In this document: in pieces, positions 1 to 64,000 of the stretch
Layout: the number at the start of each line of letters is the position of its first letter
Numbering within the stretch: the first letter of the stretch is position 1
NCBI GenBank assembly: GCA_036140295.1
Contig: JAYZYL010000006.1
Coordinates: 34,276 to 98,275 of the forward strand
From: Pseudomonadota bacterium
GTDB lineage: Bacteria > Pseudomonadota > Gammaproteobacteria > GCA-002705445 > GCA-002716945
Reading direction: 5' to 3'
Length of the DNA: 64,000 nucleotides
Made by a program: the position numbers and the translations under genes
The notes under the pieces: generated by a model
What the model was told of the DNA's origin: nothing
Seen by the model: only the letters and a program-made list of their open reading frames with translations
Databases searched by the model: none

Positions 1-930
1 TATTTCCTCATAATGACAATAGCTGCGTTTTCATACCGTATACCTGCAGATGGCTGGAAACCAAAAAATTGGAACAAACCGGATGATGCTACTCTTGAAA
101 AGAAATTAATAACAAAAAACCATGTTCATATTGATCAAGCATTAAAGACACCACAATTCTATATGTTATGGATAGTTTTGTGCTTTAATGTCACAGCAGG
201 AATAGGTGTTTTAGGGGTCGCTAAAACAATGATGACAGAAATATTTAGTAGTGCCTTACCAAACATCGTAGATAATGCATTTGCAGCAACATATGTTTTA
301 ATGATTAGTGTTTTTAATATGATAGGAAGATTTTTTTGGGCAAGCACATCAGATTACATAGGGAGAAAAAATACTTATTATATATTTTTTGTTCTAGGGA
401 TAATTCTATACTTGTCAATTCCTATTACAGCTTCCCAAGTTAGCGTCAACCCAAACATTGTTCTGCTAATCTATTTTTATGCTGCGACAATGATTATTTT
501 TACAATGTATGGGGGTGGTTTTGCAACTATACCAGCATACCTAGCTGACATTTTTGGTACAAGGTATGTTGGTGGAATACATGGTAGACTCTTAACTGCT
601 TGGAGTACTGCTGGTATATTGGGGCCTCTTGCAATAACATCCTTACGATCAAATTCTATTAATAATGCAATGCAGGAATTAATAACAAAAATAGACCCAG
701 TTAAATTTAAAGAAACATTTGGATCAGGAATTGAAAATTTTAATCAATTAGTCGCAACCAAAACTGTAACAATTTCAAAATTAATGGAAATTGCTCCACA
801 GGGAACAATTGATCCCTCTACCACAGTTTATAATTCTACAATGATCTTAATGGCTGTTCTTCTTGGGATAGCTTTGTTTTCAAATTTTTTGATTAGGCCT
901 GTTGCTAAAAAACATCATATGGTAGATTAG
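1..930 (+). CDS. MFS transporter, oxalate/formate antiporter (OFA) family; C-terminal ~305 aa only, gene continues upstream of window
   Basis: Frame is open from nt 1. The translation shows multiple hydrophobic helices and an MFS loop pattern ([18 protein letters not shown] pairs). Stop TAG at 928-930. Confidence 0.6.
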
Positions 931-1163
931 CTGATTCCTTTCATTGTAAGTTTAACTCTTCCTTGACCATCAATGTCGAGTACCTTTACTTGAACTTCAT
1001 CACCTTCTGCCATTTCATCTCTAACACTATTTACCCTTTCTTCTTTAATTTGAGAAATGTGAACTAAACCATCTTTCCCAGGCATTATATTAACAAATGC
1101 ACCGTAATCCATAATTTTTTTCACTTTTCCTGTATATACTTTTCCTATTTCAATGTCTGTCAT
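927..1163 (-). CDS. Stand-alone S1 RNA-binding domain protein (78 aa), paralog of the PNPase C-terminal S1 domain
   Basis: About 76% aa identity to the last 71 aa of the adjacent pnp product ([29 protein letters not shown]...[20 protein letters not shown]). ATG start with AAGAGGA Shine-Dalgarno 8 nt upstream. The DNA is also visibly similar to 1190-1420 (tandem duplication). Confidence 0.6.
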
Positions 1164-1189
1164 TTTGTCCTCTTTTGTTTATATATGAT

Positions 1190-3256
1190 CTAATCTAGAT
1201 CCTTCATTGTAAGCTTGACTCTTCCTTGTTTGTCCACGTCAAGCACCTTCACTTTTACTTCATCGCCTTCTGTTAATACATCTCTTACGTTATTTACCCT
1301 TTCTTGACTTATTTGTGATATATGCACAAGTCCATCGCGATTTGGCGAAATATTAACGAATGCTCCGAAATCCATTATTTTTGCAACTTTCCCTTCATAA
1401 ATTTTATTAATTTGTGGCCCTGCAGTTATGTCTTCAATAATTGATTTTGCATGGTCGCTTTTCGATTGATCAGTCGCGGCTATCTTGACTACACCATCAT
1501 CAGAAATATCTATAACCGCTCCAGTCTCCTCAACTATCGATTTTATTACCGCCCCTCCCTTTCCAATCACTTCAGCAATTTGGGAAGGATTAATTTTTAT
1601 ATGAGTATATCTTGGTGCATGAGATGAAACATCATCTCTAGGTTTTGTGATTGCCTTTGCCATCTCAGCAAGTATGTGTAGTCTTGCTTCCTTAGCTTGG
1701 CTCAATGCATCTGACATTATTTCAGATGTAATCCCATTAATTTTTATATCCATTTGCAATGCATTAATTCCTGATTCTGTTCCTGCAACTTTAAAATCCA
1801 TATCTCCTAAATGATCTTCATCTCCCAAAATATCTGTTAGGACAACAAATTTTTCTTTTTCTTTCACCAAACCCATTGCTATTCCAGCAACAGGAGATGT
1901 GATAGGAACTCCCGCATCCATTAATGATAAACTTGATCCACAAACTGATGCCATAGAGCTTGATCCATTTGATTCCAAGATTTCCGAAACTACGCGAATC
2001 GTGTAAGGAAATGTACCTTTAGCTGGTAGAACAGATTGAATTCCTCTACGTGCAAGCTTTCCATGTCCTATTTCTCTGCGTTTAGGAGAACCTACCATAC
2101 CAATTTCACCAACGGAATAAGGTGGAAAATTATAATGGAAAATAAAACCATCTTCAACTCGCCCAGAAAGTGCATCAATTATCTGAGCATCTTTTTCTGT
2201 TCCTAAGGTTGTAACTACCAACGCCTGAGTCTCTCCTCGTGTGAACAAGGCAGAACCATGTGTTCTTGGAAGCACTCCAAGTTGAACACTTATTGGACGA
2301 ACTGTTTTAGTGTCACGCCCATCTATACGTTTATCCCCTTTTAATATCTTTTCACGCACAATTTCTTTTTGCAATTTGTCAAAATATGATAAAACTTCTT
2401 CGCTATTATCTTCTTCATCATTCATATTTTTTTCTAAAACTTCTTCTTTAATTTTTGATATAGTTTCATTCCTATCTTGTTTGGTAATGATTGAAAAAGC
2501 TTTAGCTAATTTTGATTCATATTTCTCTTTTATAGAATTATAACTTTCTTCATTAATCTCCTTAGGAACCCATTCTATATTTTCAACTCCAACTTCATTA
2601 CATAATTCCTCAATTGCATTTATTATTCCTTGCATTTTTTCATGCCCAAAATTAACTGCTCCTAACATTATTTCTTCAGTAAGTTCTTTTGCTTCTGACT
2701 CAACCATTAGTACAGCATCTTTTGTGCCTGCCACAACTAAATCAAGTGATGAGTTTTCAATTTCTTTTGCTGTAGGGTTTAGTAGATATTTTTCTCCATC
2801 ATAACCAACCCTAGTAGCGCCAAGAGTTCCATCAAATGGAAGTCCTGATAACTTAACGGCTGCTGAAGCAGCAATAATTGCTGGAATTTCTGGTTCTACT
2901 TCAGGATTCATTGAAATCAGGGTTACTATGATTTGTACTTCTCGTTTATATGATGATTCAAAAAGTGGGCGGAGTGGACGATCTATTAATCTACTAACTA
3001 AAGTCTCTTTTTCGCTTGGTCTTCCTTCTCTTTTAAAAAATCCTCCAGGGATTTTTCCAGCTGCATAAGATTTCTCATTGTAATTCACTGTAAGAGGAAA
3101 AAAGTCACGATCACTGTCTTCTTTTGCTGCAACAAGTGTAGCTAAAACAACAGTTCCTTCGATATCTACTATCACTGATGCATTAGCCTGTTTTGCCATT
3201 AAACCAGTTTCAATCTTAATAGACTGATTTCCTATTTCAAATACTTTGGTAAACAT
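1190..3256 (-). CDS. pnp: Polyribonucleotide nucleotidyltransferase (PNPase)
   Basis: 688 aa with two RNase PH domains, KH and C-terminal S1. Start and stop codons verified. Conserved rpsO-pnp order. Confidence 0.97.
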
Positions 3257-3259
3257 TAA

Positions 3260-3529
3260 CTATTTTCTGAGCCCTAACTGTTGTACAAGTTCTTCATAAT
3301 TCGAACTATCTTTCCTTTTTAAATATTTCATTAGAGATTTTCTTTTCATAACCATTTTAAGTAGGCCTCTTCTAGAATGGGTGTCTTTTGAATTTTTTGT
3401 GAAATGATCCTTTAAATTATTAATGTTTGCTGTAAGCAGTGCAATTTGAACTCTAGTTGAGCCACAGTCATTTTCAGTTTTTCCAAATTTTTTAACTACA
3501 TCCTTTTTTAGGTTATTGCCAAGGGCCAT
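3260..3529 (-). CDS. rpsO: 30S ribosomal protein S15
   Basis: 89 aa from the ATG at 3529 (MALGNN...), with GGAG Shine-Dalgarno upstream. Aligns along its full length with S15 (DCGSTRVQIALLT..HSRRGLL..RK.L.YLKRKD). The track start at 3541 is 4 codons longer and lacks a Shine-Dalgarno. Confidence 0.93.
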   Translation of the reverse strand: MALGNNLKKDVVKKFGKTENDCGSTRVQIALLTANINNLKDHFTKNSKDTHSRRGLLKMVMKRKSLMKYLKRKDSSNYEELVQQLGLRK

Positions 3530-3582
3530 AAATTTCTCCATTAACGTCCGAATTCTATCATGAGTTTAGATTAATACAACCA

Positions 3583-4467
3583 TTATTCATTAAAGTTTAA
3601 TAATCTTTTTGGGCAAATCTGATTATTTCTGATAACCCCGATGCCAATTATGTTATTTTTGTTAAATATAGTTATTTGTCTATTATTAAGCACCGAAAAC
3701 CTAAAAACTGATTGTCCTACCCTAATTTTTTCCTCTTCTTTTTCAGTTACTATAAAACTATCAAATTCGCTTAATATATTGTTTATATTAAGAAAATAAT
3801 CTGAACTTATAATAGATTCATTATTTATTTTTTCAAATTTGATCATATCGGTTTCCTCAAATTTTCCTATTTTAGTTCTCCTTAGATCCCAAACATATGC
3901 TCCTATAGATAATTCTTTTCCAATTTCTTCAGCTAAAGTTCTGATATAGGTTCCCTTTGAGCAAGTAACTTTTATTATTAGGGTTGGGTATTGATATTTT
4001 ATAATTTCAATATTATAAATAGAAACTTTTCTAGGTTCTCTTGAAATAGTAATTCCTTTTCTTGCAAGTTTATACAGTTTTTGTCCTCGAACCTTCAATC
4101 CACTAAACATTGGAGGAATTTGAGATAATTGACCTACAAATTTTTTTAATGCCTTTTTAATTATTTCAATAGGAATTTCTTCTAAATTATTATCCTTATA
4201 TTTCTTAATTACTCCTTCCCTGTCACCTGTTGAGCTAATTTCTCCTAACTTACAGTTTACTACATATTCTTTTTGGTAAGATTCAATATAATGAGAAAAC
4301 TTTGTAGCTTCTCCAAATAATATAGGTAACATTCCGTGCGCTAAAGGGTCAAGAATTCCAACAATACCTGCTTTTTTTACATTCAAAATCTTTTTCAAAC
4401 TTTTAAGAGTTTGATTAGATGTAATATTTTTAGGTTTATCTACTAATAATAAGCCATTAATGTTCAT
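3583..4467 (-). CDS. truB: tRNA pseudouridine(55) synthase
   Basis: GILDPLAHGMLP catalytic-Asp motif with a C-terminal PUA-like region. Conserved rbfA-truB-rpsO order. Confidence 0.93.
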   Translation of the reverse strand: MNINGLLLVDKPKNITSNQTLKSLKKILNVKKAGIVGILDPLAHGMLPILFGEATKFSHYIESYQKEYVVNCKLGEISSTGDREGVIKKYKDNNLEEIPIEIIKKALKKFVGQLSQIPPMFSGLKVRGQKLYKLARKGITISREPRKVSIYNIEIIKYQYPTLIIKVTCSKGTYIRTLAEEIGKELSIGAYVWDLRRTKIGKFEETDMIKFEKINNESIISSDYFLNINNILSEFDSFIVTEKEEEKIRVGQSVFRFSVLNNRQITIFNKNNIIGIGVIRNNQICPKRLLNFNE

Positions 4468-4804
4468 TTTTCTTAGATGTTTTCTTAATTATTTTTTCAA
4501 TTCTTTCACCTGAAGATGCTGTCATATCATAAGTAAACTTTATTCTAGGTAATCTTTTTATATACAGATTTTTCGATAACTCATTTTTTATAAAGCTTGA
4601 AGCTTTATTTAATTCTCTTTCAATCTTTTCGGTATCAGTTTGAAAAGTTGTAAAAAATATTTCTGCATATCTTGCATCTTTACTTAGCCTGACACTTGAA
4701 ATTGTTATTGTCTTATTTAATAAAGGGTTCTTAATATCTTTTAAAATTAGTTGAGCAACTTCTTTATGTAATAAATCTTGAATTTTATAAAGGCGATTAT
4801 TCAT
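4457..4804 (-). CDS. rbfA: Ribosome-binding factor A
   Basis: 115-aa KH-like RbfA family protein in the infB-rbfA-truB position. Overlaps truB start by 11 nt. Confidence 0.85.
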   Translation of the reverse strand: MNNRLYKIQDLLHKEVAQLILKDIKNPLLNKTITISSVRLSKDARYAEIFFTTFQTDTEKIERELNKASSFIKNELSKNLYIKRLPRIKFTYDMTASSGERIEKIIKKTSKKNEH

Positions 4805-4812
4805 TATATAGG

Positions 4813-7017
4813 TTATATAGATCTTTTAATTTCTATTTTTTTGAAGACTTCAATTTGGTCTCCAGTTTTTATATCATTATAATCTTTAACTCCTATTCCA
4901 CATTCTGTTCCACTCTTTACTTCCTTAACATCATCTTTGAACCTTCTAAGGGACTCAAGCTCTCCCTCATAGATTACAATGTTATCTCTTAATACTCGTA
5001 TAGGTTGATCTCGTTGAACTAATCCCTCAATAACCATTGTACCTGCTATTGCTCCAAGCTTAGATGATCTAAAGACATCTTTAACTTCCGCTATTCCGAT
5101 AATTTCTTCTTTAATATCTGGCTCTAAGAGCCCAGACAACTGTTGTTTCACGTTATCGATAAGATCATATATAACACTAAAATATTTTAAATCTAGTTGA
5201 TTTGTATCTATTAATTTTCTAGCCTTACTATCGGCTCTCACATTAAATCCAATTATTCTTGCATTGGATGTTTGCGCTAAACTAACATCAGATTCCGTTA
5301 TACCACCAACCCCACTATATATGATATCAAGACCTACATCTTCATTCTCTATTTTTTGTAGAGATGTAGTAATTGCTTCACAGCTACCTTGTACGTCAGT
5401 TTTAATTAGCAAATTAATTATATCTTTTTTGTTAGATCCTTTATTTATATTAAAATCATCAATACTAAAAGTTTTTTGTTTAGCTTGCATTTCTATTTCT
5501 TTTTGCTTTGATTCTCTCATTGATGCAACCTCCTTAATTTTCTTTTCATCTAATGTTGACATTAACTGATCACCAACATTTGGAGTTCCTGATAAACCAG
5601 TGACAACAACAGGAGATCCTGGTGTTGCATTTAAAATTTCCTTATTAAATTCATCATACATTGCGCGAACTCGACCAAACTCTTTTCCAACTAAAATGTA
5701 ATCTTTTTTACTCAATGTTCCACTTTTTATTAAAACCGTAGCAATTGGGCCACGTCCTTTATCTAGAGATGACTCAATTACAGACCCTGTTGCAGGTCCT
5801 TTTTTTGGAGCTTTTAATTCAAGTATTTCTGCTTGTAGCAAGATAGAATCTAATAGATTATCTACTCCTGTTCCTGTTAGTGCAGAAATTTTTGTGAAGA
5901 TTGTATCGCCACCCCACTCTTCTGGTATTACATTTTTTTTACTTAATTCTGTTTGGGTTTTTTCTGGGTCAGCATTTTCCTTATCTATTTTATTAATTGC
6001 TACAATCATCGGTACCTTTGCAGACTGTGCATGTTGGATTGCTTCTTCAGTCTGTGGCATTACTCCGTCATCTGCAGAAACTACTAATATTACAATATCT
6101 GTAATTTGTGCTCCTCTTGCACGCATCGAAGAAAATGCAGCATGTCCAGGTGTATCAAGAAATGTTATTACTCCTTTTTCTGTTTTAACTCTATACGCAC
6201 CTATATGCTGTGTAATGCCACCTGCTTCAGATGTAGCAATCTTTGTTTCTCTTATATAATCAAGAAGAGATGTCTTGCCATGATCAACGTGACCCATGAT
6301 TGTAACAACTGGAGGTCTTGCCTCAAGCTCTTCCTTATTAGATGGCTCTGATTTAAGCATCGACTCTTCATTATTATCATTCTTGCATACTGCTGTATGT
6401 CCCATTTCTTCAACTATAAGTACCGCTGTATCTTGATCTAGTGATTGATTTATCGTAGCCATAACACCCATTCCCATCATTACTTTTATTAATTCTGGTG
6501 ATTTTACAGCTAACTTTTGTGCTAATTCACTGACAGTCATAGAATTCGTTATTTCTACATCCCTTTTTATAGGTTCAGTTGGTTTTTCAAATTGATGGTG
6601 AGGGGTTAAATCTACTTCTGGAGAAATTTTGTTTTCAATATTTTTTCCTTTTTTCTTTTTTGTTTTTAAATGTAATTCTTTTTCTTCAAAATTTTCAAAT
6701 TTTAGATCTTTATCAACTTTAGTTTTCTTTTTTGTTTTTCCAGTACCAACCTTTCCTAGTTTAGGCTTAATTTGAAGATTTTCTTGTGTTGAGTTTTTCT
6801 GTAGAGGTTCCTTTGTATTATTTCTGTTATTTTCTTGATTGATATTACTTTTTGGAGTGCTTGGCTTTACTTCCTCAGTAATTCTTTTTGATAGGGTTTT
6901 CTTCCTTTTTACTTGTATAGTAACAGATTTTGGTGAAGTAGATGAACTGCCCTTTTTAGGGTTCATCCCCTTATGACTTTTTAGCGACAAATTTTTTCTA
7001 TCATTTTTATCAGTCAT
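4813..7017 (-). CDS. infB: Translation initiation factor IF-2
   Basis: Lys/Asn-rich low-complexity N-terminus. G-domain motifs [18 protein letters not shown]-terminal beta-barrel domains. Confidence 0.96.
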
Positions 7018-7025
7018 GTTTTTAT

Positions 7026-8537
7026 TTAATTATCAGCTTTATTAAACCATGGTTCTCTTGCATCCATAATAATTTTTCCAGCTTCTTCTTGACTCAATTC
7101 TACCATTTCTAGAAGTTCATCTGTAGATAAATCAGCAAGATCTTCACGGGTATGTATGTTATTTCTATTTAGTTGTTCAACCATTTCTTCTTCAATACCT
7201 TTGAGGTTTGAAAGCTTACTTTCTTCTGGTATCTTAGCCTCTTTTTCTTTTATCCTTTCTTCTGCTCTTTTTCTTAGTTCATCAATTAATTCAGTATCAA
7301 AATCCTCAATAGAGTTTAACTCTTCAATTGCACAATACGCAATCTCATCCACCGTTGAAAACCCTTCATGCGAAAGTACTTCTGCAACATCATGATCAAC
7401 GTTTAATTCACTCATAAAAAGATCACTGGTAACTTTATGTTCCTCTGAAGTTTTGGTATCTGCTTCTTCCTTGCTCATTACATTTAAATTCCAACCTGTT
7501 AATTCACTTGCTAATCTAACATTTTGACCGCCTCGTCCTATGGCTTGTGACAATTGTTCCTCTGCAACAGCAATATCCATAGATTTCTTTTCTTCATCTA
7601 CCACAATTGATAAAACTTCAGCAGGTGACATTGCATTTATTACAAACTTTGCAGGATCTTCATCCCACATAATAATATCAATTCTCTCTCCTGATAATTC
7701 ATTAGATACTGATTGAACCCGAGAACCGCGCATTCCAACACAAGCACCAATAGCATCAAGTTTTGGATCATTAGATTTAACAGATATTTTTGCCCGTAAA
7801 CCTGGATCTCTTGCCGCTCCAAGTATTTCAATAAGACCTTGTCCAACCTCAGGAACTTCAAGTTTAAATAACTCTATTAAAAATTCAGAAGATGTTCTGC
7901 TTATATACAGTTGTGGCCCTCTTGATTCTGCCTTTACATCTTTTAAATATCCTCTTATTCTATCACCAGGTCTAATAGTCTCTTTTGGAATTAGAGAGTC
8001 TTTCCCTATCATCGCTTCTTCTGCAAAACTTTTTTTATCAGGTACACCTAAATCAATAAATATTGCTCCTTTGTCAACACGTTTTACAACACCAAATATT
8101 AGCTGTCCTATTTTAGGTTCATACATCTCCACTATGCGATTTCGTTCAGCTTCTCTTATTTTTTGAACTATGACGTTTTTTGCAGTTTGAGCAACTATTC
8201 TTCCAAAACCAACTGATTCTATAGGCTCTTCATAATAGTCATCTATGCTTAAATCAGAGTCTTTATTTGTGGCGTCTTCAAGCAACATTTGCTGATCTAC
8301 CAATTCATCCTCTTCTAGGTTTTCAACAACCTTCCATCTTCTAAAAGATTCATATTCACCTGTTTCTCTATTTATGCTAACTCTTACATCAATATCGTTA
8401 TCTCCTTTATTTTCTAAGCGATATTTCTTTTTAACAGCAATTTTTAATGCCTCTTCAATAGCTTCTATGACAACATCTTTGCTGACATTTTTTTCATTAG
8501 AGACTGTTTCTATTACAAGTAAAATTTCTTTGTTCAT
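7026..8537 (-). CDS. nusA: Transcription termination/antitermination factor NusA
   Basis: 503 aa with S1, two KH domains and the acidic C-terminal AR repeats typical of gammaproteobacteria. Sits between rimP and infB. Confidence 0.95.
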
Positions 8538-8547
8538 TTCTTTACAT

Positions 8548-9000
8548 CTAAATTTTTACAATATTTGCTTTCTTTATATTATCAAAATCTATCTCTTTAT
8601 TAATATTGTCTACTTCAACTACAATATAATTATTTTTAACTTTAATAATTTTCCCTGAGAAATTTTTTTGTTTATTTTCGGGAGATTTTAGTTGTATTTT
8701 TACATTCTCTCCTACAAAGGATAAATAATCCTCAAGTTTAAAAAGTTGACGATTTATTCCTGGAGATGAAACTTCCAAATTAAAATTGCCATCAACTAGT
8801 TTATTAATTTTAATTGTGCCAGTAGTTAACCTTGAAACATGAGCACAATTATCTATATTTATGCCATTATCTGAATCAATAATGATTTTGATATTATGAT
8901 CTAGTCTTCCTTTGTCAATTTTTACATTAAGTACGCTCATATCAGTTTTTTCCAGTATCTGATTAATAGCTAAAAATAACTTATTCTCAAGGTTATCCAT
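8548..9000 (-). CDS. rimP: Ribosome maturation factor RimP
   Basis: RimP family protein in the metY-rimP-nusA position. I start it at the ATG at 8998-9000 (MDNLENK); the track start at 9006 is a TTG. Confidence 0.85.
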   Translation of the reverse strand: MDNLENKLFLAINQILEKTDMSVLNVKIDKGRLDHNIKIIIDSDNGINIDNCAHVSRLTTGTIKINKLVDGNFNLEVSSPGINRQLFKLEDYLSFVGENVKIQLKSPENKQKNFSGKIIKVKNNYIVVEVDNINKEIDFDNIKKANIVKI

Positions 9001-9007
9001 TTGCAAA

Positions 9008-9039
9008 AAACCAATAAAATAGCCCCTTCATGGGGCTAT
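9008..9039 (-). terminator. GC-rich hairpin plus U-tract between initiator tRNA and rimP (candidate partial terminator/attenuator)
   Basis: Minus-strand transcript reads GAUAGCCCC-AUGA-AGGGGCUAU, followed by UUUAUUGGUUUUUUGC. This is an 8-9 bp perfect stem in otherwise AT-rich DNA, about 20 nt upstream of the rimP ATG. Confidence 0.3.
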
Positions 9040-9150
9040 CCAATAATTGTATAACAAAATATTAAGATTAAATAGATAAAATTAAAGATTTTGTACTTCC
9101 ATTCCTGCTAACTATGACCGAATTTTATTAGTTTAGTTCTGTGGGTGTTT

Positions 9151-9227
<77 letters not shown>

Positions 9228-9268
9228 CTGAGAAAGAGTCTATAATCTCCATAATTTATTTTCAAGTG

Positions 9269-10711
9269 CTAAAAAAGGCTTTGAATCACATATGAACTAA
9301 GGTGGCCAAGACTACTAGGAAATATACCTAAAATAATGAGAGCTAGAGCGTTTAGGCTAACAAGTACATAAGAAGAGATTGCAGTAATGCTACCAGGTGC
9401 ATCATCAAAATAAATAACTTTGACTACTCTTAAATAATAATATGCTCCGATAACAGTCATAAGGACGGCAAATATTGCTAAATAGACATTGCCTGCATTA
9501 ATTAATGTACTAATTATTGAGAGTTTTGCATGAAAACCTATAAACGGTGGAATACCTGCTAGAGATAACATTATTATCATTAACAGAAAGGCAAGCCAAG
9601 GATATTGTGAATTTAATCCTTTAAGGTCATTTATTTCTTCAATTGGTTTTTTGTTACAAGTTATTAGTAACAGAATACCAAAAGCAGCCATTGTCATGAC
9701 AACGTATGACAAGGTATAAAACATTGATGCTTCATAAGCATCTTTATTGCCAATTGAAAGACTTATTAATATAAAACCTATGTTTGCAATAGTAGAATAC
9801 GCAAGCATTCTCTTTATATTCGTTTGGGCTATAGCAATAATATTACCAACTATAATTGACACAATTGAAAGAACAAGAACCATTTCAGACCAAAAACCAA
9901 ATAATCCAGAAAATGCATCAACTAATAACCTAATTAAAACAATAAATACAGCAACTTTTGGAAGTGTGCTAAGTAATAGAGTTGTTGGGGTAAGGGCTCC
10001 ATGATATACATCTGGAACCCACATGTGAAATGGTGCTGCTCCAAATTTAAATGCAAGACTCACCAATATAAAGGTTAAAGAAAAAATTAAACCGACATTA
10101 TATAGATCAATATTAGTTTGCTCATTCTGTATATTACTAATGAATTCAAAAATTTCTACTAACGATAAGGTTCCAGTTAATCCATATATTAAGGAAATTC
10201 CAAATAAAAGGAATCCTGATGATATTGCTCCAAGAATATAATATTTAATTGCTGCCTCGCATGAAAAAATAGATTTCTTATTAAATGCAATTATTGTATA
10301 TAGAGATAAAGATAATAGTTCAATTCCAAGATAAAGAAGCAATAAGTTTTGTGCTGATGACATTATCATCATTCCAATAACACTGAATAAGCATATTATA
10401 AAATATTCTGTCTGGTATAATTTAAAATACTTTAAAAAGTTATATGAATAATGAAAAATTATTACCATTCCTATTAACAATATAATTTTAAATACTGTTG
10501 GAAAAATCTTTGTACTATACGAAGGGGATGATAACTCTATAAAATAATTATAATTATTAATAATAGTTAATGTAGTAATTATTAGTGATATTTGTATTAG
10601 ATAATATGAAATTTGCCTGTACCCTTTTTTTAGAAATAAATCCAATACAAGCACAAAACATGATGTTGAAATAACTATAATTTCTGGAATCAAATAGGAA
10701 TAGGCTATCAT
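9269..10711 (-). CDS. nuoN: NADH-quinone oxidoreductase subunit N
   Basis: 480-aa polytopic antiporter-like subunit. Last gene of the contiguous nuoA-N cluster. Confidence 0.9.
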   Translation of the reverse strand: MIAYSYLIPEIIVISTSCFVLVLDLFLKKGYRQISYYLIQISLIITTLTIINNYNYFIELSSPSYSTKIFPTVFKIILLIGMVIIFHYSYNFLKYFKLYQTEYFIICLFSVIGMMIMSSAQNLLLLYLGIELLSLSLYTIIAFNKKSIFSCEAAIKYYILGAISSGFLLFGISLIYGLTGTLSLVEIFEFISNIQNEQTNIDLYNVGLIFSLTFILVSLAFKFGAAPFHMWVPDVYHGALTPTTLLLSTLPKVAVFIVLIRLLVDAFSGLFGFWSEMVLVLSIVSIIVGNIIAIAQTNIKRMLAYSTIANIGFILISLSIGNKDAYEASMFYTLSYVVMTMAAFGILLLITCNKKPIEEINDLKGLNSQYPWLAFLLMIIMLSLAGIPPFIGFHAKLSIISTLINAGNVYLAIFAVLMTVIGAYYYLRVVKVIYFDDAPGSITAISSYVLVSLNALALIILGIFPSSLGHLSSYVIQSLF

Positions 10712-12228
10712 ATTAGGCCCCTTGATAATGAATGTACTAAATGATTTGATGTTTCATGCATTATATACATAACTAGGCTTGGTTTAATTCCAATAACTAA
10801 AACTAAGGCAAGAAGAGTCAATAGAGTCCAAAACTCAATAGAGGTAATATCTTTTAATGATAGGATGATTTCATTAGTTGGTTTACCAAATATAACACGT
10901 TTACCCAGCCATAATGAGTAAGAGGCAGCCAATATCAAAGTAAGTGAAGCTAAAATTGCATAAATTATGTTAGATTCCAAGCTTGCTATCAGGACCATAA
11001 ATTCACCAACAAAGCCAGAAGTCCCGGGTAAACCAGAATTTGCTAATAGGAAAAATATCATGAAAGTTGAAAATACTGGCATGACTTGAACTATACCTGT
11101 TTGCCCATTAATCATTCTAGATTTAGTGCGAGTATAAATTATTCCAACACATATAAATAAAGCAGCAGAAATTAATCCATGAGATAACATTTGCATTATT
11201 GCGCCTTGTAAAGCTAAGGACGCCATATTAATATTTATATCCTTTTGATCTAAAAGGGCAAACACTAAAAAAATACCTAGAGTGACAAATCCCATATGAG
11301 CAACTGATGAATATGCTATTAATTTTTTCATATCCTGTTGAGCGAGAGCAACAAGACTAATATATATTATTGCTATTAAGGAAAGGGGGATTAAAAATAC
11401 ATATAAGTAAATTCCTGCATCAGTAGCAATTGGTAACAAAAACCTAATCATGCCATATCCTCCAACTTTAAGTATTACTGCAGCTAAAATAACTGAGCCT
11501 CCTGTTGGTGCCTCCACATGAGCATCTGGGAGCCATGTGTGGACTGGCCACATTGGGATTTTAATTCCAAATGAAATTAAAAAAGCAATAAAAATAAAAA
11601 TTTGTGTCTGCAAAGGAAGGGTTAGATGATAAAAATCAAATATAGCAAAACTACCGGATTTAACCGAAAGGTAAATGATTGCGATAAGCATAAGAACAGA
11701 GCCAAATAGGGTATATAAAAAAAACTTAATAGTGGCATAAATGCGATTTGGTCCTCCCCAAATCCCTATAATGAGAAATAAAGGAATCAACATAGACTCA
11801 AAGAAAATATAAAACAATATACTATCAAAAGAACAAAATACTCCGAGAAGGAGTCCTTCTAATATTAAGAAAAGGGAAAAGAATTTATTTTCCTGTGGTC
11901 GAGTATCTGAAAGACTGAAAAATAATATCAACAAAGTGGTGGTAGAAGTTAACAATATAAATAAAAGAGAAACTCCATCGATCCCTAAATAATAATTGAT
12001 TTTAAATGTCTCTATCCATGGCTTTATTTCAATAAATTGAAGATCATGAACTTTAAAATTAAATTCCATTAAAATAAGTAGAGATAAGAGTAAAGTTAAT
12101 GAAGAAATTAGAATACTTAAGAATCTCAGATAACGAATGTCCTTTTTGTTAAAAAATAGTAAAAAAGATCCTCCCACAATTGGCAGCCAAATTAAAATAC
12201 TTAAAATAGGTAGTGAGGAAATGTTCAT
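10708..12228 (-). CDS. nuoM: NADH-quinone oxidoreductase subunit M
   Basis: 506-aa antiporter-like membrane subunit. Overlaps nuoN start by 4 nt. Confidence 0.9.
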   Translation of the reverse strand: MNISSLPILSILIWLPIVGGSFLLFFNKKDIRYLRFLSILISSLTLLLSLLILMEFNFKVHDLQFIEIKPWIETFKINYYLGIDGVSLLFILLTSTTTLLILFFSLSDTRPQENKFFSLFLILEGLLLGVFCSFDSILFYIFFESMLIPLFLIIGIWGGPNRIYATIKFFLYTLFGSVLMLIAIIYLSVKSGSFAIFDFYHLTLPLQTQIFIFIAFLISFGIKIPMWPVHTWLPDAHVEAPTGGSVILAAVILKVGGYGMIRFLLPIATDAGIYLYVFLIPLSLIAIIYISLVALAQQDMKKLIAYSSVAHMGFVTLGIFLVFALLDQKDININMASLALQGAIMQMLSHGLISAALFICVGIIYTRTKSRMINGQTGIVQVMPVFSTFMIFFLLANSGLPGTSGFVGEFMVLIASLESNIIYAILASLTLILAASYSLWLGKRVIFGKPTNEIILSLKDITSIEFWTLLTLLALVLVIGIKPSLVMYIMHETSNHLVHSLSRGLI

Positions 12229-12229
12229 G

Positions 12230-14161
12230 TTAAAAATCGTAAAAAAATAATAAAAATAAAACCAAACTTATAATCATTGTGAATGCATAGTGATATAAAT
12301 ATCCTGACTGTATATTTCTAATTTTTAGAGAGAAATTATTTATGAAATTAGCTAATCCATTAACAAAATAACCATCAATAATCTTTTCATCAGAACTTTT
12401 CCATAAAACTTCTGATATTCTCCTAATTTTTTTAGGAAAATAAGTATTTGATAAATAAGTAAAACCATACTCACCAACTAGAATCATATAGAGTTTATTA
12501 AATTTATTTTTAAATTTATCTATGAGTTTAGGATATTTTGAAAAAAATAAATAAGAGAAAACTAGTCCTGAAATCAATGAAAAAAAGTTTAAAGATGTGA
12601 AAGAGTGAATTATAAATTCATGAGAACTCAAAACATAGGATTTAAAAAAATTTGTCATTCTATTTGTATCTGTTAATGATGTACTAAAAAAATTTTCTTT
12701 AATTACTGGCTCAAATAAAACTAACCCTATAATTGTGCTAAATACGGCTAATATTCCCATTGGAGCTAAAATAACTTTGCTGTGTTCAGCTTCATTTTTA
12801 TTTATATTTTGTATTTTATCTTCACCATTAAAGACAATAAAAAATATTTTTGAGATATATAATGTTGTAATAAATATCCCTAGCACCAGCGTGTAATACG
12901 CAATTGGTAATTCTTCAAACATTAAAACATCAACTATTAAGTCTTTTGAAAAGAACCCTGAAAATATAGGAAGTCCTATTAATGATAAAGCTCCAAGCAA
13001 AAATGTCATATAAGTTATGGGCATAGTTTTCTTTAGCCCCCCCATTTTTCTAATATCCTGTTCATGATGGCATTTGAGAATTATTGAGCCTGCACACAAG
13101 AATAATAGTGCTTTAAAAAAAGCATGTGTCATGAGATGAAATATTGCTAATGAATAATATGTTGCTCCCAATGCTACTGCCATATAACCAAGTTGTGAGA
13201 TAGTTGAATATGCAATTATCCTTTTTATGTCATTTTGTGTAAGAGCAACTAGTCCCATGGATAATGCTGTTATACATCCAATCACTAGTATTATGTCTGA
13301 GACATATATAGACTGATCATAAAGCGGTGACAATCTTGCAATCATAAAAATCCCTGCCGTTACCATTGTAGCTGCATGAATTAGAGCAGAAATTGGAGTT
13401 GGTCCTTCCATAGAATCTGGCAACCAAAATTGGAGGGGTATTTGTGCAGATTTTGCAGCTGCCCCAATAAATAATAATAATGCTATTAAAGGTAAAACTA
13501 AAATATCATAACCAAGAAAACTTATTGATTTATTATTTAGAGAATCTAGTGATTCAAAAAAAGTAAAATAATCTAAGCTATTACAATATACAAAAACCAA
13601 ACATACTCCTAAAATTAATCCTACATCACCAATTCTATTGACAATGAAGGCCTTAAGGTTTGCTAGAATTGCACTTTCTTTCTGAACCCAAAACCCAATA
13701 AGTAGATATGATGATAATCCAACTAATTCCCATCCAATAAATAATTGTAGAAAATTGTTTGCAAACACAATTAAGAGCATTGAAAATGTAAAAAAGTTCG
13801 TATAAATAAAAAATCGATTATAACCGTCGTCTTCCTTCATATAACCAATTGAATAAACATGTATAAGAAAAGAAACTGATGTAACAATGAAAGCCATAAA
13901 AATAGACAAGCTATCAACCAAAAAACCTAAACTGAAAATAAGTTTGTTGGAATGGAGCCATGTATAAAGAATATATGAGGTAACAGCAGTTGAATCAAAT
14001 AAATAATTAATAAATAGAAAACTAGAAATTACAAGCGGTATACCAATTGCTGTAATAGCTATAAGATTTGTAAAAAGCTTTTTATTATTAGATCCCACAA
14101 AAAGTAATAGAATTGATCCTATTAAAGGTAAAAAAACAATTAAAAAACTAGATAAAAACAT
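12230..14161 (-). CDS. nuoL: NADH-quinone oxidoreductase subunit L
   Basis: 643 aa, antiporter-like with a long C-terminal extension. Sits in the nuoK-L-M order. Confidence 0.9.
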   Translation of the reverse strand: MFLSSFLIVFLPLIGSILLLFVGSNNKKLFTNLIAITAIGIPLVISSFLFINYLFDSTAVTSYILYTWLHSNKLIFSLGFLVDSLSIFMAFIVTSVSFLIHVYSIGYMKEDDGYNRFFIYTNFFTFSMLLIVFANNFLQLFIGWELVGLSSYLLIGFWVQKESAILANLKAFIVNRIGDVGLILGVCLVFVYCNSLDYFTFFESLDSLNNKSISFLGYDILVLPLIALLLFIGAAAKSAQIPLQFWLPDSMEGPTPISALIHAATMVTAGIFMIARLSPLYDQSIYVSDIILVIGCITALSMGLVALTQNDIKRIIAYSTISQLGYMAVALGATYYSLAIFHLMTHAFFKALLFLCAGSIILKCHHEQDIRKMGGLKKTMPITYMTFLLGALSLIGLPIFSGFFSKDLIVDVLMFEELPIAYYTLVLGIFITTLYISKIFFIVFNGEDKIQNINKNEAEHSKVILAPMGILAVFSTIIGLVLFEPVIKENFFSTSLTDTNRMTNFFKSYVLSSHEFIIHSFTSLNFFSLISGLVFSYLFFSKYPKLIDKFKNKFNKLYMILVGEYGFTYLSNTYFPKKIRRISEVLWKSSDEKIIDGYFVNGLANFINNFSLKIRNIQSGYLYHYAFTMIISLVLFLLFFYDF

Positions 14162-14163
14162 AA

Positions 14164-14469
14164 CTAACCCTTTAATTTTCCTACATCATCTACATTAATA
14201 CTCTTCTTGCTTCTATATAGCACAACAATTAAAGCTAATCCTATTGCTGTTTCAGCTGCAACGACTGTTAATATGAAGAAAACAAAAATTTGTCCTGATA
14301 GATCAACCAAAAAATTTCCAAAAATTATAAAATTAAAATTTATTGATAGAAACATTAATTCCAAAGACATGAGTAATATTAAGATATTTTTTCTATTTAG
14401 AAATATCCCCGCCAAAGAAATACTAAAAAGGATAGAGCTTAAAACTAGGTAATAAAGCATCGGTATCAT
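14164..14469 (-). CDS. nuoK: NADH-quinone oxidoreductase subunit K
   Basis: 101-aa protein with 3 TM helices and the conserved Glu-containing motif ([12 protein letters not shown]). Confidence 0.87.
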
Positions 14470-15068
14470 TTATTCTCACCTTCACCTTTAATTATTTTTA
14501 ATCTGTCAGATTTTTTAACATTGACCTGTTGAAATGGGTTTTGATATTTATTTGAAATATTCTTTTTATGAGTTAATGTAATTGCTGCAACTATCCCTAA
14601 TAACAATATAATGCCAGCTATTTCAAACGCTAAAATAAACTCTGTATATAATAAAAATCCAAGATTTTTTGTATTATCATTACTTATAATGGCAATTTCT
14701 TGAATAATATTTTTATCCATGTTAGAAAATTGGTCATTAAGAAAAAATATTAATAGTAATGCTGTTGTTATAAATACTAGTAAACCAAAAGGGAAATAAC
14801 CGACAAACCCCTCTTTTATTTCTACTATATTTATATCTAGCATCATGACGACAAACAGGAACATTATCATAACTGCTCCAACGTAAACTAATACAAGAAT
14901 TATTGCTAAAAATTCTGCATTTAATAATAGCCATAAAACTGCTGATGCAAAGAAGGCAACTATTAGATATATAGCTGCTTTAACTGGATTATTAATTGTG
15001 ATAACTTTCAGAGAACTAAAAACTAATAATAAAGAAAAAATTAGAAATACATATAACTCCATTAGCAC
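14466..15068 (-). CDS. nuoJ: NADH-quinone oxidoreductase subunit J
   Basis: 200-aa membrane subunit between nuoI and nuoK. Confidence 0.85.
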
Positions 15069-15074
15069 CCTTCC

Positions 15075-15569
15075 TTAGTTAAAATTTTCTCTATCTTTAA
15101 TTTCTTGCTTTTCATACAGAATCCCTACTTTCAGTAGTTCATCTTTTGAAATAATCCTCTCATCTCTTCTTTCAAAATGAAATTCAAAAATTCTTGTCTC
15201 TACCACCGCGTCAACTGGGCATGATTCTTCACAGAATCCACAGTATACACATTTAAAAAGATCAATATCATATTTTGTGGTTCTTCTTGTTCCATCAGAT
15301 CGCATTTCAGTATCAATTGTAATTGCAAGAGCGGGACAAACTGCTTCACACAACTTACAACCTATACATCTTTCTTCTCCATTTGGATATTTTCTTAGTG
15401 CATGCAAACCACGGAATCTAGGAGACTGCGGTGTCTTTTCATCTGGATATTGAACAGTAATTTCCTTTTTAAATAATTTCTTTCCTGTTACTGACAACCC
15501 TTTGAATATTTCAATTAGAAAAAAACTTTTAATTATTGAAAATAATCTTTTAATCATGAAAAAACCCAC
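15075..15569 (-). CDS. nuoI: NADH-quinone oxidoreductase subunit I (2x[4Fe-4S] ferredoxin-like)
   Basis: Two CxxCxxCxxxCP motifs ([12 protein letters not shown] and [12 protein letters not shown]). Confidence 0.93.
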
Positions 15570-16576
15570 GGTGTAACTTTATAATAAATCATAAACCCTT
15601 CGACAAAAATCCAAACTAGTGTTATAGGTAGAAATACTTTCCAGCCTAATCTCATAATTTGGTCATATCTATACCTTGGTAAAGTAGCTCTCAACCAGAG
15701 GAAAAGAAAAACAAAAGCTATTGTTTTGATTGATAACCAGATGAATCCAGGAACCCAGCTAAATATTTGCTCAAACCAAGTTGATTCAAATGGAGATAAC
15801 CATCCCCCAAAAAACATAATACTAACCAATACACTAATTAAAATTAAATTCATGTATTCTGCTAGAAAAAACATTGCAAAAGCCATTCCAGAATATTCAA
15901 CATGGAATCCTGCAACAAGTTCTGACTCACCTTCCGAGACATCAAAAGGAGCTCTATTAGTTTCTGCTACTCCAGCTATCAGATAAACTAAAAATAAAGG
16001 AAAGAGTGGTATCCAATACCAATTAAGTATACTTCCTTTTTGTGCAATAATTATTTCTTGTAGATTTAGGCTACCTGATAACATTAATACTCCTACAAGA
16101 GCAAATCCCATTGCAATTTCATATGCAATTATCTGAGCTGCTGATCTCATTGAACCAAGAAAGGCATACTTAGAATTAGATGCCCATCCTGCTATGATAA
16201 TTCCATAAACACTCAAAGAGGTTAAGGCAAGCACAAAAAGTATTCCTGCGTTAATATTTGCAAGAACAAATTTTTCTGAAAAAGGTATTACCGACCAAAC
16301 CATTAGTGATGGAACTAACATAATCATTGGGGCTGTTACAAAAAGTGTTTTGTTTGCACTTGATGGTATTATTATCTCTTTTGAAATAAGCTTAATCACA
16401 TCTGCAATTGGTTGGAGTATCCCTGAGGGCCCAACACGTGAAGGACCTAATCTAGACTGCATGAACCCAATAATTTTTCTTTCTGAATATGTAACATATG
16501 CAACTATTAAAAATAGAGGAATAACTATCAATAAAATGTCAGTTAGAATATTAAAAAAAATGTGTAATGCTTGCAT
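15554..16576 (-). CDS. nuoH: NADH-quinone oxidoreductase subunit H
   Basis: 340-aa ND1 homolog with 8 TM helices and conserved quinone-site residues. Confidence 0.92.
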
Positions 16577-16578
16577 GA

Positions 16579-18894
16579 TTATTGACTATCGTCCTTAACT
16601 GTTATGCGTCCAGATTTTGAACCTACTGGGTTTCCCTGAAAAAAACTAGATGGATAAATAATTGTTTTTTCTGGCAATGAATTATCAATGCTGTAAGTGT
16701 TTGTTTTAAATCGAGTAAATTGATCAATAATTTCTATGTATTGTTTCTTTTTGTCCTCTTCTTCAACAATATCCTTTGAAACTTTTATAACACTATTTTT
16801 TGCATGCTTTGTCATTTGTAAGGATGGTGATCTCCTTGATAATGAGTCAACTTGATAAATACTTCTCTCTGTAAATTTATAAATATCTGAAACTTTGTTT
16901 TCTTCTTTTTTTGGATTTTTCTTAAAAGCTTTTCCCGCTTGTACATCAAAATTAACTATTTTATTTTCTATTTCTTTTTGTAACGAAGAAATTGTATAAT
17001 CTCCTAAATTATTTTTATTAATTAAGTCACTCAAAACAGAATATCCAGGTTTTATACCTTTTCTTGAATTTACAATTTTTTTAAATTTTTGGTAAGTTCC
17101 TTCTATGTTTATAAAACTTCCGTCTGATTCAGCAAATGTTGTTATGGGCATTAGTATGTTTGCATGCTTGTTGATACTAGGGGTAATAAAGGATGAAAAA
17201 AATATATTCATCTTTGATTTCTCTAGAGATTTATCAAGAGATACGTTATTCCAAAAGTCATGTTCAGGTTCAAGATTATATAATATGTATGAAGATAAAC
17301 GTTTTTCTACCATTTCATAAGCAGTTAAACCGGAGTTTTCACTCTTTTCACCCAGCATATTCCTATGAGGTAAAACTCCAAATAACCACGAAGATGTTGA
17401 ATTACAATGATCAGCAAGAAATCCTAATGATGAGTTTGTTTGATTTGAAAAATTTTTAACAGATGAAATTATCCCTGTTTGATTATGTAGTTGGGAAATA
17501 CTAGGACCTATAATAATTAAAGTTTTTTTATTTATATTTAAATTTCTTAACCCTTTATCGATAATTGAAGAGGGTTCGGAACTCTTTTTTAATTTTATAA
17601 AATTATTAAAAAATTCTTCTAGATCGTTAGGTTTAAAAATTATATTAGACTGAAGTGGAAAATCTTCATATGAAGGAAGAAAATTGAATGAAAAAACCTT
17701 AGTTTTATTCTTTGTTGATTTTATTATTCTAGGAGAAAGAATAGGAAACTCTCTTTTTATGTTTACTCCAACTAATAAAATATTTTCAAAACTATCAATT
17801 TCATTTAGGTTGGTTCCTAATAATGGCATTGTAGGGAAATTTTCTTGGTAAGAGTAGTCTACTTCATTTGTTCTATGATCAATATTTTTTATATTCAATC
17901 CTTTAAAAAGCTTTTGAAAAAGATATAATTCCTCACACGTAGATTGAGGTGTAATTAAACACCCTATATCATCTATGTTTGAGCTTGTAATTTTTTCTAA
18001 TTCTTTATTAGCTGCATCAATTGCAATATCCCAATCACATTCAATGAGTTTTCCATTTTTTCGAATCATTGGGACTGTTGCTCTATCATTTGAATAAATG
18101 CCTTCATACCCAAACCTGTCTCTATCTGAAATCCAAGTTTGATTAATTTTCTCATTTTCTTTAGGTACAGCTCTTACAATTTTATTATCATAAACATGAA
18201 AACTAATATTTGACCCTATGCAATCATGAGGAGAAATACCAGTTAGCTGTGATAGATCCCATGTTCTGGCAGAATAACGGTATGGTTTATTATTTAGTGC
18301 TCCAACAGGGCAAAGATCAATCATATTACCTGATAATTCTGATGACACTCCCTGATCTATGAAAGTGTCAATTTTCATTCTCTCTGTCCTATCTAATAAG
18401 CCTAACTCTTTGCAAGAACTTATTTCTTCTCCAAAACGTACACATCTAGAACAATGTATGCATCTCGTCATATCAGTTGAAATTAGAGGGCTTATATCTC
18501 TGTCTAAAACAACTCTTTTTAGTTCAGTATAATCTGAGTGGTCTTTTCCATGAGTTAAGGAAATGTCCTGTAACTCACACTCTCCTCCTTGATCACAGAT
18601 TGGACAGTCTAAAGGATGGTTTATTAATAAAAATTCCATAGTTGCTTTTTGTGCGCCCTTTGCTACTTCTGAATTAGTAAAAACTTTCATGTCCTCTTTT
18701 ATTGTCGTTGAACATGCTGGTTGTGCTTTTTTAAATCCTTCTACTTCTACAAGACACATTCTACAGCTTGCAACAATAGATAAATGTTTGTGGTAACAAA
18801 ATCTAGGTATATGTATTCCTTGTTTATCTGCTACTTGTATGACTGTATCGTTTTCATTACCAGAATATTCTTTATTATTTATAAATATTTTCAT
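16579..18894 (-). CDS. nuoG: NADH-quinone oxidoreductase subunit G
   Basis: N-terminal 2Fe-2S and 4Fe-4S cysteine clusters ([39 protein letters not shown]) followed by a molybdopterin-oxidoreductase-like domain. Confidence 0.93.
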
Positions 18895-18896
18895 AG

Positions 18897-20165
18897 TTAC
18901 GATACCATTGATTGTTTTTTATCAATATAATATTCAAACTCAGGCCAAAAATGCTTTAAAAAACTTTTAACCGGTAATGCTGCGGCATCACCAAGTGCAC
19001 AAATGCAATGTCCCTCTATTTGTCCTGCAACTCTTTCTAATTGCTCTAAATCATTATTGCTTCCTTTTCCTTGGATAATATTTGTTAATGTCTTATATAG
19101 CCAACCTGTCCCTTCTCTACATGGCGTACACTGACCACATGATTCTTCATAATAAAACCTTGAGATTGTATGTAAAACTGAAACCATACATGTATCACTA
19201 TCCATAACAATAACTCCTCCTGAGCCAAGCATTGAACCTGCCTTAACTAGAGAGTCATAATCCATATTGGTTTGCATCATTATTTCAGCAGGGACAACTG
19301 GTACTGAAGAACCACCTGGGATTACTGCTTTAAGCTTCTTAGAATCTGCCACACCTCCAGATAATTCAAGTAAATCAGAGAAAGGTGTTCCTAAAGGAAC
19401 TTCATAGTTTCCTGGCTTGCCAATATGTCCACTCATTGAAAAAATTTTTATACCTTCAGCATCATTTAGGCCTAAACCTCTATACCAACTTGATCCATTT
19501 AAAATAATTTTTGGTACAGTTGCTAATGTTTCTGTATTATTTATTATTGTTGGTTTTCCGTAGAGACCTTTGATTGCAGGAAAAGGTGGTTTTACTCTAG
19601 GCATACCTCTTTTCCCTTCTATTGATTCAAGCATTGCAGTTTCTTCTCCAACAATATATGCACCCGCACCGAGAAGACTATAAATATCTATATTTAAATT
19701 TGATGAAAGTATATTTTTTCCAACAAAGTTATTATTATAAGCATCTCGAAGCGCCTCATTAAAAATCTTCCATTGCTCATTTATAAATTCTCCTCTCAAA
19801 TAATTGTAAGCTACTGTCGCGCCAATCGCATAAGAAGCAATGAGCATGCCTTCAATCACCGAATGAGGATTATATCGTAAAATATCACGATCTTTACATG
19901 TGCCTGGTTCACTTTCATCTGAATTACATACAAGATATTTTCTTTCATCAGATGGCAAAATAAATGACCACTTTACACCTGTTAAAAATCCTGCTCCTCC
20001 CTTACCACGCAGACCAGAATCTTTTATTTCTGAAACAATTTTTTCTTTTGGTATATTATTTTTAATAATATTCTCCCAAGATTTATAACCATTTAATTCA
20101 ATATATGTAGATAAACTAGCAGGATTAGATTTTTGAAATGTCTCTGTGCAGATTTTTTCTATCAT
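18897..20165 (-). CDS. nuoF: NADH-quinone oxidoreductase subunit F (NADH/FMN-binding, 4Fe-4S)
   Basis: Motifs GRGGAGF, GAGAYIVGEETA and a CGQCTPCREG cluster. Confidence 0.95.
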   Translation of the reverse strand: MIEKICTETFQKSNPASLSTYIELNGYKSWENIIKNNIPKEKIVSEIKDSGLRGKGGAGFLTGVKWSFILPSDERKYLVCNSDESEPGTCKDRDILRYNPHSVIEGMLIASYAIGATVAYNYLRGEFINEQWKIFNEALRDAYNNNFVGKNILSSNLNIDIYSLLGAGAYIVGEETAMLESIEGKRGMPRVKPPFPAIKGLYGKPTIINNTETLATVPKIILNGSSWYRGLGLNDAEGIKIFSMSGHIGKPGNYEVPLGTPFSDLLELSGGVADSKKLKAVIPGGSSVPVVPAEIMMQTNMDYDSLVKAGSMLGSGGVIVMDSDTCMVSVLHTISRFYYEESCGQCTPCREGTGWLYKTLTNIIQGKGSNNDLEQLERVAGQIEGHCICALGDAAALPVKSFLKHFWPEFEYYIDKKQSMVS

Positions 20166-20662
20166 TTAAGTTCTTCCAAAATTTTATCAACCTTCTCAAT
20201 TGTAAGATTTTCATAATTTTTGTGGTTAATTTGCATCATGGGTGCTCCATCACAAGCAGCTAAACATTCAATTTCATTTTTAATAAAAAATTTATTGTCT
20301 TTTGTTGTATTACCTGTTTTTGTCTGTAATTTTTTTTCTATATGTTCCAAAATTTTTTTTGAATTTTTAAGCATGCAAGAAACATTTGTACAAACAGAAA
20401 TAATATTTTCTCCAACAGGTTCCGTATTAATCATTGAGTAAAATGTTGCGACCTCATAAACATCAATTTCATTAATATCTAAATATCTAGCTAATGATTT
20501 CATAATTGCTTTGGTGACATACCCATTATTTTTATGTTGCAGTAAGAGCAAACTTTCAATTATTGAAGATTTATTTTTGTCTGAAGGAAATTTTTTTTTA
20601 ATTTTCTCAATATGTTCTGAAATTTCTTCATTAATCACAAAATTTTCATTGTCCTTATTCAT
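20162..20662 (-). CDS. nuoE: NADH-quinone oxidoreductase subunit E (2Fe-2S)
   Basis: 166 aa, thioredoxin-like 2Fe-2S subunit with cysteines CTNVSC...CLAACD. Confidence 0.9.
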   Translation of the reverse strand: MNKDNENFVINEEISEHIEKIKKKFPSDKNKSSIIESLLLLQHKNNGYVTKAIMKSLARYLDINEIDVYEVATFYSMINTEPVGENIISVCTNVSCMLKNSKKILEHIEKKLQTKTGNTTKDNKFFIKNEIECLAACDGAPMMQINHKNYENLTIEKVDKILEELK

Positions 20663-21915
20663 TATCTGTCAATCTCTCCAAAAACAATATCTTGTGTACC
20701 AATTATTGTAACTACATCTGAAAGCATATGACCTATGGACATTTCATTTAACGCTGCGAGATGGGCAAATCCAGGCGCTCTAATTTTAAGTCTATAGGGT
20801 TTATTTGCCCCATCAGAAACAAGAAAAATTCCAAATTCTCCCTTTGGTGCTTCAATAGCGCAATAAACTTCTTCCTCTGGTACGCAATACCCTTCTGTGA
20901 ATAATTTAAAATGATGAATTAAGGATTCCATGTCATGTTTCATTGTTTCTCTATCTGGGGGAGCAAATTTTGCGTTATTACAAATTATTGGTCCCTCATT
21001 TTTCTTAAGCCAATCAATACACTGTTTTATAATTTTATTTGATTGCCTTAATTCTTCAATTCTTACAAGGTATCTATCATAAGAATCTCCCTTTGATCCA
21101 ATTGGTATATCAAATTCAAGTTTATCGTATACTTCATATGGTTGTTTTTTTCTTAAATCCCAAGGAACGCCAGACCCTCTTAACATTGGTCCTGTAAATC
21201 CTAAATTTATAGCTCTGTCATGCTCTACTACTCCAATGCCAACTGTTCTTTGTTTCCAGATCCTATTATCGGTTAATAAGTTTTCATATTCATCAACGCA
21301 TGTTGGGAATCGGGATGTAAAGTCTTCTAAAAAATCTAGTAAGCTACCTTCTCTATTTTTATTCATTTTATCTAATTCTTTCTTGTCTTTTATTGTAGAC
21401 TTTTCATATTTAGGCATCTTTGAAGGGAGATCATTATTTACACCTCCTGGACGATAATAAGTTGCATGCATTCTTGTTCCTGATACGGCTTCATAACAGT
21501 CCATTAAATCTTCTCTCTCCCTAAAAGCATAAAGAAAAACAGACATAGCTCCAATATCAAGTGCATGAGCACCTAACCATAATAGATGATTTAAAATACG
21601 TGTTATTTCATCAAACATCACTCTTATGTATTTTGCACGTTCAGGAATGTCAATTTGTAGAGCCTTCTCTATTGCTAAAACGTATGCATGTTCATTGCAC
21701 ATCATTGAAACATAATCTAGTCTGTCCATGTATCCAATAGTATGGTTGTATGGTTTTGATTCAGCTAGCTTTTCTGTAGCTCTATGCAGTAGTCCTATGT
21801 GAGGGTCAGCATTTTTAATGACCTCTCCTTCCATTTGTAAAATTAGCCGTAAGACACCATGTGCTGCAGGATGTTGAGGTCCAAAGTTCATTGTAAAGTT
21901 TTTATATTCTTTCAT
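20662..21915 (-). CDS. nuoD: NADH-quinone oxidoreductase subunit D
   Basis: 417-aa 49-kDa subunit homolog with an N-terminal [16 protein letters not shown]. Encoded separately from nuoC. Confidence 0.95.
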
Positions 21916-22568
21916 GTATCTTCCTTTCTTATGACTCGTGGAACTAAAACTCTAGGCTCGATATCAACTGGTTCAGATATAACTCTTTTAAGTTTAGGAT
22001 CATATCTAACTTGTGTGTTTCCAACTAAAGGAAAGTCTTTTCGAAATGGAAAACCAATAAACCCGTAATCAGTTAAAATTCTTCGCAAATCAGGGTGTCC
22101 TTCAAACAAAACTCCAAAAAGATCAAAAGCTTCTCTTTCATACCAGTTCGCTGAATTCCATATGTTAGTAACTGAAGGAATAATTGGAGGGTCATCATTA
22201 GTAAACACTTTAACTCTAATTCTTGAATTATTTTTCAGTGACAACAAATGATAAATAACACAAAATCGATTTTCTATATTCATGTCATTAATATTTTCTC
22301 CAAAACTTATTCTGCCATGAGTATTTGATTGAACTCCTCTACTATATCCAGTTTCTGTTGCATTAGTTGTTTCCCATTCGGTGTTATGGAATTGACTATA
22401 ATCCACAGCACACAAATCAGTTAATTGTTGATATTCAAGCTCCTCTGTATCCTTAAGGATTAACATTACTTCAATTAGATTGTCTCTCTCAACTTTCAAT
22501 GAAATCATATCAAGATCAGTGCTTATTTCAGAAAGTGATCCTAAATATTTTTTTATATTTTTCATCAT
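21912..22568 (-). CDS. nuoC: NADH-quinone oxidoreductase subunit C
   Basis: 218-aa 30-kDa subunit homolog. Not fused to nuoD. Confidence 0.9.
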
Positions 22569-22573
22569 GATAA

Positions 22574-23065
22574 TTATCTTGTTTTTGTGTCAGTTTCTAT
22601 TATGTTTTCTCTTCTGATTTTATTTTGTAATTGTAGAATTCCATATAAAAGAGCCTCAGCGGTTGGAGGGCATCCAGGAACATATATATCTACAGGAACT
22701 ATACGATCACACCCTCTCACTACTGAATAGGAATAGTGGTAGTATCCTCCACCATTTGCACAAGATCCCATAGAAATTACCCACTTAGGTTCAGCCATTT
22801 GGTCATAAACTTTGCGGAGCGCTGGTGCCATTTTGTTTACTAATGTACCTGCAACTATCATTACATCAGATTGTCTTGGGCTTGGTCTAAATAACATCCC
22901 AAAACGGTCGAGATCATATCGTGATGCTCCTGCATGCATCATCTCGACAGCACAACAAGCAAGTCCAAATGTCATCGGCCAAAGTGATCCTGTTCTTGCC
23001 CAATCAAATAAACTGGTAGAATCTGCTAAGACAAACCCATCTCTCTTAATATTTTCTAATCCCAT
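22574..23065 (-). CDS. nuoB: NADH-quinone oxidoreductase subunit B (N2 4Fe-4S)
   Basis: Motifs [18 protein letters not shown] and CPP. Confidence 0.95.
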
Positions 23066-23412
23066 TCAAGAGCACCTTTTTTCCATTCATAAATAAACCC
23101 AACAATCAAAATTAATAAGAAAATCCCCATTGCGACTAAACCTGTCAATCCTATTTCATTTAGAACAATAGCCCACGGAAAAAGGAAAGCTATTTCAAGA
23201 TCAAAAATAATAAATAAGATTCCTACAAGATAATATCGAACATCAAATTTCATTCTTGAATCTTCAAAAGCTTCAAACCCACATTCATAGGGAGAGTTTT
23301 TTTCCTGGTTAGGTTTGTTTGGGCCAAATGTAAAACCAACAGCCAACATTAGTAGTGCAAAAATTACTGCAAATAAAAGGAAGATTAATATTGGCAAATA
23401 CTCAAAAAGCAT
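23056..23412 (-). CDS. nuoA: NADH-quinone oxidoreductase subunit A
   Basis: 118-aa protein with 3 TM helices, ND3 homolog. First gene of the operon. Confidence 0.88.
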
Positions 23413-23514
23413 ACATTTTCTCCTGATTGAATTATATCCTAATCCGGTCTTACATACTATATTTCAGCTTTTTAGCAAAAATCATTAACTTTAACTGCAT
23501 CATCTGTCCATAAA

Positions 23515-23596
23515 TGCCGATGGCCGGACTCGAACCGGCACGACTTGCGCCACTGCCCCCTCAAGACAGCGTGTCTACCAGTTCCACCACATCGGC
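23515..23596 (-). tRNA. leuU: tRNA-Leu (anticodon GAG)
   Basis: Reverse complement is GCCGATGTGGTGGAACTGGTAGACACGCTGTCTTGAGGGGGCAGTGGCGCAAGTCGTGCCGGTTCGAGTCCGGCCATCGGCA. Long variable arm, anticodon GAG in a TTGAGGG loop, CCA not encoded. Lies immediately downstream of secG, as E. coli leuU does. Confidence 0.85.
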
Positions 23597-23600
23597 GAAA

Positions 23601-23921
23601 TTATGGAAGATCTTTGAGCTCATCTGATTTGATATTGTTTTGAGATTTTGTTTTAGTTTCTTTATTAATTAAATCTGTCTCATCTGGGTTTCGATCTGTA
23701 GCAAGATATGCCAATGAAAGACTAGTTACGAAAAAAATTAATGCAATTATAGTGGTGAGTTTTGTTAAAAATGTAGCACTTCCACGAGCACCAAAAACAG
23801 TTGATGATGCGCCACTTCCAAAAGCAGCTCCAGCATCAGCACCTTTCCCATGCTGTACAAGTATCAATATCACTAACGCAACAGAAAGAATAATATGTAT
23901 AGCTAAAATTATTGTTTGCAT
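23601..23921 (-). CDS. secG: Protein-export membrane protein SecG
   Basis: From the ATG at 23921, exactly 27 residues precede the conserved QHGKGAD motif, as in E. coli SecG. The longer track ORF starts at a TTG (23957) and would overlap tpiA. Confidence 0.85.
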   Translation of the reverse strand: MQTIILAIHIILSVALVILILVQHGKGADAGAAFGSGASSTVFGARGSATFLTKLTTIIALIFFVTSLSLAYLATDRNPDETDLINKETKTKSQNNIKSDELKDLP

Positions 23922-23934
23922 GGTGTTATTTATC

Positions 23935-24699
23935 TCAGATTGAAGAACAAATTTCAATAAATTTTTTTGCTTTCAATGATGCTCCTCCAATTAATGCTCC
24001 ATCAACCTCATTTAGGGATAAAATTATTTTTGCATTTGAACTATTCACACTTCCTCCATATAAAATCTTTATTTTTTGATAATCACTTTTAAAAATTTTG
24101 GATAAAGAATTCTTAATATATTTGTGTACATCAGAAATTTGTTCATTTGTGGCATTCCTTCCCGTTCCTATTGCCCAAACAGGCTCGTATGCAATAATTA
24201 ATCTGTGTAAGTTTTTAGCTAGCAATTTTTTTGATGGGCCTAGGGCTGTCTTTAGTTGTCTAGAAATTACCCTTTTAGTTATTCTTTTTTTTCTCTCAGA
24301 AATTGTCTCACCTACACAAAGGATAATACTAAGTTTTTCATTTATTGCTATATTAACTTTAGAAGATAAAGTTGTATCATTTTCTTGGAAAACATGTCTC
24401 CTCTCAGAATGGCCAATAATAGTATATTTACAATCAAAGTCTTTGATCATCCTAGCTGAAATTTCTCCAGTAAAAGCTCCCTCTGAATAGGGCGAAATAT
24501 CTTGAGACCCTAAAGAAATGTTTTTGATTTTCTTTGTTAGTAGGGAAATTTTAGACAAATAAATTGAGGGTGGAAATAAAACAATTTTATGCTTAATTCT
24601 TTTCTGTTTAGAAAATTTTATAATATTTTTGGTAAGGCTGGAAAGAGTTTTTAATGTTCCATTTTGTTTCCAATTAGCTGCTATTAAATATGTCTTCAT
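23935..24699 (-). CDS. tpiA: Triosephosphate isomerase
   Basis: N-terminus MKTYLIAANWKQNG from the ATG at 24699. Motifs GHSERR and AYEPVWAIGTG. The upstream ATG at 24732 would add 11 aa and overlap glmM. Confidence 0.9.
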   Translation of the reverse strand: MKTYLIAANWKQNGTLKTLSSLTKNIIKFSKQKRIKHKIVLFPPSIYLSKISLLTKKIKNISLGSQDISPYSEGAFTGEISARMIKDFDCKYTIIGHSERRHVFQENDTTLSSKVNIAINEKLSIILCVGETISERKKRITKRVISRQLKTALGPSKKLLAKNLHRLIIAYEPVWAIGTGRNATNEQISDVHKYIKNSLSKIFKSDYQKIKILYGGSVNSSNAKIILSLNEVDGALIGGASLKAKKFIEICSSI

Positions 24700-24709
24700 T
24701 GTAGATAAT

Positions 24710-26128
24710 TTATGTTTTTTGTATATTATCATAGAAATACTTTTCGAGCTTATTTATTTCTTCTGAGTCCTGGTGTTCAATCAATAATCTTATAAGATTT
24801 TCTGTTCCTGACGCTCGAATTAATATTCTTCCAAAATTAGTAACTTTCTTTTCTAGATTTGCAATAACTTTCTTATTTAGCTTGTTTTCCATAAAATTTT
24901 TTTTATTTGAGACAGCAATATTTATTAGTTTACTTGGAACAATAATGTTTGCTGTTACCTCTTTAAGGTTATTTAAATTTAATTTTAATTCTGATAATAC
25001 TTCAAGTAGATTAATTAAAGTTATTATCCCATCACCAATAGGAATGTCTATAAAATCGGTAGTGATTATATGTCCTGATGATTCACCTCCAAGTTCTGCA
25101 TTTATATCTCTCATTTTTTGAAAAACAAACTTATCTCCAATATTTGTTGTATGAAAATCAATTCCTATTTTTTTATATGCAGATTGAATTCCATGATTAG
25201 TCATAAGTGTACCAACAACAGGTCCTTGATAATTTTTATGTTCTCTCTTGAATTTACTAAGTATATATAAAACCTCATCACCATTCATTACATTAGAGTT
25301 TGGGGTCACAAATATTGCTCTATCCCCATCTCCGTCAAACGCAACGCCTAAATCAATTTTTTTTTGTTCAGCACTATTATGGAATTGTATTTGTTCTTTT
25401 AATGCATCTATATATGTAGTTCCACATTTATTATTTATATTTGTTCCGCTAGGTTGATTATATATGGGTAAAATATCAACATTGTCAGAATCATCAAAAA
25501 TATTCTCCACATGATTTGATGTAGCTCCATTAGCACAATCAATCATTATCAAAAATTTCTTATTTTTTTCCTTTGTTACCTTATTTTGCAAATATTTTTT
25601 AGCCGCTAAACTATATTCATGATTTACTTCTTTTGCAGTAATACCTTCTATATTAGAATCTTTCCAAGTTGTTTCTGAGTTTTCTAATAATTTTTTTAAA
25701 CCGTTAAAAGTATTTTCAATTTCATTCTCCTGTTCCTCAGAAATTTTTAAACCATTAGCATTAAAAATTTTAATACCGTTGTCATGATAACTGTTGTGTG
25801 ATGCAGTAATTTGTATACCAATGTGACATGGAATTTTTAAATTGTCTTTTCTATTGTTTAATTGAAGTTTACGTATGAAATAGCTAAGTGCAGGTGTAGA
25901 TATTAAGTCAAGAGATGTTACATAAGCTCCATACTTACTTATTCCTTTTCTTAAAGCTTCTTCTATCTCATTTGCTGAAATTCTTCCGTCATGTGAAATA
26001 AGGACCAAGCCATCTTTATCCTTAAACAATGATTTACTAATAGCAAACCCAAGTTTCTCCATATCTATAGGAGTTATAGGGAATTCCCCTACCTTACCTC
26101 TGATCCCATCTGTACCAAATAATTTCAT
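24710..26128 (-). CDS. glmM: Phosphoglucosamine mutase
   Basis: MKLFGTDGIRG N-terminus, phosphoserine loop TASHNS (normally SASHNP), and metal-binding DGDGDR. Confidence 0.92.
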   Translation of the reverse strand: MKLFGTDGIRGKVGEFPITPIDMEKLGFAISKSLFKDKDGLVLISHDGRISANEIEEALRKGISKYGAYVTSLDLISTPALSYFIRKLQLNNRKDNLKIPCHIGIQITASHNSYHDNGIKIFNANGLKISEEQENEIENTFNGLKKLLENSETTWKDSNIEGITAKEVNHEYSLAAKKYLQNKVTKEKNKKFLIMIDCANGATSNHVENIFDDSDNVDILPIYNQPSGTNINNKCGTTYIDALKEQIQFHNSAEQKKIDLGVAFDGDGDRAIFVTPNSNVMNGDEVLYILSKFKREHKNYQGPVVGTLMTNHGIQSAYKKIGIDFHTTNIGDKFVFQKMRDINAELGGESSGHIITTDFIDIPIGDGIITLINLLEVLSELKLNLNNLKEVTANIIVPSKLINIAVSNKKNFMENKLNKKVIANLEKKVTNFGRILIRASGTENLIRLLIEHQDSEEINKLEKYFYDNIQKT

Positions 26129-26946
26129 TAATTATAATCCTTAAGCCTTTTAGTTATATTCAGTAGGATTTTTGTTTCATAAACATCATGTGTCCTAATA
26201 ATGTTTGCTCCATTATATACAGAAATTAGTGTAGCGGCTAAAGATCCATATAATCTATGATTGATATCTCTATTAAGCAAATTTCCAATCATGCTTTTTC
26301 TAGAAATGCCAATCAATAAATTCTTGTGTAAATCTTTAAATTTTTTTAAATTTTTAAGTAATAGATAGTTATGGTTAAGGGTCTTTCCAAATCCAAATCC
26401 TGGATCAATTATTAATCTTTCTTTTGAAATTCCTCCTTCAATACACATTTTAATTTTATTTTTTAAAAAATCTAATACTTCTGAAACCACATTATCGTAT
26501 TCTGGTTTGTTTTGCATATTTTCTGGAGTTCCTTTCATATGCATTAAACAAATATAAATATTTTCATTTTTAAGAGCTGCAAGTGAGTTGGAATCGTTTA
26601 GTGCTGATATATCATTGATAATTTGTACTTTAAATTTTACTGCCTCTTTCATAACATTAGACTTGGTTGTATCAACAGATATGGGAATATTGGAACTGTT
26701 TCGTATTTTTTCAATTACTGGAATTATTCTATCTATTTCTTCCTGAACTGAAATTCTCTTTGCTCCCGGCCTTGATGATTCACCACCAATATCTATAATG
26801 TCAACTCCTTCCCTGATCATCTCTTGTGCACGGTCTAATGCTAATTTTTTTTTAGAATATTTTCCTCCATCAGAAAATGAATCGGGGGTTACATTTAGTA
26901 TGCCCATTATGAGAGGTCTTTGATTAGCTTTAAATTTTAAATTCAT
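26128..26946 (-). CDS. folP: Dihydropteroate synthase
   Basis: GILNVTPDSFSDGG motif and pterin-binding TIM-barrel signature. Sits in the ftsH-folP-glmM order. Confidence 0.92.
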   Translation of the reverse strand: MNLKFKANQRPLIMGILNVTPDSFSDGGKYSKKKLALDRAQEMIREGVDIIDIGGESSRPGAKRISVQEEIDRIIPVIEKIRNSSNIPISVDTTKSNVMKEAVKFKVQIINDISALNDSNSLAALKNENIYICLMHMKGTPENMQNKPEYDNVVSEVLDFLKNKIKMCIEGGISKERLIIDPGFGFGKTLNHNYLLLKNLKKFKDLHKNLLIGISRKSMIGNLLNRDINHRLYGSLAATLISVYNGANIIRTHDVYETKILLNITKRLKDYN

Positions 26947-27003
26947 TATTGGAGTATAAAATCCAACAGTATATGCTGTCTATAACCGAGTTTTTTAATT
27001 AGG

Positions 27004-28935
27004 TTAGTCGTGCGATTTATAGGATGCTGGACTAGGAGCAGCATCACCTTTTGGCTTTGATGGCATGCCTTCACCACTTTCTCCTGAAGTGTCATCATCT
27101 GACCAGTTCTCAGGTGCTCCAGGTTTTTTTCCAGCCATTATTTGATCAATTTGCTTAGCATCTATTGTTTCATATTTCATAAGCGCTTCTGCCATAGCAT
27201 GCATTTTTTTCAAATTATCTTTTATGAGTTTAGTGGCACGCTTATATTCAATATCAATAATCCTTTTTATTTCAGAATCAATTGCATGTGCTGTTTCATC
27301 CGATACACTTTTTTGCTGTGAAACTGACTTACCTAAGAAGACTTCATTTTGTTCTTCATTATAGGCAAGCGGGCCCATTTTTTCAGATAAACCCCATTTG
27401 GTAACCATATTTCGAGCTAAATCTGTAGCTCTTTCAATATCATTTGATGCGCCGGTTGTTACAGCATCAGCTCCAAAAATCTGTTCTTCAGCTACTCTTC
27501 CCCCAAATAATGCAGCAATCATACTTTTTATTCTTTCACGGCTATTACTATATCTATCCTCTTCAGGTAAGAACATTGTTACGCCGAGCGCTCTACCTCT
27601 AGGTATAATGCTAACCTTATAAACTGGGTCATGGCTAGGAACTAATCTGCCAACTATTGCATGTCCTGATTCATGATAGGCAGTAAGTTTTTTCTCGTCA
27701 TCATTCATTACCATAGACTTTCTTTCTCCACCCATCATTATTTTATCCTTGGCTTTTTCAAAATCATCCATATCAACAACTTTTTTGTTTGCCCTTGCAG
27801 CAAATAAAGCTGCCTCATTAGCTAAATTTGCAAGATCAGCTCCAGAAAAACCTGGTGTTCCTCTTGCAATTATTTTTGGCTTAACATCATTTGCAATTGG
27901 AATCTTTCTGACATGGACTTTTAAAATTTGCTCTCTTCCACGGATATCAGGTAAAGGTACTACAACTTGTCTATCAAATCTTCCGGGACGTAATAAAGCT
28001 GGGTCCAAAACATCAGGTCTATTAGTTGCAGCTATTACAATTACTCCTTCATTGCCCTCAAAACCATCCATCTCAACTAATAATTGATTTAATGTTTGTT
28101 CGCGTTCATCATGACCACCACCTAATCCGGCACCCCTATGACGTCCTACAGCATCAATTTCATCAATGAATATGATACATGGAGCATGTTTCTTTGCTTG
28201 TTCAAACATATCTCTAACTCGAGATGCACCAACACCTACAAACATTTCTACAAAGTCAGACCCTGATATTGTAAAAAAAGGAACTTTTGCTTCACCAGCA
28301 ATAGCTCTTGCAAGCAAGGTCTTTCCTGTTCCAGGCGACCCGACCATCAACACTCCTGTTGGAATTTTTCCACCAAGATTTTGAAACTTTGCTGGATCTC
28401 TAAGAAAATCAACTAATTCTTTTACTTCTTCTTTGGCTTCCTCTACCCCTGCTACATCATTAAAGGTTACTTTAACTTGATCCTCATTTTGCATTTTTGC
28501 TTTACTTTTTCCAAAAGACATTGCTCCTCGGGTTCCACCTCCACCCTGCATCTGTCTCATAAAAAATATCCACACGCCAATCAAAAGCAAGAATGGGAAC
28601 CAGTGTAAGAAAATCTGCGCAAGAAATGATTGTTTTTCTGGAGGTTTTCCATTTATTTTTACATTATTTTTAAGCAAATCCCCTACTAATGCAGAATTAT
28701 CTGTCTCGGGACTATAAGTTTTAAAGGCATCTCCCGAGGTTAAGCGTCCTTCAATTTCTCTGCCTGATATTGTCACTTCAGCAATCTGTCCTTTTTCAAC
28801 AAGACTATTAAATTCTGTATAATTAAATTCACTCTGAGAACTATTTCTGACACCCATACCAGAAAAGAGTGACATAATAACTACTGCTATAACTGTCCAA
28901 ATTGCTAAATTTTTTAAAAGATCGCCCATACTCAT
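27004..28935 (-). CDS. ftsH: ATP-dependent zinc metalloprotease FtsH
   Basis: Two N-terminal TM helices, AAA module ([15 protein letters not shown]) and zinc site HESGHAIV. Confidence 0.97.
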
Positions 28936-28996
28936 TGCCTCGTTTCTAAAGTCATTCTAAATCTCACCTAGAATATTGTCAAACTATCTTGTTTCA

Positions 28997-29617
28997 TCAT
29001 ACCAATGGCTTAAACTTATTACAAACAAGGTATATCTCATTGCTTGCTTGTTTAGATGCAGATGGCTTAAAAACACCTACTATTTTAAAGTGTTTTATTA
29101 ACTCTTCTTTTGTCTTAGCCAAACTACTTCCATTAAAATATTTCATAACTAAAAAACCTTCTTTTTTTAGAGATTCTTTACAAAACTCAATAATATTCAT
29201 AGCTAAAATAGCAAAATTACTCTGATCTATATCAGCTATACCTGTAATATTGGGTGCAATATCTGATAAAACAACCCCTGCTTGGCAATTATTTTGTATT
29301 TGTATCTTCTCGATAAGTTTTGAATCTGCAATGTCTGCTCTTATAAAATCAACTCTATGCAGTGGATCAATATCTAAAATATCTATTCCAATTATTTTTT
29401 TAATATTTTTTTGTTCACATATGTATTGTAGCCAGGATCCTGGAGCACAGCCAAGGTCAATCACAACCTCTGCATTTGAGAATACCTTATATTTCTCATT
29501 TATTTCAATTAACTTATAAATAGCACGTGATCTATAATTGGCTTTTTTTGATTTTTTTACAAAAGGATCTCTTTTATGTTTTGCAATCCAATTTGTAGTT
29601 TTTTTGTTTTTGCTCAT
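28997..29617 (-). CDS. rlmE: 23S rRNA (uridine2552-2'-O)-methyltransferase RlmE/FtsJ
   Basis: 206 aa with SAM-binding motif DLGCAPGSW. Directly upstream of ftsH. Confidence 0.92.
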   Translation of the reverse strand: MSKNKKTTNWIAKHKRDPFVKKSKKANYRSRAIYKLIEINEKYKVFSNAEVVIDLGCAPGSWLQYICEQKNIKKIIGIDILDIDPLHRVDFIRADIADSKLIEKIQIQNNCQAGVVLSDIAPNITGIADIDQSNFAILAMNIIEFCKESLKKEGFLVMKYFNGSSLAKTKEELIKHFKIVGVFKPSASKQASNEIYLVCNKFKPLV

Positions 29618-29686
29618 ACATATTTCATTATATCACTTTCAATCATTATCGTTGAATAGATCAAATAAGATTGTTAGTATATTTGA

Positions 29687-30187
29687 ATGACTAAAATTAC
29701 TTTAAAAGGAAATGAAATAAACACAACAGGCGATGTACCAAAAGTTGGTGATAAGGCTCCAGATTTTGTTTTGGTTGGTGAAGATTTAAAAAATGTTACA
29801 CTAAATGATTTTAAAGACAAAAATAAAATACTGAGTATAGTTCCAAGTCTAGATACACCAGTCTGTCAAAGTTCAACGAAAATATTTAATGAAAAAGCAA
29901 CTTCTGTAACTGACACTGTCGTCTTAACAGTTTCGGCAGACTTGCCTTTTGCAATGGCTAGATTTTGTTCATCTGAAAAATTAAACAATATACAATCTTT
30001 ATCAATGATGCGTTCTAGAAATTTTGCAAAAGACTATGGAGTATTAATTGAGGATGGTCCTCTAGCTGGTATTACAGCAAGAGCTGTGATAGTTATTGAT
30101 AAAAATGATACTGTAATCCATTCAGAACTTGTAAAAGAAATTGCTGAAGAACCAAATTATGATGCTGCATTAAATTGTCTAAAATAA
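29687..30187 (+). CDS. tpx: Thiol peroxidase (atypical 2-Cys peroxiredoxin)
   Basis: 166 aa with peroxidatic-Cys motif SLDTPVC and the Tpx family N-terminus. Confidence 0.92.
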   Translation: MTKITLKGNEINTTGDVPKVGDKAPDFVLVGEDLKNVTLNDFKDKNKILSIVPSLDTPVCQSSTKIFNEKATSVTDTVVLTVSADLPFAMARFCSSEKLNNIQSLSMMRSRNFAKDYGVLIEDGPLAGITARAVIVIDKNDTVIHSELVKEIAEEPNYDAALNCLK

Positions 30188-30192
30188 TTTAA

Positions 30193-31437
30193 ATGAGTTT
30201 TACAAAACAAGTTCTTTATTCGATGCTTTTTGGCATTCTTTTTGGACTTATTCTAAATATTTTTATTATTCCTAATGAATTAGTAGAAAATCTATTAATT
30301 GAAAATGTTTTTACTACGTTAGCAACAATTTTTATTCTACTGTTAAAGATGATTGTGTTGCCATTAATCTTTGTATCACTAATTTCGGGGATTGTATCAA
30401 TTAACGATACATCTGCATTAGGAAGAATAGGTTTAAAAACAATAAGTCTTTATTTTTTGACGACTATAATTGCAATTTCTTTAGCATTACTATCATCAAC
30501 ACTGGTTGGTTATGATCAACAAAATCTAAATTTACAAACAAATCCAATATTAGATTCTAGCTTACCTGAATCAAAAAATTATATTTTAACTTTTTTTCCA
30601 GAAAATTTTTTTGCGTCTCTGGCTGATGGAAATGTGATACATGTTTTAGTTTTTGCTATTTTTCTTGGTATAGCTGCATCACTAATAAAAGAAGAAATAA
30701 AAGTCTATATTGATTTAATTGATGATCTAAATAAAATACTTAATAAATTAGTAATATTAATTATCCAGTTAACTCCTATTGCTGTTTTTTGTTTGTTGGC
30801 TAAAACATTTGCAACCCAAGGAATAGAGGTGTTTATCCCATTAGCAAAATATTTTTTTCTTGTAATTGCTGTGTTAATGCTACATTTTACTATTACATTC
30901 TCAATTCTACTTAAACTATTTGCATCTCTAGATTTACAAAAATTTTATACTAAAATAAAATCTATACTTATTTTTACTTTTAGTACAGCTAGCAGCAACG
31001 CATCTATACCTTTCACATTAAATGCTGTAGTAAATAAATTTGGTGTACAAAAATCTGTAGCATCATTTTCAATACCTTTGGGTGCAACTATAAACATGGA
31101 CGGTACTGCAATCATGCAAGGTTGTGCAACTTACTTTCTAGCAACATTTTATGGGATTGACCTTTCATTAAATGACTATATTACCATTATTATAACTGCA
31201 ACTTTAGCTTCTATAGGGACTGCTGGGATTCCAAGCGCTGGAATTTTAATGCTTTCAATTATCTTGACAGAAGTCGGAATACCATTAGAGGGTATCACGT
31301 TACTGCTTGGTGTTGACAGATTGTTAGATATGATTCGAACCAGTGTCAATGTAACTGGTGACACATGTATTACATGCATTGTTGCGAAAAGCGAAGATAT
31401 GTTAGACGAAAAAAAATATAATTCACAAGAAATTTAG
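30193..31437 (+). CDS. Dicarboxylate/amino acid:cation symporter (DAACS family; GltP/SstT-like)
   Basis: 414 aa with 8 TM helices plus reentrant loops. Signature segments NMDGTA and GIPSAG are typical of DAACS. Confidence 0.85.
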
Positions 31438-34400
31438 TTAATAGTTTTATGCAAACTTTGGATATCAATTGCATCAAAGTTATCAATAAATAGAATTGCT
31501 TTACAAAAAGCTTTAGCTCCTGAAACTGTTGTGGTTAATGAAATATTATTATTTTGAGCTTCTTGCCTAATTGAAAAAGAATCTTTAATTGATTGAGCCC
31601 CTTCTGTTGTATTAATTATTAAATGAATTTCTCCGTTTTTAATCATATCAACAATATGTGGTTGTCCTTGCTTTACTTTATTAACTTTCTGGCATGCAAT
31701 ACTATTATTATTTAAATAATTAAATGTTCCTAATGTTGCATAAACTGTAAACCCAATTTTTATAAGATCTTTTGCTATACTACAAATTTCTGGCTTATCT
31801 TTATCCCTAACACTTATAAATGCATTTCCTGTTTTTGGCAAAATTACTCCTGCTGCTCTTTGTGCTTTGAAATACGCTTCTCCAAAACTTTTTCCAAGCC
31901 CCATAACTTCTCCCGTAGATTTCATTTCAGGACCAAGTAGAACATCTACTTCAGGAAACTTTGAAAATGGAAAAACAGCTTCTTTTACAGAAAAGTAATC
32001 TGTTTTAATTTCTTTTATTAAAGACAATTCTTTAAGAGTCTTTCCGGTCATAACTAATGCTCCAATTTTCGCAAGTGGTATTCCAATGGCTTTTGAAACA
32101 AACGGAGCTGTTCTCGATGCTCTTGGATTTACTTCTAGTAAAAATATTTCATCATCTTTGATTGCAAACTGGGTGTTCATTAATCCAATAACATTTAATT
32201 CAAGAGCAAGTCTCTTAACCTGGTCTCGTAGTTTATTTAATATTTTCTTATTAAGTGTATATGGTGGAATGGAACATCCAGAATCTCCTGAATGAATACC
32301 TGCTTCTTCTATATGCTCCATAATAGCTCCTATAAAAACATCTGTGCCATCACAAACTGCATCAACATCAACTTCTATCGCGTCATTAAGAAATTTATCT
32401 AGTAGTACAGGAGAATTATTTGACACAATAACAGCTTCTCTCATGTATCTTTCCAAATCAATATTGCTAGTTACAATTTCCATTGCTCTACCTCCTAGCA
32501 CATAAGAAGGTCTAACAACCAGCGGATAACCAATATTTTTTGCAACTTCAAGAGCTTCGTTTATATTAGTTGCGGTTGAATTATTTGGTTGCTTTAAATT
32601 AAGTTTTTCGACAAGCTTCTTAAATTTTTCTCTATCCTCTGCAACATCTATAGATTCAGGAGATGTTCCAATAATTTTGACATTATTCTCTTTTAATTTG
32701 TTTGCCAACTTTAAAGGGGTCTGTCCACCATATTGCACAATGACGCCATCTGGATTTTCTTTTTCAATTATTGCGATAACATCTTCAAATGTCAGGGGTT
32801 CAAAATATAGTCTGTCAGATGTATCAAAATCAGTTGATACAGTTTCTGGGTTACAATTTACCATAATTGTCTCATACCCAATCTCTTTTAGAGCAAGTGC
32901 CGCATGTACACAACAATAATCAAATTCTATTCCTTGGCCAATCCTATTCGGCCCTCCTCCAAGTATCATAATTTTTTTATTGTCAGTTGGTGAAGATTCA
33001 CATTCATCATCATAAGTAGAATACATATAGGCAGTTTTTGACTGAAACTCAGCTGCGCATGCGTCAACTCTTTTAAATTTTGGATATATATTCATAGATG
33101 TACGAAAATTTTTAAATTCATTTAAATCACATCTTAATGCTTTTGATAAAAATGAGTCTGAAAATCCTTTCTTTTTTAATTTTAATATTTCAGAGCATGA
33201 TAAATCTTTCATTTTCTTTTCTGATAAAAGATTTTCTTCTTCTACTAAATCTTCAATTTGAGATAAAAACCATGGATCTATGTTTGTAAGGTTATAAATT
33301 TTTTCAAGAGAAAATTCTTGTCTAAATGCTTCAGCAACAAATAAAATCCTGCTTGGAGTTGGTATTGTTAATCTCTTTTCAATATAATCTTTCAAAATTC
33401 CATTTTCTCTAGTAGAAAAATTAGTTCTATTCAAACCATCTATTCCAATCTCAAGTCCTCTTAATGCTTTTTGAAATGACTCTTGGAAATTTCTACCTAT
33501 TGCCATAACCTCACCAACAGATTTCATCTGCGTGGTTAATGTATCATCTGCCTCTTTAAATTTTTCAAAAGCAAATCTAGGTATTTTTGTAACAACATAA
33601 TCAATAGTTGGCTCAAATGATGCGGGGATCACATCACCTGTTATTTCATTTTTTAATTCATCAAGCGTATATCCTATTGCTAATTTTGCTGCTACTTTTG
33701 CAATTGGGAATCCTGTTGCTTTTGATGCTAGAGCTGATGATCTTGACACTCGCGGATTCATTTCTATAATTAAGAGTTTTCCATTTTTTGGTGATATCGC
33801 AAATTGAACATTAGAACCTCCTGTATCAACACCAATCTTTCTAAGAACTTGAATAGAAGCGTTTCGAAGCTTTTGATATTCTTTATCAGTTAAAGTTTGT
33901 GCTGGTGCTACAGTAATCGAATCACCCGTATGTATGCCCATAGGATCAACATTCTCAATTGAACAAATTATTATACAATTATCATTTTTATCTCTTACAA
34001 CTTCCATTTCAAATTCTTTCCACCCAATCACAGATTCCTCAAGTAAGATTTCATTTGTTGGTGATAAATCAAGTCCTCTTTTTACAACTTTTTCAAAATC
34101 TTTTTTGTTGTATGCTATTCCTCCCCCAGAACCACCCAAAGTAAAAGATGGCCTTATAATTATTGGAAAACCTATTTCTTTCTGAATCTCTCTCGCATCA
34201 GTATAATTGTGTGCAATAAAAGATTTTGGGGTATCTAATCCTATTTCTTTCATGGCATTTTTGAAAAGCTCTCGGTCTTCAGCCATATCTATTGATGAAA
34301 CACTCGCTCCTATGATTTTGACATTGTGTTTCTGTAAGATTTTGTGTCTATTTAAATCAAGAGTTGTATTGAGTGCAGTTTGCCCTCCCATGGTAGGTAA

Positions 34401-34658
34401 AATGGCGTCTGGTTTTTCCTTTATTATGATTTTTTCCAAATTCCTCCAGTGGATAGGTTCAATGTAAACTTTATCTGCCATATCTGGATCAGTCATAATA
34501 GTTGCAGGGTTTGAATTCACCAAAATCACTCTTATTCCTTCCTCCTTTAATGCCTTACATGCTTGCACTCCTGAATAGTCAAATTCACATGCTTGTCCAA
34601 TAACTATTGGTCCTGCTCCAATTATTAGTACACTAGATATCTTTTTATCTTTTGGCAT
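31434..34658 (-). CDS. carB: Carbamoyl-phosphate synthase large subunit
   Basis: 1074 aa with duplicated ATP-grasp halves and a C-terminal MGS-like domain. Confidence 0.97.
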
Positions 34659-35793
34659 TTTTTTTCTTAGTTTCCATCATTGCTATAAATCTTATAAACA
34701 TTTCATTAATATCATGTGGCCCTGGGCTTGCTTCCGGGTGTCCCTGAAAACCAAAGGCAGCTATGTCTCTCCTTTTTAAACCTTGCAAAGAGTTATCAAA
34801 AAGAGAAATGTGTGTTATTTCTAAATTTTTAGGTAATTTTTTTTCATCAACAGCAAACCCATGGTTCTGACTTGTGATAAAAACTTTTTTAGATTTTAAA
34901 TCTATAACTGGATGATTGGCTCCATGATGTCCGAATTTCATTTTAATTGTTTTGGCACCACTTGCTAATGCTAAAAGTTGAAACCCTAGACAAATACCAA
35001 ATGTTGGTATATTCTTTTCTAAAATTTTTTGTATGTTTTCTATAGCATAACTGCAGGCCTCAGGATCACCTGGCCCGTTTGATAAAAAAACTCCATCAGG
35101 ATTTAGCTTCATAACCTCTGTTGCCTTAAATTTTGCTGGGACAACAGTTAATTTACAGCCATGGTCAGCTAGAATCCTTAATATATTGTGTTTTACTCCA
35201 AAATCATAAGTCACCACATGAAATTTTTTTATTTTTTTCTTATTTTTTTTATTCTGAAAACCAGTTAATCCATTTTCCCATTTATATATTTCTTTGGTTG
35301 TAACTTTTTGAGCTAGATCTTTTCCTATAAGCCCAGAAAATTTTTTAAGTGATTCTTCTGCTTTTTTAATCCTAAGATCTTTCCCCGCTATAATACATCC
35401 ATTCTGTACGCCTTTAGTCCTGAGGATTTTTGTTAATCTTCGTGTATCAATACCGAACATTGCTATTAAACCTTGCTGGACCAAATAGTTTTCTAAAGTC
35501 TCTGTTAATCTCCAGCTGCTGGATAAAATTGGTATATCTCTAATGATTATTCCAGAACAATATATTTTCCTTGACTCAACATCTTCTAAATTAATTCCTG
35601 TATTACCAATATGTGGGTTAGTAAAAGTTATAATTTGTGAATCATATGATGGGTCAGTAATAATTTCTTGGTACCCTGTCATTGCAGTATTAAATACAAC
35701 CTCACCGGTTGTAGATCCCTTAGCACCAAAAGATTTTCCATGAAACTCAGTCCCATCATCAAGTAAAAGTATGGCGTCTTGATAACTAGTCAT
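34645..35793 (-). CDS. carA: Carbamoyl-phosphate synthase small subunit (glutamine amidotransferase)
   Basis: 382 aa with a GATase catalytic triad around GICLGFQ. Overlaps carB start. Confidence 0.95.
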
Positions 35794-35804
35794 GGGTTTT
35801 GATT

Positions 35805-35837
35805 AAAAAAAAAGATGGCTTAAAATAAGTCATCTTC
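35805..35837 (-). terminator. Candidate Rho-independent terminator downstream of rsmI
   Basis: Minus-strand RNA reads AAGAUGACUU-AUUUU-AAGCCAUCUU (9 of 10 bp stem), followed by nine U residues (A-run 35805-35813 on the plus strand). It ends 12 nt before the carA start codon. Confidence 0.4.
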
Positions 35838-35892
35838 TTCGTAATATTATATTTTCTTTTAGATCCATCTAAAATTGTATCTTACTCTAAAA

Positions 35893-36720
35893 CTATACCT
35901 CTTGTCTAACGTTTAATACAAATTTATATAATTCCTTTTTCTTATATTCTGTAAATAACCTAAGGATACTAACTACTTCGCTTGGATTATGATCTTTAAG
36001 TAATGATTTAACTCTATCCTTATAACTCTCAATAGAGTCAGGATTCTTAGAACATTTATTAACTATGAGTGTGATTTCACCCAATAAAGGCTTTTTCTCT
36101 AATTCAGATAAAAGCTGTTCAACTTTATAGGATTTGATTGATTCATGAATTTTAGTTAGTTCACGAAAAACTATGACCAAAGTATCTTTCCCGATTATGT
36201 CAGCAATATCGTTCAAAAGGGATTTTATTCTATGTTTGCTTTCATATATGACTGCAGGAAGGTTTATTTTATTTATTTCTTTGATTTTCTTTATTCTCTC
36301 ATTAGATTTTTTTGGTAGAAAGCCAAAAAAAATAAAATTATTTATTGGTATTGTTGAGACTGAAAGAGCACAAGTGAGAGAGCTGGGTCCAGGAATTGGT
36401 ATTGCTGAATACTTTGGATTTATTTTAGCAATTAATTCATAGCCAGGATCTGAAATTGAGGGAGTCCCTGCATCAGTTACAAGGGAAATTATCCTTCCCT
36501 TATCTAAATCACTTATAATTGAATTACATTTCCTTTTCTCATTATCTTTATTAAACGTGATGATTTTCTTTTTTATTTTGTAGTGAGATAACAATTTAGA
36601 AGTTCTAACAGAACTTTCAGCTAGAATATAATCTGATTTTTTTATTATCTCTAGCGCACGGATAGTTATATCATCTAAATTTCCTATTGGCGTTGAAACT
36701 ATGTAAAGTTTACCTAGCAT
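35893..36720 (-). CDS. rsmI: 16S rRNA (cytidine1402-2'-O)-methyltransferase RsmI
   Basis: Tetrapyrrole-methylase-fold N-terminus MLGKLYIVSTPIGNLDDIT and AESSVRTSKLL. Confidence 0.88.
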   Translation of the reverse strand: MLGKLYIVSTPIGNLDDITIRALEIIKKSDYILAESSVRTSKLLSHYKIKKKIITFNKDNEKRKCNSIISDLDKGRIISLVTDAGTPSISDPGYELIAKINPKYSAIPIPGPSSLTCALSVSTIPINNFIFFGFLPKKSNERIKKIKEINKINLPAVIYESKHRIKSLLNDIADIIGKDTLVIVFRELTKIHESIKSYKVEQLLSELEKKPLLGEITLIVNKCSKNPDSIESYKDRVKSLLKDHNPSEVVSILRLFTEYKKKELYKFVLNVRQEV

Positions 36721-36792
36721 GATTTTGAAGATAAATTTTGTTTATATTTAATAATTTACATTGTACTATAATGGAAGTATAGCAATTATAAA

Positions 36793-37374
36793 ATGGACAT
36801 ATCAGAAATAATTAAAAAAAACTTTCATGAAAATTTAGAAGTTAGTAAGGTTTCTATAGGTGACTTATTATCTCAAATTGAATTAGCAACACAAAAAGTA
36901 ATTAATATGATTGATGGTTCTGGAAAACTATTGTCTTGTGGCAATGGAGGTTCGTCTGGTGATGCCCAGCATATTGCCTCTGAATTAGTTAATAGATTTG
37001 AAAAAGAAAGGAAAGAGGTTGCAGCTGTATCTTTAAGTTCGGACACTGCAACAATCACATCTATTGCAAATGATTATGAATATAAATATATATTTTCAAA
37101 ACAAATTAATGCTATTGGTAAAAAAGGAGACTTGCTTGTAGCTTTTACAACCAGTGGTAATTCTGAAAATATATGTGAGGCAATACATTCTGCTCAAAAA
37201 ATTGAAATTCCTATTATACTTATCACAGGAAAAGATGGTGGGAGTGCATCAAAATTACTCTCAACAGGTGATATTGAAATTAGGGTGCCTAGCAATAGGA
37301 CAAGTAGGATTCAAGAAATACACCTAGTAATCATTCACTCCATATGTGAATGTGTTGATAGTCACCTTTGTTAG
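36793..37374 (+). CDS. gmhA: SIS-domain sedoheptulose-7-phosphate isomerase family protein (GmhA; DiaA-like alternative)
   Basis: Motifs SCGNGGS, TSGNS, GKDGG, IEIRVP and RIQEIH. All four residues I recall as the GmhA metal/catalytic ligands (His, Glu in AQHIASE, Gln in RIQEIH, His in IIHSI) are present, whereas DiaA lacks two of them. Divergent from rsmI, which is the yraL/yraO-type neighbourhood. Confidence 0.65.
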   Translation: MDISEIIKKNFHENLEVSKVSIGDLLSQIELATQKVINMIDGSGKLLSCGNGGSSGDAQHIASELVNRFEKERKEVAAVSLSSDTATITSIANDYEYKYIFSKQINAIGKKGDLLVAFTTSGNSENICEAIHSAQKIEIPIILITGKDGGSASKLLSTGDIEIRVPSNRTSRIQEIHLVIIHSICECVDSHLC

Positions 37375-37992
37375 CTATTCCATTTCCTTTTCAGTTTCTG
37401 TGAGACTTTCTTGAAAAGATGTTCTAGAAAAAATTCTTTCAGCATAGTTTTCAATGATTTTTTTGTTATCAGAAATCTGTATATCTAAATGTTTTATTCT
37501 CCAAAGTAATGGGGCTAAACTACAATCAACTAAACCAAAATCATCTTGCATAAAAAATTTATCAGATATAAGTGGGACTATTTCTAAAAAATAATTTTTT
37601 ATTTTTTCTTTAAACTGGTCAGTTAGAACTCCATTTTTATATGAATTATTAAACTCTGGATACCATTGATGTTCTATTTTATCTAATGCAATTCGAAATT
37701 TTGCTCTAGCAACTGGATCTACAGGAAGTAACGGTGGATGAGGAAACCTCTCATCAAGATATTCAATTATTACACGAGAATTTTGAAGTACTAATTCCCT
37801 ATCAACAAGTGTGGGGAAATCGCTATAAGGGCTAATTAATTTTACCTCTTCAGAAATATTTTTAATATCAACTTCATGTAATTCTGCAGCTATTTCTTTT
37901 TCTTTTATAACCAAGCGTGTACGATGACTGTGTAAACAGTCGGGTAAAGAAAATAATAATATTGCTGAACGTCTATTTGCAAGAATGGTCAT
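37375..37992 (-). CDS. sspA: Stringent starvation protein A (GST-fold RNAP-associated protein)
   Basis: About 50% identity along the full length to E. coli SspA (LVDRELVLQNSRVIIEYLDERFPHPPL, LVDCSLAPLLWR). True start is the ATG at 37992 (MTILANRRS), in a TAATG overlap with the petC stop. The 26-codon upstream extension in the track begins at a non-ATG codon. Confidence 0.88.
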   Translation of the reverse strand: MTILANRRSAILLFSLPDCLHSHRTRLVIKEKEIAAELHEVDIKNISEEVKLISPYSDFPTLVDRELVLQNSRVIIEYLDERFPHPPLLPVDPVARAKFRIALDKIEHQWYPEFNNSYKNGVLTDQFKEKIKNYFLEIVPLISDKFFMQDDFGLVDCSLAPLLWRIKHLDIQISDNKKIIENYAERIFSRTSFQESLTETEKEME

Positions 37993-38717
37993 TAATCTAT
38001 GTCCCTCCAATATTCTTTTTTTAATAAATAAGCTAGAAAAGCAAATAAAGATAAAAACAAGAGAACCCAAAATCCAACCTTATATCTTTCAAGTTGTGCA
38101 GGCTCTGAAACATAAGCTAAAAAATTAACAAGGTCAGTAACTGCTTGCTTATATTCCTTTTCGCTTAATGATCCGGTCACCACATAACTATATTTTTTAG
38201 GATTACCTTCTACAGGTTTTTTCAACCCTTCCATCCACCATAAAGCATGCGGCATGCTCACATTAGGGTAAAGTTTATTATTCACACCCAAAGGTCTCGA
38301 ATCATCTTTATAAAATGATGTTAAAAACGTGTAAACCCAATCTGCACCCCTTGACCTTACTATTAAAGATAAATCAGGAGGAGTAACACCAAAAGCTTCT
38401 TTTGAAAAATCTTCATCAACTGCATTAATTATTAAAGACCCAATTTTAGTTGGCTCTCCATATTTATCTGTAGTAAAAATTAAATTTTTTTCTATCACTT
38501 CTTTAGGCATTCCTAAATGATTTATAAATTTACTATATCGTTGATATTTAAGTGTATGACATCCTAAACAATTATTCATAAAAATTTTTGCTCCTCTCTG
38601 GAGAGAGGGTTTGTTGTGAATATTTATTGAAACTTGATCTAAAATAATTTTCTCAGATGAAAAAATATTATCTGAAAATAAGAAGGATAGAATTACAATT
38701 AAAAAATATCTATTCAT
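37992..38717 (-). CDS. petC: Cytochrome c1 of ubiquinol-cytochrome c reductase
   Basis: Signal peptide, heme motif CLGCH and a C-terminal TM anchor. Follows petB. Confidence 0.9.
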   Translation of the reverse strand: MNRYFLIVILSFLFSDNIFSSEKIILDQVSINIHNKPSLQRGAKIFMNNCLGCHTLKYQRYSKFINHLGMPKEVIEKNLIFTTDKYGEPTKIGSLIINAVDEDFSKEAFGVTPPDLSLIVRSRGADWVYTFLTSFYKDDSRPLGVNNKLYPNVSMPHALWWMEGLKKPVEGNPKKYSYVVTGSLSEKEYKQAVTDLVNFLAYVSEPAQLERYKVGFWVLLFLSLFAFLAYLLKKEYWRDID

Positions 38718-39927
38718 CCATTCTTACCCTTTCAGGCACTTCTTTAGTTTTTTCATCTTTGCTAGTTATATATAGGAAAATAAAAAAACCAAAATAGATT
38801 AAAGTAAATAATCTTCCAACCCATGTAAGTATTGGTGTAGGTGGATTCATTCCTATATATCCGAGCCCTATGAAACTAATGATAAAAAGTGTAAGAGAAG
38901 TTTTATATCCATTAGATCTATACCTTATTGATTTTACAGGACACCTATCAATCCATGGCATTACAAATAGGATCAGTATTGATATCCCCATAACAATTAC
39001 ACCACCTAGCTTATCAGGGATAGCACGTAGTATTGCGTAAAATGGGGTAAGATACCAAAGAGGTTGTATGTGTTCTGGAGTTTGCAGTGGATTGGCTGGA
39101 ACAAAATTATCTCGTTCAAGAAAGTATCCTCCAAATTCTGGCATAAAAAACACTATAAAGGCGAATATTATTAAAAAAATAGATAGACCAAATATATCTT
39201 TTACTGTGTAGTATGGATGAAAGGGTATGCCATCTCTTGGAATTCCATTTTCATCTGTATTTTCTTTAATTTCAATCCCGTCTGGATTATTTGATCCGAC
39301 AGTATGTAATGCAGCAATATGAAGATAGATTAAGAAAAAAAGAAGTAATGGTATTGCTATTACATGAAATGCAAAAAATCTATTCAATGTAACATCAGAA
39401 ACAACATAGTCTCCTCGAATCCATAATGCTAGTGGTTCACCAATATATGGTATTGCACCAAAAAGTGAAATAATAACCTGTGCACCCCAATATGACATCT
39501 GTCCCCATGGCAACAGATATCCCATGAAAGCTTCTGCCATTAATAAAACAAAAATAATCATTCCAAAAATCCAAAGAAGTTCCCTTGGTTTTTTAAACGA
39601 TCCATAAAGAAGAGCTCTGAACATATGGAGATAAACTATTAAAAAAAAGAAAGATGATCCAGTTGAGTGTAAATATCGTATTAGCCATCCCCATTCAACA
39701 TCTCTCATAATATATTCAACAGATGCAAAAGCATTTGAAGCATCAGGTTTATAATTAATGGTTAAAAATATCCCTGTTATTATTTGCAGTATGAAGATGA
39801 ATAAAGCCAAACTTCCAAAAAAATAAAAAAAGTTGAAATTCTTTGGAGCATAATATTGAGATAGATGATTTCTAAAAAAACTACTGACTGGAAGCCTAGC
39901 ATCTATCCATGACATAAACTTACCCAT
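38710..39927 (-). CDS. petB: Cytochrome b of the bc1 complex
   Basis: 405 aa with 8 TM helices, conserved heme-ligand His pairs and a PEW motif. Confidence 0.95.
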   Translation of the reverse strand: MGKFMSWIDARLPVSSFFRNHLSQYYAPKNFNFFYFFGSLALFIFILQIITGIFLTINYKPDASNAFASVEYIMRDVEWGWLIRYLHSTGSSFFFLIVYLHMFRALLYGSFKKPRELLWIFGMIIFVLLMAEAFMGYLLPWGQMSYWGAQVIISLFGAIPYIGEPLALWIRGDYVVSDVTLNRFFAFHVIAIPLLLFFLIYLHIAALHTVGSNNPDGIEIKENTDENGIPRDGIPFHPYYTVKDIFGLSIFLIIFAFIVFFMPEFGGYFLERDNFVPANPLQTPEHIQPLWYLTPFYAILRAIPDKLGGVIVMGISILILFVMPWIDRCPVKSIRYRSNGYKTSLTLFIISFIGLGYIGMNPPTPILTWVGRLFTLIYFGFFIFLYITSKDEKTKEVPERVRMDE

Positions 39928-40538
39928 TAAACTTGCTCTCCATCTTCTCCAACAATAATGATATTTTCAGAAATAAAGTGATATGGCGGTACTTCTAAGT
40001 TAGATGGAGCGGGTACTCCTTTATATACTCTTCCTGATAAATCAAATGTAGAGCCGTGGCAAGGGCAAAAAAAACCACCTTCCCAATCTAAACCAAACTC
40101 TGAAGAGTTTTTATTTGGCTTATATAATGGAGAACAGCCTAGATGAGTGCAAATACCTAATAGTACTAAAAATTCTGGTTTAATTGAACGATACTTATTT
40201 TTCGTATATGTTGGTTGGAATTCTCCAAGTGACTTTGGATCACTTAAATAATCTGGTTCTTCCTCTATTTTTCTAAGCATCTCAGGAGTTCTTCTCACCA
40301 CCCAGACTGGCTTACCTCTCCATTCAAAGACTTTAAATGCCCCTGGTTTTAGACTTGAAATATCAATCTTGATAGGTGCTCCAGCCATCTTAGTTTTTTC
40401 GCTAGGGGACATTGATGATAAAAAAGGAATTAAACTGAATACTGCCCCTATGCCTCCTACAACAGCTGTAAGATTGGTTAAAAATTTTCTCCGATTAGCA
40501 GGTTTTTTTGAGTCAGTCATTTGAGATATTGACAACAC
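39927..40538 (-). CDS. petA: Ubiquinol-cytochrome c reductase Rieske iron-sulfur subunit
   Basis: Tat-like N-terminus (RRKFL) and Rieske boxes CTHLGC and CPCHGS. Confidence 0.93.
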   Translation of the reverse strand: MLSISQMTDSKKPANRRKFLTNLTAVVGGIGAVFSLIPFLSSMSPSEKTKMAGAPIKIDISSLKPGAFKVFEWRGKPVWVVRRTPEMLRKIEEEPDYLSDPKSLGEFQPTYTKNKYRSIKPEFLVLLGICTHLGCSPLYKPNKNSSEFGLDWEGGFFCPCHGSTFDLSGRVYKGVPAPSNLEVPPYHFISENIIIVGEDGEQV

Positions 40539-40660
40539 TACGTTTTTAACTGCTCATATAATATCACACTATTCACAAAATTTTTACTCAAATCTATAAT
40601 AAAAACTGTAAACTAATTTATTTATTGTATTATTTAAGTGTGAGTTAGTTAAAGACGGTT

Positions 40661-41737
40661 ATGAGAGAGACATTAAATTACATAGCAGTTGGAATAGTAA
40701 CTGCAATTATTATTTATTTGCTGAGTCCGACCATGTTTAGCAACAAGGTTGAAATTATTGAAGCGTCTTCAACGGTGAATAATAAATCGTCAAATTTTAA
40801 ACTTTCATATTCTGATACCTTTAATAAGGTTAAAGCATCAGTTGTTACCATTTATACTGCTTCAAACAGGCCTCAAAGAAAAAATATGCTTTTTGTTGAT
40901 CCACGCACAGGTCAGCTAAAAAGAGTTCCTCCCAGCCCTAGTTTTGGTCAAGGTTCAGGTGTTGTAGTTAGTAAAGATGGGCATATTGTAACAAATTTTC
41001 ATGTTGTGCGAACTGCAAGTAGTGTAGGGGTTTTAGATCACAAAGGTAATGAACTTGGTGCCGTTGTAATAGGTGCCGACCCAGAAACAGATTTAGCCGT
41101 TCTAAAAGTAAATACACCAATGACACCAATTACTTTTGGTAAAATATCATCGATTAACGTAGGTGATGTTGTTCTAGCAATTGGAAATCCTCTCAATGTT
41201 GGACAAACTTTAACTCTTGGTGTAATTTCTGCGACTGGAAGACATACAAATTTATCCAATCCATACGAAAACTTTATTCAGACTGATGCTGCTATCAACA
41301 AGGGTAATTCAGGTGGCGCTCTTGTAAATATCCATGGAGAATTAATAGGAATTAATACATCAATAAGTACGGTTGGAGGTGGTTCAGATGGCATTGGATG
41401 GGCAATTCCTATAGATACGACAAAATTTGTTCTAACTCAGTTGATAGAAAAGGGTGAAGTGACACGAGGATATTTAGGTTTTCAAAATGTACCTGGTTTT
41501 AGTGGAAAAGGAATTTTAGTAAATGTAATTTTTAAGGGTGGCCCAGCAGACAAAGCAGGTCTAAGGCCTGGTGATATCATAAGGAAAATTGATGGCGTAG
41601 AAGTTAATGACATTAGAAATGCTGGAAATCTTATTGCATCATACTCTCCTGGTCAACCTGTTATACTCGATGTTTTAAGAAAAGAAAAAGAATTAAAGCT
41701 AGAATTAGTGGTTGGGAAAAGACCTACAAAAAAATAA
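40661..41737 (+). CDS. DegS/DegP-family periplasmic serine endoprotease (trypsin domain plus one PDZ, N-terminal membrane anchor)
   Basis: 358 aa with an N-terminal TM helix, catalytic His/Asp/Ser (TNFHVV, DLAVLKV, GNSGGALV) and a single C-terminal PDZ. Size and layout resemble DegS. Confidence 0.85.
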   Translation: MRETLNYIAVGIVTAIIIYLLSPTMFSNKVEIIEASSTVNNKSSNFKLSYSDTFNKVKASVVTIYTASNRPQRKNMLFVDPRTGQLKRVPPSPSFGQGSGVVVSKDGHIVTNFHVVRTASSVGVLDHKGNELGAVVIGADPETDLAVLKVNTPMTPITFGKISSINVGDVVLAIGNPLNVGQTLTLGVISATGRHTNLSNPYENFIQTDAAINKGNSGGALVNIHGELIGINTSISTVGGGSDGIGWAIPIDTTKFVLTQLIEKGEVTRGYLGFQNVPGFSGKGILVNVIFKGGPADKAGLRPGDIIRKIDGVEVNDIRNAGNLIASYSPGQPVILDVLRKEKELKLELVVGKRPTKK

Positions 41738-41750
41738 TATTCTTATTTAA

Positions 41751-43052
41751 TTACTTTTGTTTTCTAATACGCGCTGCCATTCCATGAGCCTGTAAACCTT
41801 CAGCTTCAGCAAGTGACGAAGATATAGAACTTAACTCCCTAGCAGTTTGTTTTGAGATTCTTAAAATACTTGAACGTTTCTGAAAGTCATAAACTCCAAG
41901 TGGTGAAGAAAATTTTGCAGATCCAGAAGTTGGCAAGACATGATTTGGACCCGCACAATAATCTCCAAAAACTTCTGTACTATACTTGCCTAAAAAAATT
42001 GCCCCAGCATTTTTAATTTGTTTCGAGATTTTATTAACATTTTTACATACAATTTCTAAATGTTCTGGAGCTATTTCATTGGCAATATCGCTTGCTTCGT
42101 TCATAGTTCTTGTTTTAATGAACATTCCTCTATTTTTTATAGATTTTAGTATAATTTTTTTTCTAGGAAGCGTATCAATTATTTTTTCCATTGATTGTTT
42201 TACTAAACTAATGAAAGTAGAGCTTGTTGAAATTAAAATAGACTGTGCAAGCTCATCATGTTCTGCTTGAGAAAATAGATCTAATGCAATCCATTCTGGG
42301 TTAGCACTATTGTCTGCAAGAATAACAATTTCTGATGGGCCAGCAATATTATCAATTCCTACTTCTCCAAAAACCATTTTTTTTGCTAACGTTACAAATA
42401 TATTACCTGGACCCACAATTTTATTTACTTGCGGTATTGTAGAGGTTCCATAGGTTAGAGCAGCAATGGCATGAGCGCCTCCTATTTTATATATCTCGTC
42501 AACGCCACATAGATCTGCAGCCACAATTGCCAAACTATGTTTTTTAATATCTTTCATTGGACAAACCATCACAATTTTTTTTACGCCAGCAACTTTTGCT
42601 GGTATTGTATTCATCACAACTGTTGAAGGATATGATGCTTTTCCTCCAGGCACATATATTCCAACAGATTCAATTGGTGTAATTTTTTCCCCGAAATAAG
42701 TATTTTTATTTTTTTCTTTCCAACTAGAAGTTAATTGTTTTTTTGAAAATAAGTGAATTCTCCGTATAGATTTTTTTAAATTCACTAATTCTTCTTTTGA
42801 AACTAGTTTACTTGCTTCTTTTATTTCCTTTTTTGTTACGCGGATATTTTTTAGATTAGATATTTTATATTTATCATATTTATTAATAAATTTTATAAGT
42901 GCTTTATCTCCATTTTTTCTAACAGAATCAATAATTTTCTTAACAGCACTTATTTTTTTATCATCAACATTACGTGTTACATTTATTTTATCTCTAAATG
43001 TTTTCCAAAAGCTTTTATTTTTTGTATCTAAATTATTAGTATTAATTTTCAT
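41751..43052 (-). CDS. hisD: Histidinol dehydrogenase
   Basis: HisD family protein; the segment QAEHD is consistent with the zinc-binding region. Start placed at the ATG at 43052 (MKINTNN); the track start at 43064 is a TTG. Confidence 0.92.
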
Positions 43053-43064
43053 ATAACATCTCAA

Positions 43065-44117
43065 TTATCTTTTTTCCATCGCATTAGATAACACCATAAT
43101 TAGCTCCCTGGTTTCTTCCCACCCAATACATGCATCTGTTATGCTTTGTCCATATTTTAAATTTGATCTCTTGTCTACATTTTGTTTTCCTTCTACCAAA
43201 TTACTTTCTATCATGACTCCTATTATATTTTTATCGCCATCAATAATTTGTTCAGAAATGGTTTTAATTACTATTCCTTGTTTTGTATGGTCTTTTTGAC
43301 TATTAGCATGACTTGCATCTACCATAATTCTTGGTTTCAAGTCATTAGTCTTAAGAGCATTTGCAACATCACTTACATCTTTTTTAGAATAATTTGGGTT
43401 TTTCCCTCCTCTTAAAATAATATGACAGTCTTTGTTTCCTGTTGTTGAGAATATTGCAGATTTTCCTTCTTTAGTAACAGATAAAAAATTATGAGGTCTG
43501 CTAGCAGCTTTTATTGCATCAACAGCTATTTGGATACCTCCATCTGTTCCATTTTTGAAACCAACTGGACATGATAGGCCAGAGGCAAGTTCTCTATGGC
43601 TTTGGCTTTCAGTTGTCCTAGCTCCGATAGCTCCCCAACTAATAATATCTGAAATATATTGAGGACTGATCAAATCTAAATATTCGTGACCTGACGGCAT
43701 TCCTATGTCTGCTAAATCTAACAAAAGTTTTCTGGCAATTTTCATTCCCTTGTTTATTTGAAAGCTGTTATCAAGTTCAGGATCATTGATAAGTCCCTTC
43801 CATCCCACAACTGTTCTTGGTTTTTCAAAATACACTCTCATTACTATCAAAATATTCTTTTGAACTTGTTTTTTTATTTCTAAGAGATGGTTTGCATAAT
43901 CTAAAGCAGCATCAACATCATGTATAGAGCATGGCCCTACGATAAGCAGAAGCCTATTATCTGATCCATTTAAAATATTTATTATTTCCTTGCGTGTTTC
44001 TACAACTGTATTAATAGCTGCTTCTGACATTGGGAGACTATCAATTAATTCTTTAGAGGAGATTAGTTCTCTAATAGATGAAATTTTTAAATCATCGGTT
44101 AGATTTTTTTTAGTCAT
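43065..44117 (-). CDS. aroG: 3-deoxy-7-phosphoheptulonate (DAHP) synthase, class I (AroF/G/H type)
   Basis: 350 aa with LLLIVGPCSIHD and KPRT motifs. Full-length alignment to E. coli AroG/AroF. Confidence 0.92.
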   Translation of the reverse strand: MTKKNLTDDLKISSIRELISSKELIDSLPMSEAAINTVVETRKEIINILNGSDNRLLLIVGPCSIHDVDAALDYANHLLEIKKQVQKNILIVMRVYFEKPRTVVGWKGLINDPELDNSFQINKGMKIARKLLLDLADIGMPSGHEYLDLISPQYISDIISWGAIGARTTESQSHRELASGLSCPVGFKNGTDGGIQIAVDAIKAASRPHNFLSVTKEGKSAIFSTTGNKDCHIILRGGKNPNYSKKDVSDVANALKTNDLKPRIMVDASHANSQKDHTKQGIVIKTISEQIIDGDKNIIGVMIESNLVEGKQNVDKRSNLKYGQSITDACIGWEETRELIMVLSNAMEKR

Positions 44118-44118
44118 A

Positions 44119-44733
44119 TTATTTCCCTACTTTATCTAGTAAGTTTACAAAATCATCTATTTTTTCTCTATTAACTTTATAGGAGCTCTTGTTTGCTATT
44201 AATATAGAGCTTATTTTATGTATAAGTTCTAACTCCTTTAGGCCATTTTGCTTTAGTGTTTGACCCGATTCAACTAAATCTACTATTACATCTGTCATAT
44301 TTAGTACTGCAGCAAGTTCAATTGATCCATATAATTTCATCACTGAACATTGGAATCCTCTATCATGGAAAAAACTTTTTGTAATATTTGGATACTTAGT
44401 CGCAACTTTCATATTATTTTTAAGCTTAGTTTTATTTTTTCCAGCTACAACAAGTCTGCATAACGCAATATTCAGATCTCGTAGTCTAAAATAGTTTTCT
44501 TTATTTACTTCTAGCAATGTATCTTTACCAACAATTCCAATATCTACTTTACCTGATTCTATATATAGAGGTACGTCACTTGCTCTAACAACAATAATTT
44601 CTAAATCTTTTATGTTTGTAGAGAATATAAGTTTTCTAGATGTTAAAGGTGATTCTTTACACATAACTCTACATTGAGCAAGAATTTTTAATGCTTCTTC
44701 TAAAATTCTACCTTTTGAAATTGCTAATCTCAT
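44119..44733 (-). CDS. hisG: ATP phosphoribosyltransferase, short form (HisG-S)
   Basis: About 204 aa from the ATG at 44733 (MRLAISKGRILEE). Lacks the C-terminal regulatory domain of long HisG. The track start at 44769 is a TTG. Confidence 0.85.
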   Translation of the reverse strand: MRLAISKGRILEEALKILAQCRVMCKESPLTSRKLIFSTNIKDLEIIVVRASDVPLYIESGKVDIGIVGKDTLLEVNKENYFRLRDLNIALCRLVVAGKNKTKLKNNMKVATKYPNITKSFFHDRGFQCSVMKLYGSIELAAVLNMTDVIVDLVESGQTLKQNGLKELELIHKISSILIANKSSYKVNREKIDDFVNLLDKVGK

Positions 44734-44749
44734 TACATTAAAACAATAA

Positions 44750-46018
<1,269 letters not shown>

Positions 46019-46068
46019 TTAAATGTTTGGTTGTTTGGATATTCTAAAGTTTTATAAAGAATAATGCC

Positions 46069-48543
46069 ATGATTAATAAGGTTTCATATATCTATTCTAA
46101 CTGGGTGCTGAAAAAACCAAAGCTAATATTGTTTATCTTGCTGATATTTCTTGTATTATTTTCAATCTCAATACCAAATTTTAAATTAGATGCTTCCGCA
46201 GACTCATTGATACTTGAGAATGATAAAGATTTAAAGACTTATAGAGAGACTTTACAAAGATATCAAACTAAAGATTTTTTAGTTATGACCTTTACTCCAA
46301 TTAAAGGCGATGTTTTTGATTTGACAAATCTTAATATATTAAAAAATCTAAAAAATCAATTATTGGAAATTGAAGGAGTGGATTCTGTAACTACCCTTGT
46401 TGATGTTCCTCTTGTTAAAAGCTCAAGTCTTTCTTTTACTGAAATGATTAGTGATGTTCCAACTATTTTTTCTCAAAGTGTAGATAGGAAAAAAGCAAAG
46501 TTAGAAATGCTTAATAGTCCAATTTATAAAAACTTAATTATAAGTGAAGATGCAAAAACTTCAGCTCTACAAATCAACATAAAGACTAATCCCAGACTAA
46601 ATGAATTAATTAGAGAAAGAGCAAAATTATCAGAGAAGGAAGAGCTTAAAACGATAACCTTGGATGAACAAAAAATACTTTTAAAAATACGCCAAGAATA
46701 TGAACTCGTTAAAGAAAGAAATGATGCACTTATCCATCAATTACTCAATCATGTTAGAGATGTCAAGAAATCTTATGAAACTGGTTATGGGTTAGAACTA
46801 AGGCTTGGTGGAGTCCCAATGATTGCTGATGATATGATTTCTTATGTTAAGAGTGATTTGGCTAATTTTGGTTTTGGAGTATTTGTTTTTATTGTTATCA
46901 CATTAAAACTAATATTTAAAAGAATTAGATGGATCATATTGCCATTACTAAGTTGCATATATGCAGTATCGATCATGATTGGTTTGCTAGGTTTTTTTGG
47001 CTGGAAAGTCACAGTGATATCATCAAATTTTATTTCTTTGATGTTGATATTAACTCTTTCAATGAATATTCATCTCATAGTTAGGTATAGACAACTTTGC
47101 GCCCAATCTGATAATGCACAACTAGACATAGTTGATGAAATGGCTGCTAAAATGGTAAGGCCGTGTCTCTATACTGCTCTCACAACAATAGTTGCATTTG
47201 CCTCATTAGTTTTTAGTGATATAAAGCCTGTAATAGATTTTGGATATATGATGGTTTTAGGTTTATCTGTTACTTTTATAACTTCCTTTTTATTATTACC
47301 TTCAATACTTTGTCTATTGAATAAAGAAACAAATTATGTGGCAGAAAATAAAAATAGATTTAGATTTACTCAAATTCTTGCTGATTTTACTGTAAATAAA
47401 GGCAGATATATTTTGATAACAACATTTCTGGTCAGCATTCTGACACTATTTGGAGTAACACAATTAAAAGTAGAAAATAGTTTTATTAATTATTTTAAAT
47501 CAGATACTGAAATTTATAAGGGAATGAAACAAATAGATGATAAACTTGGCGGGACTACACCATTAGATGTAGTCTTAAAATTTGAGGATCCAAAGGAAAC
47601 AGAAAATAAAGTTATTGATGACTTTGGAGATGATCTGTTGGATGATTCAGGTGATCAGGATCCTAGCTCAAATTGGTTTACAACAGATAAAATAAATAAA
47701 ATAAAACAGGTTCATGACTATCTGGATAATCTACCAGAAGTTGGGAAAGTATTGTCTTTAGCTTCTACAGTACGTGTTGCGGAAGAGTTAAATGATAACA
47801 AAGAGCTTGATAGTCTTGAAATGGCATTACTTTACAAACGTGCTCCCGAGTCTGTTAAAAATGTTGCGGTAAATCCATACATATCTATTGATGATAATGA
47901 AGCTCGGATTAGTCTCAGGGTACTAGATTCAAAAGAAGATCTTAGAAGAAAAGAATTAATTGAGAAAATTGATAGAGATTTAGAAAATGATTTAGGTTTA
48001 CCAAGAGAAAGTTTTGTCATAACAGGTATCCTTGTCTTATATAACAATATGCTACAAAGTCTTTTTGATTCTCAGATACTGTCTCTTGGTTTTGTGATGT
48101 TAGGAATTGGAATTATGTTTATGATCTTATTTAGGTCATGGATTCTATCTTTAATTGGAATTATTCCTAATTTATTAGCTGCTATATTTGTTCTAGGATT
48201 AATGGGTCTAATAAATCTACCACTTGATATGATGACCATCACAATAGCAGCAATTACAATTGGAATTGCTGTTGACAATAGTATCCATTATATTTATAGG
48301 TTTCGTGAAGAGTTTGAAAAGTTAAAAGACTATAAAAAAACAATTTATGTTTGTCATGATAGTATTGGTAGAGCAATTTTCTTTACAGGTATAACAATTA
48401 TCTTTGGTTTTTCAATATTGGTTCTATCAAATTTTATTCCAACAATTATCTTTGGTTTGTTAACAGGTTTTGCAATGTTTGTTGCTTTGATAGCTGTATT
48501 AACTCTATTACCAAAACTAATAATATCTTTTAAGCCTTTTTGA
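46069..48543 (+). CDS. RND-superfamily exporter, MMPL/HpnN-like (12 TM helices, two large periplasmic loops)
   Basis: 824 aa with topology TM1, a loop of about 220 aa, TM2-6, TM7, a loop of about 200 aa, then TM8-12. Conserved GIAVDNSIHYIYRFREE and GLSVT segments are typical of MMPL/HpnN/SecDF-type RND proteins. ATG start verified. Confidence 0.85.
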   Translation: MINKVSYIYSNWVLKKPKLILFILLIFLVLFSISIPNFKLDASADSLILENDKDLKTYRETLQRYQTKDFLVMTFTPIKGDVFDLTNLNILKNLKNQLLEIEGVDSVTTLVDVPLVKSSSLSFTEMISDVPTIFSQSVDRKKAKLEMLNSPIYKNLIISEDAKTSALQINIKTNPRLNELIRERAKLSEKEELKTITLDEQKILLKIRQEYELVKERNDALIHQLLNHVRDVKKSYETGYGLELRLGGVPMIADDMISYVKSDLANFGFGVFVFIVITLKLIFKRIRWIILPLLSCIYAVSIMIGLLGFFGWKVTVISSNFISLMLILTLSMNIHLIVRYRQLCAQSDNAQLDIVDEMAAKMVRPCLYTALTTIVAFASLVFSDIKPVIDFGYMMVLGLSVTFITSFLLLPSILCLLNKETNYVAENKNRFRFTQILADFTVNKGRYILITTFLVSILTLFGVTQLKVENSFINYFKSDTEIYKGMKQIDDKLGGTTPLDVVLKFEDPKETENKVIDDFGDDLLDDSGDQDPSSNWFTTDKINKIKQVHDYLDNLPEVGKVLSLASTVRVAEELNDNKELDSLEMALLYKRAPESVKNVAVNPYISIDDNEARISLRVLDSKEDLRRKELIEKIDRDLENDLGLPRESFVITGILVLYNNMLQSLFDSQILSLGFVMLGIGIMFMILFRSWILSLIGIIPNLLAAIFVLGLMGLINLPLDMMTITIAAITIGIAVDNSIHYIYRFREEFEKLKDYKKTIYVCHDSIGRAIFFTGITIIFGFSILVLSNFIPTIIFGLLTGFAMFVALIAVLTLLPKLIISFKPF

Positions 48544-48549
48544 TAATCT

Positions 48550-49146
48550 TTAGCTTTTTTCTCTCAATGCAGCAATTAAAGAGTCAAGTCCCTCTTTTTT
48601 AATATGCTCTTGAAAATCAGCACGGTAATTTCTGAGTAAACTTACTCCGTCAAAAATAATATCAAACACTTTCCATTCATTTTTTGAGTCTAATTTGAGT
48701 CTATAATCAACAGGCATGCTGTCACCTCCTGACATAGCATAAACAGATTTGACTTTTGCAACATTTGGTCTTTTCCCAGATATATATGGTAAGAATTCTA
48801 TTTTGTCACCATCATACTCTAATAAAGATCTCATATAAGTTTTAATTAACAGATCTTTAAAAGTATCTTGAAATTCTTCTTTTTTCTTGTTTGTTGCTGC
48901 TTGCCAATTTCTTTTTCCTAAGACAATTTTAGACATAAGATTTATATCAAATTTAGGCATGATTAGTTCATTAACTTTCTCTTTTAGGTATGCCTCATCG
49001 TTCTCTAGCATGGCTCTATTTTTTTCAATAAATATTGTTACCTCATCTACTGTCCTTTTTAGAAAGGCATTTGGGCTCTCGGCTGCTTGGGCCGTGACCG
49101 AAAAGGCGATAAAGAAAATTACTATGTACTTATAAATTTTTCCCAT
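48550..49146 (-). CDS. mlaC: Periplasmic phospholipid-binding protein MlaC (Ttg2D family)
   Basis: 198 aa with a signal peptide (AQA/AE cleavage site) and MlaC/Ttg2D-family motifs (LIMPKFD, KTYMRSLLEY, WKVFDIIFDGVSLLRNYRADF). Confidence 0.85.
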   Translation of the reverse strand: MGKIYKYIVIFFIAFSVTAQAAESPNAFLKRTVDEVTIFIEKNRAMLENDEAYLKEKVNELIMPKFDINLMSKIVLGKRNWQAATNKKKEEFQDTFKDLLIKTYMRSLLEYDGDKIEFLPYISGKRPNVAKVKSVYAMSGGDSMPVDYRLKLDSKNEWKVFDIIFDGVSLLRNYRADFQEHIKKEGLDSLIAALREKS

Positions 49147-49212
49147 TCAATGTTATAATATATAATAGAAAGATTGGAAACAATGGCATTTTATAAGAAT
49201 TTGTAGATCCCT

Positions 49213-49971
49213 ATGACTATTTATAATCTAGAAATCAAGATTTTTAAAAGACCAGCCTTATTTCTTATATTGCTCATTTTTTTTTCTTCTAGTTGTACCA
49301 CAACACATGGTGCCGACCATGATCCATTTGAGCCAATGAACCGAGCAATTTTTGGATTTAATGAAGTTGTTGATGAAACTATTTTGAAACCTATTGCCGA
49401 GACGTATAAAGATATAACACCTGACCCTGTAGAAGATGGAATTTCAAACTTCTTTAGTAACTTAGGAGAGATAAATACAATAATAAATGATGTTCTTCAA
49501 TTAAAATTTGGTCAAGCTGCCCATGATCTTGGTAGATTTGCTATTAATTCAACACTTGGTATTTTTGGGATTTTTGATCCTGCCACAGTTATTGGGTTGA
49601 AAAAAAATAAAGAAGATTTTGGTCAAACACTTGGATACTGGGGTATTAGTCCTGGCCCTTATATTGTTTTGCCATTTTTTGGTCCGAGTACATTAAGGGA
49701 TGCTCCAGGATTATATGTTGATACAGAAACAAATCAATCTACTTCGCCTACTCATACAAGTCTTCATCATGAAGAAAGACAGACAGCGCAAGTTGTAGAA
49801 GTAATTGATGCGAGAGCCAGGCTGTTGCGAGCAACAAAAATTCTTGATGCCGCTGCTAAAGATCCATATGTTTTTATTAGAGAATCCTATCTTCAAAAGA
49901 GGAAAAATTTGGTGACGGATGGGAAGAATACAGAAGATTTTGAAATTGATGTTCTTGGAATAGACTATTAA
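49213..49971 (+). CDS. mlaA: Outer-membrane lipoprotein MlaA (VacJ)
   Basis: Lipobox FSSSC followed by MlaA/VacJ family signatures (PFEPMNRAIFGFN, FGQTLGYWGI, VLPFFGPST). Confidence 0.88.
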   Translation: MTIYNLEIKIFKRPALFLILLIFFSSSCTTTHGADHDPFEPMNRAIFGFNEVVDETILKPIAETYKDITPDPVEDGISNFFSNLGEINTIINDVLQLKFGQAAHDLGRFAINSTLGIFGIFDPATVIGLKKNKEDFGQTLGYWGISPGPYIVLPFFGPSTLRDAPGLYVDTETNQSTSPTHTSLHHEERQTAQVVEVIDARARLLRATKILDAAAKDPYVFIRESYLQKRKNLVTDGKNTEDFEIDVLGIDY

Positions 49972-49998
49972 AATTCCAAATAAATTTTTTAAAGATTA

Positions 49999-51009
49999 AT
50001 GTTAGAGAATCCTTTTGTTCAATTTGTATTAGGTCTTATTCTTTTGTGGTATGGTGCACATTTAGTAGTGCTTGCTACAGAAAACTTTACTAAAAAATTT
50101 AATTTTTCTCCATTTGTTGCCAGTTTTGTTTTAATTGGGTTTGCCACGTCATCTCCGGAAATTTTCATTTCTATCATTTCATCTTTTGAAAAAAATTCAG
50201 CAATTGCAGTTGGTAATGCAATTGGTTCTAATATTGCTAATGTTTTACTTGTACTTGCAATATGTTTCTTATTCTTACCTCAAGATATTAGAATGATTGA
50301 CCCAGAATCACAAAGTTTATTTGGATATAGTAACAAGAGGTCAATTCAAATATTCTTTTTTGCATTAATATTTCTAACAGTAATTTCATTTTCTATGTTG
50401 TTAGATCATAAACTCTATAAAGATGAGTCCATAATAATTATTGTTGTTTTTCTTATTATGATGGGAATTATGATTTTTCAATTTGCCAAAACAACATCAT
50501 CTATGTTAATTGATTTACCAACAGAAGAAATAAAAACAGAAGAACAGTCACAATCATCTTCAAATAAGATTTTTGTTCAATTATTATTTGGCCTAGGTGT
50601 CATTATAGTTGGAACTGAATTCTTACTTAGTGGCGCAATCTCTATCGCTAAATCTATAGGAGTTACAACATACATAATTGGTCTCTCCATGACAGCAATA
50701 GGTACCAGTTTACCTGAGCTTGCAACAGGATTAGAAAGTGTGCGTAAAAAGAATTATGGATTTGTTGCCGGAAATATCTTAGGGTCAAATATATTTAATA
50801 TAGGAATTGTCCTAGGATTAGCTGGCCTCATACACCCAGCCACACTAGAAGGTAGTTATTTGTGGCTAAATATTGCAATGATCATACTATCTACCATTAT
50901 TATGTATATGTTTTTTACACGTAATAGAGACAAAATAATGTATTCTATTGCTTTGGGAGCAATATTTTTTTATATATACTACCAAACATGGTTATACGGG
51001 GTTAATTAA
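49999..51009 (+). CDS. yrbG: Sodium/calcium exchanger family protein (CaCA; YrbG-like)
   Basis: 336 aa with two alpha-repeat halves (GATSSPE and GTSLPELATG). Lies immediately upstream of kdsD, as E. coli yrbG does. Confidence 0.85.
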   Translation: MLENPFVQFVLGLILLWYGAHLVVLATENFTKKFNFSPFVASFVLIGFATSSPEIFISIISSFEKNSAIAVGNAIGSNIANVLLVLAICFLFLPQDIRMIDPESQSLFGYSNKRSIQIFFFALIFLTVISFSMLLDHKLYKDESIIIIVVFLIMMGIMIFQFAKTTSSMLIDLPTEEIKTEEQSQSSSNKIFVQLLFGLGVIIVGTEFLLSGAISIAKSIGVTTYIIGLSMTAIGTSLPELATGLESVRKKNYGFVAGNILGSNIFNIGIVLGLAGLIHPATLEGSYLWLNIAMIILSTIIMYMFFTRNRDKIMYSIALGAIFFYIYYQTWLYGVN

Positions 51010-51974
51010 TGAAAAAAATTAACAAGCGCCAAATTGCTGGAAAAGTAATAAGGTCTGAAATTGCATCATTAAATTTAATTTTAAAAAATATTAATAAAGA
51101 TTTTGATAAAGCCTGTGAAACTATTCTTTCTTGTAAAGGAAAAGTTATAACGATTGGCATTGGAAAATCTGGTTATATAGCAGCTAAATCAGCGGCTACT
51201 TTTTCAAGCACCGGAACCCCGTCATTATTCCTTCATGCGGCAGAAGCGTTGCATGGTGATATGGGAGTAATCACAAAAGAAGATGTCGTGATATTTTTTT
51301 CTAACTCAGGAGAAACTCATGAATTATTACTAATTCTTCCTCTCATTAAGGTTCTAAAAATTCCTATTATCTCAATTACTGGAGCAAAAAAATCTTCTTT
51401 ATCTAAAGCATCACACATAGTATTGGATTCAGGTGTAAAATTTGAAGCATGCCCATTAAACTTAACTCCAACATCTAGCATTCTTACTGCTCTAAGTCTT
51501 GCTGACGCTCTTGCAATAACTTTATTGGAGAGTAGAGGTTTTACATCAAAAGATTTTGCAAAATCACACCCTCAAGGTGAGTTGGGTAAGAGATTACTGA
51601 AAAAAGTTGAAAATTTAATGTATACAAAAAATTTACCAATTTTAAAAGTAAATATTCCGCTTAAAAAAGCAATGTCTATAATGACAAAATTCAATCTTGG
51701 TATTGTTGTTATGGCTGACAAAAACAAAAGAGTTTTAGGTATATTTACTGATGGTGATTTACGCAGAACCTTAGAAAAAAGGCCTGATATATCTGAATTA
51801 ATGATTCATGATGTTATGACAAAAAAACCAATTCTAATACCTGAAAATATGTTAGCTGCTGAAGCATTGAGTTTAATGGAAGAGAAAGAAATTACATCTT
51901 TGTTAGTGGCGGATGAAAGAAAGAGATTGTTAGGAATTCTTACCTTAAATGAATTAATAAAATCTGGAATTTAA
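51009..51974 (+). CDS. kdsD: Arabinose-5-phosphate isomerase
   Basis: SIS domain (GIGKSGYIA) plus a C-terminal CBS pair. Sits in the kdsD-kdsC-lptC order. Confidence 0.92.
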   Translation: MKKINKRQIAGKVIRSEIASLNLILKNINKDFDKACETILSCKGKVITIGIGKSGYIAAKSAATFSSTGTPSLFLHAAEALHGDMGVITKEDVVIFFSNSGETHELLLILPLIKVLKIPIISITGAKKSSLSKASHIVLDSGVKFEACPLNLTPTSSILTALSLADALAITLLESRGFTSKDFAKSHPQGELGKRLLKKVENLMYTKNLPILKVNIPLKKAMSIMTKFNLGIVVMADKNKRVLGIFTDGDLRRTLEKRPDISELMIHDVMTKKPILIPENMLAAEALSLMEEKEITSLLVADERKRLLGILTLNELIKSGI

Positions 51975-52516
51975 TGATGCAAACTTATTTACCTGAAAAT
52001 TATACAAAAATTATGGATAACATTAATGATGAAGTTCTAAAAAAGGCATCTTTTATTGATTTATTAATTTTTGATGTGGATGGTGTTTTAACAGATGGCG
52101 GAATATATGTCTCGGAAAATAGTGAAGAGTCAAAGAGATTTTTTGCACAGGACGGACATGGCATCCAAATAATGAAAAGTATTGATGTAGAAATTGCATT
52201 CTTAAGTGGTCGTTATTCAAAAGCTGTTTCATATAGAGCAAAAGAATTGGGAATAAAATTTATCATACAAGACTCGAAAGATAAGCTTTCTGACTTTAAA
52301 TTAAACTTTTTAGATAAATATAAGTTTAAAAATGTTTGTTTTGTTGGAGATGATATTGTAGATATTGAACTTATGAAAAATGTAGGATTATCAATCACTG
52401 TGCCAGGCGCTAACTATAATCATGTAAAAAAATATGCTGACTGGGTTACGCCAAGATCTGGCGGATATGGAGCTGCAAGAGATGTGTGCGACTTAATTTA
52501 TTACGCTAAAAAATAA
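51974..52516 (+). CDS. kdsC: 3-deoxy-D-manno-octulosonate-8-phosphate phosphatase
   Basis: HAD motif LIFDVDGVLTDG. 180 aa. Confidence 0.9.
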   Translation: MMQTYLPENYTKIMDNINDEVLKKASFIDLLIFDVDGVLTDGGIYVSENSEESKRFFAQDGHGIQIMKSIDVEIAFLSGRYSKAVSYRAKELGIKFIIQDSKDKLSDFKLNFLDKYKFKNVCFVGDDIVDIELMKNVGLSITVPGANYNHVKKYADWVTPRSGGYGAARDVCDLIYYAKK

Positions 52517-52517
52517 A

Positions 52518-53261
52518 ATGAATTTAGATCAATATATAAATAAATTTAAATTATCTAAGAAAAGAACTCTAACTATTTTAGCTATATTTTTAGTTCTAAT
52601 TTGGCTAGAACATACAATAAGTAGCGCAGTTAACTATAACAAAATTGATGAATCTGACACTAAAACAAACCATTTTATGAATCAGTTTGTTATAGAACAA
52701 ACAGATGCAAATGGTAAAATCAAATGGATTTTAAATGGGGATAGGCTTGAAAAATTTCCAAATAGTGTCAGGTCTGAAGTATCTAATCCAAATATGCACG
52801 TTAAATCAGATGAAGGATCTTCTTGGACCGTTACTGCAACACATGCGCTTGATCCGGATTCAGAATTTAATAGTATTTATTTGACCAATAATGTGAAGTT
52901 TGCGAAAAAAGGCTTAACTAAAGAAGATGAGGTTATTATTACTACAACAAGAGCTATTGTTTATCCGGAAGAAGAAAAAGTAGAAACAGATGCATTTGCA
53001 ATAATTATAACTCCAAATTCAAAAACTACAGGGGATGGGGTAATAGCTAATATAAAAGAAGGGTATGTAAAAATTTTAGCAAATGCTAAAAGAGTAGCGG
53101 TTACCGATATGCGTTCTGAGAATCTACAAGGAGAACAGTTACTTTATGATTTAAATAAAAAAACATGGATGGTTATCATGAAAAAAAGTAAAAATGAAAA
53201 TGAGCAAGTAAAAGAGAGAGTCAAAACAATACTTAAAACTAAAAAAAAGGTTAACAATTAA
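52518..53261 (+). CDS. lptC: LPS export system inner-membrane anchor protein LptC (extended, 247 aa)
   Basis: N-terminal TM anchor followed by an OstA-like beta-jellyroll region that aligns with E. coli LptC, plus a Lys-rich C-terminal tail. Position between kdsC and lptB. Confidence 0.7.
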   Translation: MNLDQYINKFKLSKKRTLTILAIFLVLIWLEHTISSAVNYNKIDESDTKTNHFMNQFVIEQTDANGKIKWILNGDRLEKFPNSVRSEVSNPNMHVKSDEGSSWTVTATHALDPDSEFNSIYLTNNVKFAKKGLTKEDEVIITTTRAIVYPEEEKVETDAFAIIITPNSKTTGDGVIANIKEGYVKILANAKRVAVTDMRSENLQGEQLLYDLNKKTWMVIMKKSKNENEQVKERVKTILKTKKKVNN

Positions 53262-53262
53262 A

Positions 53263-53988
53263 ATGATGAAGCTTAATTGTACAAACCTTCATAAAAACTA
53301 TGGTGATAAAACTGTTGTAAAGGGAGTGAGTCTTCAGGTTGAGATGGGAGAGGTAATTGGTTTGCTGGGACCCAATGGTGCTGGAAAAACAACTACTTTT
53401 TTTATGTTAGTTGGATTAATAAAATGTGACTCAGGTGATATTCATATTGATGACAATAAGATTACAGGCCTTCCTATGCATACCAGATCGATGAAAGGCA
53501 TAGGATATCTTCCTCAAGAAGCTTCAATTTTCAGAAATCTTTCTGCTAAAGATAATATTAATGCAATCCTTGAGACTAGAAAAGATTTAACAGATAAACA
53601 AAAATTAGAAAAATTTGACTATTTAATTGAAAAACTTAATATAACAAATGTTCTTGATACACTTGGATCAAGCCTTTCAGGTGGCGAAAGAAGAAGAGTC
53701 GAAATTGCAAGAGCTTTGACGATGGACCCAAAGTTTTTATTACTTGATGAACCGTTTGCAGGTATTGACCCTTTATCAGTCCTAGAAATTCAAAAAATTA
53801 TTAAATCATTGGTTGCTTCAAAAATAGGTATTCTTATAACTGATCATAATGTCCGTGAAACATTGGGGGTATGCAACAAAGCATACATTATTAATAATGG
53901 TGAAGTTGTTGCAGATGGCCCACCTTCTTCAATTATTAAAAATAAATTAGCAAAAAAAGTTTATTTAGGTGAAAACTTTAAAATATGA
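53263..53988 (+). CDS. lptB: LPS export ABC transporter ATP-binding protein
   Basis: Walker A GPNGAGKTT, signature LSGGERRRVEIARAL, Walker B LLLDEP. Confidence 0.93.
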   Translation: MMKLNCTNLHKNYGDKTVVKGVSLQVEMGEVIGLLGPNGAGKTTTFFMLVGLIKCDSGDIHIDDNKITGLPMHTRSMKGIGYLPQEASIFRNLSAKDNINAILETRKDLTDKQKLEKFDYLIEKLNITNVLDTLGSSLSGGERRRVEIARALTMDPKFLLLDEPFAGIDPLSVLEIQKIIKSLVASKIGILITDHNVRETLGVCNKAYIINNGEVVADGPPSSIIKNKLAKKVYLGENFKI

Positions 53989-55370
53989 AAATGAAGAATA
54001 AACAATCATTGTCGCTGACTAATAAATTAGCCATGACAACCCAAATTCAATTTGCAATTAAACTACTGCAATTAAATTCATTCGAATTACAAAAAGAAAT
54101 TGATGATAAAATTTTGACAAATCCTTTTCTAGAAAATGAGAGCTCGAGTAGTCAAACTGAGGTAGTTTCAGAAATACCTATGCATTATGGTAATTTTCAT
54201 TCTGAAAAAAAAGAGGCTAGTCAAGATCAATCATATATAGAACTGGCTCCGAATAGGGAAAACCTTCACGATTATCTTCTCTGGCAGCTAAGAATGTCAT
54301 CTATGAGTGATGACGACCAATTTATTGCTTATAATATTATTGACTATATAAATGATGATGGTTACTTAACAGAAGATGTTGAGGATCTTTTTGTTACATT
54401 GAAAAGGAATTTAGAAATAACATTCCAAGAAATTTTTGCAGTATTGCATAAAATTCAGACTTTCGATCCAATAGGCGTTGGAGCAACAAATGTTAGTGAA
54501 TCTTTGAACATTCAATTAGACTACTATCATAAAAAAAATACTCATTACCAATTAGCAAAAAAAATTATAAATAATCTAGAATCTAATCTTAAAAAAGATT
54601 TATCTAATTTAACTTCTCTTCTTGGCAATCTAAGAAATGAAAACAATGAATATAAAAATGGTATAGAACTAATTAAATCACTTAATCCAAAACCTGGTTC
54701 AATTATTTCAAAAGCAATTGATGAATACCATATAATTCCAGATATAATAGTCTCTAAAAAAGATAATAAATGGGTGACTGAACTTAATCCTTTGTTAAAT
54801 ACAAAAATAAATATTAATAAAAATTATAAAAAATTAACTAAGCAAGTTACAAATAAAAGTGATCTAAAATATCTTAAAGAAAACCTTCAAGATGCTCGTT
54901 TCTTTTTAAAGGCATTAAAAAATAGAAATGAAACAATGTTGAAAGTAGCTAAAACAATATTTAAAAAACAAGTAAAATTTTTAGAACAAGGTGAAATTGG
55001 AATCAAACCCTTGACGCTAAAAAAAATATCTGAATTGATAGAAATGCATGAATCAACTATTTCAAGATGTACCAATAACAAGTTTGTTCAAACGCCTAGA
55101 GGTGTTTTTGAATTAAAATACTTTTTTTCATCAGAATTAAATACAAATCTAGGTGAAATGATATCTTCTAAAGCTATAAAATCAATGTTAGAAAAAATAG
55201 TGCGCAATGAGGATAAAGAATTTCCTTTGAGTGATCAACAGATTGCTGAAAGTTTTAATGGAAATGGTATTAGGGTTGCTCGAAGAACAATTACAAAATA
55301 TAGAGAAATGTTATCAATTCCAACATCTAATATAAGAAAAAAGGAGTCAAAGGGAAATGAATTTAGTTAA
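53985..55370 (+). CDS. rpoN: RNA polymerase sigma-54 factor
   Basis: 461 aa with a Gln/Leu-rich N-terminus, HTH and the RpoN box ARRTITKYRE. Confidence 0.95.
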   Translation: MKMKNKQSLSLTNKLAMTTQIQFAIKLLQLNSFELQKEIDDKILTNPFLENESSSSQTEVVSEIPMHYGNFHSEKKEASQDQSYIELAPNRENLHDYLLWQLRMSSMSDDDQFIAYNIIDYINDDGYLTEDVEDLFVTLKRNLEITFQEIFAVLHKIQTFDPIGVGATNVSESLNIQLDYYHKKNTHYQLAKKIINNLESNLKKDLSNLTSLLGNLRNENNEYKNGIELIKSLNPKPGSIISKAIDEYHIIPDIIVSKKDNKWVTELNPLLNTKININKNYKKLTKQVTNKSDLKYLKENLQDARFFLKALKNRNETMLKVAKTIFKKQVKFLEQGEIGIKPLTLKKISELIEMHESTISRCTNNKFVQTPRGVFELKYFFSSELNTNLGEMISSKAIKSMLEKIVRNEDKEFPLSDQQIAESFNGNGIRVARRTITKYREMLSIPTSNIRKKESKGNEFS

Positions 55371-55803
55371 AGCTACCACTGAAGATTTCATATTACTAAA
55401 TCAAAAATTAAGTAGTAAGAAAAATGCTTTAGAGTTTATTAGTACATATTTAAGTCAGAAAATAGGTATTGAGAAAGATATGATTTTTCAAAACCTATAT
55501 GCAAGAGAAAAATTAGGTACTACTGCGCTAGGTAATGGGGTTGCCCTACCTCATGCAAAAATTGATTCTTTAGAAAATATTCAAACTCTTCTAATTCAGC
55601 TTGCATCAGGTATTGATTTTGATGCTGTTGATAAACAACAGGTTGATGTTATTTTTGTTCTTCTTGTTCCAAATGTTAATTCTGATGTACATGTTAAGGC
55701 TTTAGCTGACATTGCCTCTATACTAGATAATGCAGACATAATGAAAAAAGTCCGAAAAGCAAATTCTCCTGCCGAAATAATAGGATCTCTAAATAGCCTC
55801 TAG
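55357..55803 (+). CDS. ptsN: Nitrogen-related PTS EIIA (EIIA-Ntr)
   Basis: 148-aa PTS EIIA type-2 fold with phosphorylatable His in GNGVALPHAK. Overlaps the rpoN end by 14 nt. Confidence 0.9.
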   Translation: MNLVKATTEDFILLNQKLSSKKNALEFISTYLSQKIGIEKDMIFQNLYAREKLGTTALGNGVALPHAKIDSLENIQTLLIQLASGIDFDAVDKQQVDVIFVLLVPNVNSDVHVKALADIASILDNADIMKKVRKANSPAEIIGSLNSL

Positions 55804-55829
55804 AATTATATATCGTTCTTAATAAACTA

Positions 55830-56711
55830 ATGCCAAAAAAGAAAGCACAAATAACTTTAATTACAGGTTTGTCTGGATCAGGAAAAACAGTGGTATTACG
55901 CTCCCTAGAAGATTTAGGGTTTTACTGTATAGATAATTTATCCCCATTAATGATTCTAAAAATAATTCAATTTACTCAAAACCTAAAAAATGATTTGTAT
56001 AGTAAAGTGGCAATAAGTATAGATATTAGATCTATTAGAATGGATGATAATTTTCAAAAATCTATAGACAAACTTTATTCTTTACTAAAAAAAATTGGAA
56101 TTTCTGTCACGACAGTTTTTCTGTATGCTGAAGAAAAAGTTCTTTTATCTAGATTTAATGCGACAAGACGATTACATCCCTTATCCAGTAAAAAAAATAC
56201 CTTACTTAGTGCACTAAAAAGTGAAGAGAAATCTATGCACTATCTAAAAGAGAAATCTAATTTAATAATTGATACTAGCTCTTTAAATCCATCTGAATTA
56301 AAGAACGAAATAAAGGCAAGGATGTCTGTCTCAGAAAAGAAGAAAAATTTGTCAATTTTAGTTCAATCATTTGGTTACAAAAATGGTCTGCCTATGGATA
56401 GTGATTTTATTTTTGACGTGCGTTGCCTAAAGAATCCATATTGGAATAAAGATTTGCGTCTATTGTCAGGAAAAAATAAAAAAATTAAATCATTTCTAGA
56501 TTCTGATAAGTCAACAAAAAAAATGGAAGATTCTATCACTTCTTTTCTTGATAAATGGATTCCAAGTTTTCTAGATAATGATCGTCATTATTTAACTATC
56601 TCAGTTGGCTGTACTGGCGGCTTGCATAGATCAGTTTTTATAGCAGAAAGAGTTTATAAATATCTTTTGTTGAAATATACTAACACTTTAATCAAGCATA
56701 GAGATTTATAA
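55830..56711 (+). CDS. rapZ: RNase adaptor protein RapZ (YhbJ)
   Basis: Walker A GLSGSGKT, C-terminal RNA-binding region, conserved GCTGGLHRS. Confidence 0.92.
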   Translation: MPKKKAQITLITGLSGSGKTVVLRSLEDLGFYCIDNLSPLMILKIIQFTQNLKNDLYSKVAISIDIRSIRMDDNFQKSIDKLYSLLKKIGISVTTVFLYAEEKVLLSRFNATRRLHPLSSKKNTLLSALKSEEKSMHYLKEKSNLIIDTSSLNPSELKNEIKARMSVSEKKKNLSILVQSFGYKNGLPMDSDFIFDVRCLKNPYWNKDLRLLSGKNKKIKSFLDSDKSTKKMEDSITSFLDKWIPSFLDNDRHYLTISVGCTGGLHRSVFIAERVYKYLLLKYTNTLIKHRDL

Positions 56712-57133
56712 TGAAAGTTGGCTTATTACTTTTAACTCATAATGGCATTGGAACTCAACTTCTGTTGGCGGCCAAGGCTGTCTTTGGAAATATACCATCA
56801 CGAGTAGAAACTTTGCCAGTTGACCACTATGATCAGCCGGCAGATGTAATAAATTTAGCAAAACAATATGTCAAGGTTTTGAATGAAGGGAAGGGAGTCT
56901 TGATTCTTACAGATATGTTTGGGTCAACCCCTAGCAATATTGCTAGTGAATTTTCTAAAGAAAAGAATGTCCGAGTAGTCTCCGGCATTAATTTATCTAT
57001 GTTATTGAATGTTTTTAATTACCCTACTCTATCTCTTAATGCTCTAACTAAAAAAGCATTAGATGGAGGAAGGCAAGGCATTGTTAATATTGAAATTACA
57101 GATGAAAGGAAAAAGTTTAAAAATAACAAATAA
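56711..57133 (+). CDS. PTS EIIA component, mannose/fructose family (no cognate EIIB/C/D nearby)
   Basis: 140-aa PTS_EIIA_4 fold with a candidate phosphorylatable His in LLLTHNGIG. Confidence 0.8.
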   Translation: MKVGLLLLTHNGIGTQLLLAAKAVFGNIPSRVETLPVDHYDQPADVINLAKQYVKVLNEGKGVLILTDMFGSTPSNIASEFSKEKNVRVVSGINLSMLLNVFNYPTLSLNALTKKALDGGRQGIVNIEITDERKKFKNNK

Positions 57134-57368
57134 ATTAGGTTTGCATGCACGTGCAGCAGCCAAAATTGTAGCTTTATCTTCGAAATTCAAATCGAAGATT
57201 ACAATCGCTAATGGCAAAAAAATAGCTGATGCTAAAAGTATTATGAAGATCTTAATGCTTGCAGCTCCCAGAAATACTGAAATTAAGATTAAAACAATTG
57301 GGAAAGATGAGGAGAAAGCAATGAATGCACTTGAAGAATTATTTTTAAGGAAATTTGACGAGGAATAG
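57102..57368 (+). CDS. ptsO: Phosphocarrier protein NPr (HPr paralog of the nitrogen PTS)
   Basis: Aligns with E. coli NPr: KITNKLGLHARAA contains the active His, and the C-terminus is EELFLRKFDEE. Starts at the ATG at 57102 and overlaps the EIIA-Man 3' end by 32 nt. The track start at 57063 adds 13 aa. Confidence 0.85.
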   Translation: MKGKSLKITNKLGLHARAAAKIVALSSKFKSKITIANGKKIADAKSIMKILMLAAPRNTEIKIKTIGKDEEKAMNALEELFLRKFDEE

Positions 57369-57369
57369 G

Positions 57370-59103
57370 ATGACTCTAATTTTAAAAGGCACTGCAGTAT
57401 CCAAAGGAATAGCAATTGGACAAGGTCATTTGTTTAGTAAGGGCCAACCAAATGTTGAAGAAGAGTTCATTAAGAAAAATCTTGTTACAAAAGAAAAAAA
57501 CAGGTTTGATCTTGCAATAAAAGAAACTTTAGATCAGTTTGAATTCATAAAAAGAAATGTAAACCCCTCTATTCAAAGAAATGCCACTATGTTTTTAGAT
57601 ACACATATTTATTTGGTTAAAGATAAGGGGTTTTTAAAAAATATACGAAAGAATATTACAACTAAAAAATTCTCAGCTGAATGGGCAGTTTATTCTGAAT
57701 TAAAAAAAATGAAAAAATCATTTGAGAATATTGGGGACCCCTATATCAAACAAAGGATAGATGACATAAGTCATATAGTTTTAAAAATTCTTGAGAATCT
57801 TGCTAATAAGAAAATTAAACCTTTAAAAAATCTCAAAATTTTTAAGAAATGCATCATTGTTGCCGATGACCTGACCCCTACAGATGTTTTAATTATGCAT
57901 GAGTCAAATGTCCTAGGTTTAATTTCTGAATTTGGTGGTGCATCTTCACATAGTTCAATTTTGACAAGAAGCCTAGAAATACCAACAGTTGTTGGAGCAA
58001 AAAATGTTCAGTCAATTATTAAAGATAAAGACATCATAATTCTTGATGGAAATGAAGGAAATATAATCTTAAACCCTGATAAAAAAGCGTTAACTTATTA
58101 TAAAGACCTTCAAAAAAATTATTTAAAAGAGAAAAAAGCATTATCAACTGTACTAAAGAAAAGTAATGTTACTTTAGACAAAAAAAACGTAGAGATTATG
58201 ATAAACCTTGAATTACCTCAAGAATTAAAAATTATTAATAAAACAAATATAGACGGCATTGGTCTCTTTAGAACTGAATATCTCTATGCAGACAGAAAAG
58301 ATCTGCCAACAGAAGATGAACAATTTGCTGCTTATAAGAAAATTATTTCAAAAATGAAAAATTTACCAGTTATCTTCCGAACACTTGACGTTGGTTCAGA
58401 TAAAGAAGTTTCTGAAAATATAAAGACTGGTTCAGTTGCTAAAAATCCAGCTCTTGGTTTAAGGGGAATAAGACATAGTTTATTTGAGAAAAATATTTTC
58501 ATTAGTCAAATAAAGGCAATTTTACGTGCTGGATATTTTGGAAGAATTAAAATTCTTCTTCCTATGATTACTAATTTGTCTGAAGTAAAGGCATCATTAA
58601 ATCTAATAGCGGAAGCAAAAAATAAGCTGGAATCTGAAAAAAAGAAATTCTCTAGTGATTTTGAAATAGGTATCATGATTGAAGTTCCTTCATCTGCAGT
58701 TTTGGCAAAGAGATTTGCTAAACACGTAGACTTTTTTTCAATAGGTACAAATGACCTTGTTCAATATACTTTAGCAATAGACAGAATTGATGATGAGGTT
58801 AATTACCTATATGACCCTCTTAATTCAGCAGTTTTAAGTTTAGTAAAAATGACCATTGATGCGGGAGCAACAAACAATATACCAGTTGCCATTTGTGGGG
58901 AAATGGCGGGAGACAGTAAATATACTAGGCTATTAATGGGAATGGGGCTTACATCTTTTAGTATGCATCCGAGCGCCATACCTGAAGTAAAAAATATTAT
59001 AACTAATACCGATACCACTAAAATTCAAAAAATCTCTGAACAGATAATGAATTCTGACGATGTTGATGAGAAAAATAAATTACTCAAGATTTTGAATAGT
59101 TAA
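57370..59103 (+). CDS. ptsI: Phosphoenolpyruvate-protein phosphotransferase (Enzyme I), no GAF domain
   Basis: 577 aa from the ATG at 57370 (MTLILKGTAVSKGIAIG), with a GAGGAA Shine-Dalgarno. Phospho-His region GGASSHSSILTRSLEIPTVVG and a PEP-binding TIM barrel. The track start at 57355 is a TTG. Confidence 0.9.
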   Translation: MTLILKGTAVSKGIAIGQGHLFSKGQPNVEEEFIKKNLVTKEKNRFDLAIKETLDQFEFIKRNVNPSIQRNATMFLDTHIYLVKDKGFLKNIRKNITTKKFSAEWAVYSELKKMKKSFENIGDPYIKQRIDDISHIVLKILENLANKKIKPLKNLKIFKKCIIVADDLTPTDVLIMHESNVLGLISEFGGASSHSSILTRSLEIPTVVGAKNVQSIIKDKDIIILDGNEGNIILNPDKKALTYYKDLQKNYLKEKKALSTVLKKSNVTLDKKNVEIMINLELPQELKIINKTNIDGIGLFRTEYLYADRKDLPTEDEQFAAYKKIISKMKNLPVIFRTLDVGSDKEVSENIKTGSVAKNPALGLRGIRHSLFEKNIFISQIKAILRAGYFGRIKILLPMITNLSEVKASLNLIAEAKNKLESEKKKFSSDFEIGIMIEVPSSAVLAKRFAKHVDFFSIGTNDLVQYTLAIDRIDDEVNYLYDPLNSAVLSLVKMTIDAGATNNIPVAICGEMAGDSKYTRLLMGMGLTSFSMHPSAIPEVKNIITNTDTTKIQKISEQIMNSDDVDEKNKLLKILNS

Positions 59104-59191
59104 ATTTTCTAATTACAAGTACATCCATATCTACTAAATAATAAATTAAATTTTGTTTGGTAATCAATTTGATTATGTAGATAATGGATAC

Positions 59192-60559
59192 ATGGAGACA
59201 GAAAATAAAACAGCTGATAACTCTATAACTCTGGATCAATTAACAGAGGTACTTGACAGTGGTGCAATTTTAAAAGCAAGAAACTTATTAAACTCATTAT
59301 ATCCATCTGAAATTGCTGATGTTATAGAGGGTGTACCAAGAAATCGTAGAGATTTATTATGGAGATTAGTTGATAATAATAATAAAGGTGAAACTCTTGC
59401 TGAATTAACAGAAGAAGTCAGGATTAATTTACTTGATGAATTAATTGATAAAGATGGGCCAGAGGGTCTAGTTGAAATAGCAAAAAAACTAGATACTGAT
59501 GATTTAGCCGATATTATTAAATCCCTACCAAGACATCTAACAAAACAAACAGTAAAAAGTCTTGATAGACAAAACCAAGAAAGACTTCGAAGAGTATTAT
59601 CTTTTCCAGATGATACCGCTGGCGGTCTTATGAATACAGATACTATTAGTATTCGTAGAAACATAACCATTGATGTATTGCTAAAATACCTACGAAAACT
59701 AAAAAGTTTGCCTGAGCAAACGGATAGAATTTTTGTAACTGATAAAATGGATAAGTATTATGGGTTTGTTTCGGTGAATGATTTATTGGTTGCCGATCCA
59801 GCTAAAATTGTTTCAGAAATTATGACTGAAGATAAGGAAGTGATATTGTCAGATACAAACCAGCATGAGGTCGCAAGAAAGTTTGAAAATGCAGATTTGG
59901 TATCAGCTGCAGTTGTTGATCATGAGGGCATCCTGCTTGGAAGAATAACAATTGATGATGTTGTTGATGTTATTAGAGAAGAGGCCGATGAATCTGTTCT
60001 TAATATGGCTGGATTAAAAAAAGATGATGACATTTTTGCTCCTATTATTCAAAGCACTAAAAGAAGGGTGTTATGGCTTGGCGCTAATTTAATCACGGCT
60101 CTACTTGCGGCAGCTTCTATTGGTTTGTTTGAAGCTACTATTGAAAAAATTGTTGCACTAGCAATACTAATGCCAATAGTTGCTAGCATGGGAGGAATAG
60201 CTGGTAGCCAAAGTCTTGCCTTAGTTATTAGAGCTCAGGCTTTAGATCAAATTGGGTATACTAATTCAAAGTCCTTAATTTTAAAAGAATCAGCAATAGG
60301 TTTTCTTAATGGCCTTTTATGGTCTTCGGTTGTAGCTCTCTTAACTTATTTATGGTTTGGAAGAGTTGACCTTGGACTGGTAATAGCTGCTGCCTTAATG
60401 ATAAACCTGGTAATAGGAGCTGTAAGCGGAGTTGGATTACCATTGATCTTAACAAAACTAAATATTGATCCGGCCTTGGCAGGTGGGGTAATTCTGACAA
60501 CAATTACAGATGTTGTTGGCTTCATTTCATTGCTGGGAATTGCAACCCTGATGATATAA
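59192..60559 (+). CDS. mgtE: Magnesium transporter MgtE
   Basis: N-terminal MgtE_N domain, CBS pair and five C-terminal TM helices with the conserved GNLV..DPA segment. First in-frame ATG is at 59192; the track start at 59153 is a TTG. Confidence 0.9.
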   Translation: METENKTADNSITLDQLTEVLDSGAILKARNLLNSLYPSEIADVIEGVPRNRRDLLWRLVDNNNKGETLAELTEEVRINLLDELIDKDGPEGLVEIAKKLDTDDLADIIKSLPRHLTKQTVKSLDRQNQERLRRVLSFPDDTAGGLMNTDTISIRRNITIDVLLKYLRKLKSLPEQTDRIFVTDKMDKYYGFVSVNDLLVADPAKIVSEIMTEDKEVILSDTNQHEVARKFENADLVSAAVVDHEGILLGRITIDDVVDVIREEADESVLNMAGLKKDDDIFAPIIQSTKRRVLWLGANLITALLAAASIGLFEATIEKIVALAILMPIVASMGGIAGSQSLALVIRAQALDQIGYTNSKSLILKESAIGFLNGLLWSSVVALLTYLWFGRVDLGLVIAAALMINLVIGAVSGVGLPLILTKLNIDPALAGGVILTTITDVVGFISLLGIATLMI

Positions 60560-60629
60560 GGATTATTAGAAAAATCTAATACTCTAATATTATTTTCAAC
60601 AGCTTTTCCACAGGATTTCTACATTAAAA

Positions 60630-60677
60630 ACACAATATATTGTGTTATTGAATAGTTACAACCACAATACTTAGTGC
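60630..60677 (+). promoter_or_regulatory. Tandem NrdR-box-like palindromes upstream of nrdA
   Basis: ACACAATATATTGTGT (60630-60645) is a perfect 16-bp palindrome matching the NrdR-box consensus acaCwAtATaTwGtgt. A degenerate second copy CCACAATACTTAGTGC sits at 60662-60677, with centre-to-centre spacing of 32 bp (about 3 helical turns). They lie 38-85 bp upstream of the nrdA ATG. Confidence 0.5.
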
Positions 60678-60714
60678 TATAATTACTAATCCACTAAACT
60701 ATAACTATAACAAG

Positions 60715-63588
60715 ATGGCATCAAAAGAAGAAAATCAAGGGTTGGAAACGCAGGGTCAATTAAAACAATCTGTAAGAACCAGCTATTCAAGTGCTCCTCC
60801 CGTACCTGGTAAATACAGGGTAATGAGAAGAAATGGGAAAGTCACGTCATATGATTTACAAAAGATTGTTGTTGCTATGACAAAAGCTTTTTTGAGTGTT
60901 GAAGGCAGTAGTGCTGCAGCGTCAACAAGAATACATAATGAAGTAAATATGCTTTCTGAACAGGTAAATGAAGTGATAACAAAAAGATACCCTGAAGGGG
61001 GTGTGTTACATATTGAGGATATACAGGATCAGGTAGAATTAGCGATTATGAGAGCTGGATATCAGGATGTAGCAAGAGCATATGTACTGTATCGTGAAGA
61101 AAGAGCAAAAGAGAGAAATCAAAACAACTTATCTGATGAAGATGATTTACCTATCACAAAAAATATTTTGTTAAGTGATGGATCAAGTGTACCTCTAGAT
61201 TTAAAAAAATTTGGCACTTCAATTAAAGATTGTTGTGATGGAATTAGCGGTGTTTCAGAAAAGTTAGTTTTTGAGACAATAAATAAAAATATATATGATG
61301 GGATAAAAAAAGAGGATCTATCTAGCTCTATTCTAATTTCAGTTAGACCTCTAATTGAAAAGGATCCTAATTATTCATATGTTACTGCAAGAATATTATT
61401 AAAAACCATTAATGAAGAAGCTTTGTCGTTTTTGGGTTTTGAAAATACTAATCCTTTGTTTGATGAAATGCAAAGTATTTATCCTGATTATTTTAAAAAA
61501 TACATAGAAAAAGCTTCTGATCTTAAACTATTAGATCCTGAATTATTAAATTATGATTTGGATTTTATTTCTAAAAATTTAGATGTAAGTAGAGATATGT
61601 CATTCACCTATCTTGGTCTTCAGACCCTTTATGATAGATATTTTATTCATCATAATGAGAACAGGTTTGAGTTGCCTCAAGCTTTTTTCATGCGAGTTGC
61701 AATGGGTCTAGCAATTAATGAGAAAAATAGAGAAGAACGTACAGTAGAGTTTTATAAATTACTTTCCTCTTTTGATTTTATGTCTAGTACACCAACTCTT
61801 TTTAATTCTGGAACTCTTAGACCTCAACTTTCATCTTGTTACCTTTCCACTATGCCAGATGACTTAAAAGGTATCTTTGAAGGTATAAGTGACGATGCAA
61901 TGTTATCAAAGTTTGCTGGAGGGCTTGGAAATGATTGGTCTCAAGTGCGAGCTCTTGGGTCTTATATTAAGGGCACTAATGGTAAAAGCCAGGGTGTAAT
62001 TCCATTTTTGAAAGTGGCTAATGATACAGCTGTAGCTGTCAATCAAGGTGGAAAAAGAAAAGGGGCAATGTGTGCATATTTAGAAACCTGGCATCTTGAT
62101 ATCGAACAATTTTTAGAGCTTAGGAAAAACACTGGTGACGATAGGAGAAGAACTCATGATATGAATACTGCCAACTGGATACCTGATTTATTTATGAAGA
62201 GAGTTCATTCTGAAAAACAATGGACTTTATTTTCTCCAATTGATGTACAAAAACTTCATGATTTAACAGGTCTTGAGTTTGAAAAAGCATATGAACATTA
62301 TGAAAAATTAGCTGAAGATGGAAAAATAACTAATTTTAAGAAAGTGAATGCAGTAGACCTATGGAGAAAGATTCTTAGTATGTTATTTGAAACAGGACAT
62401 CCTTGGATTACCTTTAAAGATCCTTGTAATATTAGATCTCCTCAACAACATACAGGTGTTGTTCATTCTTCTAATTTATGTACAGAAATTACTTTAAATA
62501 CATCAAAAGAAGAAATAGCTGTCTGTAATTTAGGTTCTGTTAATTTAGCAGCTCACATAAATGATGAAAAAGAACTTGATATTAAAAAGCTTGAAAAAAC
62601 TATTGAAACAGCAATTAGGATGTTAGATAACGTTATTGACTATAACTATTACAGTGTTGGAAAAGCCAAAACGTCCAATTTTAGACACAGACCAATTGGT
62701 TTGGGTTTAATGGGATTTCAAGATGCTTTGTATAAATTAAGAGTCCCTTATGCATCCCAGGATGCCGTTGAATTTGCAGATAAAAGTATGGAATATATTA
62801 GTTATTTTGCGCTTCATTCATCTATGAAATTAGCTAAAGAGCGAGGCTCTTATGAATCTTTTGATGGATCATTATGGAGTAAAGGTATTTTACCGATAGA
62901 TAGCTTAAAAATTCTCAAAAAAATAAGGGGGCAGTATTTAGATATAAATTTTGATCAAAATTTAGATTGGGATGGTTTAAGAGAGGAAATAAAAGCTAAT
63001 GGAATGAGAAATTCAAACACGCTTGCCATAGCTCCTACAGCAACCATTTCAAATATATGTGGTGTATCACAATCAATTGAGCCAACCTATCAAAATCTCT
63101 ATGTTAAATCTAATCTCTCTGGCGAATTTACCGTCATAAACCCATACCTAATTAATGACTTTAAAAAAAATAATATATGGGATGAGGTTATGATTAAGGA
63201 CCTAAAATATTTTGATGGCCAATTGTCTTCAATAAATAGAGTTCCAGATGAACTTAAATCTCTGTATGCAACTTGTTTTGAAATTGATACTCGATGGCTA
63301 GTTGAAGCAGCTGCAAGAAGACAAAAATGGATCGACCAATCTCAATCATTGAATTTATATATTTCAGGCACTGATGGAAAAAAACTTGATAGTGCATATA
63401 AACTTGCCTGGATAAGAGGGCTCAAAACTACTTACTATCTTCGTTCTTTAGGTGCAACACATGTTGAAAAAAGCACTGCTGATAATACCAACTCTAAATT
63501 AAATGCTGTAAAAAATAATGGATCAAATGATTCAGTGGAAGATGCTCAATGCTTAATTGATGACCCTGATTGTGAGGCCTGCCAATGA
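60715..63588 (+). CDS. nrdA: Ribonucleoside-diphosphate reductase alpha subunit, class Ia
   Basis: 957 aa with N-terminal ATP-cone(s) (VMRRNGKVTSYDLQKI), catalytic cysteines in the ten-stranded barrel region, and the C-terminal Cys pair CEAC. Confidence 0.96.
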   Translation: MASKEENQGLETQGQLKQSVRTSYSSAPPVPGKYRVMRRNGKVTSYDLQKIVVAMTKAFLSVEGSSAAASTRIHNEVNMLSEQVNEVITKRYPEGGVLHIEDIQDQVELAIMRAGYQDVARAYVLYREERAKERNQNNLSDEDDLPITKNILLSDGSSVPLDLKKFGTSIKDCCDGISGVSEKLVFETINKNIYDGIKKEDLSSSILISVRPLIEKDPNYSYVTARILLKTINEEALSFLGFENTNPLFDEMQSIYPDYFKKYIEKASDLKLLDPELLNYDLDFISKNLDVSRDMSFTYLGLQTLYDRYFIHHNENRFELPQAFFMRVAMGLAINEKNREERTVEFYKLLSSFDFMSSTPTLFNSGTLRPQLSSCYLSTMPDDLKGIFEGISDDAMLSKFAGGLGNDWSQVRALGSYIKGTNGKSQGVIPFLKVANDTAVAVNQGGKRKGAMCAYLETWHLDIEQFLELRKNTGDDRRRTHDMNTANWIPDLFMKRVHSEKQWTLFSPIDVQKLHDLTGLEFEKAYEHYEKLAEDGKITNFKKVNAVDLWRKILSMLFETGHPWITFKDPCNIRSPQQHTGVVHSSNLCTEITLNTSKEEIAVCNLGSVNLAAHINDEKELDIKKLEKTIETAIRMLDNVIDYNYYSVGKAKTSNFRHRPIGLGLMGFQDALYKLRVPYASQDAVEFADKSMEYISYFALHSSMKLAKERGSYESFDGSLWSKGILPIDSLKILKKIRGQYLDINFDQNLDWDGLREEIKANGMRNSNTLAIAPTATISNICGVSQSIEPTYQNLYVKSNLSGEFTVINPYLINDFKKNNIWDEVMIKDLKYFDGQLSSINRVPDELKSLYATCFEIDTRWLVEAAARRQKWIDQSQSLNLYISGTDGKKLDSAYKLAWIRGLKTTYYLRSLGATHVEKSTADNTNSKLNAVKNNGSNDSVEDAQCLIDDPDCEACQ

Positions 63589-63773
63589 TAAACATCCCAC
63601 TTGAATTTATGATTTATGTTATTGCTATACCGATTGCAGTAACCCTATCAATTACTTATTATATTTTTGACCTAAAAAGAACCGATGAGGAAAATAAAGT
63701 AAAGAAAAACTCCGTGACAAGTACGCATGGAGTAACAATAGAACACATAATTAAATATAAAGAGGAAAAATAA
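63585..63773 (+). CDS. Hypothetical small membrane protein (62 aa) between nrdA and nrdB
   Basis: ATG overlaps the nrdA TGA (ATGA overlap). It has one predicted TM helix (FMIYVIAIPIAVTLSITYYIF) and a Lys/Glu-rich tail. Its 3' end carries the AAGAGGA Shine-Dalgarno for nrdB. Possibly spurious. Confidence 0.3.
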   Translation: MINIPLEFMIYVIAIPIAVTLSITYYIFDLKRTDEENKVKKNSVTSTHGVTIEHIIKYKEEK

Positions 63774-63775
63774 TC

Positions 63776-64000
63776 ATGTATAACTGGGATGATCCAATAA
63801 ATGAATCGCTGAAAAAAGTTGAAGTAGATAAGAAAATTGAAGATGTAGCTCATGAACAAACTATTGAATCTGGTGATAAGAAAAATTCTCAAGAAGGGCT
63901 TACTGGTTTTGAGAACATAGAAAAAGGCGCAGATAGAATCCAAGTAGATGATAAAGCGATTATAAATTGTAGAGCTGATCTTAATCAGCTTGTTCCTTTT
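63776..64000 (+). CDS. nrdB: Ribonucleoside-diphosphate reductase beta subunit, N-terminal fragment (continues past window end)
   Basis: My own translation reads MYNWDDPINESLKK...VDDKAIINCRADLNQLVPF, matching the N-terminal INCRADVNQLVP motif of proteobacterial NrdB. Strong Shine-Dalgarno AAGAGGA 8 nt upstream. Not in the supplied ORF track because it has no in-window stop. Confidence 0.8.
   Translation, partial: MYNWDDPINESLKKVEVDKKIEDVAHEQTIESGDKKNSQEGLTGFENIEKGADRIQVDDKAIINCRADLNQLVPF

What the first reader, a model, noticed from the sequence alone, without database searches (positions are those of the whole stretch)
927..1420. Tandem partial duplication of the pnp 3' end creating an intact stand-alone S1-domain gene
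Immediately downstream of pnp is a 78-aa ORF consisting of a single S1 domain. It is about 76% identical in protein sequence, and recognisably similar in DNA, to the C-terminal S1 domain of the neighbouring PNPase. It has its own ATG, a good AAGAGGA Shine-Dalgarno and an intact reading frame, and it ends overlapping the convergent MFS gene. It therefore looks like a retained functional paralog rather than decay debris. A free S1 module could compete with or assist PNPase, RNase E or S1-type RNA binding. Gene duplicates are unusual in so streamlined a genome.
Basis: seen in the sequence. Interest (0 to 1): 0.55.

Follow-up and report, generated by a model that had tools for sequence, protein, structure and literature searches.

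The report
Free-standing S1 gene copied from pnp
Just after the RNA-degrading enzyme gene pnp lies a small, intact gene that is an old copy of pnp's own RNA-binding S1 domain; it is kept under strong selection across a whole clade of abundant uncultured marine bacteria, so it is a real gene for a stand-alone RNA-binding protein whose role is still untested.

Summary
The ORF is one S1 domain, 73% identical in protein and 71% in DNA to PNPase residues 615-687. It has an ATG and an AAGAGGA Shine-Dalgarno, and its stop overlaps the convergent MFS gene by 4 nt.

It is not peculiar to this genome. At least 120 near-identical 78-79-aa proteins exist, some on more than 1000 marine contigs. All 21 loci examined (14 distinct DNA versions) show rpsO-pnp-S1orf.

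- **Selection:** ortholog dN/dS has a median of 0.036, the same as the pnp S1 domain. 62 of 73 codons vary in DNA but only 12 in protein.
- **Origin:** the S1 ORFs form one clade (299/300 bootstraps). Paralog synonymous sites are saturated, so this is one ancient duplication.
- **Distribution:** none of 150 other gammaproteobacterial pnp loci has it.
- **Fusion excluded:** its frame relative to pnp varies, which rules out read-through.
- **Transcription:** terminator hairpins follow the S1 ORF, not pnp.

Most likely it is a co-transcribed, free ssRNA-binding or chaperone protein, working like Csp, GSP13 or CvfD. That function is inferred, not shown. I rate it a new member of a known kind, of moderate interest.

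The parts
927..1163 (-). S1orf: a 78-aa stand-alone S1-domain gene (ATG at 1163-1161, TAA at 929-927)
   Evidence: ORF list. Pfam S1, E = 7e-18. 73% identical to the PNPase S1 domain. Orthologs are intact in 14 distinct lineages, with median dN/dS 0.036.
1168..1174 (-). Shine-Dalgarno AAGAGGA, 4 nt upstream of the S1orf ATG
   Evidence: Read from the sequence. The AGAGG core is conserved in all 14 lineages although spacer length varies.
1164..1189 (-). 26-nt A-rich pnp-S1orf intercistronic spacer, with no terminator or promoter
   Evidence: The spacer is 20-27 nt across lineages and the frame relation to pnp varies 0/1/2. No conserved structure: -0.96 kcal/mol, 4 pairs. No promoter-like or terminator-like site on the minus strand here.
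1196..1414 (-). pnp segment encoding the PNPase S1 domain (residues 615-687), the donor paralog of S1orf
   Evidence: BLASTP alignment. Codon-register alignment at a 263-nt offset, 71% nucleotide identity.
1190..3256 (-). pnp, a complete PNPase (two RNase PH domains, PNPase domain, KH, S1), 688 aa
   Evidence: Homologs in the clade are 77-100% identical and all 686-690 aa.
3260..3541 (-). rpsO (ribosomal protein S15). Its stop is 3 nt before the pnp ATG, so it is the first visible gene of the compact rpsO-pnp-S1orf unit.
   Evidence: The same arrangement appears in relatives.
1..930 (+). 3' part of a convergent MFS transporter gene whose stop overlaps the S1orf stop by 4 nt. It is a neighbour, not part of the unit.
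   Evidence: The full 559-562-aa gene is seen in L013 and L171-L176. It is absent in L081-L091 and L177-L178, where acs follows instead.

Best explanation
**What is shown.** In the common ancestor of a clade of low-GC, uncultured marine Gammaproteobacteria, the last ~260 nt of pnp (the S1-domain segment plus the stop) was duplicated in tandem. The copy acquired its own start codon and a strong Shine-Dalgarno, and became a separate last cistron of the compact rpsO-pnp unit. It encodes a 78-79-aa autonomous S1 (OB-fold) protein. After a burst of change (11 fixed differences from the PNPase S1 domain), it has been held almost constant by purifying selection.

**What is inferred.**
- The gene is co-transcribed with pnp.
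- Having a canonical SD, which pnp lacks, it is probably translated at least as well as PNPase.
- The protein binds single-stranded RNA through the conserved S1 surface (Y20, F23, H35, D65, R69).
- It acts in trans as a small general RNA-binding or RNA-chaperone protein in RNA turnover and stress or cold adaptation. That would be functionally like cold-shock proteins and the Firmicute GSP13/CvfD proteins, not like a piece of PNPase.

**Sub-probabilities.** Real, selected protein-coding gene: about 0.95. Origin by tandem duplication of pnp's own S1 segment: about 0.85. Free RNA-binding or chaperone role: about 0.45. The overall confidence of 0.55 is for the statement as a whole: a functional stand-alone RNA-binding protein, derived from pnp, that acts on RNA in trans.
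For: **Conservation and synteny**
- At least 120 homologs of 78-79 aa at 83-100% identity, some on more than 1000 contigs.
- Always rpsO-pnp-S1orf, in 21 loci and 14 distinct DNA versions, while the downstream neighbour varies.

**Selection**
- dN/dS median is 0.036 (range 0-0.112, 75 pairs), against 0.040 for the pnp S1 domain.
- 62 of 73 codons vary in DNA but only 12 in protein.

**Origin**
- S1orf is monophyletic in 299/300 bootstraps, and its internal topology mirrors that of pnp.
- Paralog dS is 1.1-2.4 (saturated) and dN about 0.2.
- Base composition is native: GC3 is 0.20 for both S1orf and pnp.
- S1orf and this clade's PNPase share the same short C-terminal end...KLTMKD-x-x-stop.
- None of 150 other pnp loci has a duplicate, and there are no viral relatives.

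**Operon**
- The spacer is 20-27 nt with a conserved AGAGG and no conserved structure.
- No promoter or terminator lies between the two genes.
- Hairpin plus U-tract terminators follow S1orf in the loci where acs is the neighbour: -14.5 to -17.4 kcal/mol, z -4.6 to -6.2.

**RNA binding**
- The RNA-binding residues F19, F22, H34, D64 and R68 (PMC6832287) correspond to Y20, F23, H35, D65 and R69. The first four are invariant and R69 is nearly invariant in the family.
- GSP13 also has Tyr at the first of these positions.

**Precedents**
- The isolated PNPase S1 domain suppresses the cold sensitivity of an E. coli quadruple csp deletion (Xia, Ke and Inouye 2001; only the paper's title was seen, in a reference list).
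- The stand-alone S1 protein CvfD is a pleiotropic post-transcriptional regulator that affects cold sensitivity (bioRxiv 10.1101/2020.06.23.167635).
Against: - There is no expression, binding or phenotype evidence of any kind. The function rests on domain identity, conservation and analogy.
- Tight linkage to pnp in every lineage could equally mean a PNPase-specific partner.
- I could not test whether these genomes lack CspA-family proteins, Hfq or ProQ, which the chaperone-substitute idea predicts.
- The NJ tree places S1orf as sister to the clade's pnp S1 plus that of L001 with only 191/300 support. The exact donor, and the timing relative to the L001 lineage (which lacks the gene), are therefore not firmly resolved.
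- The AF2 model built from the shallow alignment is of low confidence (pLDDT 63).
Confidence: 0.55

Rival explanations
1. S1orf is a PNPase-dedicated accessory or modulator. Made from the same transcript, it would either hand RNA 3' ends to the PNPase trimer or compete with the tethered S1 domains for substrates, tuning PNPase activity or protecting some RNAs.
For: S1orf is immediately 3' of pnp, without exception, in all 21 loci, although the downstream neighbours change. It derives from PNPase's own S1 domain. [quoted passage not shown] Five of the 11 fixed paralog differences fall at or next to RNA-contact positions (20, 27, 29, 64, 66), which is consistent with altered RNA preference.
Against: No known PNPase-S1 docking surface exists. 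The isolated S1 domain is monomeric and autonomous in 1SRO (established knowledge; alignment). Linkage may simply be a relic of tandem origin in a compact genome. The E. coli-type pnp leader, where PNPase autoregulates, is absent here because rpsO and pnp are 3 nt apart. A role in that particular circuit is therefore unlikely.
Confidence: 0.25
2. S1orf is a ribosome-associated factor. It would be a GSP13-like helper, or a supplement to ribosomal protein bS1, that assists mRNA binding or ribosome biogenesis.
For: It sits at the end of the nusA-infB-rbfA-truB-rpsO-pnp translation and ribosome-biogenesis cluster. GSP13 is reported to be ribosome-associated (PMC6832287). The F-to-Y change at the first RNA-contact position matches GSP13 and the DYGAFV motif of bS1 domains.
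Against: It scores below the NCBIfam cut-offs for GSP13 (71.7 against 148) and CvfD/Ygs/GSP13 (68.7 against 117), and it lacks their C-terminal tail. There are no ribosome data.
Confidence: 0.1
3. The S1 gene was acquired horizontally (from a phage or another bacterium) and inserted next to pnp by chance. On this view it did not arise by duplication of the resident pnp.
For: Mean identity of S1orf to the clade's own pnp S1 (72.6%) is no higher than to the pnp S1 of one outgroup, L012 (73.2%). Support for grouping S1orf with the resident pnp lineage is only 191/300.
Against: It lies head-to-tail directly after the homologous segment. It shares the same short C-terminal end as the resident PNPase. 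Its GC and GC3 are native. There is no relative in IMG/VR. No free-standing counterpart was found at the 150 other pnp loci examined.
Confidence: 0.05
4. S1orf is decaying duplication debris or a gene-calling artefact and makes no functional product. Alternatively, it is only expressed as a read-through or frameshift extension giving a PNPase with two S1 domains.
For: It is short, adjacent to its parent, and often labelled 'hypothetical' or mislabelled 'PNPase' in databases. In L171-L174 only the pnp stop separates the two frames.
Against: dN/dS is about 0.04 with saturated synonymous change. The gene is intact in all lineages with a conserved SD and ATG. The frame relative to pnp is 0, 1 or 2 in different lineages, with extra in-frame stops. 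All 120 closest PNPases are 686-690 aa, so none carries two S1 domains. Rare length variants differ only after the domain core or are adapter or contig-end artefacts.
Confidence: 0.03

Closest known systems
C-terminal S1 domain of bacterial PNPase (E. coli, PDB 1SRO), including the isolated domain expressed alone (Xia, Ke and Inouye 2001)
   Same: It is the direct parent. S1orf is 73% identical to the neighbouring PNPase S1 domain. Its best NCBIfam match is PNPase profile positions 614-688. It aligns to 1SRO at E = 8e-24, and all five RNA-contact positions are retained. The isolated E. coli domain folds on its own and, per the title of Xia et al., suppresses the cold sensitivity of a quadruple csp deletion.
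   Different: Here the isolated domain is a natural, separately translated gene, not a laboratory construct. It carries 11 fixed substitutions relative to the resident PNPase domain, including F-to-Y at the first RNA-contact residue. It has no KH or RNase PH parts.
GSP13 (YugI) / CvfD / Ygs family of Firmicute stand-alone S1-domain post-transcriptional regulators
   Same: These are small proteins consisting essentially of one S1 domain, with Tyr at the first aromatic RNA-contact position. They have stress and cold links and act on many RNAs in trans. This is the best analogue for how S1orf probably works.
   Different: S1orf is not a member. Its scores of 71.7 and 68.7 bits fall below the curated cut-offs of 148 and 117. 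It is 78 aa, against 113-130 aa with a C-terminal tail. It has an independent origin from pnp within Gammaproteobacteria and a different genomic context.
CspA-family cold-shock proteins (CSD, OB-fold RNA chaperones)
   Same: They are a similar size (~70 aa), a five-stranded OB fold, and bind ssRNA through surface aromatics. A functional overlap is suggested by the PNPase-S1 suppression of csp deletions.
   Different: They are a different sequence family. There is no CSD hit in Pfam at E <= 0.01, and S1orf has no RNP1 or RNP2 motifs.
Ribosomal protein bS1 (tandem S1 repeats produced by domain duplication)
   Same: It shows the same evolutionary process, duplication of an S1 module, and similar motifs (DYGAFV, GLVHIS).
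   Different: In bS1 the repeats stay fused in one polypeptide. Here the copy became a separate cistron.

Membership tests
S1 RNA-binding domain (Pfam PF00575) | Profile score above the gathering threshold over the whole domain | tested here: met
   65.2 bits against a cut-off of 22, E = 6.9e-18, residues 4-75 matching profile positions 2-74 of 74.
S1 RNA-binding domain (Pfam PF00575) | Conserved surface RNA-binding residues (PNPase S1 F19, F22, H34, D64, R68) | tested here: met
   The alignment to 1SRO (3-75 to 2-74) maps them to Y20, F23, H35, D65 and R69. Y20, F23, H35 and D65 are invariant and R69 is nearly invariant in 21 family members. The residue list is from PMC6832287.
S1 RNA-binding domain (Pfam PF00575) | Five-stranded OB-fold beta-barrel with a helix between strands 3 and 4 | tested here: inconclusive
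   The AF2 model has the topology E-E-E-H-E-E, but mean pLDDT is only 62.9 because the alignment is shallow. The fold is inferred mainly from homology to 1SRO.
Polynucleotide phosphorylase (TIGR03591 / NF008805) | Full-length architecture (two RNase PH domains, KH, S1) scoring above the equivalog cut-off | tested here: not met
   103 bits against a cut-off of 525. Only profile positions 614-688 match. The database labels 'polyribonucleotide nucleotidyltransferase' for this 78-79-aa protein are mis-annotations.
GSP13 / CvfD / Ygs stand-alone S1 regulators (NF005973, NF040579) | Score above the curated cut-off | tested here: not met
   71.7 against 148 (GSP13) and 68.7 against 117 (CvfD/Ygs/GSP13 subfamily).
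GSP13 / CvfD / Ygs stand-alone S1 regulators (NF005973, NF040579) | S1 domain followed by a C-terminal tail (profiles of 113-123 positions; the PDB 2K4K chain is 130 residues) | tested here: not met
   S1orf ends 2-3 residues after the domain at 78-79 aa. The matches cover only profile positions ~2-77.
GSP13 / CvfD / Ygs stand-alone S1 regulators (NF005973, NF040579) | Binds mRNAs or sRNAs and regulates them post-transcriptionally; stress or cold phenotype | not testable with these tools
   This needs RIP or CLIP, genetics or heterologous complementation.
CspA-family cold-shock proteins (PF00313) | Cold-shock domain profile match with RNP1/RNP2 motifs | tested here: not met
   No CSD hit among the Pfam matches at E <= 0.01.
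Translation initiation factor IF1 (PF01176) | IF1 or eIF-1A profile match | tested here: not met
   No such Pfam hit.
Tandem segmental duplicate of pnp 3' end | Head-to-tail adjacency, same strand, homologous over the whole unit, and paralogs derived from the resident gene | tested here: met
   The offset is 263 nt on the same strand, with a gap-free 73-codon alignment. The C-terminal end is shared. S1orf is monophyletic and groups with the resident pnp lineage (299/300 and 191/300). The donor assignment is moderately, not strongly, supported.

The most novel reading that the evidence does not exclude
S1orf would be the principal small RNA chaperone of these streamlined marine bacteria. It would be a natural counterpart of the Xia-Ke-Inouye experiment, in which the PNPase S1 domain, freed from the enzyme, took over the work of CspA-family (and perhaps Hfq/ProQ-type) proteins that the lineage has lost. 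Its fixed substitutions around the RNA-binding face would mark that change of job.
Probability: 0.15. Interest if true: 0.6.

Novelty: new member of a known kind. Interest (0 to 1): 0.38.

Why it matters
It is a clean, datable example of a new gene born by copying one domain of an essential enzyme. The copy is preserved for a long evolutionary time in very compact genomes, where spare DNA is normally lost, so the protein must be useful. The clade that carries it is extremely abundant in ocean metagenomes: single protein variants occur on more than 1000 contigs. Existing metatranscriptomes and metaproteomes can therefore test its expression directly. If it proves to be an RNA chaperone or a PNPase modulator, it would add a component to RNA metabolism in uncultured marine Gammaproteobacteria. 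It would also give a natural parallel to the laboratory finding that the isolated PNPase S1 domain can substitute for cold-shock proteins. A practical point: many database entries label this 78-79-aa protein 'polyribonucleotide nucleotidyltransferase' or 'hypothetical', and these should read 'S1 domain protein'.

Tried and rejected
- **Representative library search.** The exhaustive search with the 78-aa protein was swamped by multi-S1 proteins, whose repeated domains add up. Only P0024, P0058 and P0069 represented this family, so it added nothing on distant members.
- **Metagenome scan with the family alignment.** It returned 79 ordinary PNPases and only one new duplicate-bearing locus (L091). 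I used it as a negative control instead.
- **Viral contigs.** No relatives, so the phage-origin idea was dropped.
- **AlphaFold2 on the family alignment.** pLDDT was 63 because the alignment is shallow. I ran no fold search on such a model and relied on sequence homology to 1SRO.
- **Read-through or frameshift fusion with pnp.** Rejected, because the frame relation is 0, 1 or 2 in different lineages, extra stops occur, and no PNPase of about 770 aa exists among the closest 120.
- **Conserved RNA structure or attenuator between pnp and S1orf.** None found.
- **Ongoing gene conversion between the paralogs.** L175/L176 have a lower paralog dS (about 0.5). However, only 8 of 13 lineage-specific pnp changes match the S1orf state and they are scattered, so this is not established.
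- **Similarity upstream of the start codon (SD region against pnp codons ~607-614).** I counted 15 of 26 matches by hand from the alignment. This is suggestive only, so the exact 5' boundary of the duplication is not claimed.
- **Taxonomic identity.** Source names give only 'Gammaproteobacteria bacterium' or 'Pseudomonadota bacterium' MAGs such as TMED257 and CMD49. The window has no rRNA, and literature searches for the assembly names found nothing. A SAR86-like identity is my guess from GC content (31.6%) and abundance. It is not a result.
- **One fold (L084).** It used wrong coordinates and is ignored.
- **Csp, Hfq and IF1 searches in the 64-kb window.** They were negative, but a negative in 64 kb says nothing about the whole genome.
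Full report
**1. What is in the window**

On the minus strand the window carries truB (3583-4467), rpsO (3260-3541) and pnp (1190-3256, 688 aa). After a 26-nt spacer comes a 78-aa ATG ORF (927-1163). I call this ORF S1orf.

- Pfam finds the full PNPase architecture in the long protein and a single S1 domain (residues 4-75, E = 7e-18) in S1orf.
- BLASTP aligns S1orf residues 5-77 with PNPase 615-687 without gaps: 53/73 identical (73%), E = 3e-35.
- In codon register, at a 263-nt offset, the DNA is 71% identical. Third positions are only 51% identical.
- An AAGAGGA Shine-Dalgarno lies 4 nt before the ATG.
- The S1orf stop overlaps the stop of a convergent MFS transporter gene by 4 nt.

Identity is 73% rather than about 76%.

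**2. It is a conserved gene of a whole clade**

A search of 5.8 billion proteins returned 477 relatives. The best 120 are all 83-100% identical, and nearly all are 78 or 79 aa. Some single sequences occur on hundreds to more than 1000 contigs from marine metagenomes, MAGs and TARA assemblies. Sources label them 'S1 RNA-binding domain-containing protein', 'hypothetical protein' or, wrongly, 'polyribonucleotide nucleotidyltransferase'.

- Every genomic context retrieved shows infB-rbfA-truB-rpsO-pnp-S1orf. That is 21 loci with 14 distinct nucleotide versions.
- The gene after S1orf differs between lineages. It is either the MFS transporter or, where that is absent, acs-dksA-xseA-guaB.
- PNPase identity within the carrier clade goes down to 77%.
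- The nearest relative found without the gene is a single-cell genome, L001 (pnp 74% identical). There dksA follows pnp directly.
- Among 150 other gammaproteobacterial pnp loci with at least 400 nt of downstream sequence, none has a second S1 gene next to pnp.
- No relative exists in the viral contig collection.
- Rare length variants (74-99 aa) keep the domain core. They differ only in the last residues or at contig ends, and one ends in translated sequencing adapter.

**3. Selection**

| Measure (14 distinct lineages) | S1orf | pnp S1 segment |
|---|---|---|
| Codons of 73 varying in DNA | 62 | 63 |
| Codons of 73 varying in protein | 12 | 16 |
| Median Nei-Gojobori dN/dS | 0.036 (range 0-0.112, 75 pairs) | 0.040 |

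- S1orf proteins are on average more alike (92.9%) than the PNPase S1 domains of the same genomes (89.5%).
- Expression could not be examined.

**4. Origin**

- Between the two paralogs of one genome, dS is saturated in most lineages (1.1-2.4, or not computable) and dN is about 0.2. That dN is two to three times the deepest ortholog dN.
- In a neighbour-joining tree of 73 aligned residues, the S1orf sequences form one clade in 299 of 300 bootstraps, on a long stem.
- The internal split of that clade into a 78-aa and a 79-aa subgroup mirrors the split of the pnp sequences.

This indicates one duplication before the clade radiated, then vertical co-inheritance.

Evidence that the copy came from the resident pnp:
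- It lies head-to-tail directly after the homologous segment.
- It shares the unusually short C-terminal end...KLTMKD-x-x-stop.
- Its GC and GC3 are native.
- It groups with the resident pnp lineage plus L001, although with only 191/300 support.

It remains open whether L001 lost the gene or branched off before the duplication. A lower paralog dS in L175/L176 hints at some gene conversion, but the test was not convincing.

**5. Expression signals (sequence-based inference)**

- The pnp-S1orf spacer is 20-27 nt and A-rich. It has a conserved AGAGG core and no conserved secondary structure.
- The scan finds no promoter-like or terminator-like site between the two genes in the window.
- Where S1orf is followed by acs, strong hairpins with U-tracts lie 30-40 nt after its stop. 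Their energies are -14.5 to -17.4 kcal/mol and z-scores are -4.6 to -6.2, and the stem sequences differ between lineages. The transcript end therefore appears to be after S1orf, not after pnp.
- The S1orf frame relative to pnp is 0, 1 or 2 in different lineages, and extra stops intervene. No two-S1 PNPase occurs among the 120 closest PNPases. A read-through or frameshift fusion is excluded.
- pnp itself starts 3 nt after the rpsO stop and has no recognisable SD, whereas S1orf has a canonical one. I infer that S1orf may be translated at least as efficiently as PNPase.
- The long rpsO-pnp leader used for PNPase autoregulation in E. coli (established knowledge) is absent here.

**6. The protein**

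- The RNA-binding residues defined on that domain are F19, F22, H34, D64 and R68 (PMC6832287). They correspond to Y20, F23, H35, D65 and R69. The first four are invariant and R69 is nearly invariant in the family.
- Eleven of 73 positions are fixed differences between S1orf and the PNPase domain across all lineages.
- Five of these are at or beside RNA-contact positions: F-to-Y at 20, positions 27 and 29 in the loop before strand 3, and 64 and 66 flanking D65. This suggests retuned rather than lost RNA binding. That is my inference from sequence positions.
- B. subtilis GSP13 also has Tyr at the first aromatic position.
- Net charge does not differ between the paralogs.
- An AlphaFold2 model has the expected strand-strand-strand-helix-strand-strand order but low confidence (pLDDT 63) because the alignment is shallow. 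I did not use it further.

**7. How it most likely works**

Shown: S1orf is a separately encoded, strongly selected S1-domain protein that descends from pnp and is always linked to it.

Inferred: it is co-transcribed with pnp, folds autonomously as the isolated E. coli domain does, and binds single-stranded RNA.

- **Preferred mechanism (about 0.45).** It is a free, general RNA-binding or chaperone protein acting in trans in RNA turnover and stress or cold adaptation. Two precedents support this. The isolated PNPase S1 domain suppresses the cold sensitivity of an E. coli quadruple csp deletion (Xia, Ke and Inouye 2001, seen only as a title in a reference list). The stand-alone S1 protein CvfD of S. 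pneumoniae is a pleiotropic post-transcriptional regulator that affects cold sensitivity. From established knowledge of E. coli, the nusA-infB-rbfA-rpsO-pnp region is rich in cold-shock-induced genes, which fits this reading.
- **Main rival (about 0.25).** It is a PNPase-dedicated helper or competitor. The unbroken linkage to pnp favours this, as does the 'fly-casting' role proposed for the tethered S1 domains (PMC3376730).
- **Ribosome-associated role (about 0.1).** This would resemble GSP13.
- **Horizontal acquisition (about 0.05)** and **non-function or fusion (about 0.03)** are unlikely.

**8. Comparison with known families**

- S1orf is a member of the S1 domain family (Pfam, met).
- It is not a PNPase: 103 bits against a cut-off of 525, matching only the last 75 profile positions.
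- It does not meet the curated cut-offs of the GSP13 and CvfD/Ygs/GSP13 families (71.7 against 148, and 68.7 against 117), and it lacks their C-terminal tail.
- It has no cold-shock-domain or IF1 match.

It therefore probably works like the GSP13/CvfD/Csp class but belongs to none of these families. It is an independently born, lineage-specific family of stand-alone S1 proteins.

Full-text searches found no paper describing a pnp-adjacent S1 gene or this protein.

**9. Verdict and limits**

The duplicate is ancient, clade-wide and functional by evolutionary criteria. I rate it a new member of a known kind (small stand-alone S1/OB-fold RNA-binding proteins), with a clear origin story. Interest is moderate at 0.38.

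What is missing:
- any expression or biochemical evidence;
- the genome-wide inventory of other RNA chaperones in carriers and non-carriers, which the tools could not provide;
- a firm taxonomic name. Only 'Gammaproteobacteria bacterium' MAG labels were found and GC is 31.6%. A SAR86-like identity is my unverified guess.

Noticed in passing
window 3257-3259 (rpsO stop to pnp start); also L081 1903-1909: rpsO and pnp are only 3-7 nt apart and pnp has no recognisable Shine-Dalgarno. The long structured rpsO-pnp leader, which in E. coli carries the RNase III site and mediates PNPase autoregulation, is absent in this clade. pnp is probably translationally coupled to rpsO.
   Followed up: partly
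window 927-930; L171 3237/3238; L173 3234-3237: S1orf and the convergent MFS transporter gene abut or overlap at their stop codons (overlap 0-4 nt), which leaves no room for terminators on either strand. The MFS gene is present in some lineages of both subclades (window, L013, L171-L176) and absent in others (L081-L091, L177-L178), where acs follows and a hairpin terminator is present.
   Followed up: partly
L175 and L176, pnp S1 segment against S1orf (about 2755-3240 in locus coordinates): The paralog pair in this lineage has a much lower synonymous divergence (dS about 0.5, nucleotide identity 79-80%) than in all other lineages (dS 1.1-2.4). Its pnp shows the S1orf-like states VRD and GDD. 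This could be gene conversion between the paralogs, but a site-pattern test was weak (8 of 13 sites).
   Followed up: partly
L013 4001-6067: In this MAG pnp is split into two ORFs (4001-5293 and 5303-6067). This is probably a frameshift or assembly error and not a real pseudogene, because the downstream S1orf and the rest of the locus are intact.
   Followed up: no
pnp S1 domain of L081-L086, L084, L091, L177, L178 (79-aa subclade): In the PNPase S1 domain of this subclade the motif NVRDVL has become NVSDVL and GDEV has become GDVV. The free S1orf of the same genomes keeps the Arg. In this respect the free copy is the more conservative of the two paralogs.
   Followed up: no
protein P0110 (public assembly); also the labels of P0005, P0051, P0062, P0078 and P0060: P0110 ends in ...SCLLYTSPSPRD, which I recognise from memory as the translation of a Nextera adapter, so untrimmed adapter sits at a contig end. 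Several pipelines label the 78-79-aa protein 'polyribonucleotide nucleotidyltransferase'. P0060 is attributed to a 'Pelagibacterales' MAG although its locus (L175, L176) is the same gammaproteobacterial arrangement, so the contig is probably mis-binned.
   Followed up: no
window 1164-1189 against 1427-1452 (minus strand): In the same 263-nt register as the coding duplication, the S1orf spacer and SD (…AAACAAAAGAGGACAAA) aligns with pnp codons ~607-614 (…ATTATTGAAGACATAAC) at 15 of 26 matches. This hints that the Shine-Dalgarno was carved out of duplicated coding sequence. It is not statistically secure in DNA this AT-rich.
   Followed up: partly

Follow-up and report, generated by a model that had tools for sequence, protein, structure and literature searches.

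Organization of the murA-yrbG interval

The three ORFs that an earlier note on this DNA had placed at 46069-49971 are all present in the window (i.e. the whole 64-kb stretch of DNA analysed, from a marine bacterium), where they fill the interval from murA to yrbG as follows.

44750-46009, - strand: murA (NCBIfam, 603 bits), left edge of the mla slot and a context marker outside the module
46010-46068: divergent intergenic region of 59 bp, presumed to hold the promoters of murA and the RND gene
46069-48543, + strand: RND gene, MmpL/HpnN-like, 824 aa (ORF, Pfam MMPL)
48550-49146, - strand: mlaC, 198 aa, periplasmic lipid-binding shuttle (ORF, Pfam MlaC)
49147-49212: divergent intergenic region of 66 bp between mlaC and mlaA, with presumed promoters for both
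49213-49971, + strand: mlaA, 252 aa, outer-membrane lipoprotein (ORF, Pfam MlaA)
49999-51009, + strand: yrbG, Na+/Ca2+ exchanger family, right edge of the mla slot and a context marker

The annotated E. coli K-12 record has the order murA-ibaG-mlaB-mlaC-mlaD-mlaE-mlaF on the - strand and yrbG-kdsD-kdsC-lptC-lptA-lptB-rpoN on the + strand, so that the same interval is taken up by ibaG-mlaBCDEF in that species, which upholds the previously noted conservation of the murA and yrbG flanks and the synteny with the canonical mla slot. After the slot, the + strand of the window continues with yrbG, kdsD, kdsC, lptC, lptB, rpoN, ptsN, rapZ, EIIA-man, HPr and ptsI. The proposal that the trio is a compact three-component module holds insofar as the three genes adjoin, but they are distributed over three separate transcription units (orientation +, -, +) rather than forming an operon. 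Transcription of the RND gene diverges from that of murA and converges with that of mlaC (the stop codons of the RND gene and mlaC are 6 bp apart), while mlaA, divergent from mlaC and 27 bp upstream of yrbG, heads the + strand run mlaA-yrbG-kdsD-kdsC-lptC-lptB-rpoN. Matches to a promoter consensus in the two intergenic regions are weak and no more frequent than in shuffled sequence.

As the earlier note had pointed out, mlaF, mlaE, mlaD and mlaB are missing from the locus. They are also missing from the 64 kb as a whole, according to phmmer searches seeded with E. coli MlaB, MlaD, MlaE and MlaF, in which lptB is the sole MlaF-like match, and to Pfam searches of the other window genes apart from 14 ORFs at 9269-23412, whose size pattern was the sole basis for placing them in the nuo operon. 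ibaG is absent from the locus as well. It is plausible that only mlaC was retained at this slot, although in a rough NJ tree the RND clade of the window falls outside the in-slot gammaproteobacterial clades.

The three proteins

Two stretches of the RND protein match Pfam MMPL (1.4e-33), and there are weaker matches to SecD_SecF_C and Sterol-sensing. A hydropathy scan and an AF2 model place TM1 at ~19-37, a periplasmic loop at ~38-250 and then five helices to ~416, followed by TM7 at ~445-465, a second loop at ~466-653 and five more helices to ~821; a helical hairpin is found at about residues 175-240. Together with the two MMPL stretches, this agrees with the earlier description of a 12-TM protein with two large periplasmic loops (TM1-2 and TM7-8), and shows the internal repeat expected of the superfamily. 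When the AF2 model, which is of moderate quality (pLDDT 69.6, pTM 0.55) and poor in periplasmic domain 2, was used in a Foldseek search of the PDB, ranks 1-49 were occupied by MmpL3/4/5, HpnN and NPC1-type structures with TMq of 0.62-0.70 (MmpL4/5/3 0.62-0.69, HpnN 0.66, NPC1/NCR1 0.66-0.70), and the multidrug pump MexB first appeared at rank 50 (TMq 0.52). HMM scores and this ranking support placing the protein in the lipid-transporting MmpL/HpnN/NPC1-like branch and not in the SecDF or multidrug (HAE1) branches. The best NCBIfam match is HAE3 (TIGR00921), at 178.3 bits for a cut-off of 351.9, and the scores against the two HpnN models (85.7 bits for NF052374, cut-off 1100; 119.1 bits for TIGR03480, cut-off 751.85) fall far under their cut-offs, so that by HMM score the protein is not an HpnN orthologue.

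The RND family has five invariant residues, H335, D736, H740, R744 and E748; for D736, H335 and H740, this was read over 20 homologues that are 30-52% identical. In alignments, the counterpart of D736 is the GVD-motif Asp in HpnN (structures 5KHN and 6WU0) and the TM10 Asp in MmpL4. The TM4 Asp-Tyr pair of MmpL proteins, however, is replaced by M332-N333, with the invariant H335 nearby. MmpL3/4/5 and NPC1 are the closest solved folds, yet identity is only 12-15%. They are RND-family lipid transporters that exchange lipid with soluble or accessory partners in the periplasm or lumen, but these partners (MmpS, AcpM and NPC2) differ from those in the window.

MlaC is covered by Pfam MlaC over the whole profile (7.7e-47) and carries an N-terminal Sec signal (...TAQA/AESP). 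It scores 88.6 bits against the HpnM model (cut-off 160) and 58 bits against the enterobacterial MlaC model (cut-off 195), in both cases below the cut-off. MlaA matches Pfam MlaA (5.1e-77), has a PDB MlaA match at 2e-31 and reaches 145 bits against the enterobacterial equivalog model, under its cut-off of 375. A hydrophobic stretch precedes Cys28, which is kept in relatives, with a lipobox of the form VSSC, LSGC or ISGC. By Pfam, homologues of both the MlaC and MlaA components of the E. coli-type Mla pathway are thus present.

Conserved linkage among relatives

Relatives were defined as the best 80 GTDB matches of the RND protein at species level, all at least 45% identical, comprising 37 SAR11-type and 43 non-SAR11 loci. 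mlaC lies no more than three genes from the RND gene in 29 of the 43 non-SAR11 loci, and 16 also have mlaA (these neighbours were confirmed by Pfam in a sample of loci). The adjacency raised in the earlier note is conserved across several phyla, at least five, and includes tightly spaced co-directional operons. The order is mlaA-mlaC-RND in Nitrospirota and SAR324, and mlaC-RND-mlaA in Planctomycetota and Desulfobacterota, all co-directional; the window's own arrangement is kept in relatives whose RND protein is only 64-69% identical. Once lineage-specific synteny is set aside, no neighbour families other than mlaC and mlaA recur across lineages. Since each genome has one or two copies of the family, adjacency in 29 of 43 loci excludes a chance origin, and the linkage of RND, mlaC and mlaA is far beyond chance.

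There are also loci without it. Neither mlaC nor mlaA was found within 10 kb at the 37 SAR11-type and 14 other loci, where the RND protein is ~45-55% identical. In SAR11, the RND gene sits alone among housekeeping genes (rpsF-rpsR-rplI-dnaB-RND-cvpA-purF), a Marinobacter RND of the same family is likewise alone among such genes, and the family is abundant in streamlined marine lineages. These loci indicate that adjacent partners are not always needed by the pump.

Probable displacement at the mla slot

Nine further gammaproteobacterial lineages, among them Ca. Thioglobus and Acidiferrobacteraceae and Thiotrichaceae MAGs, show the order kdsD/yrbG | RND-mlaC-(ibaG)-murA-hisG, with the RND gene where mlaFED would be and co-directional with mlaC-ibaG-murA. 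The gaps between mlaC and ibaG measure 15-235 bp in these lineages and leave no room for mlaB, and no match to MlaD or MlaE was found in any of the ~85 flanks examined, which extended up to 10 kb. The in-slot loci give the idea of a displacement a stronger footing than the window alone would. Here and in several other Gammaproteobacteria, the RND gene takes up the chromosomal site of mlaFED(B) and thus appears, judging from gene order, to have displaced the ABC engine, at the murA/yrbG locus at least. Such a replacement of the ABC genes at their canonical locus seems to be unreported in the literature. Whether it extends further is less certain, and we rate at somewhat below even the chance that this lineage and several other Gammaproteobacteria (SUP05/Ca. 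Thioglobus included) have lost MlaFEDB genome-wide, leaving the RND protein as the sole engine for MlaC and MlaA.

Relationship to known systems

The view that such a three-component system was uncharacterised has been overtaken by two preprints, and the trio is a further member of an already proposed kind of RND-MlaC-MlaA lipid route. In C. jejuni, the mlaA (Cj1371)-mlaC (Cj1372)-RND (Cj1373) operon was proposed in 2026 to be a proton-motive-force-driven phospholipid/lysophospholipid route, MlaC being the only one of the three proteins studied experimentally (bioRxiv 10.64898/2026.08.28.747810). The window has the same components (MlaA as the lipoprotein, MlaC as the shuttle and an RND protein resembling MmpL), and the likeness is one of components. 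The three genes are mutually adjacent in both, but those of C. jejuni form one translationally coupled operon, whereas in the window the mlaFEDB slot holds the trio in +, -, + orientation and not as a co-directional, tightly coupled operon. The C. jejuni gene order recurs in the Nitrospirota and SAR324 relatives; no Campylobacterota locus is among the best 80 GTDB matches of the RND protein.

HpnN-HpnM-HpnS was proposed in a 2025 preprint as an inner-to-outer-membrane hopanoid route, the RND part being a proposal, and in hopanoid producers HpnM is an extra MlaC beside canonical mlaFEDCB (PMC12324291). Both that system and the window combine an RND protein with a member of the MlaC family and a lipoprotein of the MlaA family, but the only mlaC seen in the window occupies the canonical slot, where mlaFEDB is lacking. 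Compared with the E. coli Mla system (MlaA-OmpC/F, MlaC and MlaFEDB), MlaC and MlaA are homologous and the murA to yrbG-kdsD slot is the same, but MlaFEDB is missing, with the RND gene in its place, ibaG is missing as well, and mlaA has been recruited. In E. coli, mlaA is unlinked from the mla operon.

A putative RND-driven lipid route and its alternatives

On balance, the RND protein, MlaC and MlaA probably constitute one intermembrane lipid-shuttle system. In the proposed model, the RND protein would be the inner-membrane engine, using the proton-motive force via the TM10 Asp D736 and the TM4/TM10 His H335 and H740, and would exchange an amphipathic lipid, most likely a glycero- or lysophospholipid, with periplasmic MlaC, which would act as the shuttle between the RND protein and the outer-membrane lipoprotein MlaA, in one direction or the other. 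To our knowledge, every characterised bacterial MmpL/HpnN-type transporter exports lipid, which is why we lean slightly towards export from the inner membrane. However, the in-slot displacement of a retrograde ABC system would argue for the retrograde direction, and the hand-over from NPC2 to NPC1 illustrates that the same fold can receive lipid from a soluble carrier.

The most serious alternative, to which we give a little less than an even chance, is that the RND route is real but supplements an ABC transporter encoded by mlaFED(B) elsewhere in the genome, which was inspected over 64 kb only, the two engines sharing the work, for example, between anterograde and retrograde flow or between different lipid classes. 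This is the situation in C. jejuni, where mlaEFD is at a separate locus, both engines coexist and the single mlaC is with mlaA and the RND gene (bioRxiv 10.64898/2026.08.28.747810), and a description of MlaEFD has it as an ancestral core that is near-universal among diderm bacteria (PMC10665443). However, in Gammaproteobacteria the murA slot normally holds mlaFEDCB as one unit, and the finding of the RND gene in the mla position here and in nine lineages, with the MlaF partner gene mlaB missing, looks like displacement rather than relocation, in line with the lack of MlaD or MlaE matches in the ~85 flanks.

It is improbable that the RND protein is functionally unrelated to MlaC and MlaA, i.e. 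that the slot decayed or was rearranged and an unrelated exporter landed there, with MlaC and MlaA acting alone or with another inner-membrane partner. The three transcription units, promoter matches no better than in shuffled sequence and the solitary RND genes of SAR11 and Marinobacter would fit, but not the recurrent adjacency in non-SAR11 species, in tight co-directional operons.

Least probable of all is plain HpnN/HpnM/HpnS-type export of a hopanoid or other polycyclic isoprenoid lipid made by genes elsewhere, since this would suit the three-part composition and the better score of MlaC against HpnM than against enterobacterial MlaC, but not an HpnM score itself under the cut-off, RND scores of 85.7 vs 1100 and 119 vs 752 bits, an RND family abundant in streamlined marine lineages and alone in SAR11, or the gene content: no SHC or hpn genes are present in the 64-kb window, in agreement with the earlier note, and no hopanoid genes turned up in relatives, either among the neighbour families that are conserved or among the large ORFs checked nearby.

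Implications

[quoted passage not shown] Since the idea of an RND-driven route had already been put forward for C. jejuni and hopanoid producers, what is added here is its breadth, the in-slot displacement and the separation from HpnN. If a widespread RND family is indeed tied to MlaC and MlaA, the proton gradient, and not ATP, could power the shuttle. If MlaFEDB has been lost genome-wide, an RND engine would have taken the place of a non-orthologous ABC engine in the same lipid-trafficking pathway; more broadly, MlaA and MlaC would then form a portable unit of the periplasm and outer membrane that can dock onto either engine, and their native partner in many non-proteobacterial phyla would be an RND protein rather than MlaFED. 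Lineages with the RND gene in the mlaFEDB slot would be natural test cases for the contribution of the inner-membrane engine, and as carriers of the family include very abundant ocean bacteria, the system would matter for marine envelope biology.

The locus and its flanks

The earlier note had read three ORFs between murA and yrbG as an RND exporter, MlaC and MlaA, and these were recovered as follows.

Genes of the locus (coordinates in the window, strand, description)
46069-48543, + strand: RND gene, 824 aa (MmpL/HpnN-like); two Pfam MMPL stretches (1.4e-33), weaker SecD_SecF_C and sterol-sensing matches
48550-49146, - strand: mlaC, 198 aa; full-length Pfam MlaC profile (7.7e-47), Sec signal peptide
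49213-49971, + strand: mlaA, 252 aa; Pfam MlaA (5.1e-77), hydrophobic stretch followed by Cys28
Left flank, - strand: murA, hisG, DAHP synthase, hisD
Right flank, + strand: yrbG, kdsD, kdsC, lptC, lptB, rpoN, ptsN, rapZ, EIIA-man, HPr, ptsI

The flanks match the order in the annotated E. coli K-12 record (murA-ibaG-mlaB-C-D-E-F / yrbG-kdsD-kdsC-lptC-lptA-lptB-rpoN), and the three genes thus occupy the canonical mlaFEDCB slot. No mlaF, mlaE, mlaD, mlaB or ibaG was found in the 64 kb, either by phmmer with E. coli seeds or by Pfam annotation, which covers the window outside 9269-23412 (a stretch placed in the nuo operon purely by the sizes of its ORFs). Contigs that carry one of the genes at the window's edge are short and add nrdB and a DUF gene, with nothing that bears on mlaFEDB or shc. 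Both the placement in the slot and the missing mlaF, mlaE, mlaD and mlaB had been proposed from the DNA alone, and both stand. Cys28 of MlaA is kept in relatives within a lipobox (VSSC, LSGC or ISGC). The window stems from an uncultured marine bacterium and has a GC content of ~31%; ENA marine-metagenome scaffolds and an NCBI MAG with the label 'Pseudomonadota bacterium' encode identical proteins.

Window MlaC scores 56-69 bits against canonical MlaC of Ralstonia and Pseudomonas, 74 bits against a PDB 'exported protein' and 55-82 bits against RND-linked MlaCs from other phyla. It is thus roughly equidistant from the three sets, a result that does not discriminate between its retention and its co-acquisition with the RND gene. 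A promoter and terminator scan of 45800-50200 gave matches no more numerous than in shuffled sequence, so that operon structure is read from gene orientation only. The convergent RND and mlaC genes have stop codons 6 bp apart (48543-48550) with no terminator-like hairpin, and their transcripts would overlap or collide.

Family and fold of the RND protein

The nearest NCBIfam model is HAE3 (178 bits, cut-off 352), followed by the generic MMPL family. The two HpnN models score 119 bits (cut-off 752) and 85.7 bits (cut-off 1100), so far under both cut-offs that the protein is no HpnN orthologue. Sequence matches in the PDB are weak (~30 bits) and comprise MmpL4, HpnN, an NPC1-related protein and SecD. 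An AF2 model built from 16 homologues, of moderate quality (pLDDT 69.6, pTM 0.55) and poor in periplasmic domain 2, has 12 TM helices and two periplasmic domains. Its top Foldseek matches in the PDB are MmpL4/5/3 (TMq 0.62-0.69), HpnN (0.66) and NPC1/NCR1/NPC1L1 (0.66-0.70), and the multidrug pump MexB first appears at rank 50 (TMq 0.52). By this ranking and the HMM scores the protein is a member of the RND branch that transports lipids and lies outside the SecDF and multidrug clades, so that either of these identities is rejected; grouping with those clades was one of the outcomes that the earlier note had named as refuting its reading.

The model also has a long helical hairpin (residues ~175-240) in periplasmic loop 1, directly ahead of TM2, which might serve as a docking arm for MlaC. 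MmpL4 and MmpL5, the best structural matches, also bear periplasmic coiled coils. Over 20 homologues (30-52% identity), invariant residues include H335 in TM4 and D736, H740, R744 and E748 in TM10 and its cytoplasmic end. D736 corresponds in the alignment to two Asp residues, that of the GVD motif in HpnN and that of TM10 in MmpL4, and the Asp-Tyr pair in TM4 of MmpL proteins is replaced by Met-Asn. We infer a putative proton relay formed by D736 and the two His residues.

Genomic neighbourhoods of relatives

The family is large. At E <= 1e-30 it counts 3717 representatives of clusters formed at 50% identity, and many of these are full-length proteins of 31-53% identity. In the GTDB species collection, at least 591 relatives are encoded among the 600 pattern matches listed. 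The best 80 species-level loci of these, together with metagenomic relatives, were mapped with phmmer seeds, and the MlaC, MlaA and BolA/IbaG assignments in sampled loci were confirmed by Pfam.

Four classes of neighbourhood can be distinguished. In class 1, the lineage of the window (RND proteins 64-100% identical), the order murA(-) RND(+) mlaC(-) mlaA(+) yrbG(+) is the same on every contig examined. Class 2 brings together nine further MAG species of Gammaproteobacteria, with Ca. Thioglobus/SUP05 among them, as well as MAGs labelled Acidiferrobacteraceae and Thiotrichaceae; here a divergent kdsD or yrbG borders the run RND-mlaC-(ibaG)-murA-hisG, whose genes are all co-directional. The layout equals that of E. 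coli with the RND gene in place of mlaFED; the mlaC-to-ibaG gaps of 15-235 bp leave no space for mlaB, and mlaA is non-adjacent. In class 3 the genes are tightly spaced and co-directional, ordered mlaA-mlaC-RND in Nitrospirota and SAR324 and mlaC-RND-mlaA in Planctomycetota and many Desulfobacterota.

Class 3 loci (numbered loci of relatives, coordinates within each)
L022 8519-12520, L073 8222-12553, L048 9306-13327: mlaA/mlaC with RND, in Nitrospirota, SAR324, Planctomycetota and Desulfobacterota
L035, L039, L049, L050, L054, L061, L064, L065: further such loci in the same phyla

Since mlaA and mlaC in these four phyla were found here in operons with the RND gene and not with mlaFED, MlaA and MlaC may be portable as a pair, with an RND protein as their partner there. 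Class 4 comprises 37 SAR11-type loci and 14 others (including Marinobacter) with neither mlaC nor mlaA within 10 kb. In SAR11 the order is rpsF-rpsR-rplI-dnaB-RND-cvpA-purF, the neighbours being named from N-terminal sequences and gene order without family search, and the RND protein is ~50% identical to that of the window (Pelagibacterales loci L028-L045 and others, e.g. L042 7385-14370).

Among the best 80 loci, mlaC lies within three genes of the RND gene in 29 of the 43 non-SAR11 species, and 16 have mlaA as well. Given just one or two family members per genome, such linkage cannot be chance. The adjacency noticed in the window is conserved in its relatives. When 1058 ORFs were clustered, mlaC and mlaA were the only neighbour families common across lineages, the rest being lineage-specific housekeeping synteny. 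No match to MlaD or MlaE was obtained by phmmer in any mapped flank. Pfam identified the large or adjacent neighbour ORFs as SecD, cytochrome c peroxidase, RecG, EF-G, lipoyl synthase, KAS, two-component regulators and ABC-2 transporters, which neither recur across lineages nor are hopanoid-related and thus offer no clue to the substrate.

In a rough distance-based NJ tree (unbootstrapped, midpoint-rooted), class 3 loci form one large clade and class 2 loci separate clades. The midpoint root has MlaC-linked RND proteins on either side, a hint, in a tree too rough for proof, that the association is old within the family. As sister group of the window clade the tree gives SAR11, a placement that could reflect either horizontal transfer or an artefact of AT-rich composition.

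Further RND-superfamily genes occur near some MlaC-linked copies. A second MMPL-family gene lies downstream in L023 (the coordinates listed being 5525-8059 and 14794-17232), and distantly related genes lie ~4-6 kb upstream in L010, L012, L015 and L017; that of L010 encodes SecD, to which the other three are joined by sequence similarity only.

A putative lipid shuttle and its alternatives

We conclude that the RND protein, MlaC and MlaA most likely work together as a single shuttle for lipids. The RND protein would be its proton-driven inner-membrane terminal, MlaC the soluble carrier receiving lipid from it or handing lipid to it, and MlaA the outer-membrane terminal. The data establish which genes these are, the fold class of the pump, the conserved linkage and the synteny at the slot; hand-over between RND protein and MlaC, PMF coupling and substrate are inferred from them. 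To our knowledge, MlaC and MlaA handle phospholipids in every studied system, and no specialised lipid pathway is linked to the locus, for which reasons we favour glycerophospholipids or lysophospholipids as the likely substrate. Every characterised bacterial MmpL/HpnN-type protein that we know of exports lipid from the inner membrane, an argument for anterograde flow. Retrograde flow is favoured by the NPC2-to-NPC1 precedent and by the retrograde direction of the ABC engine that was displaced at this locus. We lean slightly towards export.

A module of this kind has already been proposed twice. In C. jejuni, mlaA (Cj1371), mlaC (Cj1372) and an RND gene (Cj1373) form one translationally coupled operon, for which RND-coupled anterograde transport of phospholipids or lysophospholipids was proposed, MlaC being the sole component characterised (2026 preprint, bioRxiv 10.64898/2026.08.28.747810). 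In hopanoid producers, an MlaA-like gene beside hpnN and hpnM was named 'hpnS', and HpnN-HpnM-HpnS was proposed, from synteny and AF3 models, as an inner-to-outer-membrane hopanoid route, the HpnM copy coming on top of the mlaC of the canonical mla operon (2025 preprint, PMC12324291). In a survey of Mla components across bacteria, MlaEFD is taken for the ancestral core, to which MlaABC was added later and sparsely; the main text of that survey does not use the term RND (PMC10665443). Our literature search found no description of an RND gene in the gammaproteobacterial mlaFED slot or of the cross-phylum association, and nothing on the Mla content of SAR86 or marine lineages. The idea that a proton-driven RND pump may stand in for MlaFEDB is therefore partly supported: linkage and displacement are strengthened, while the supposed novelty of an uncharacterised three-component system falls away with these two proposals. 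The apparent novelty lies in how broadly RND proteins, MlaC and MlaA are associated, in the distinctness of this RND protein from HpnN and in the displacement of mlaFED(B) from its own slot in several lineages of Gammaproteobacteria.

The strongest alternative, which bears only on replacement, is that the module works alongside an mlaFED(B) encoded elsewhere. C. jejuni has the same three components as the window but keeps mlaEFD at a separate locus (bioRxiv 10.64898/2026.08.28.747810), and we regard such coexistence as a serious possibility, a little short of an even chance; genome-wide loss of MlaFEDB is likewise plausible to a degree somewhat below one half. An RND protein functionally unrelated to MlaC and MlaA would fit two observations, the split gene orientation of the window and the SAR11 copies that stand alone, but is contradicted by the cross-phylum operons and is improbable. 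A true hopanoid system, whose HpnN-HpnM-HpnS has the same three-part logic, is more improbable still, given the HpnN scores and the absence of linked genes (the large neighbour ORFs checked include neither squalene-hopene cyclase nor any other gene for hopanoids).

Other features of the region

In the right flank (window 52518-53988), lptC (247 aa) is followed directly by lptB, lptA being missing from the operon; the E. coli LptA seed has no match in the window, and Pfam LptC spans only residues 20-191 of the lptC product. The same arrangement is seen in relatives L004 (16351-17857) and L006 (16447-17917), and lptA is kept in several other gammaproteobacterial loci (L013, L055, L081). In E. 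coli, hpf, encoding the ribosome hibernation factor, lies between rpoN and ptsN; in the window (53985-55803) ptsN directly follows rpoN with no hpf between. In the left flank, a DAHP synthase gene (43065-44117) lies between hisG and hisD, an arrangement kept in L004 and L006.
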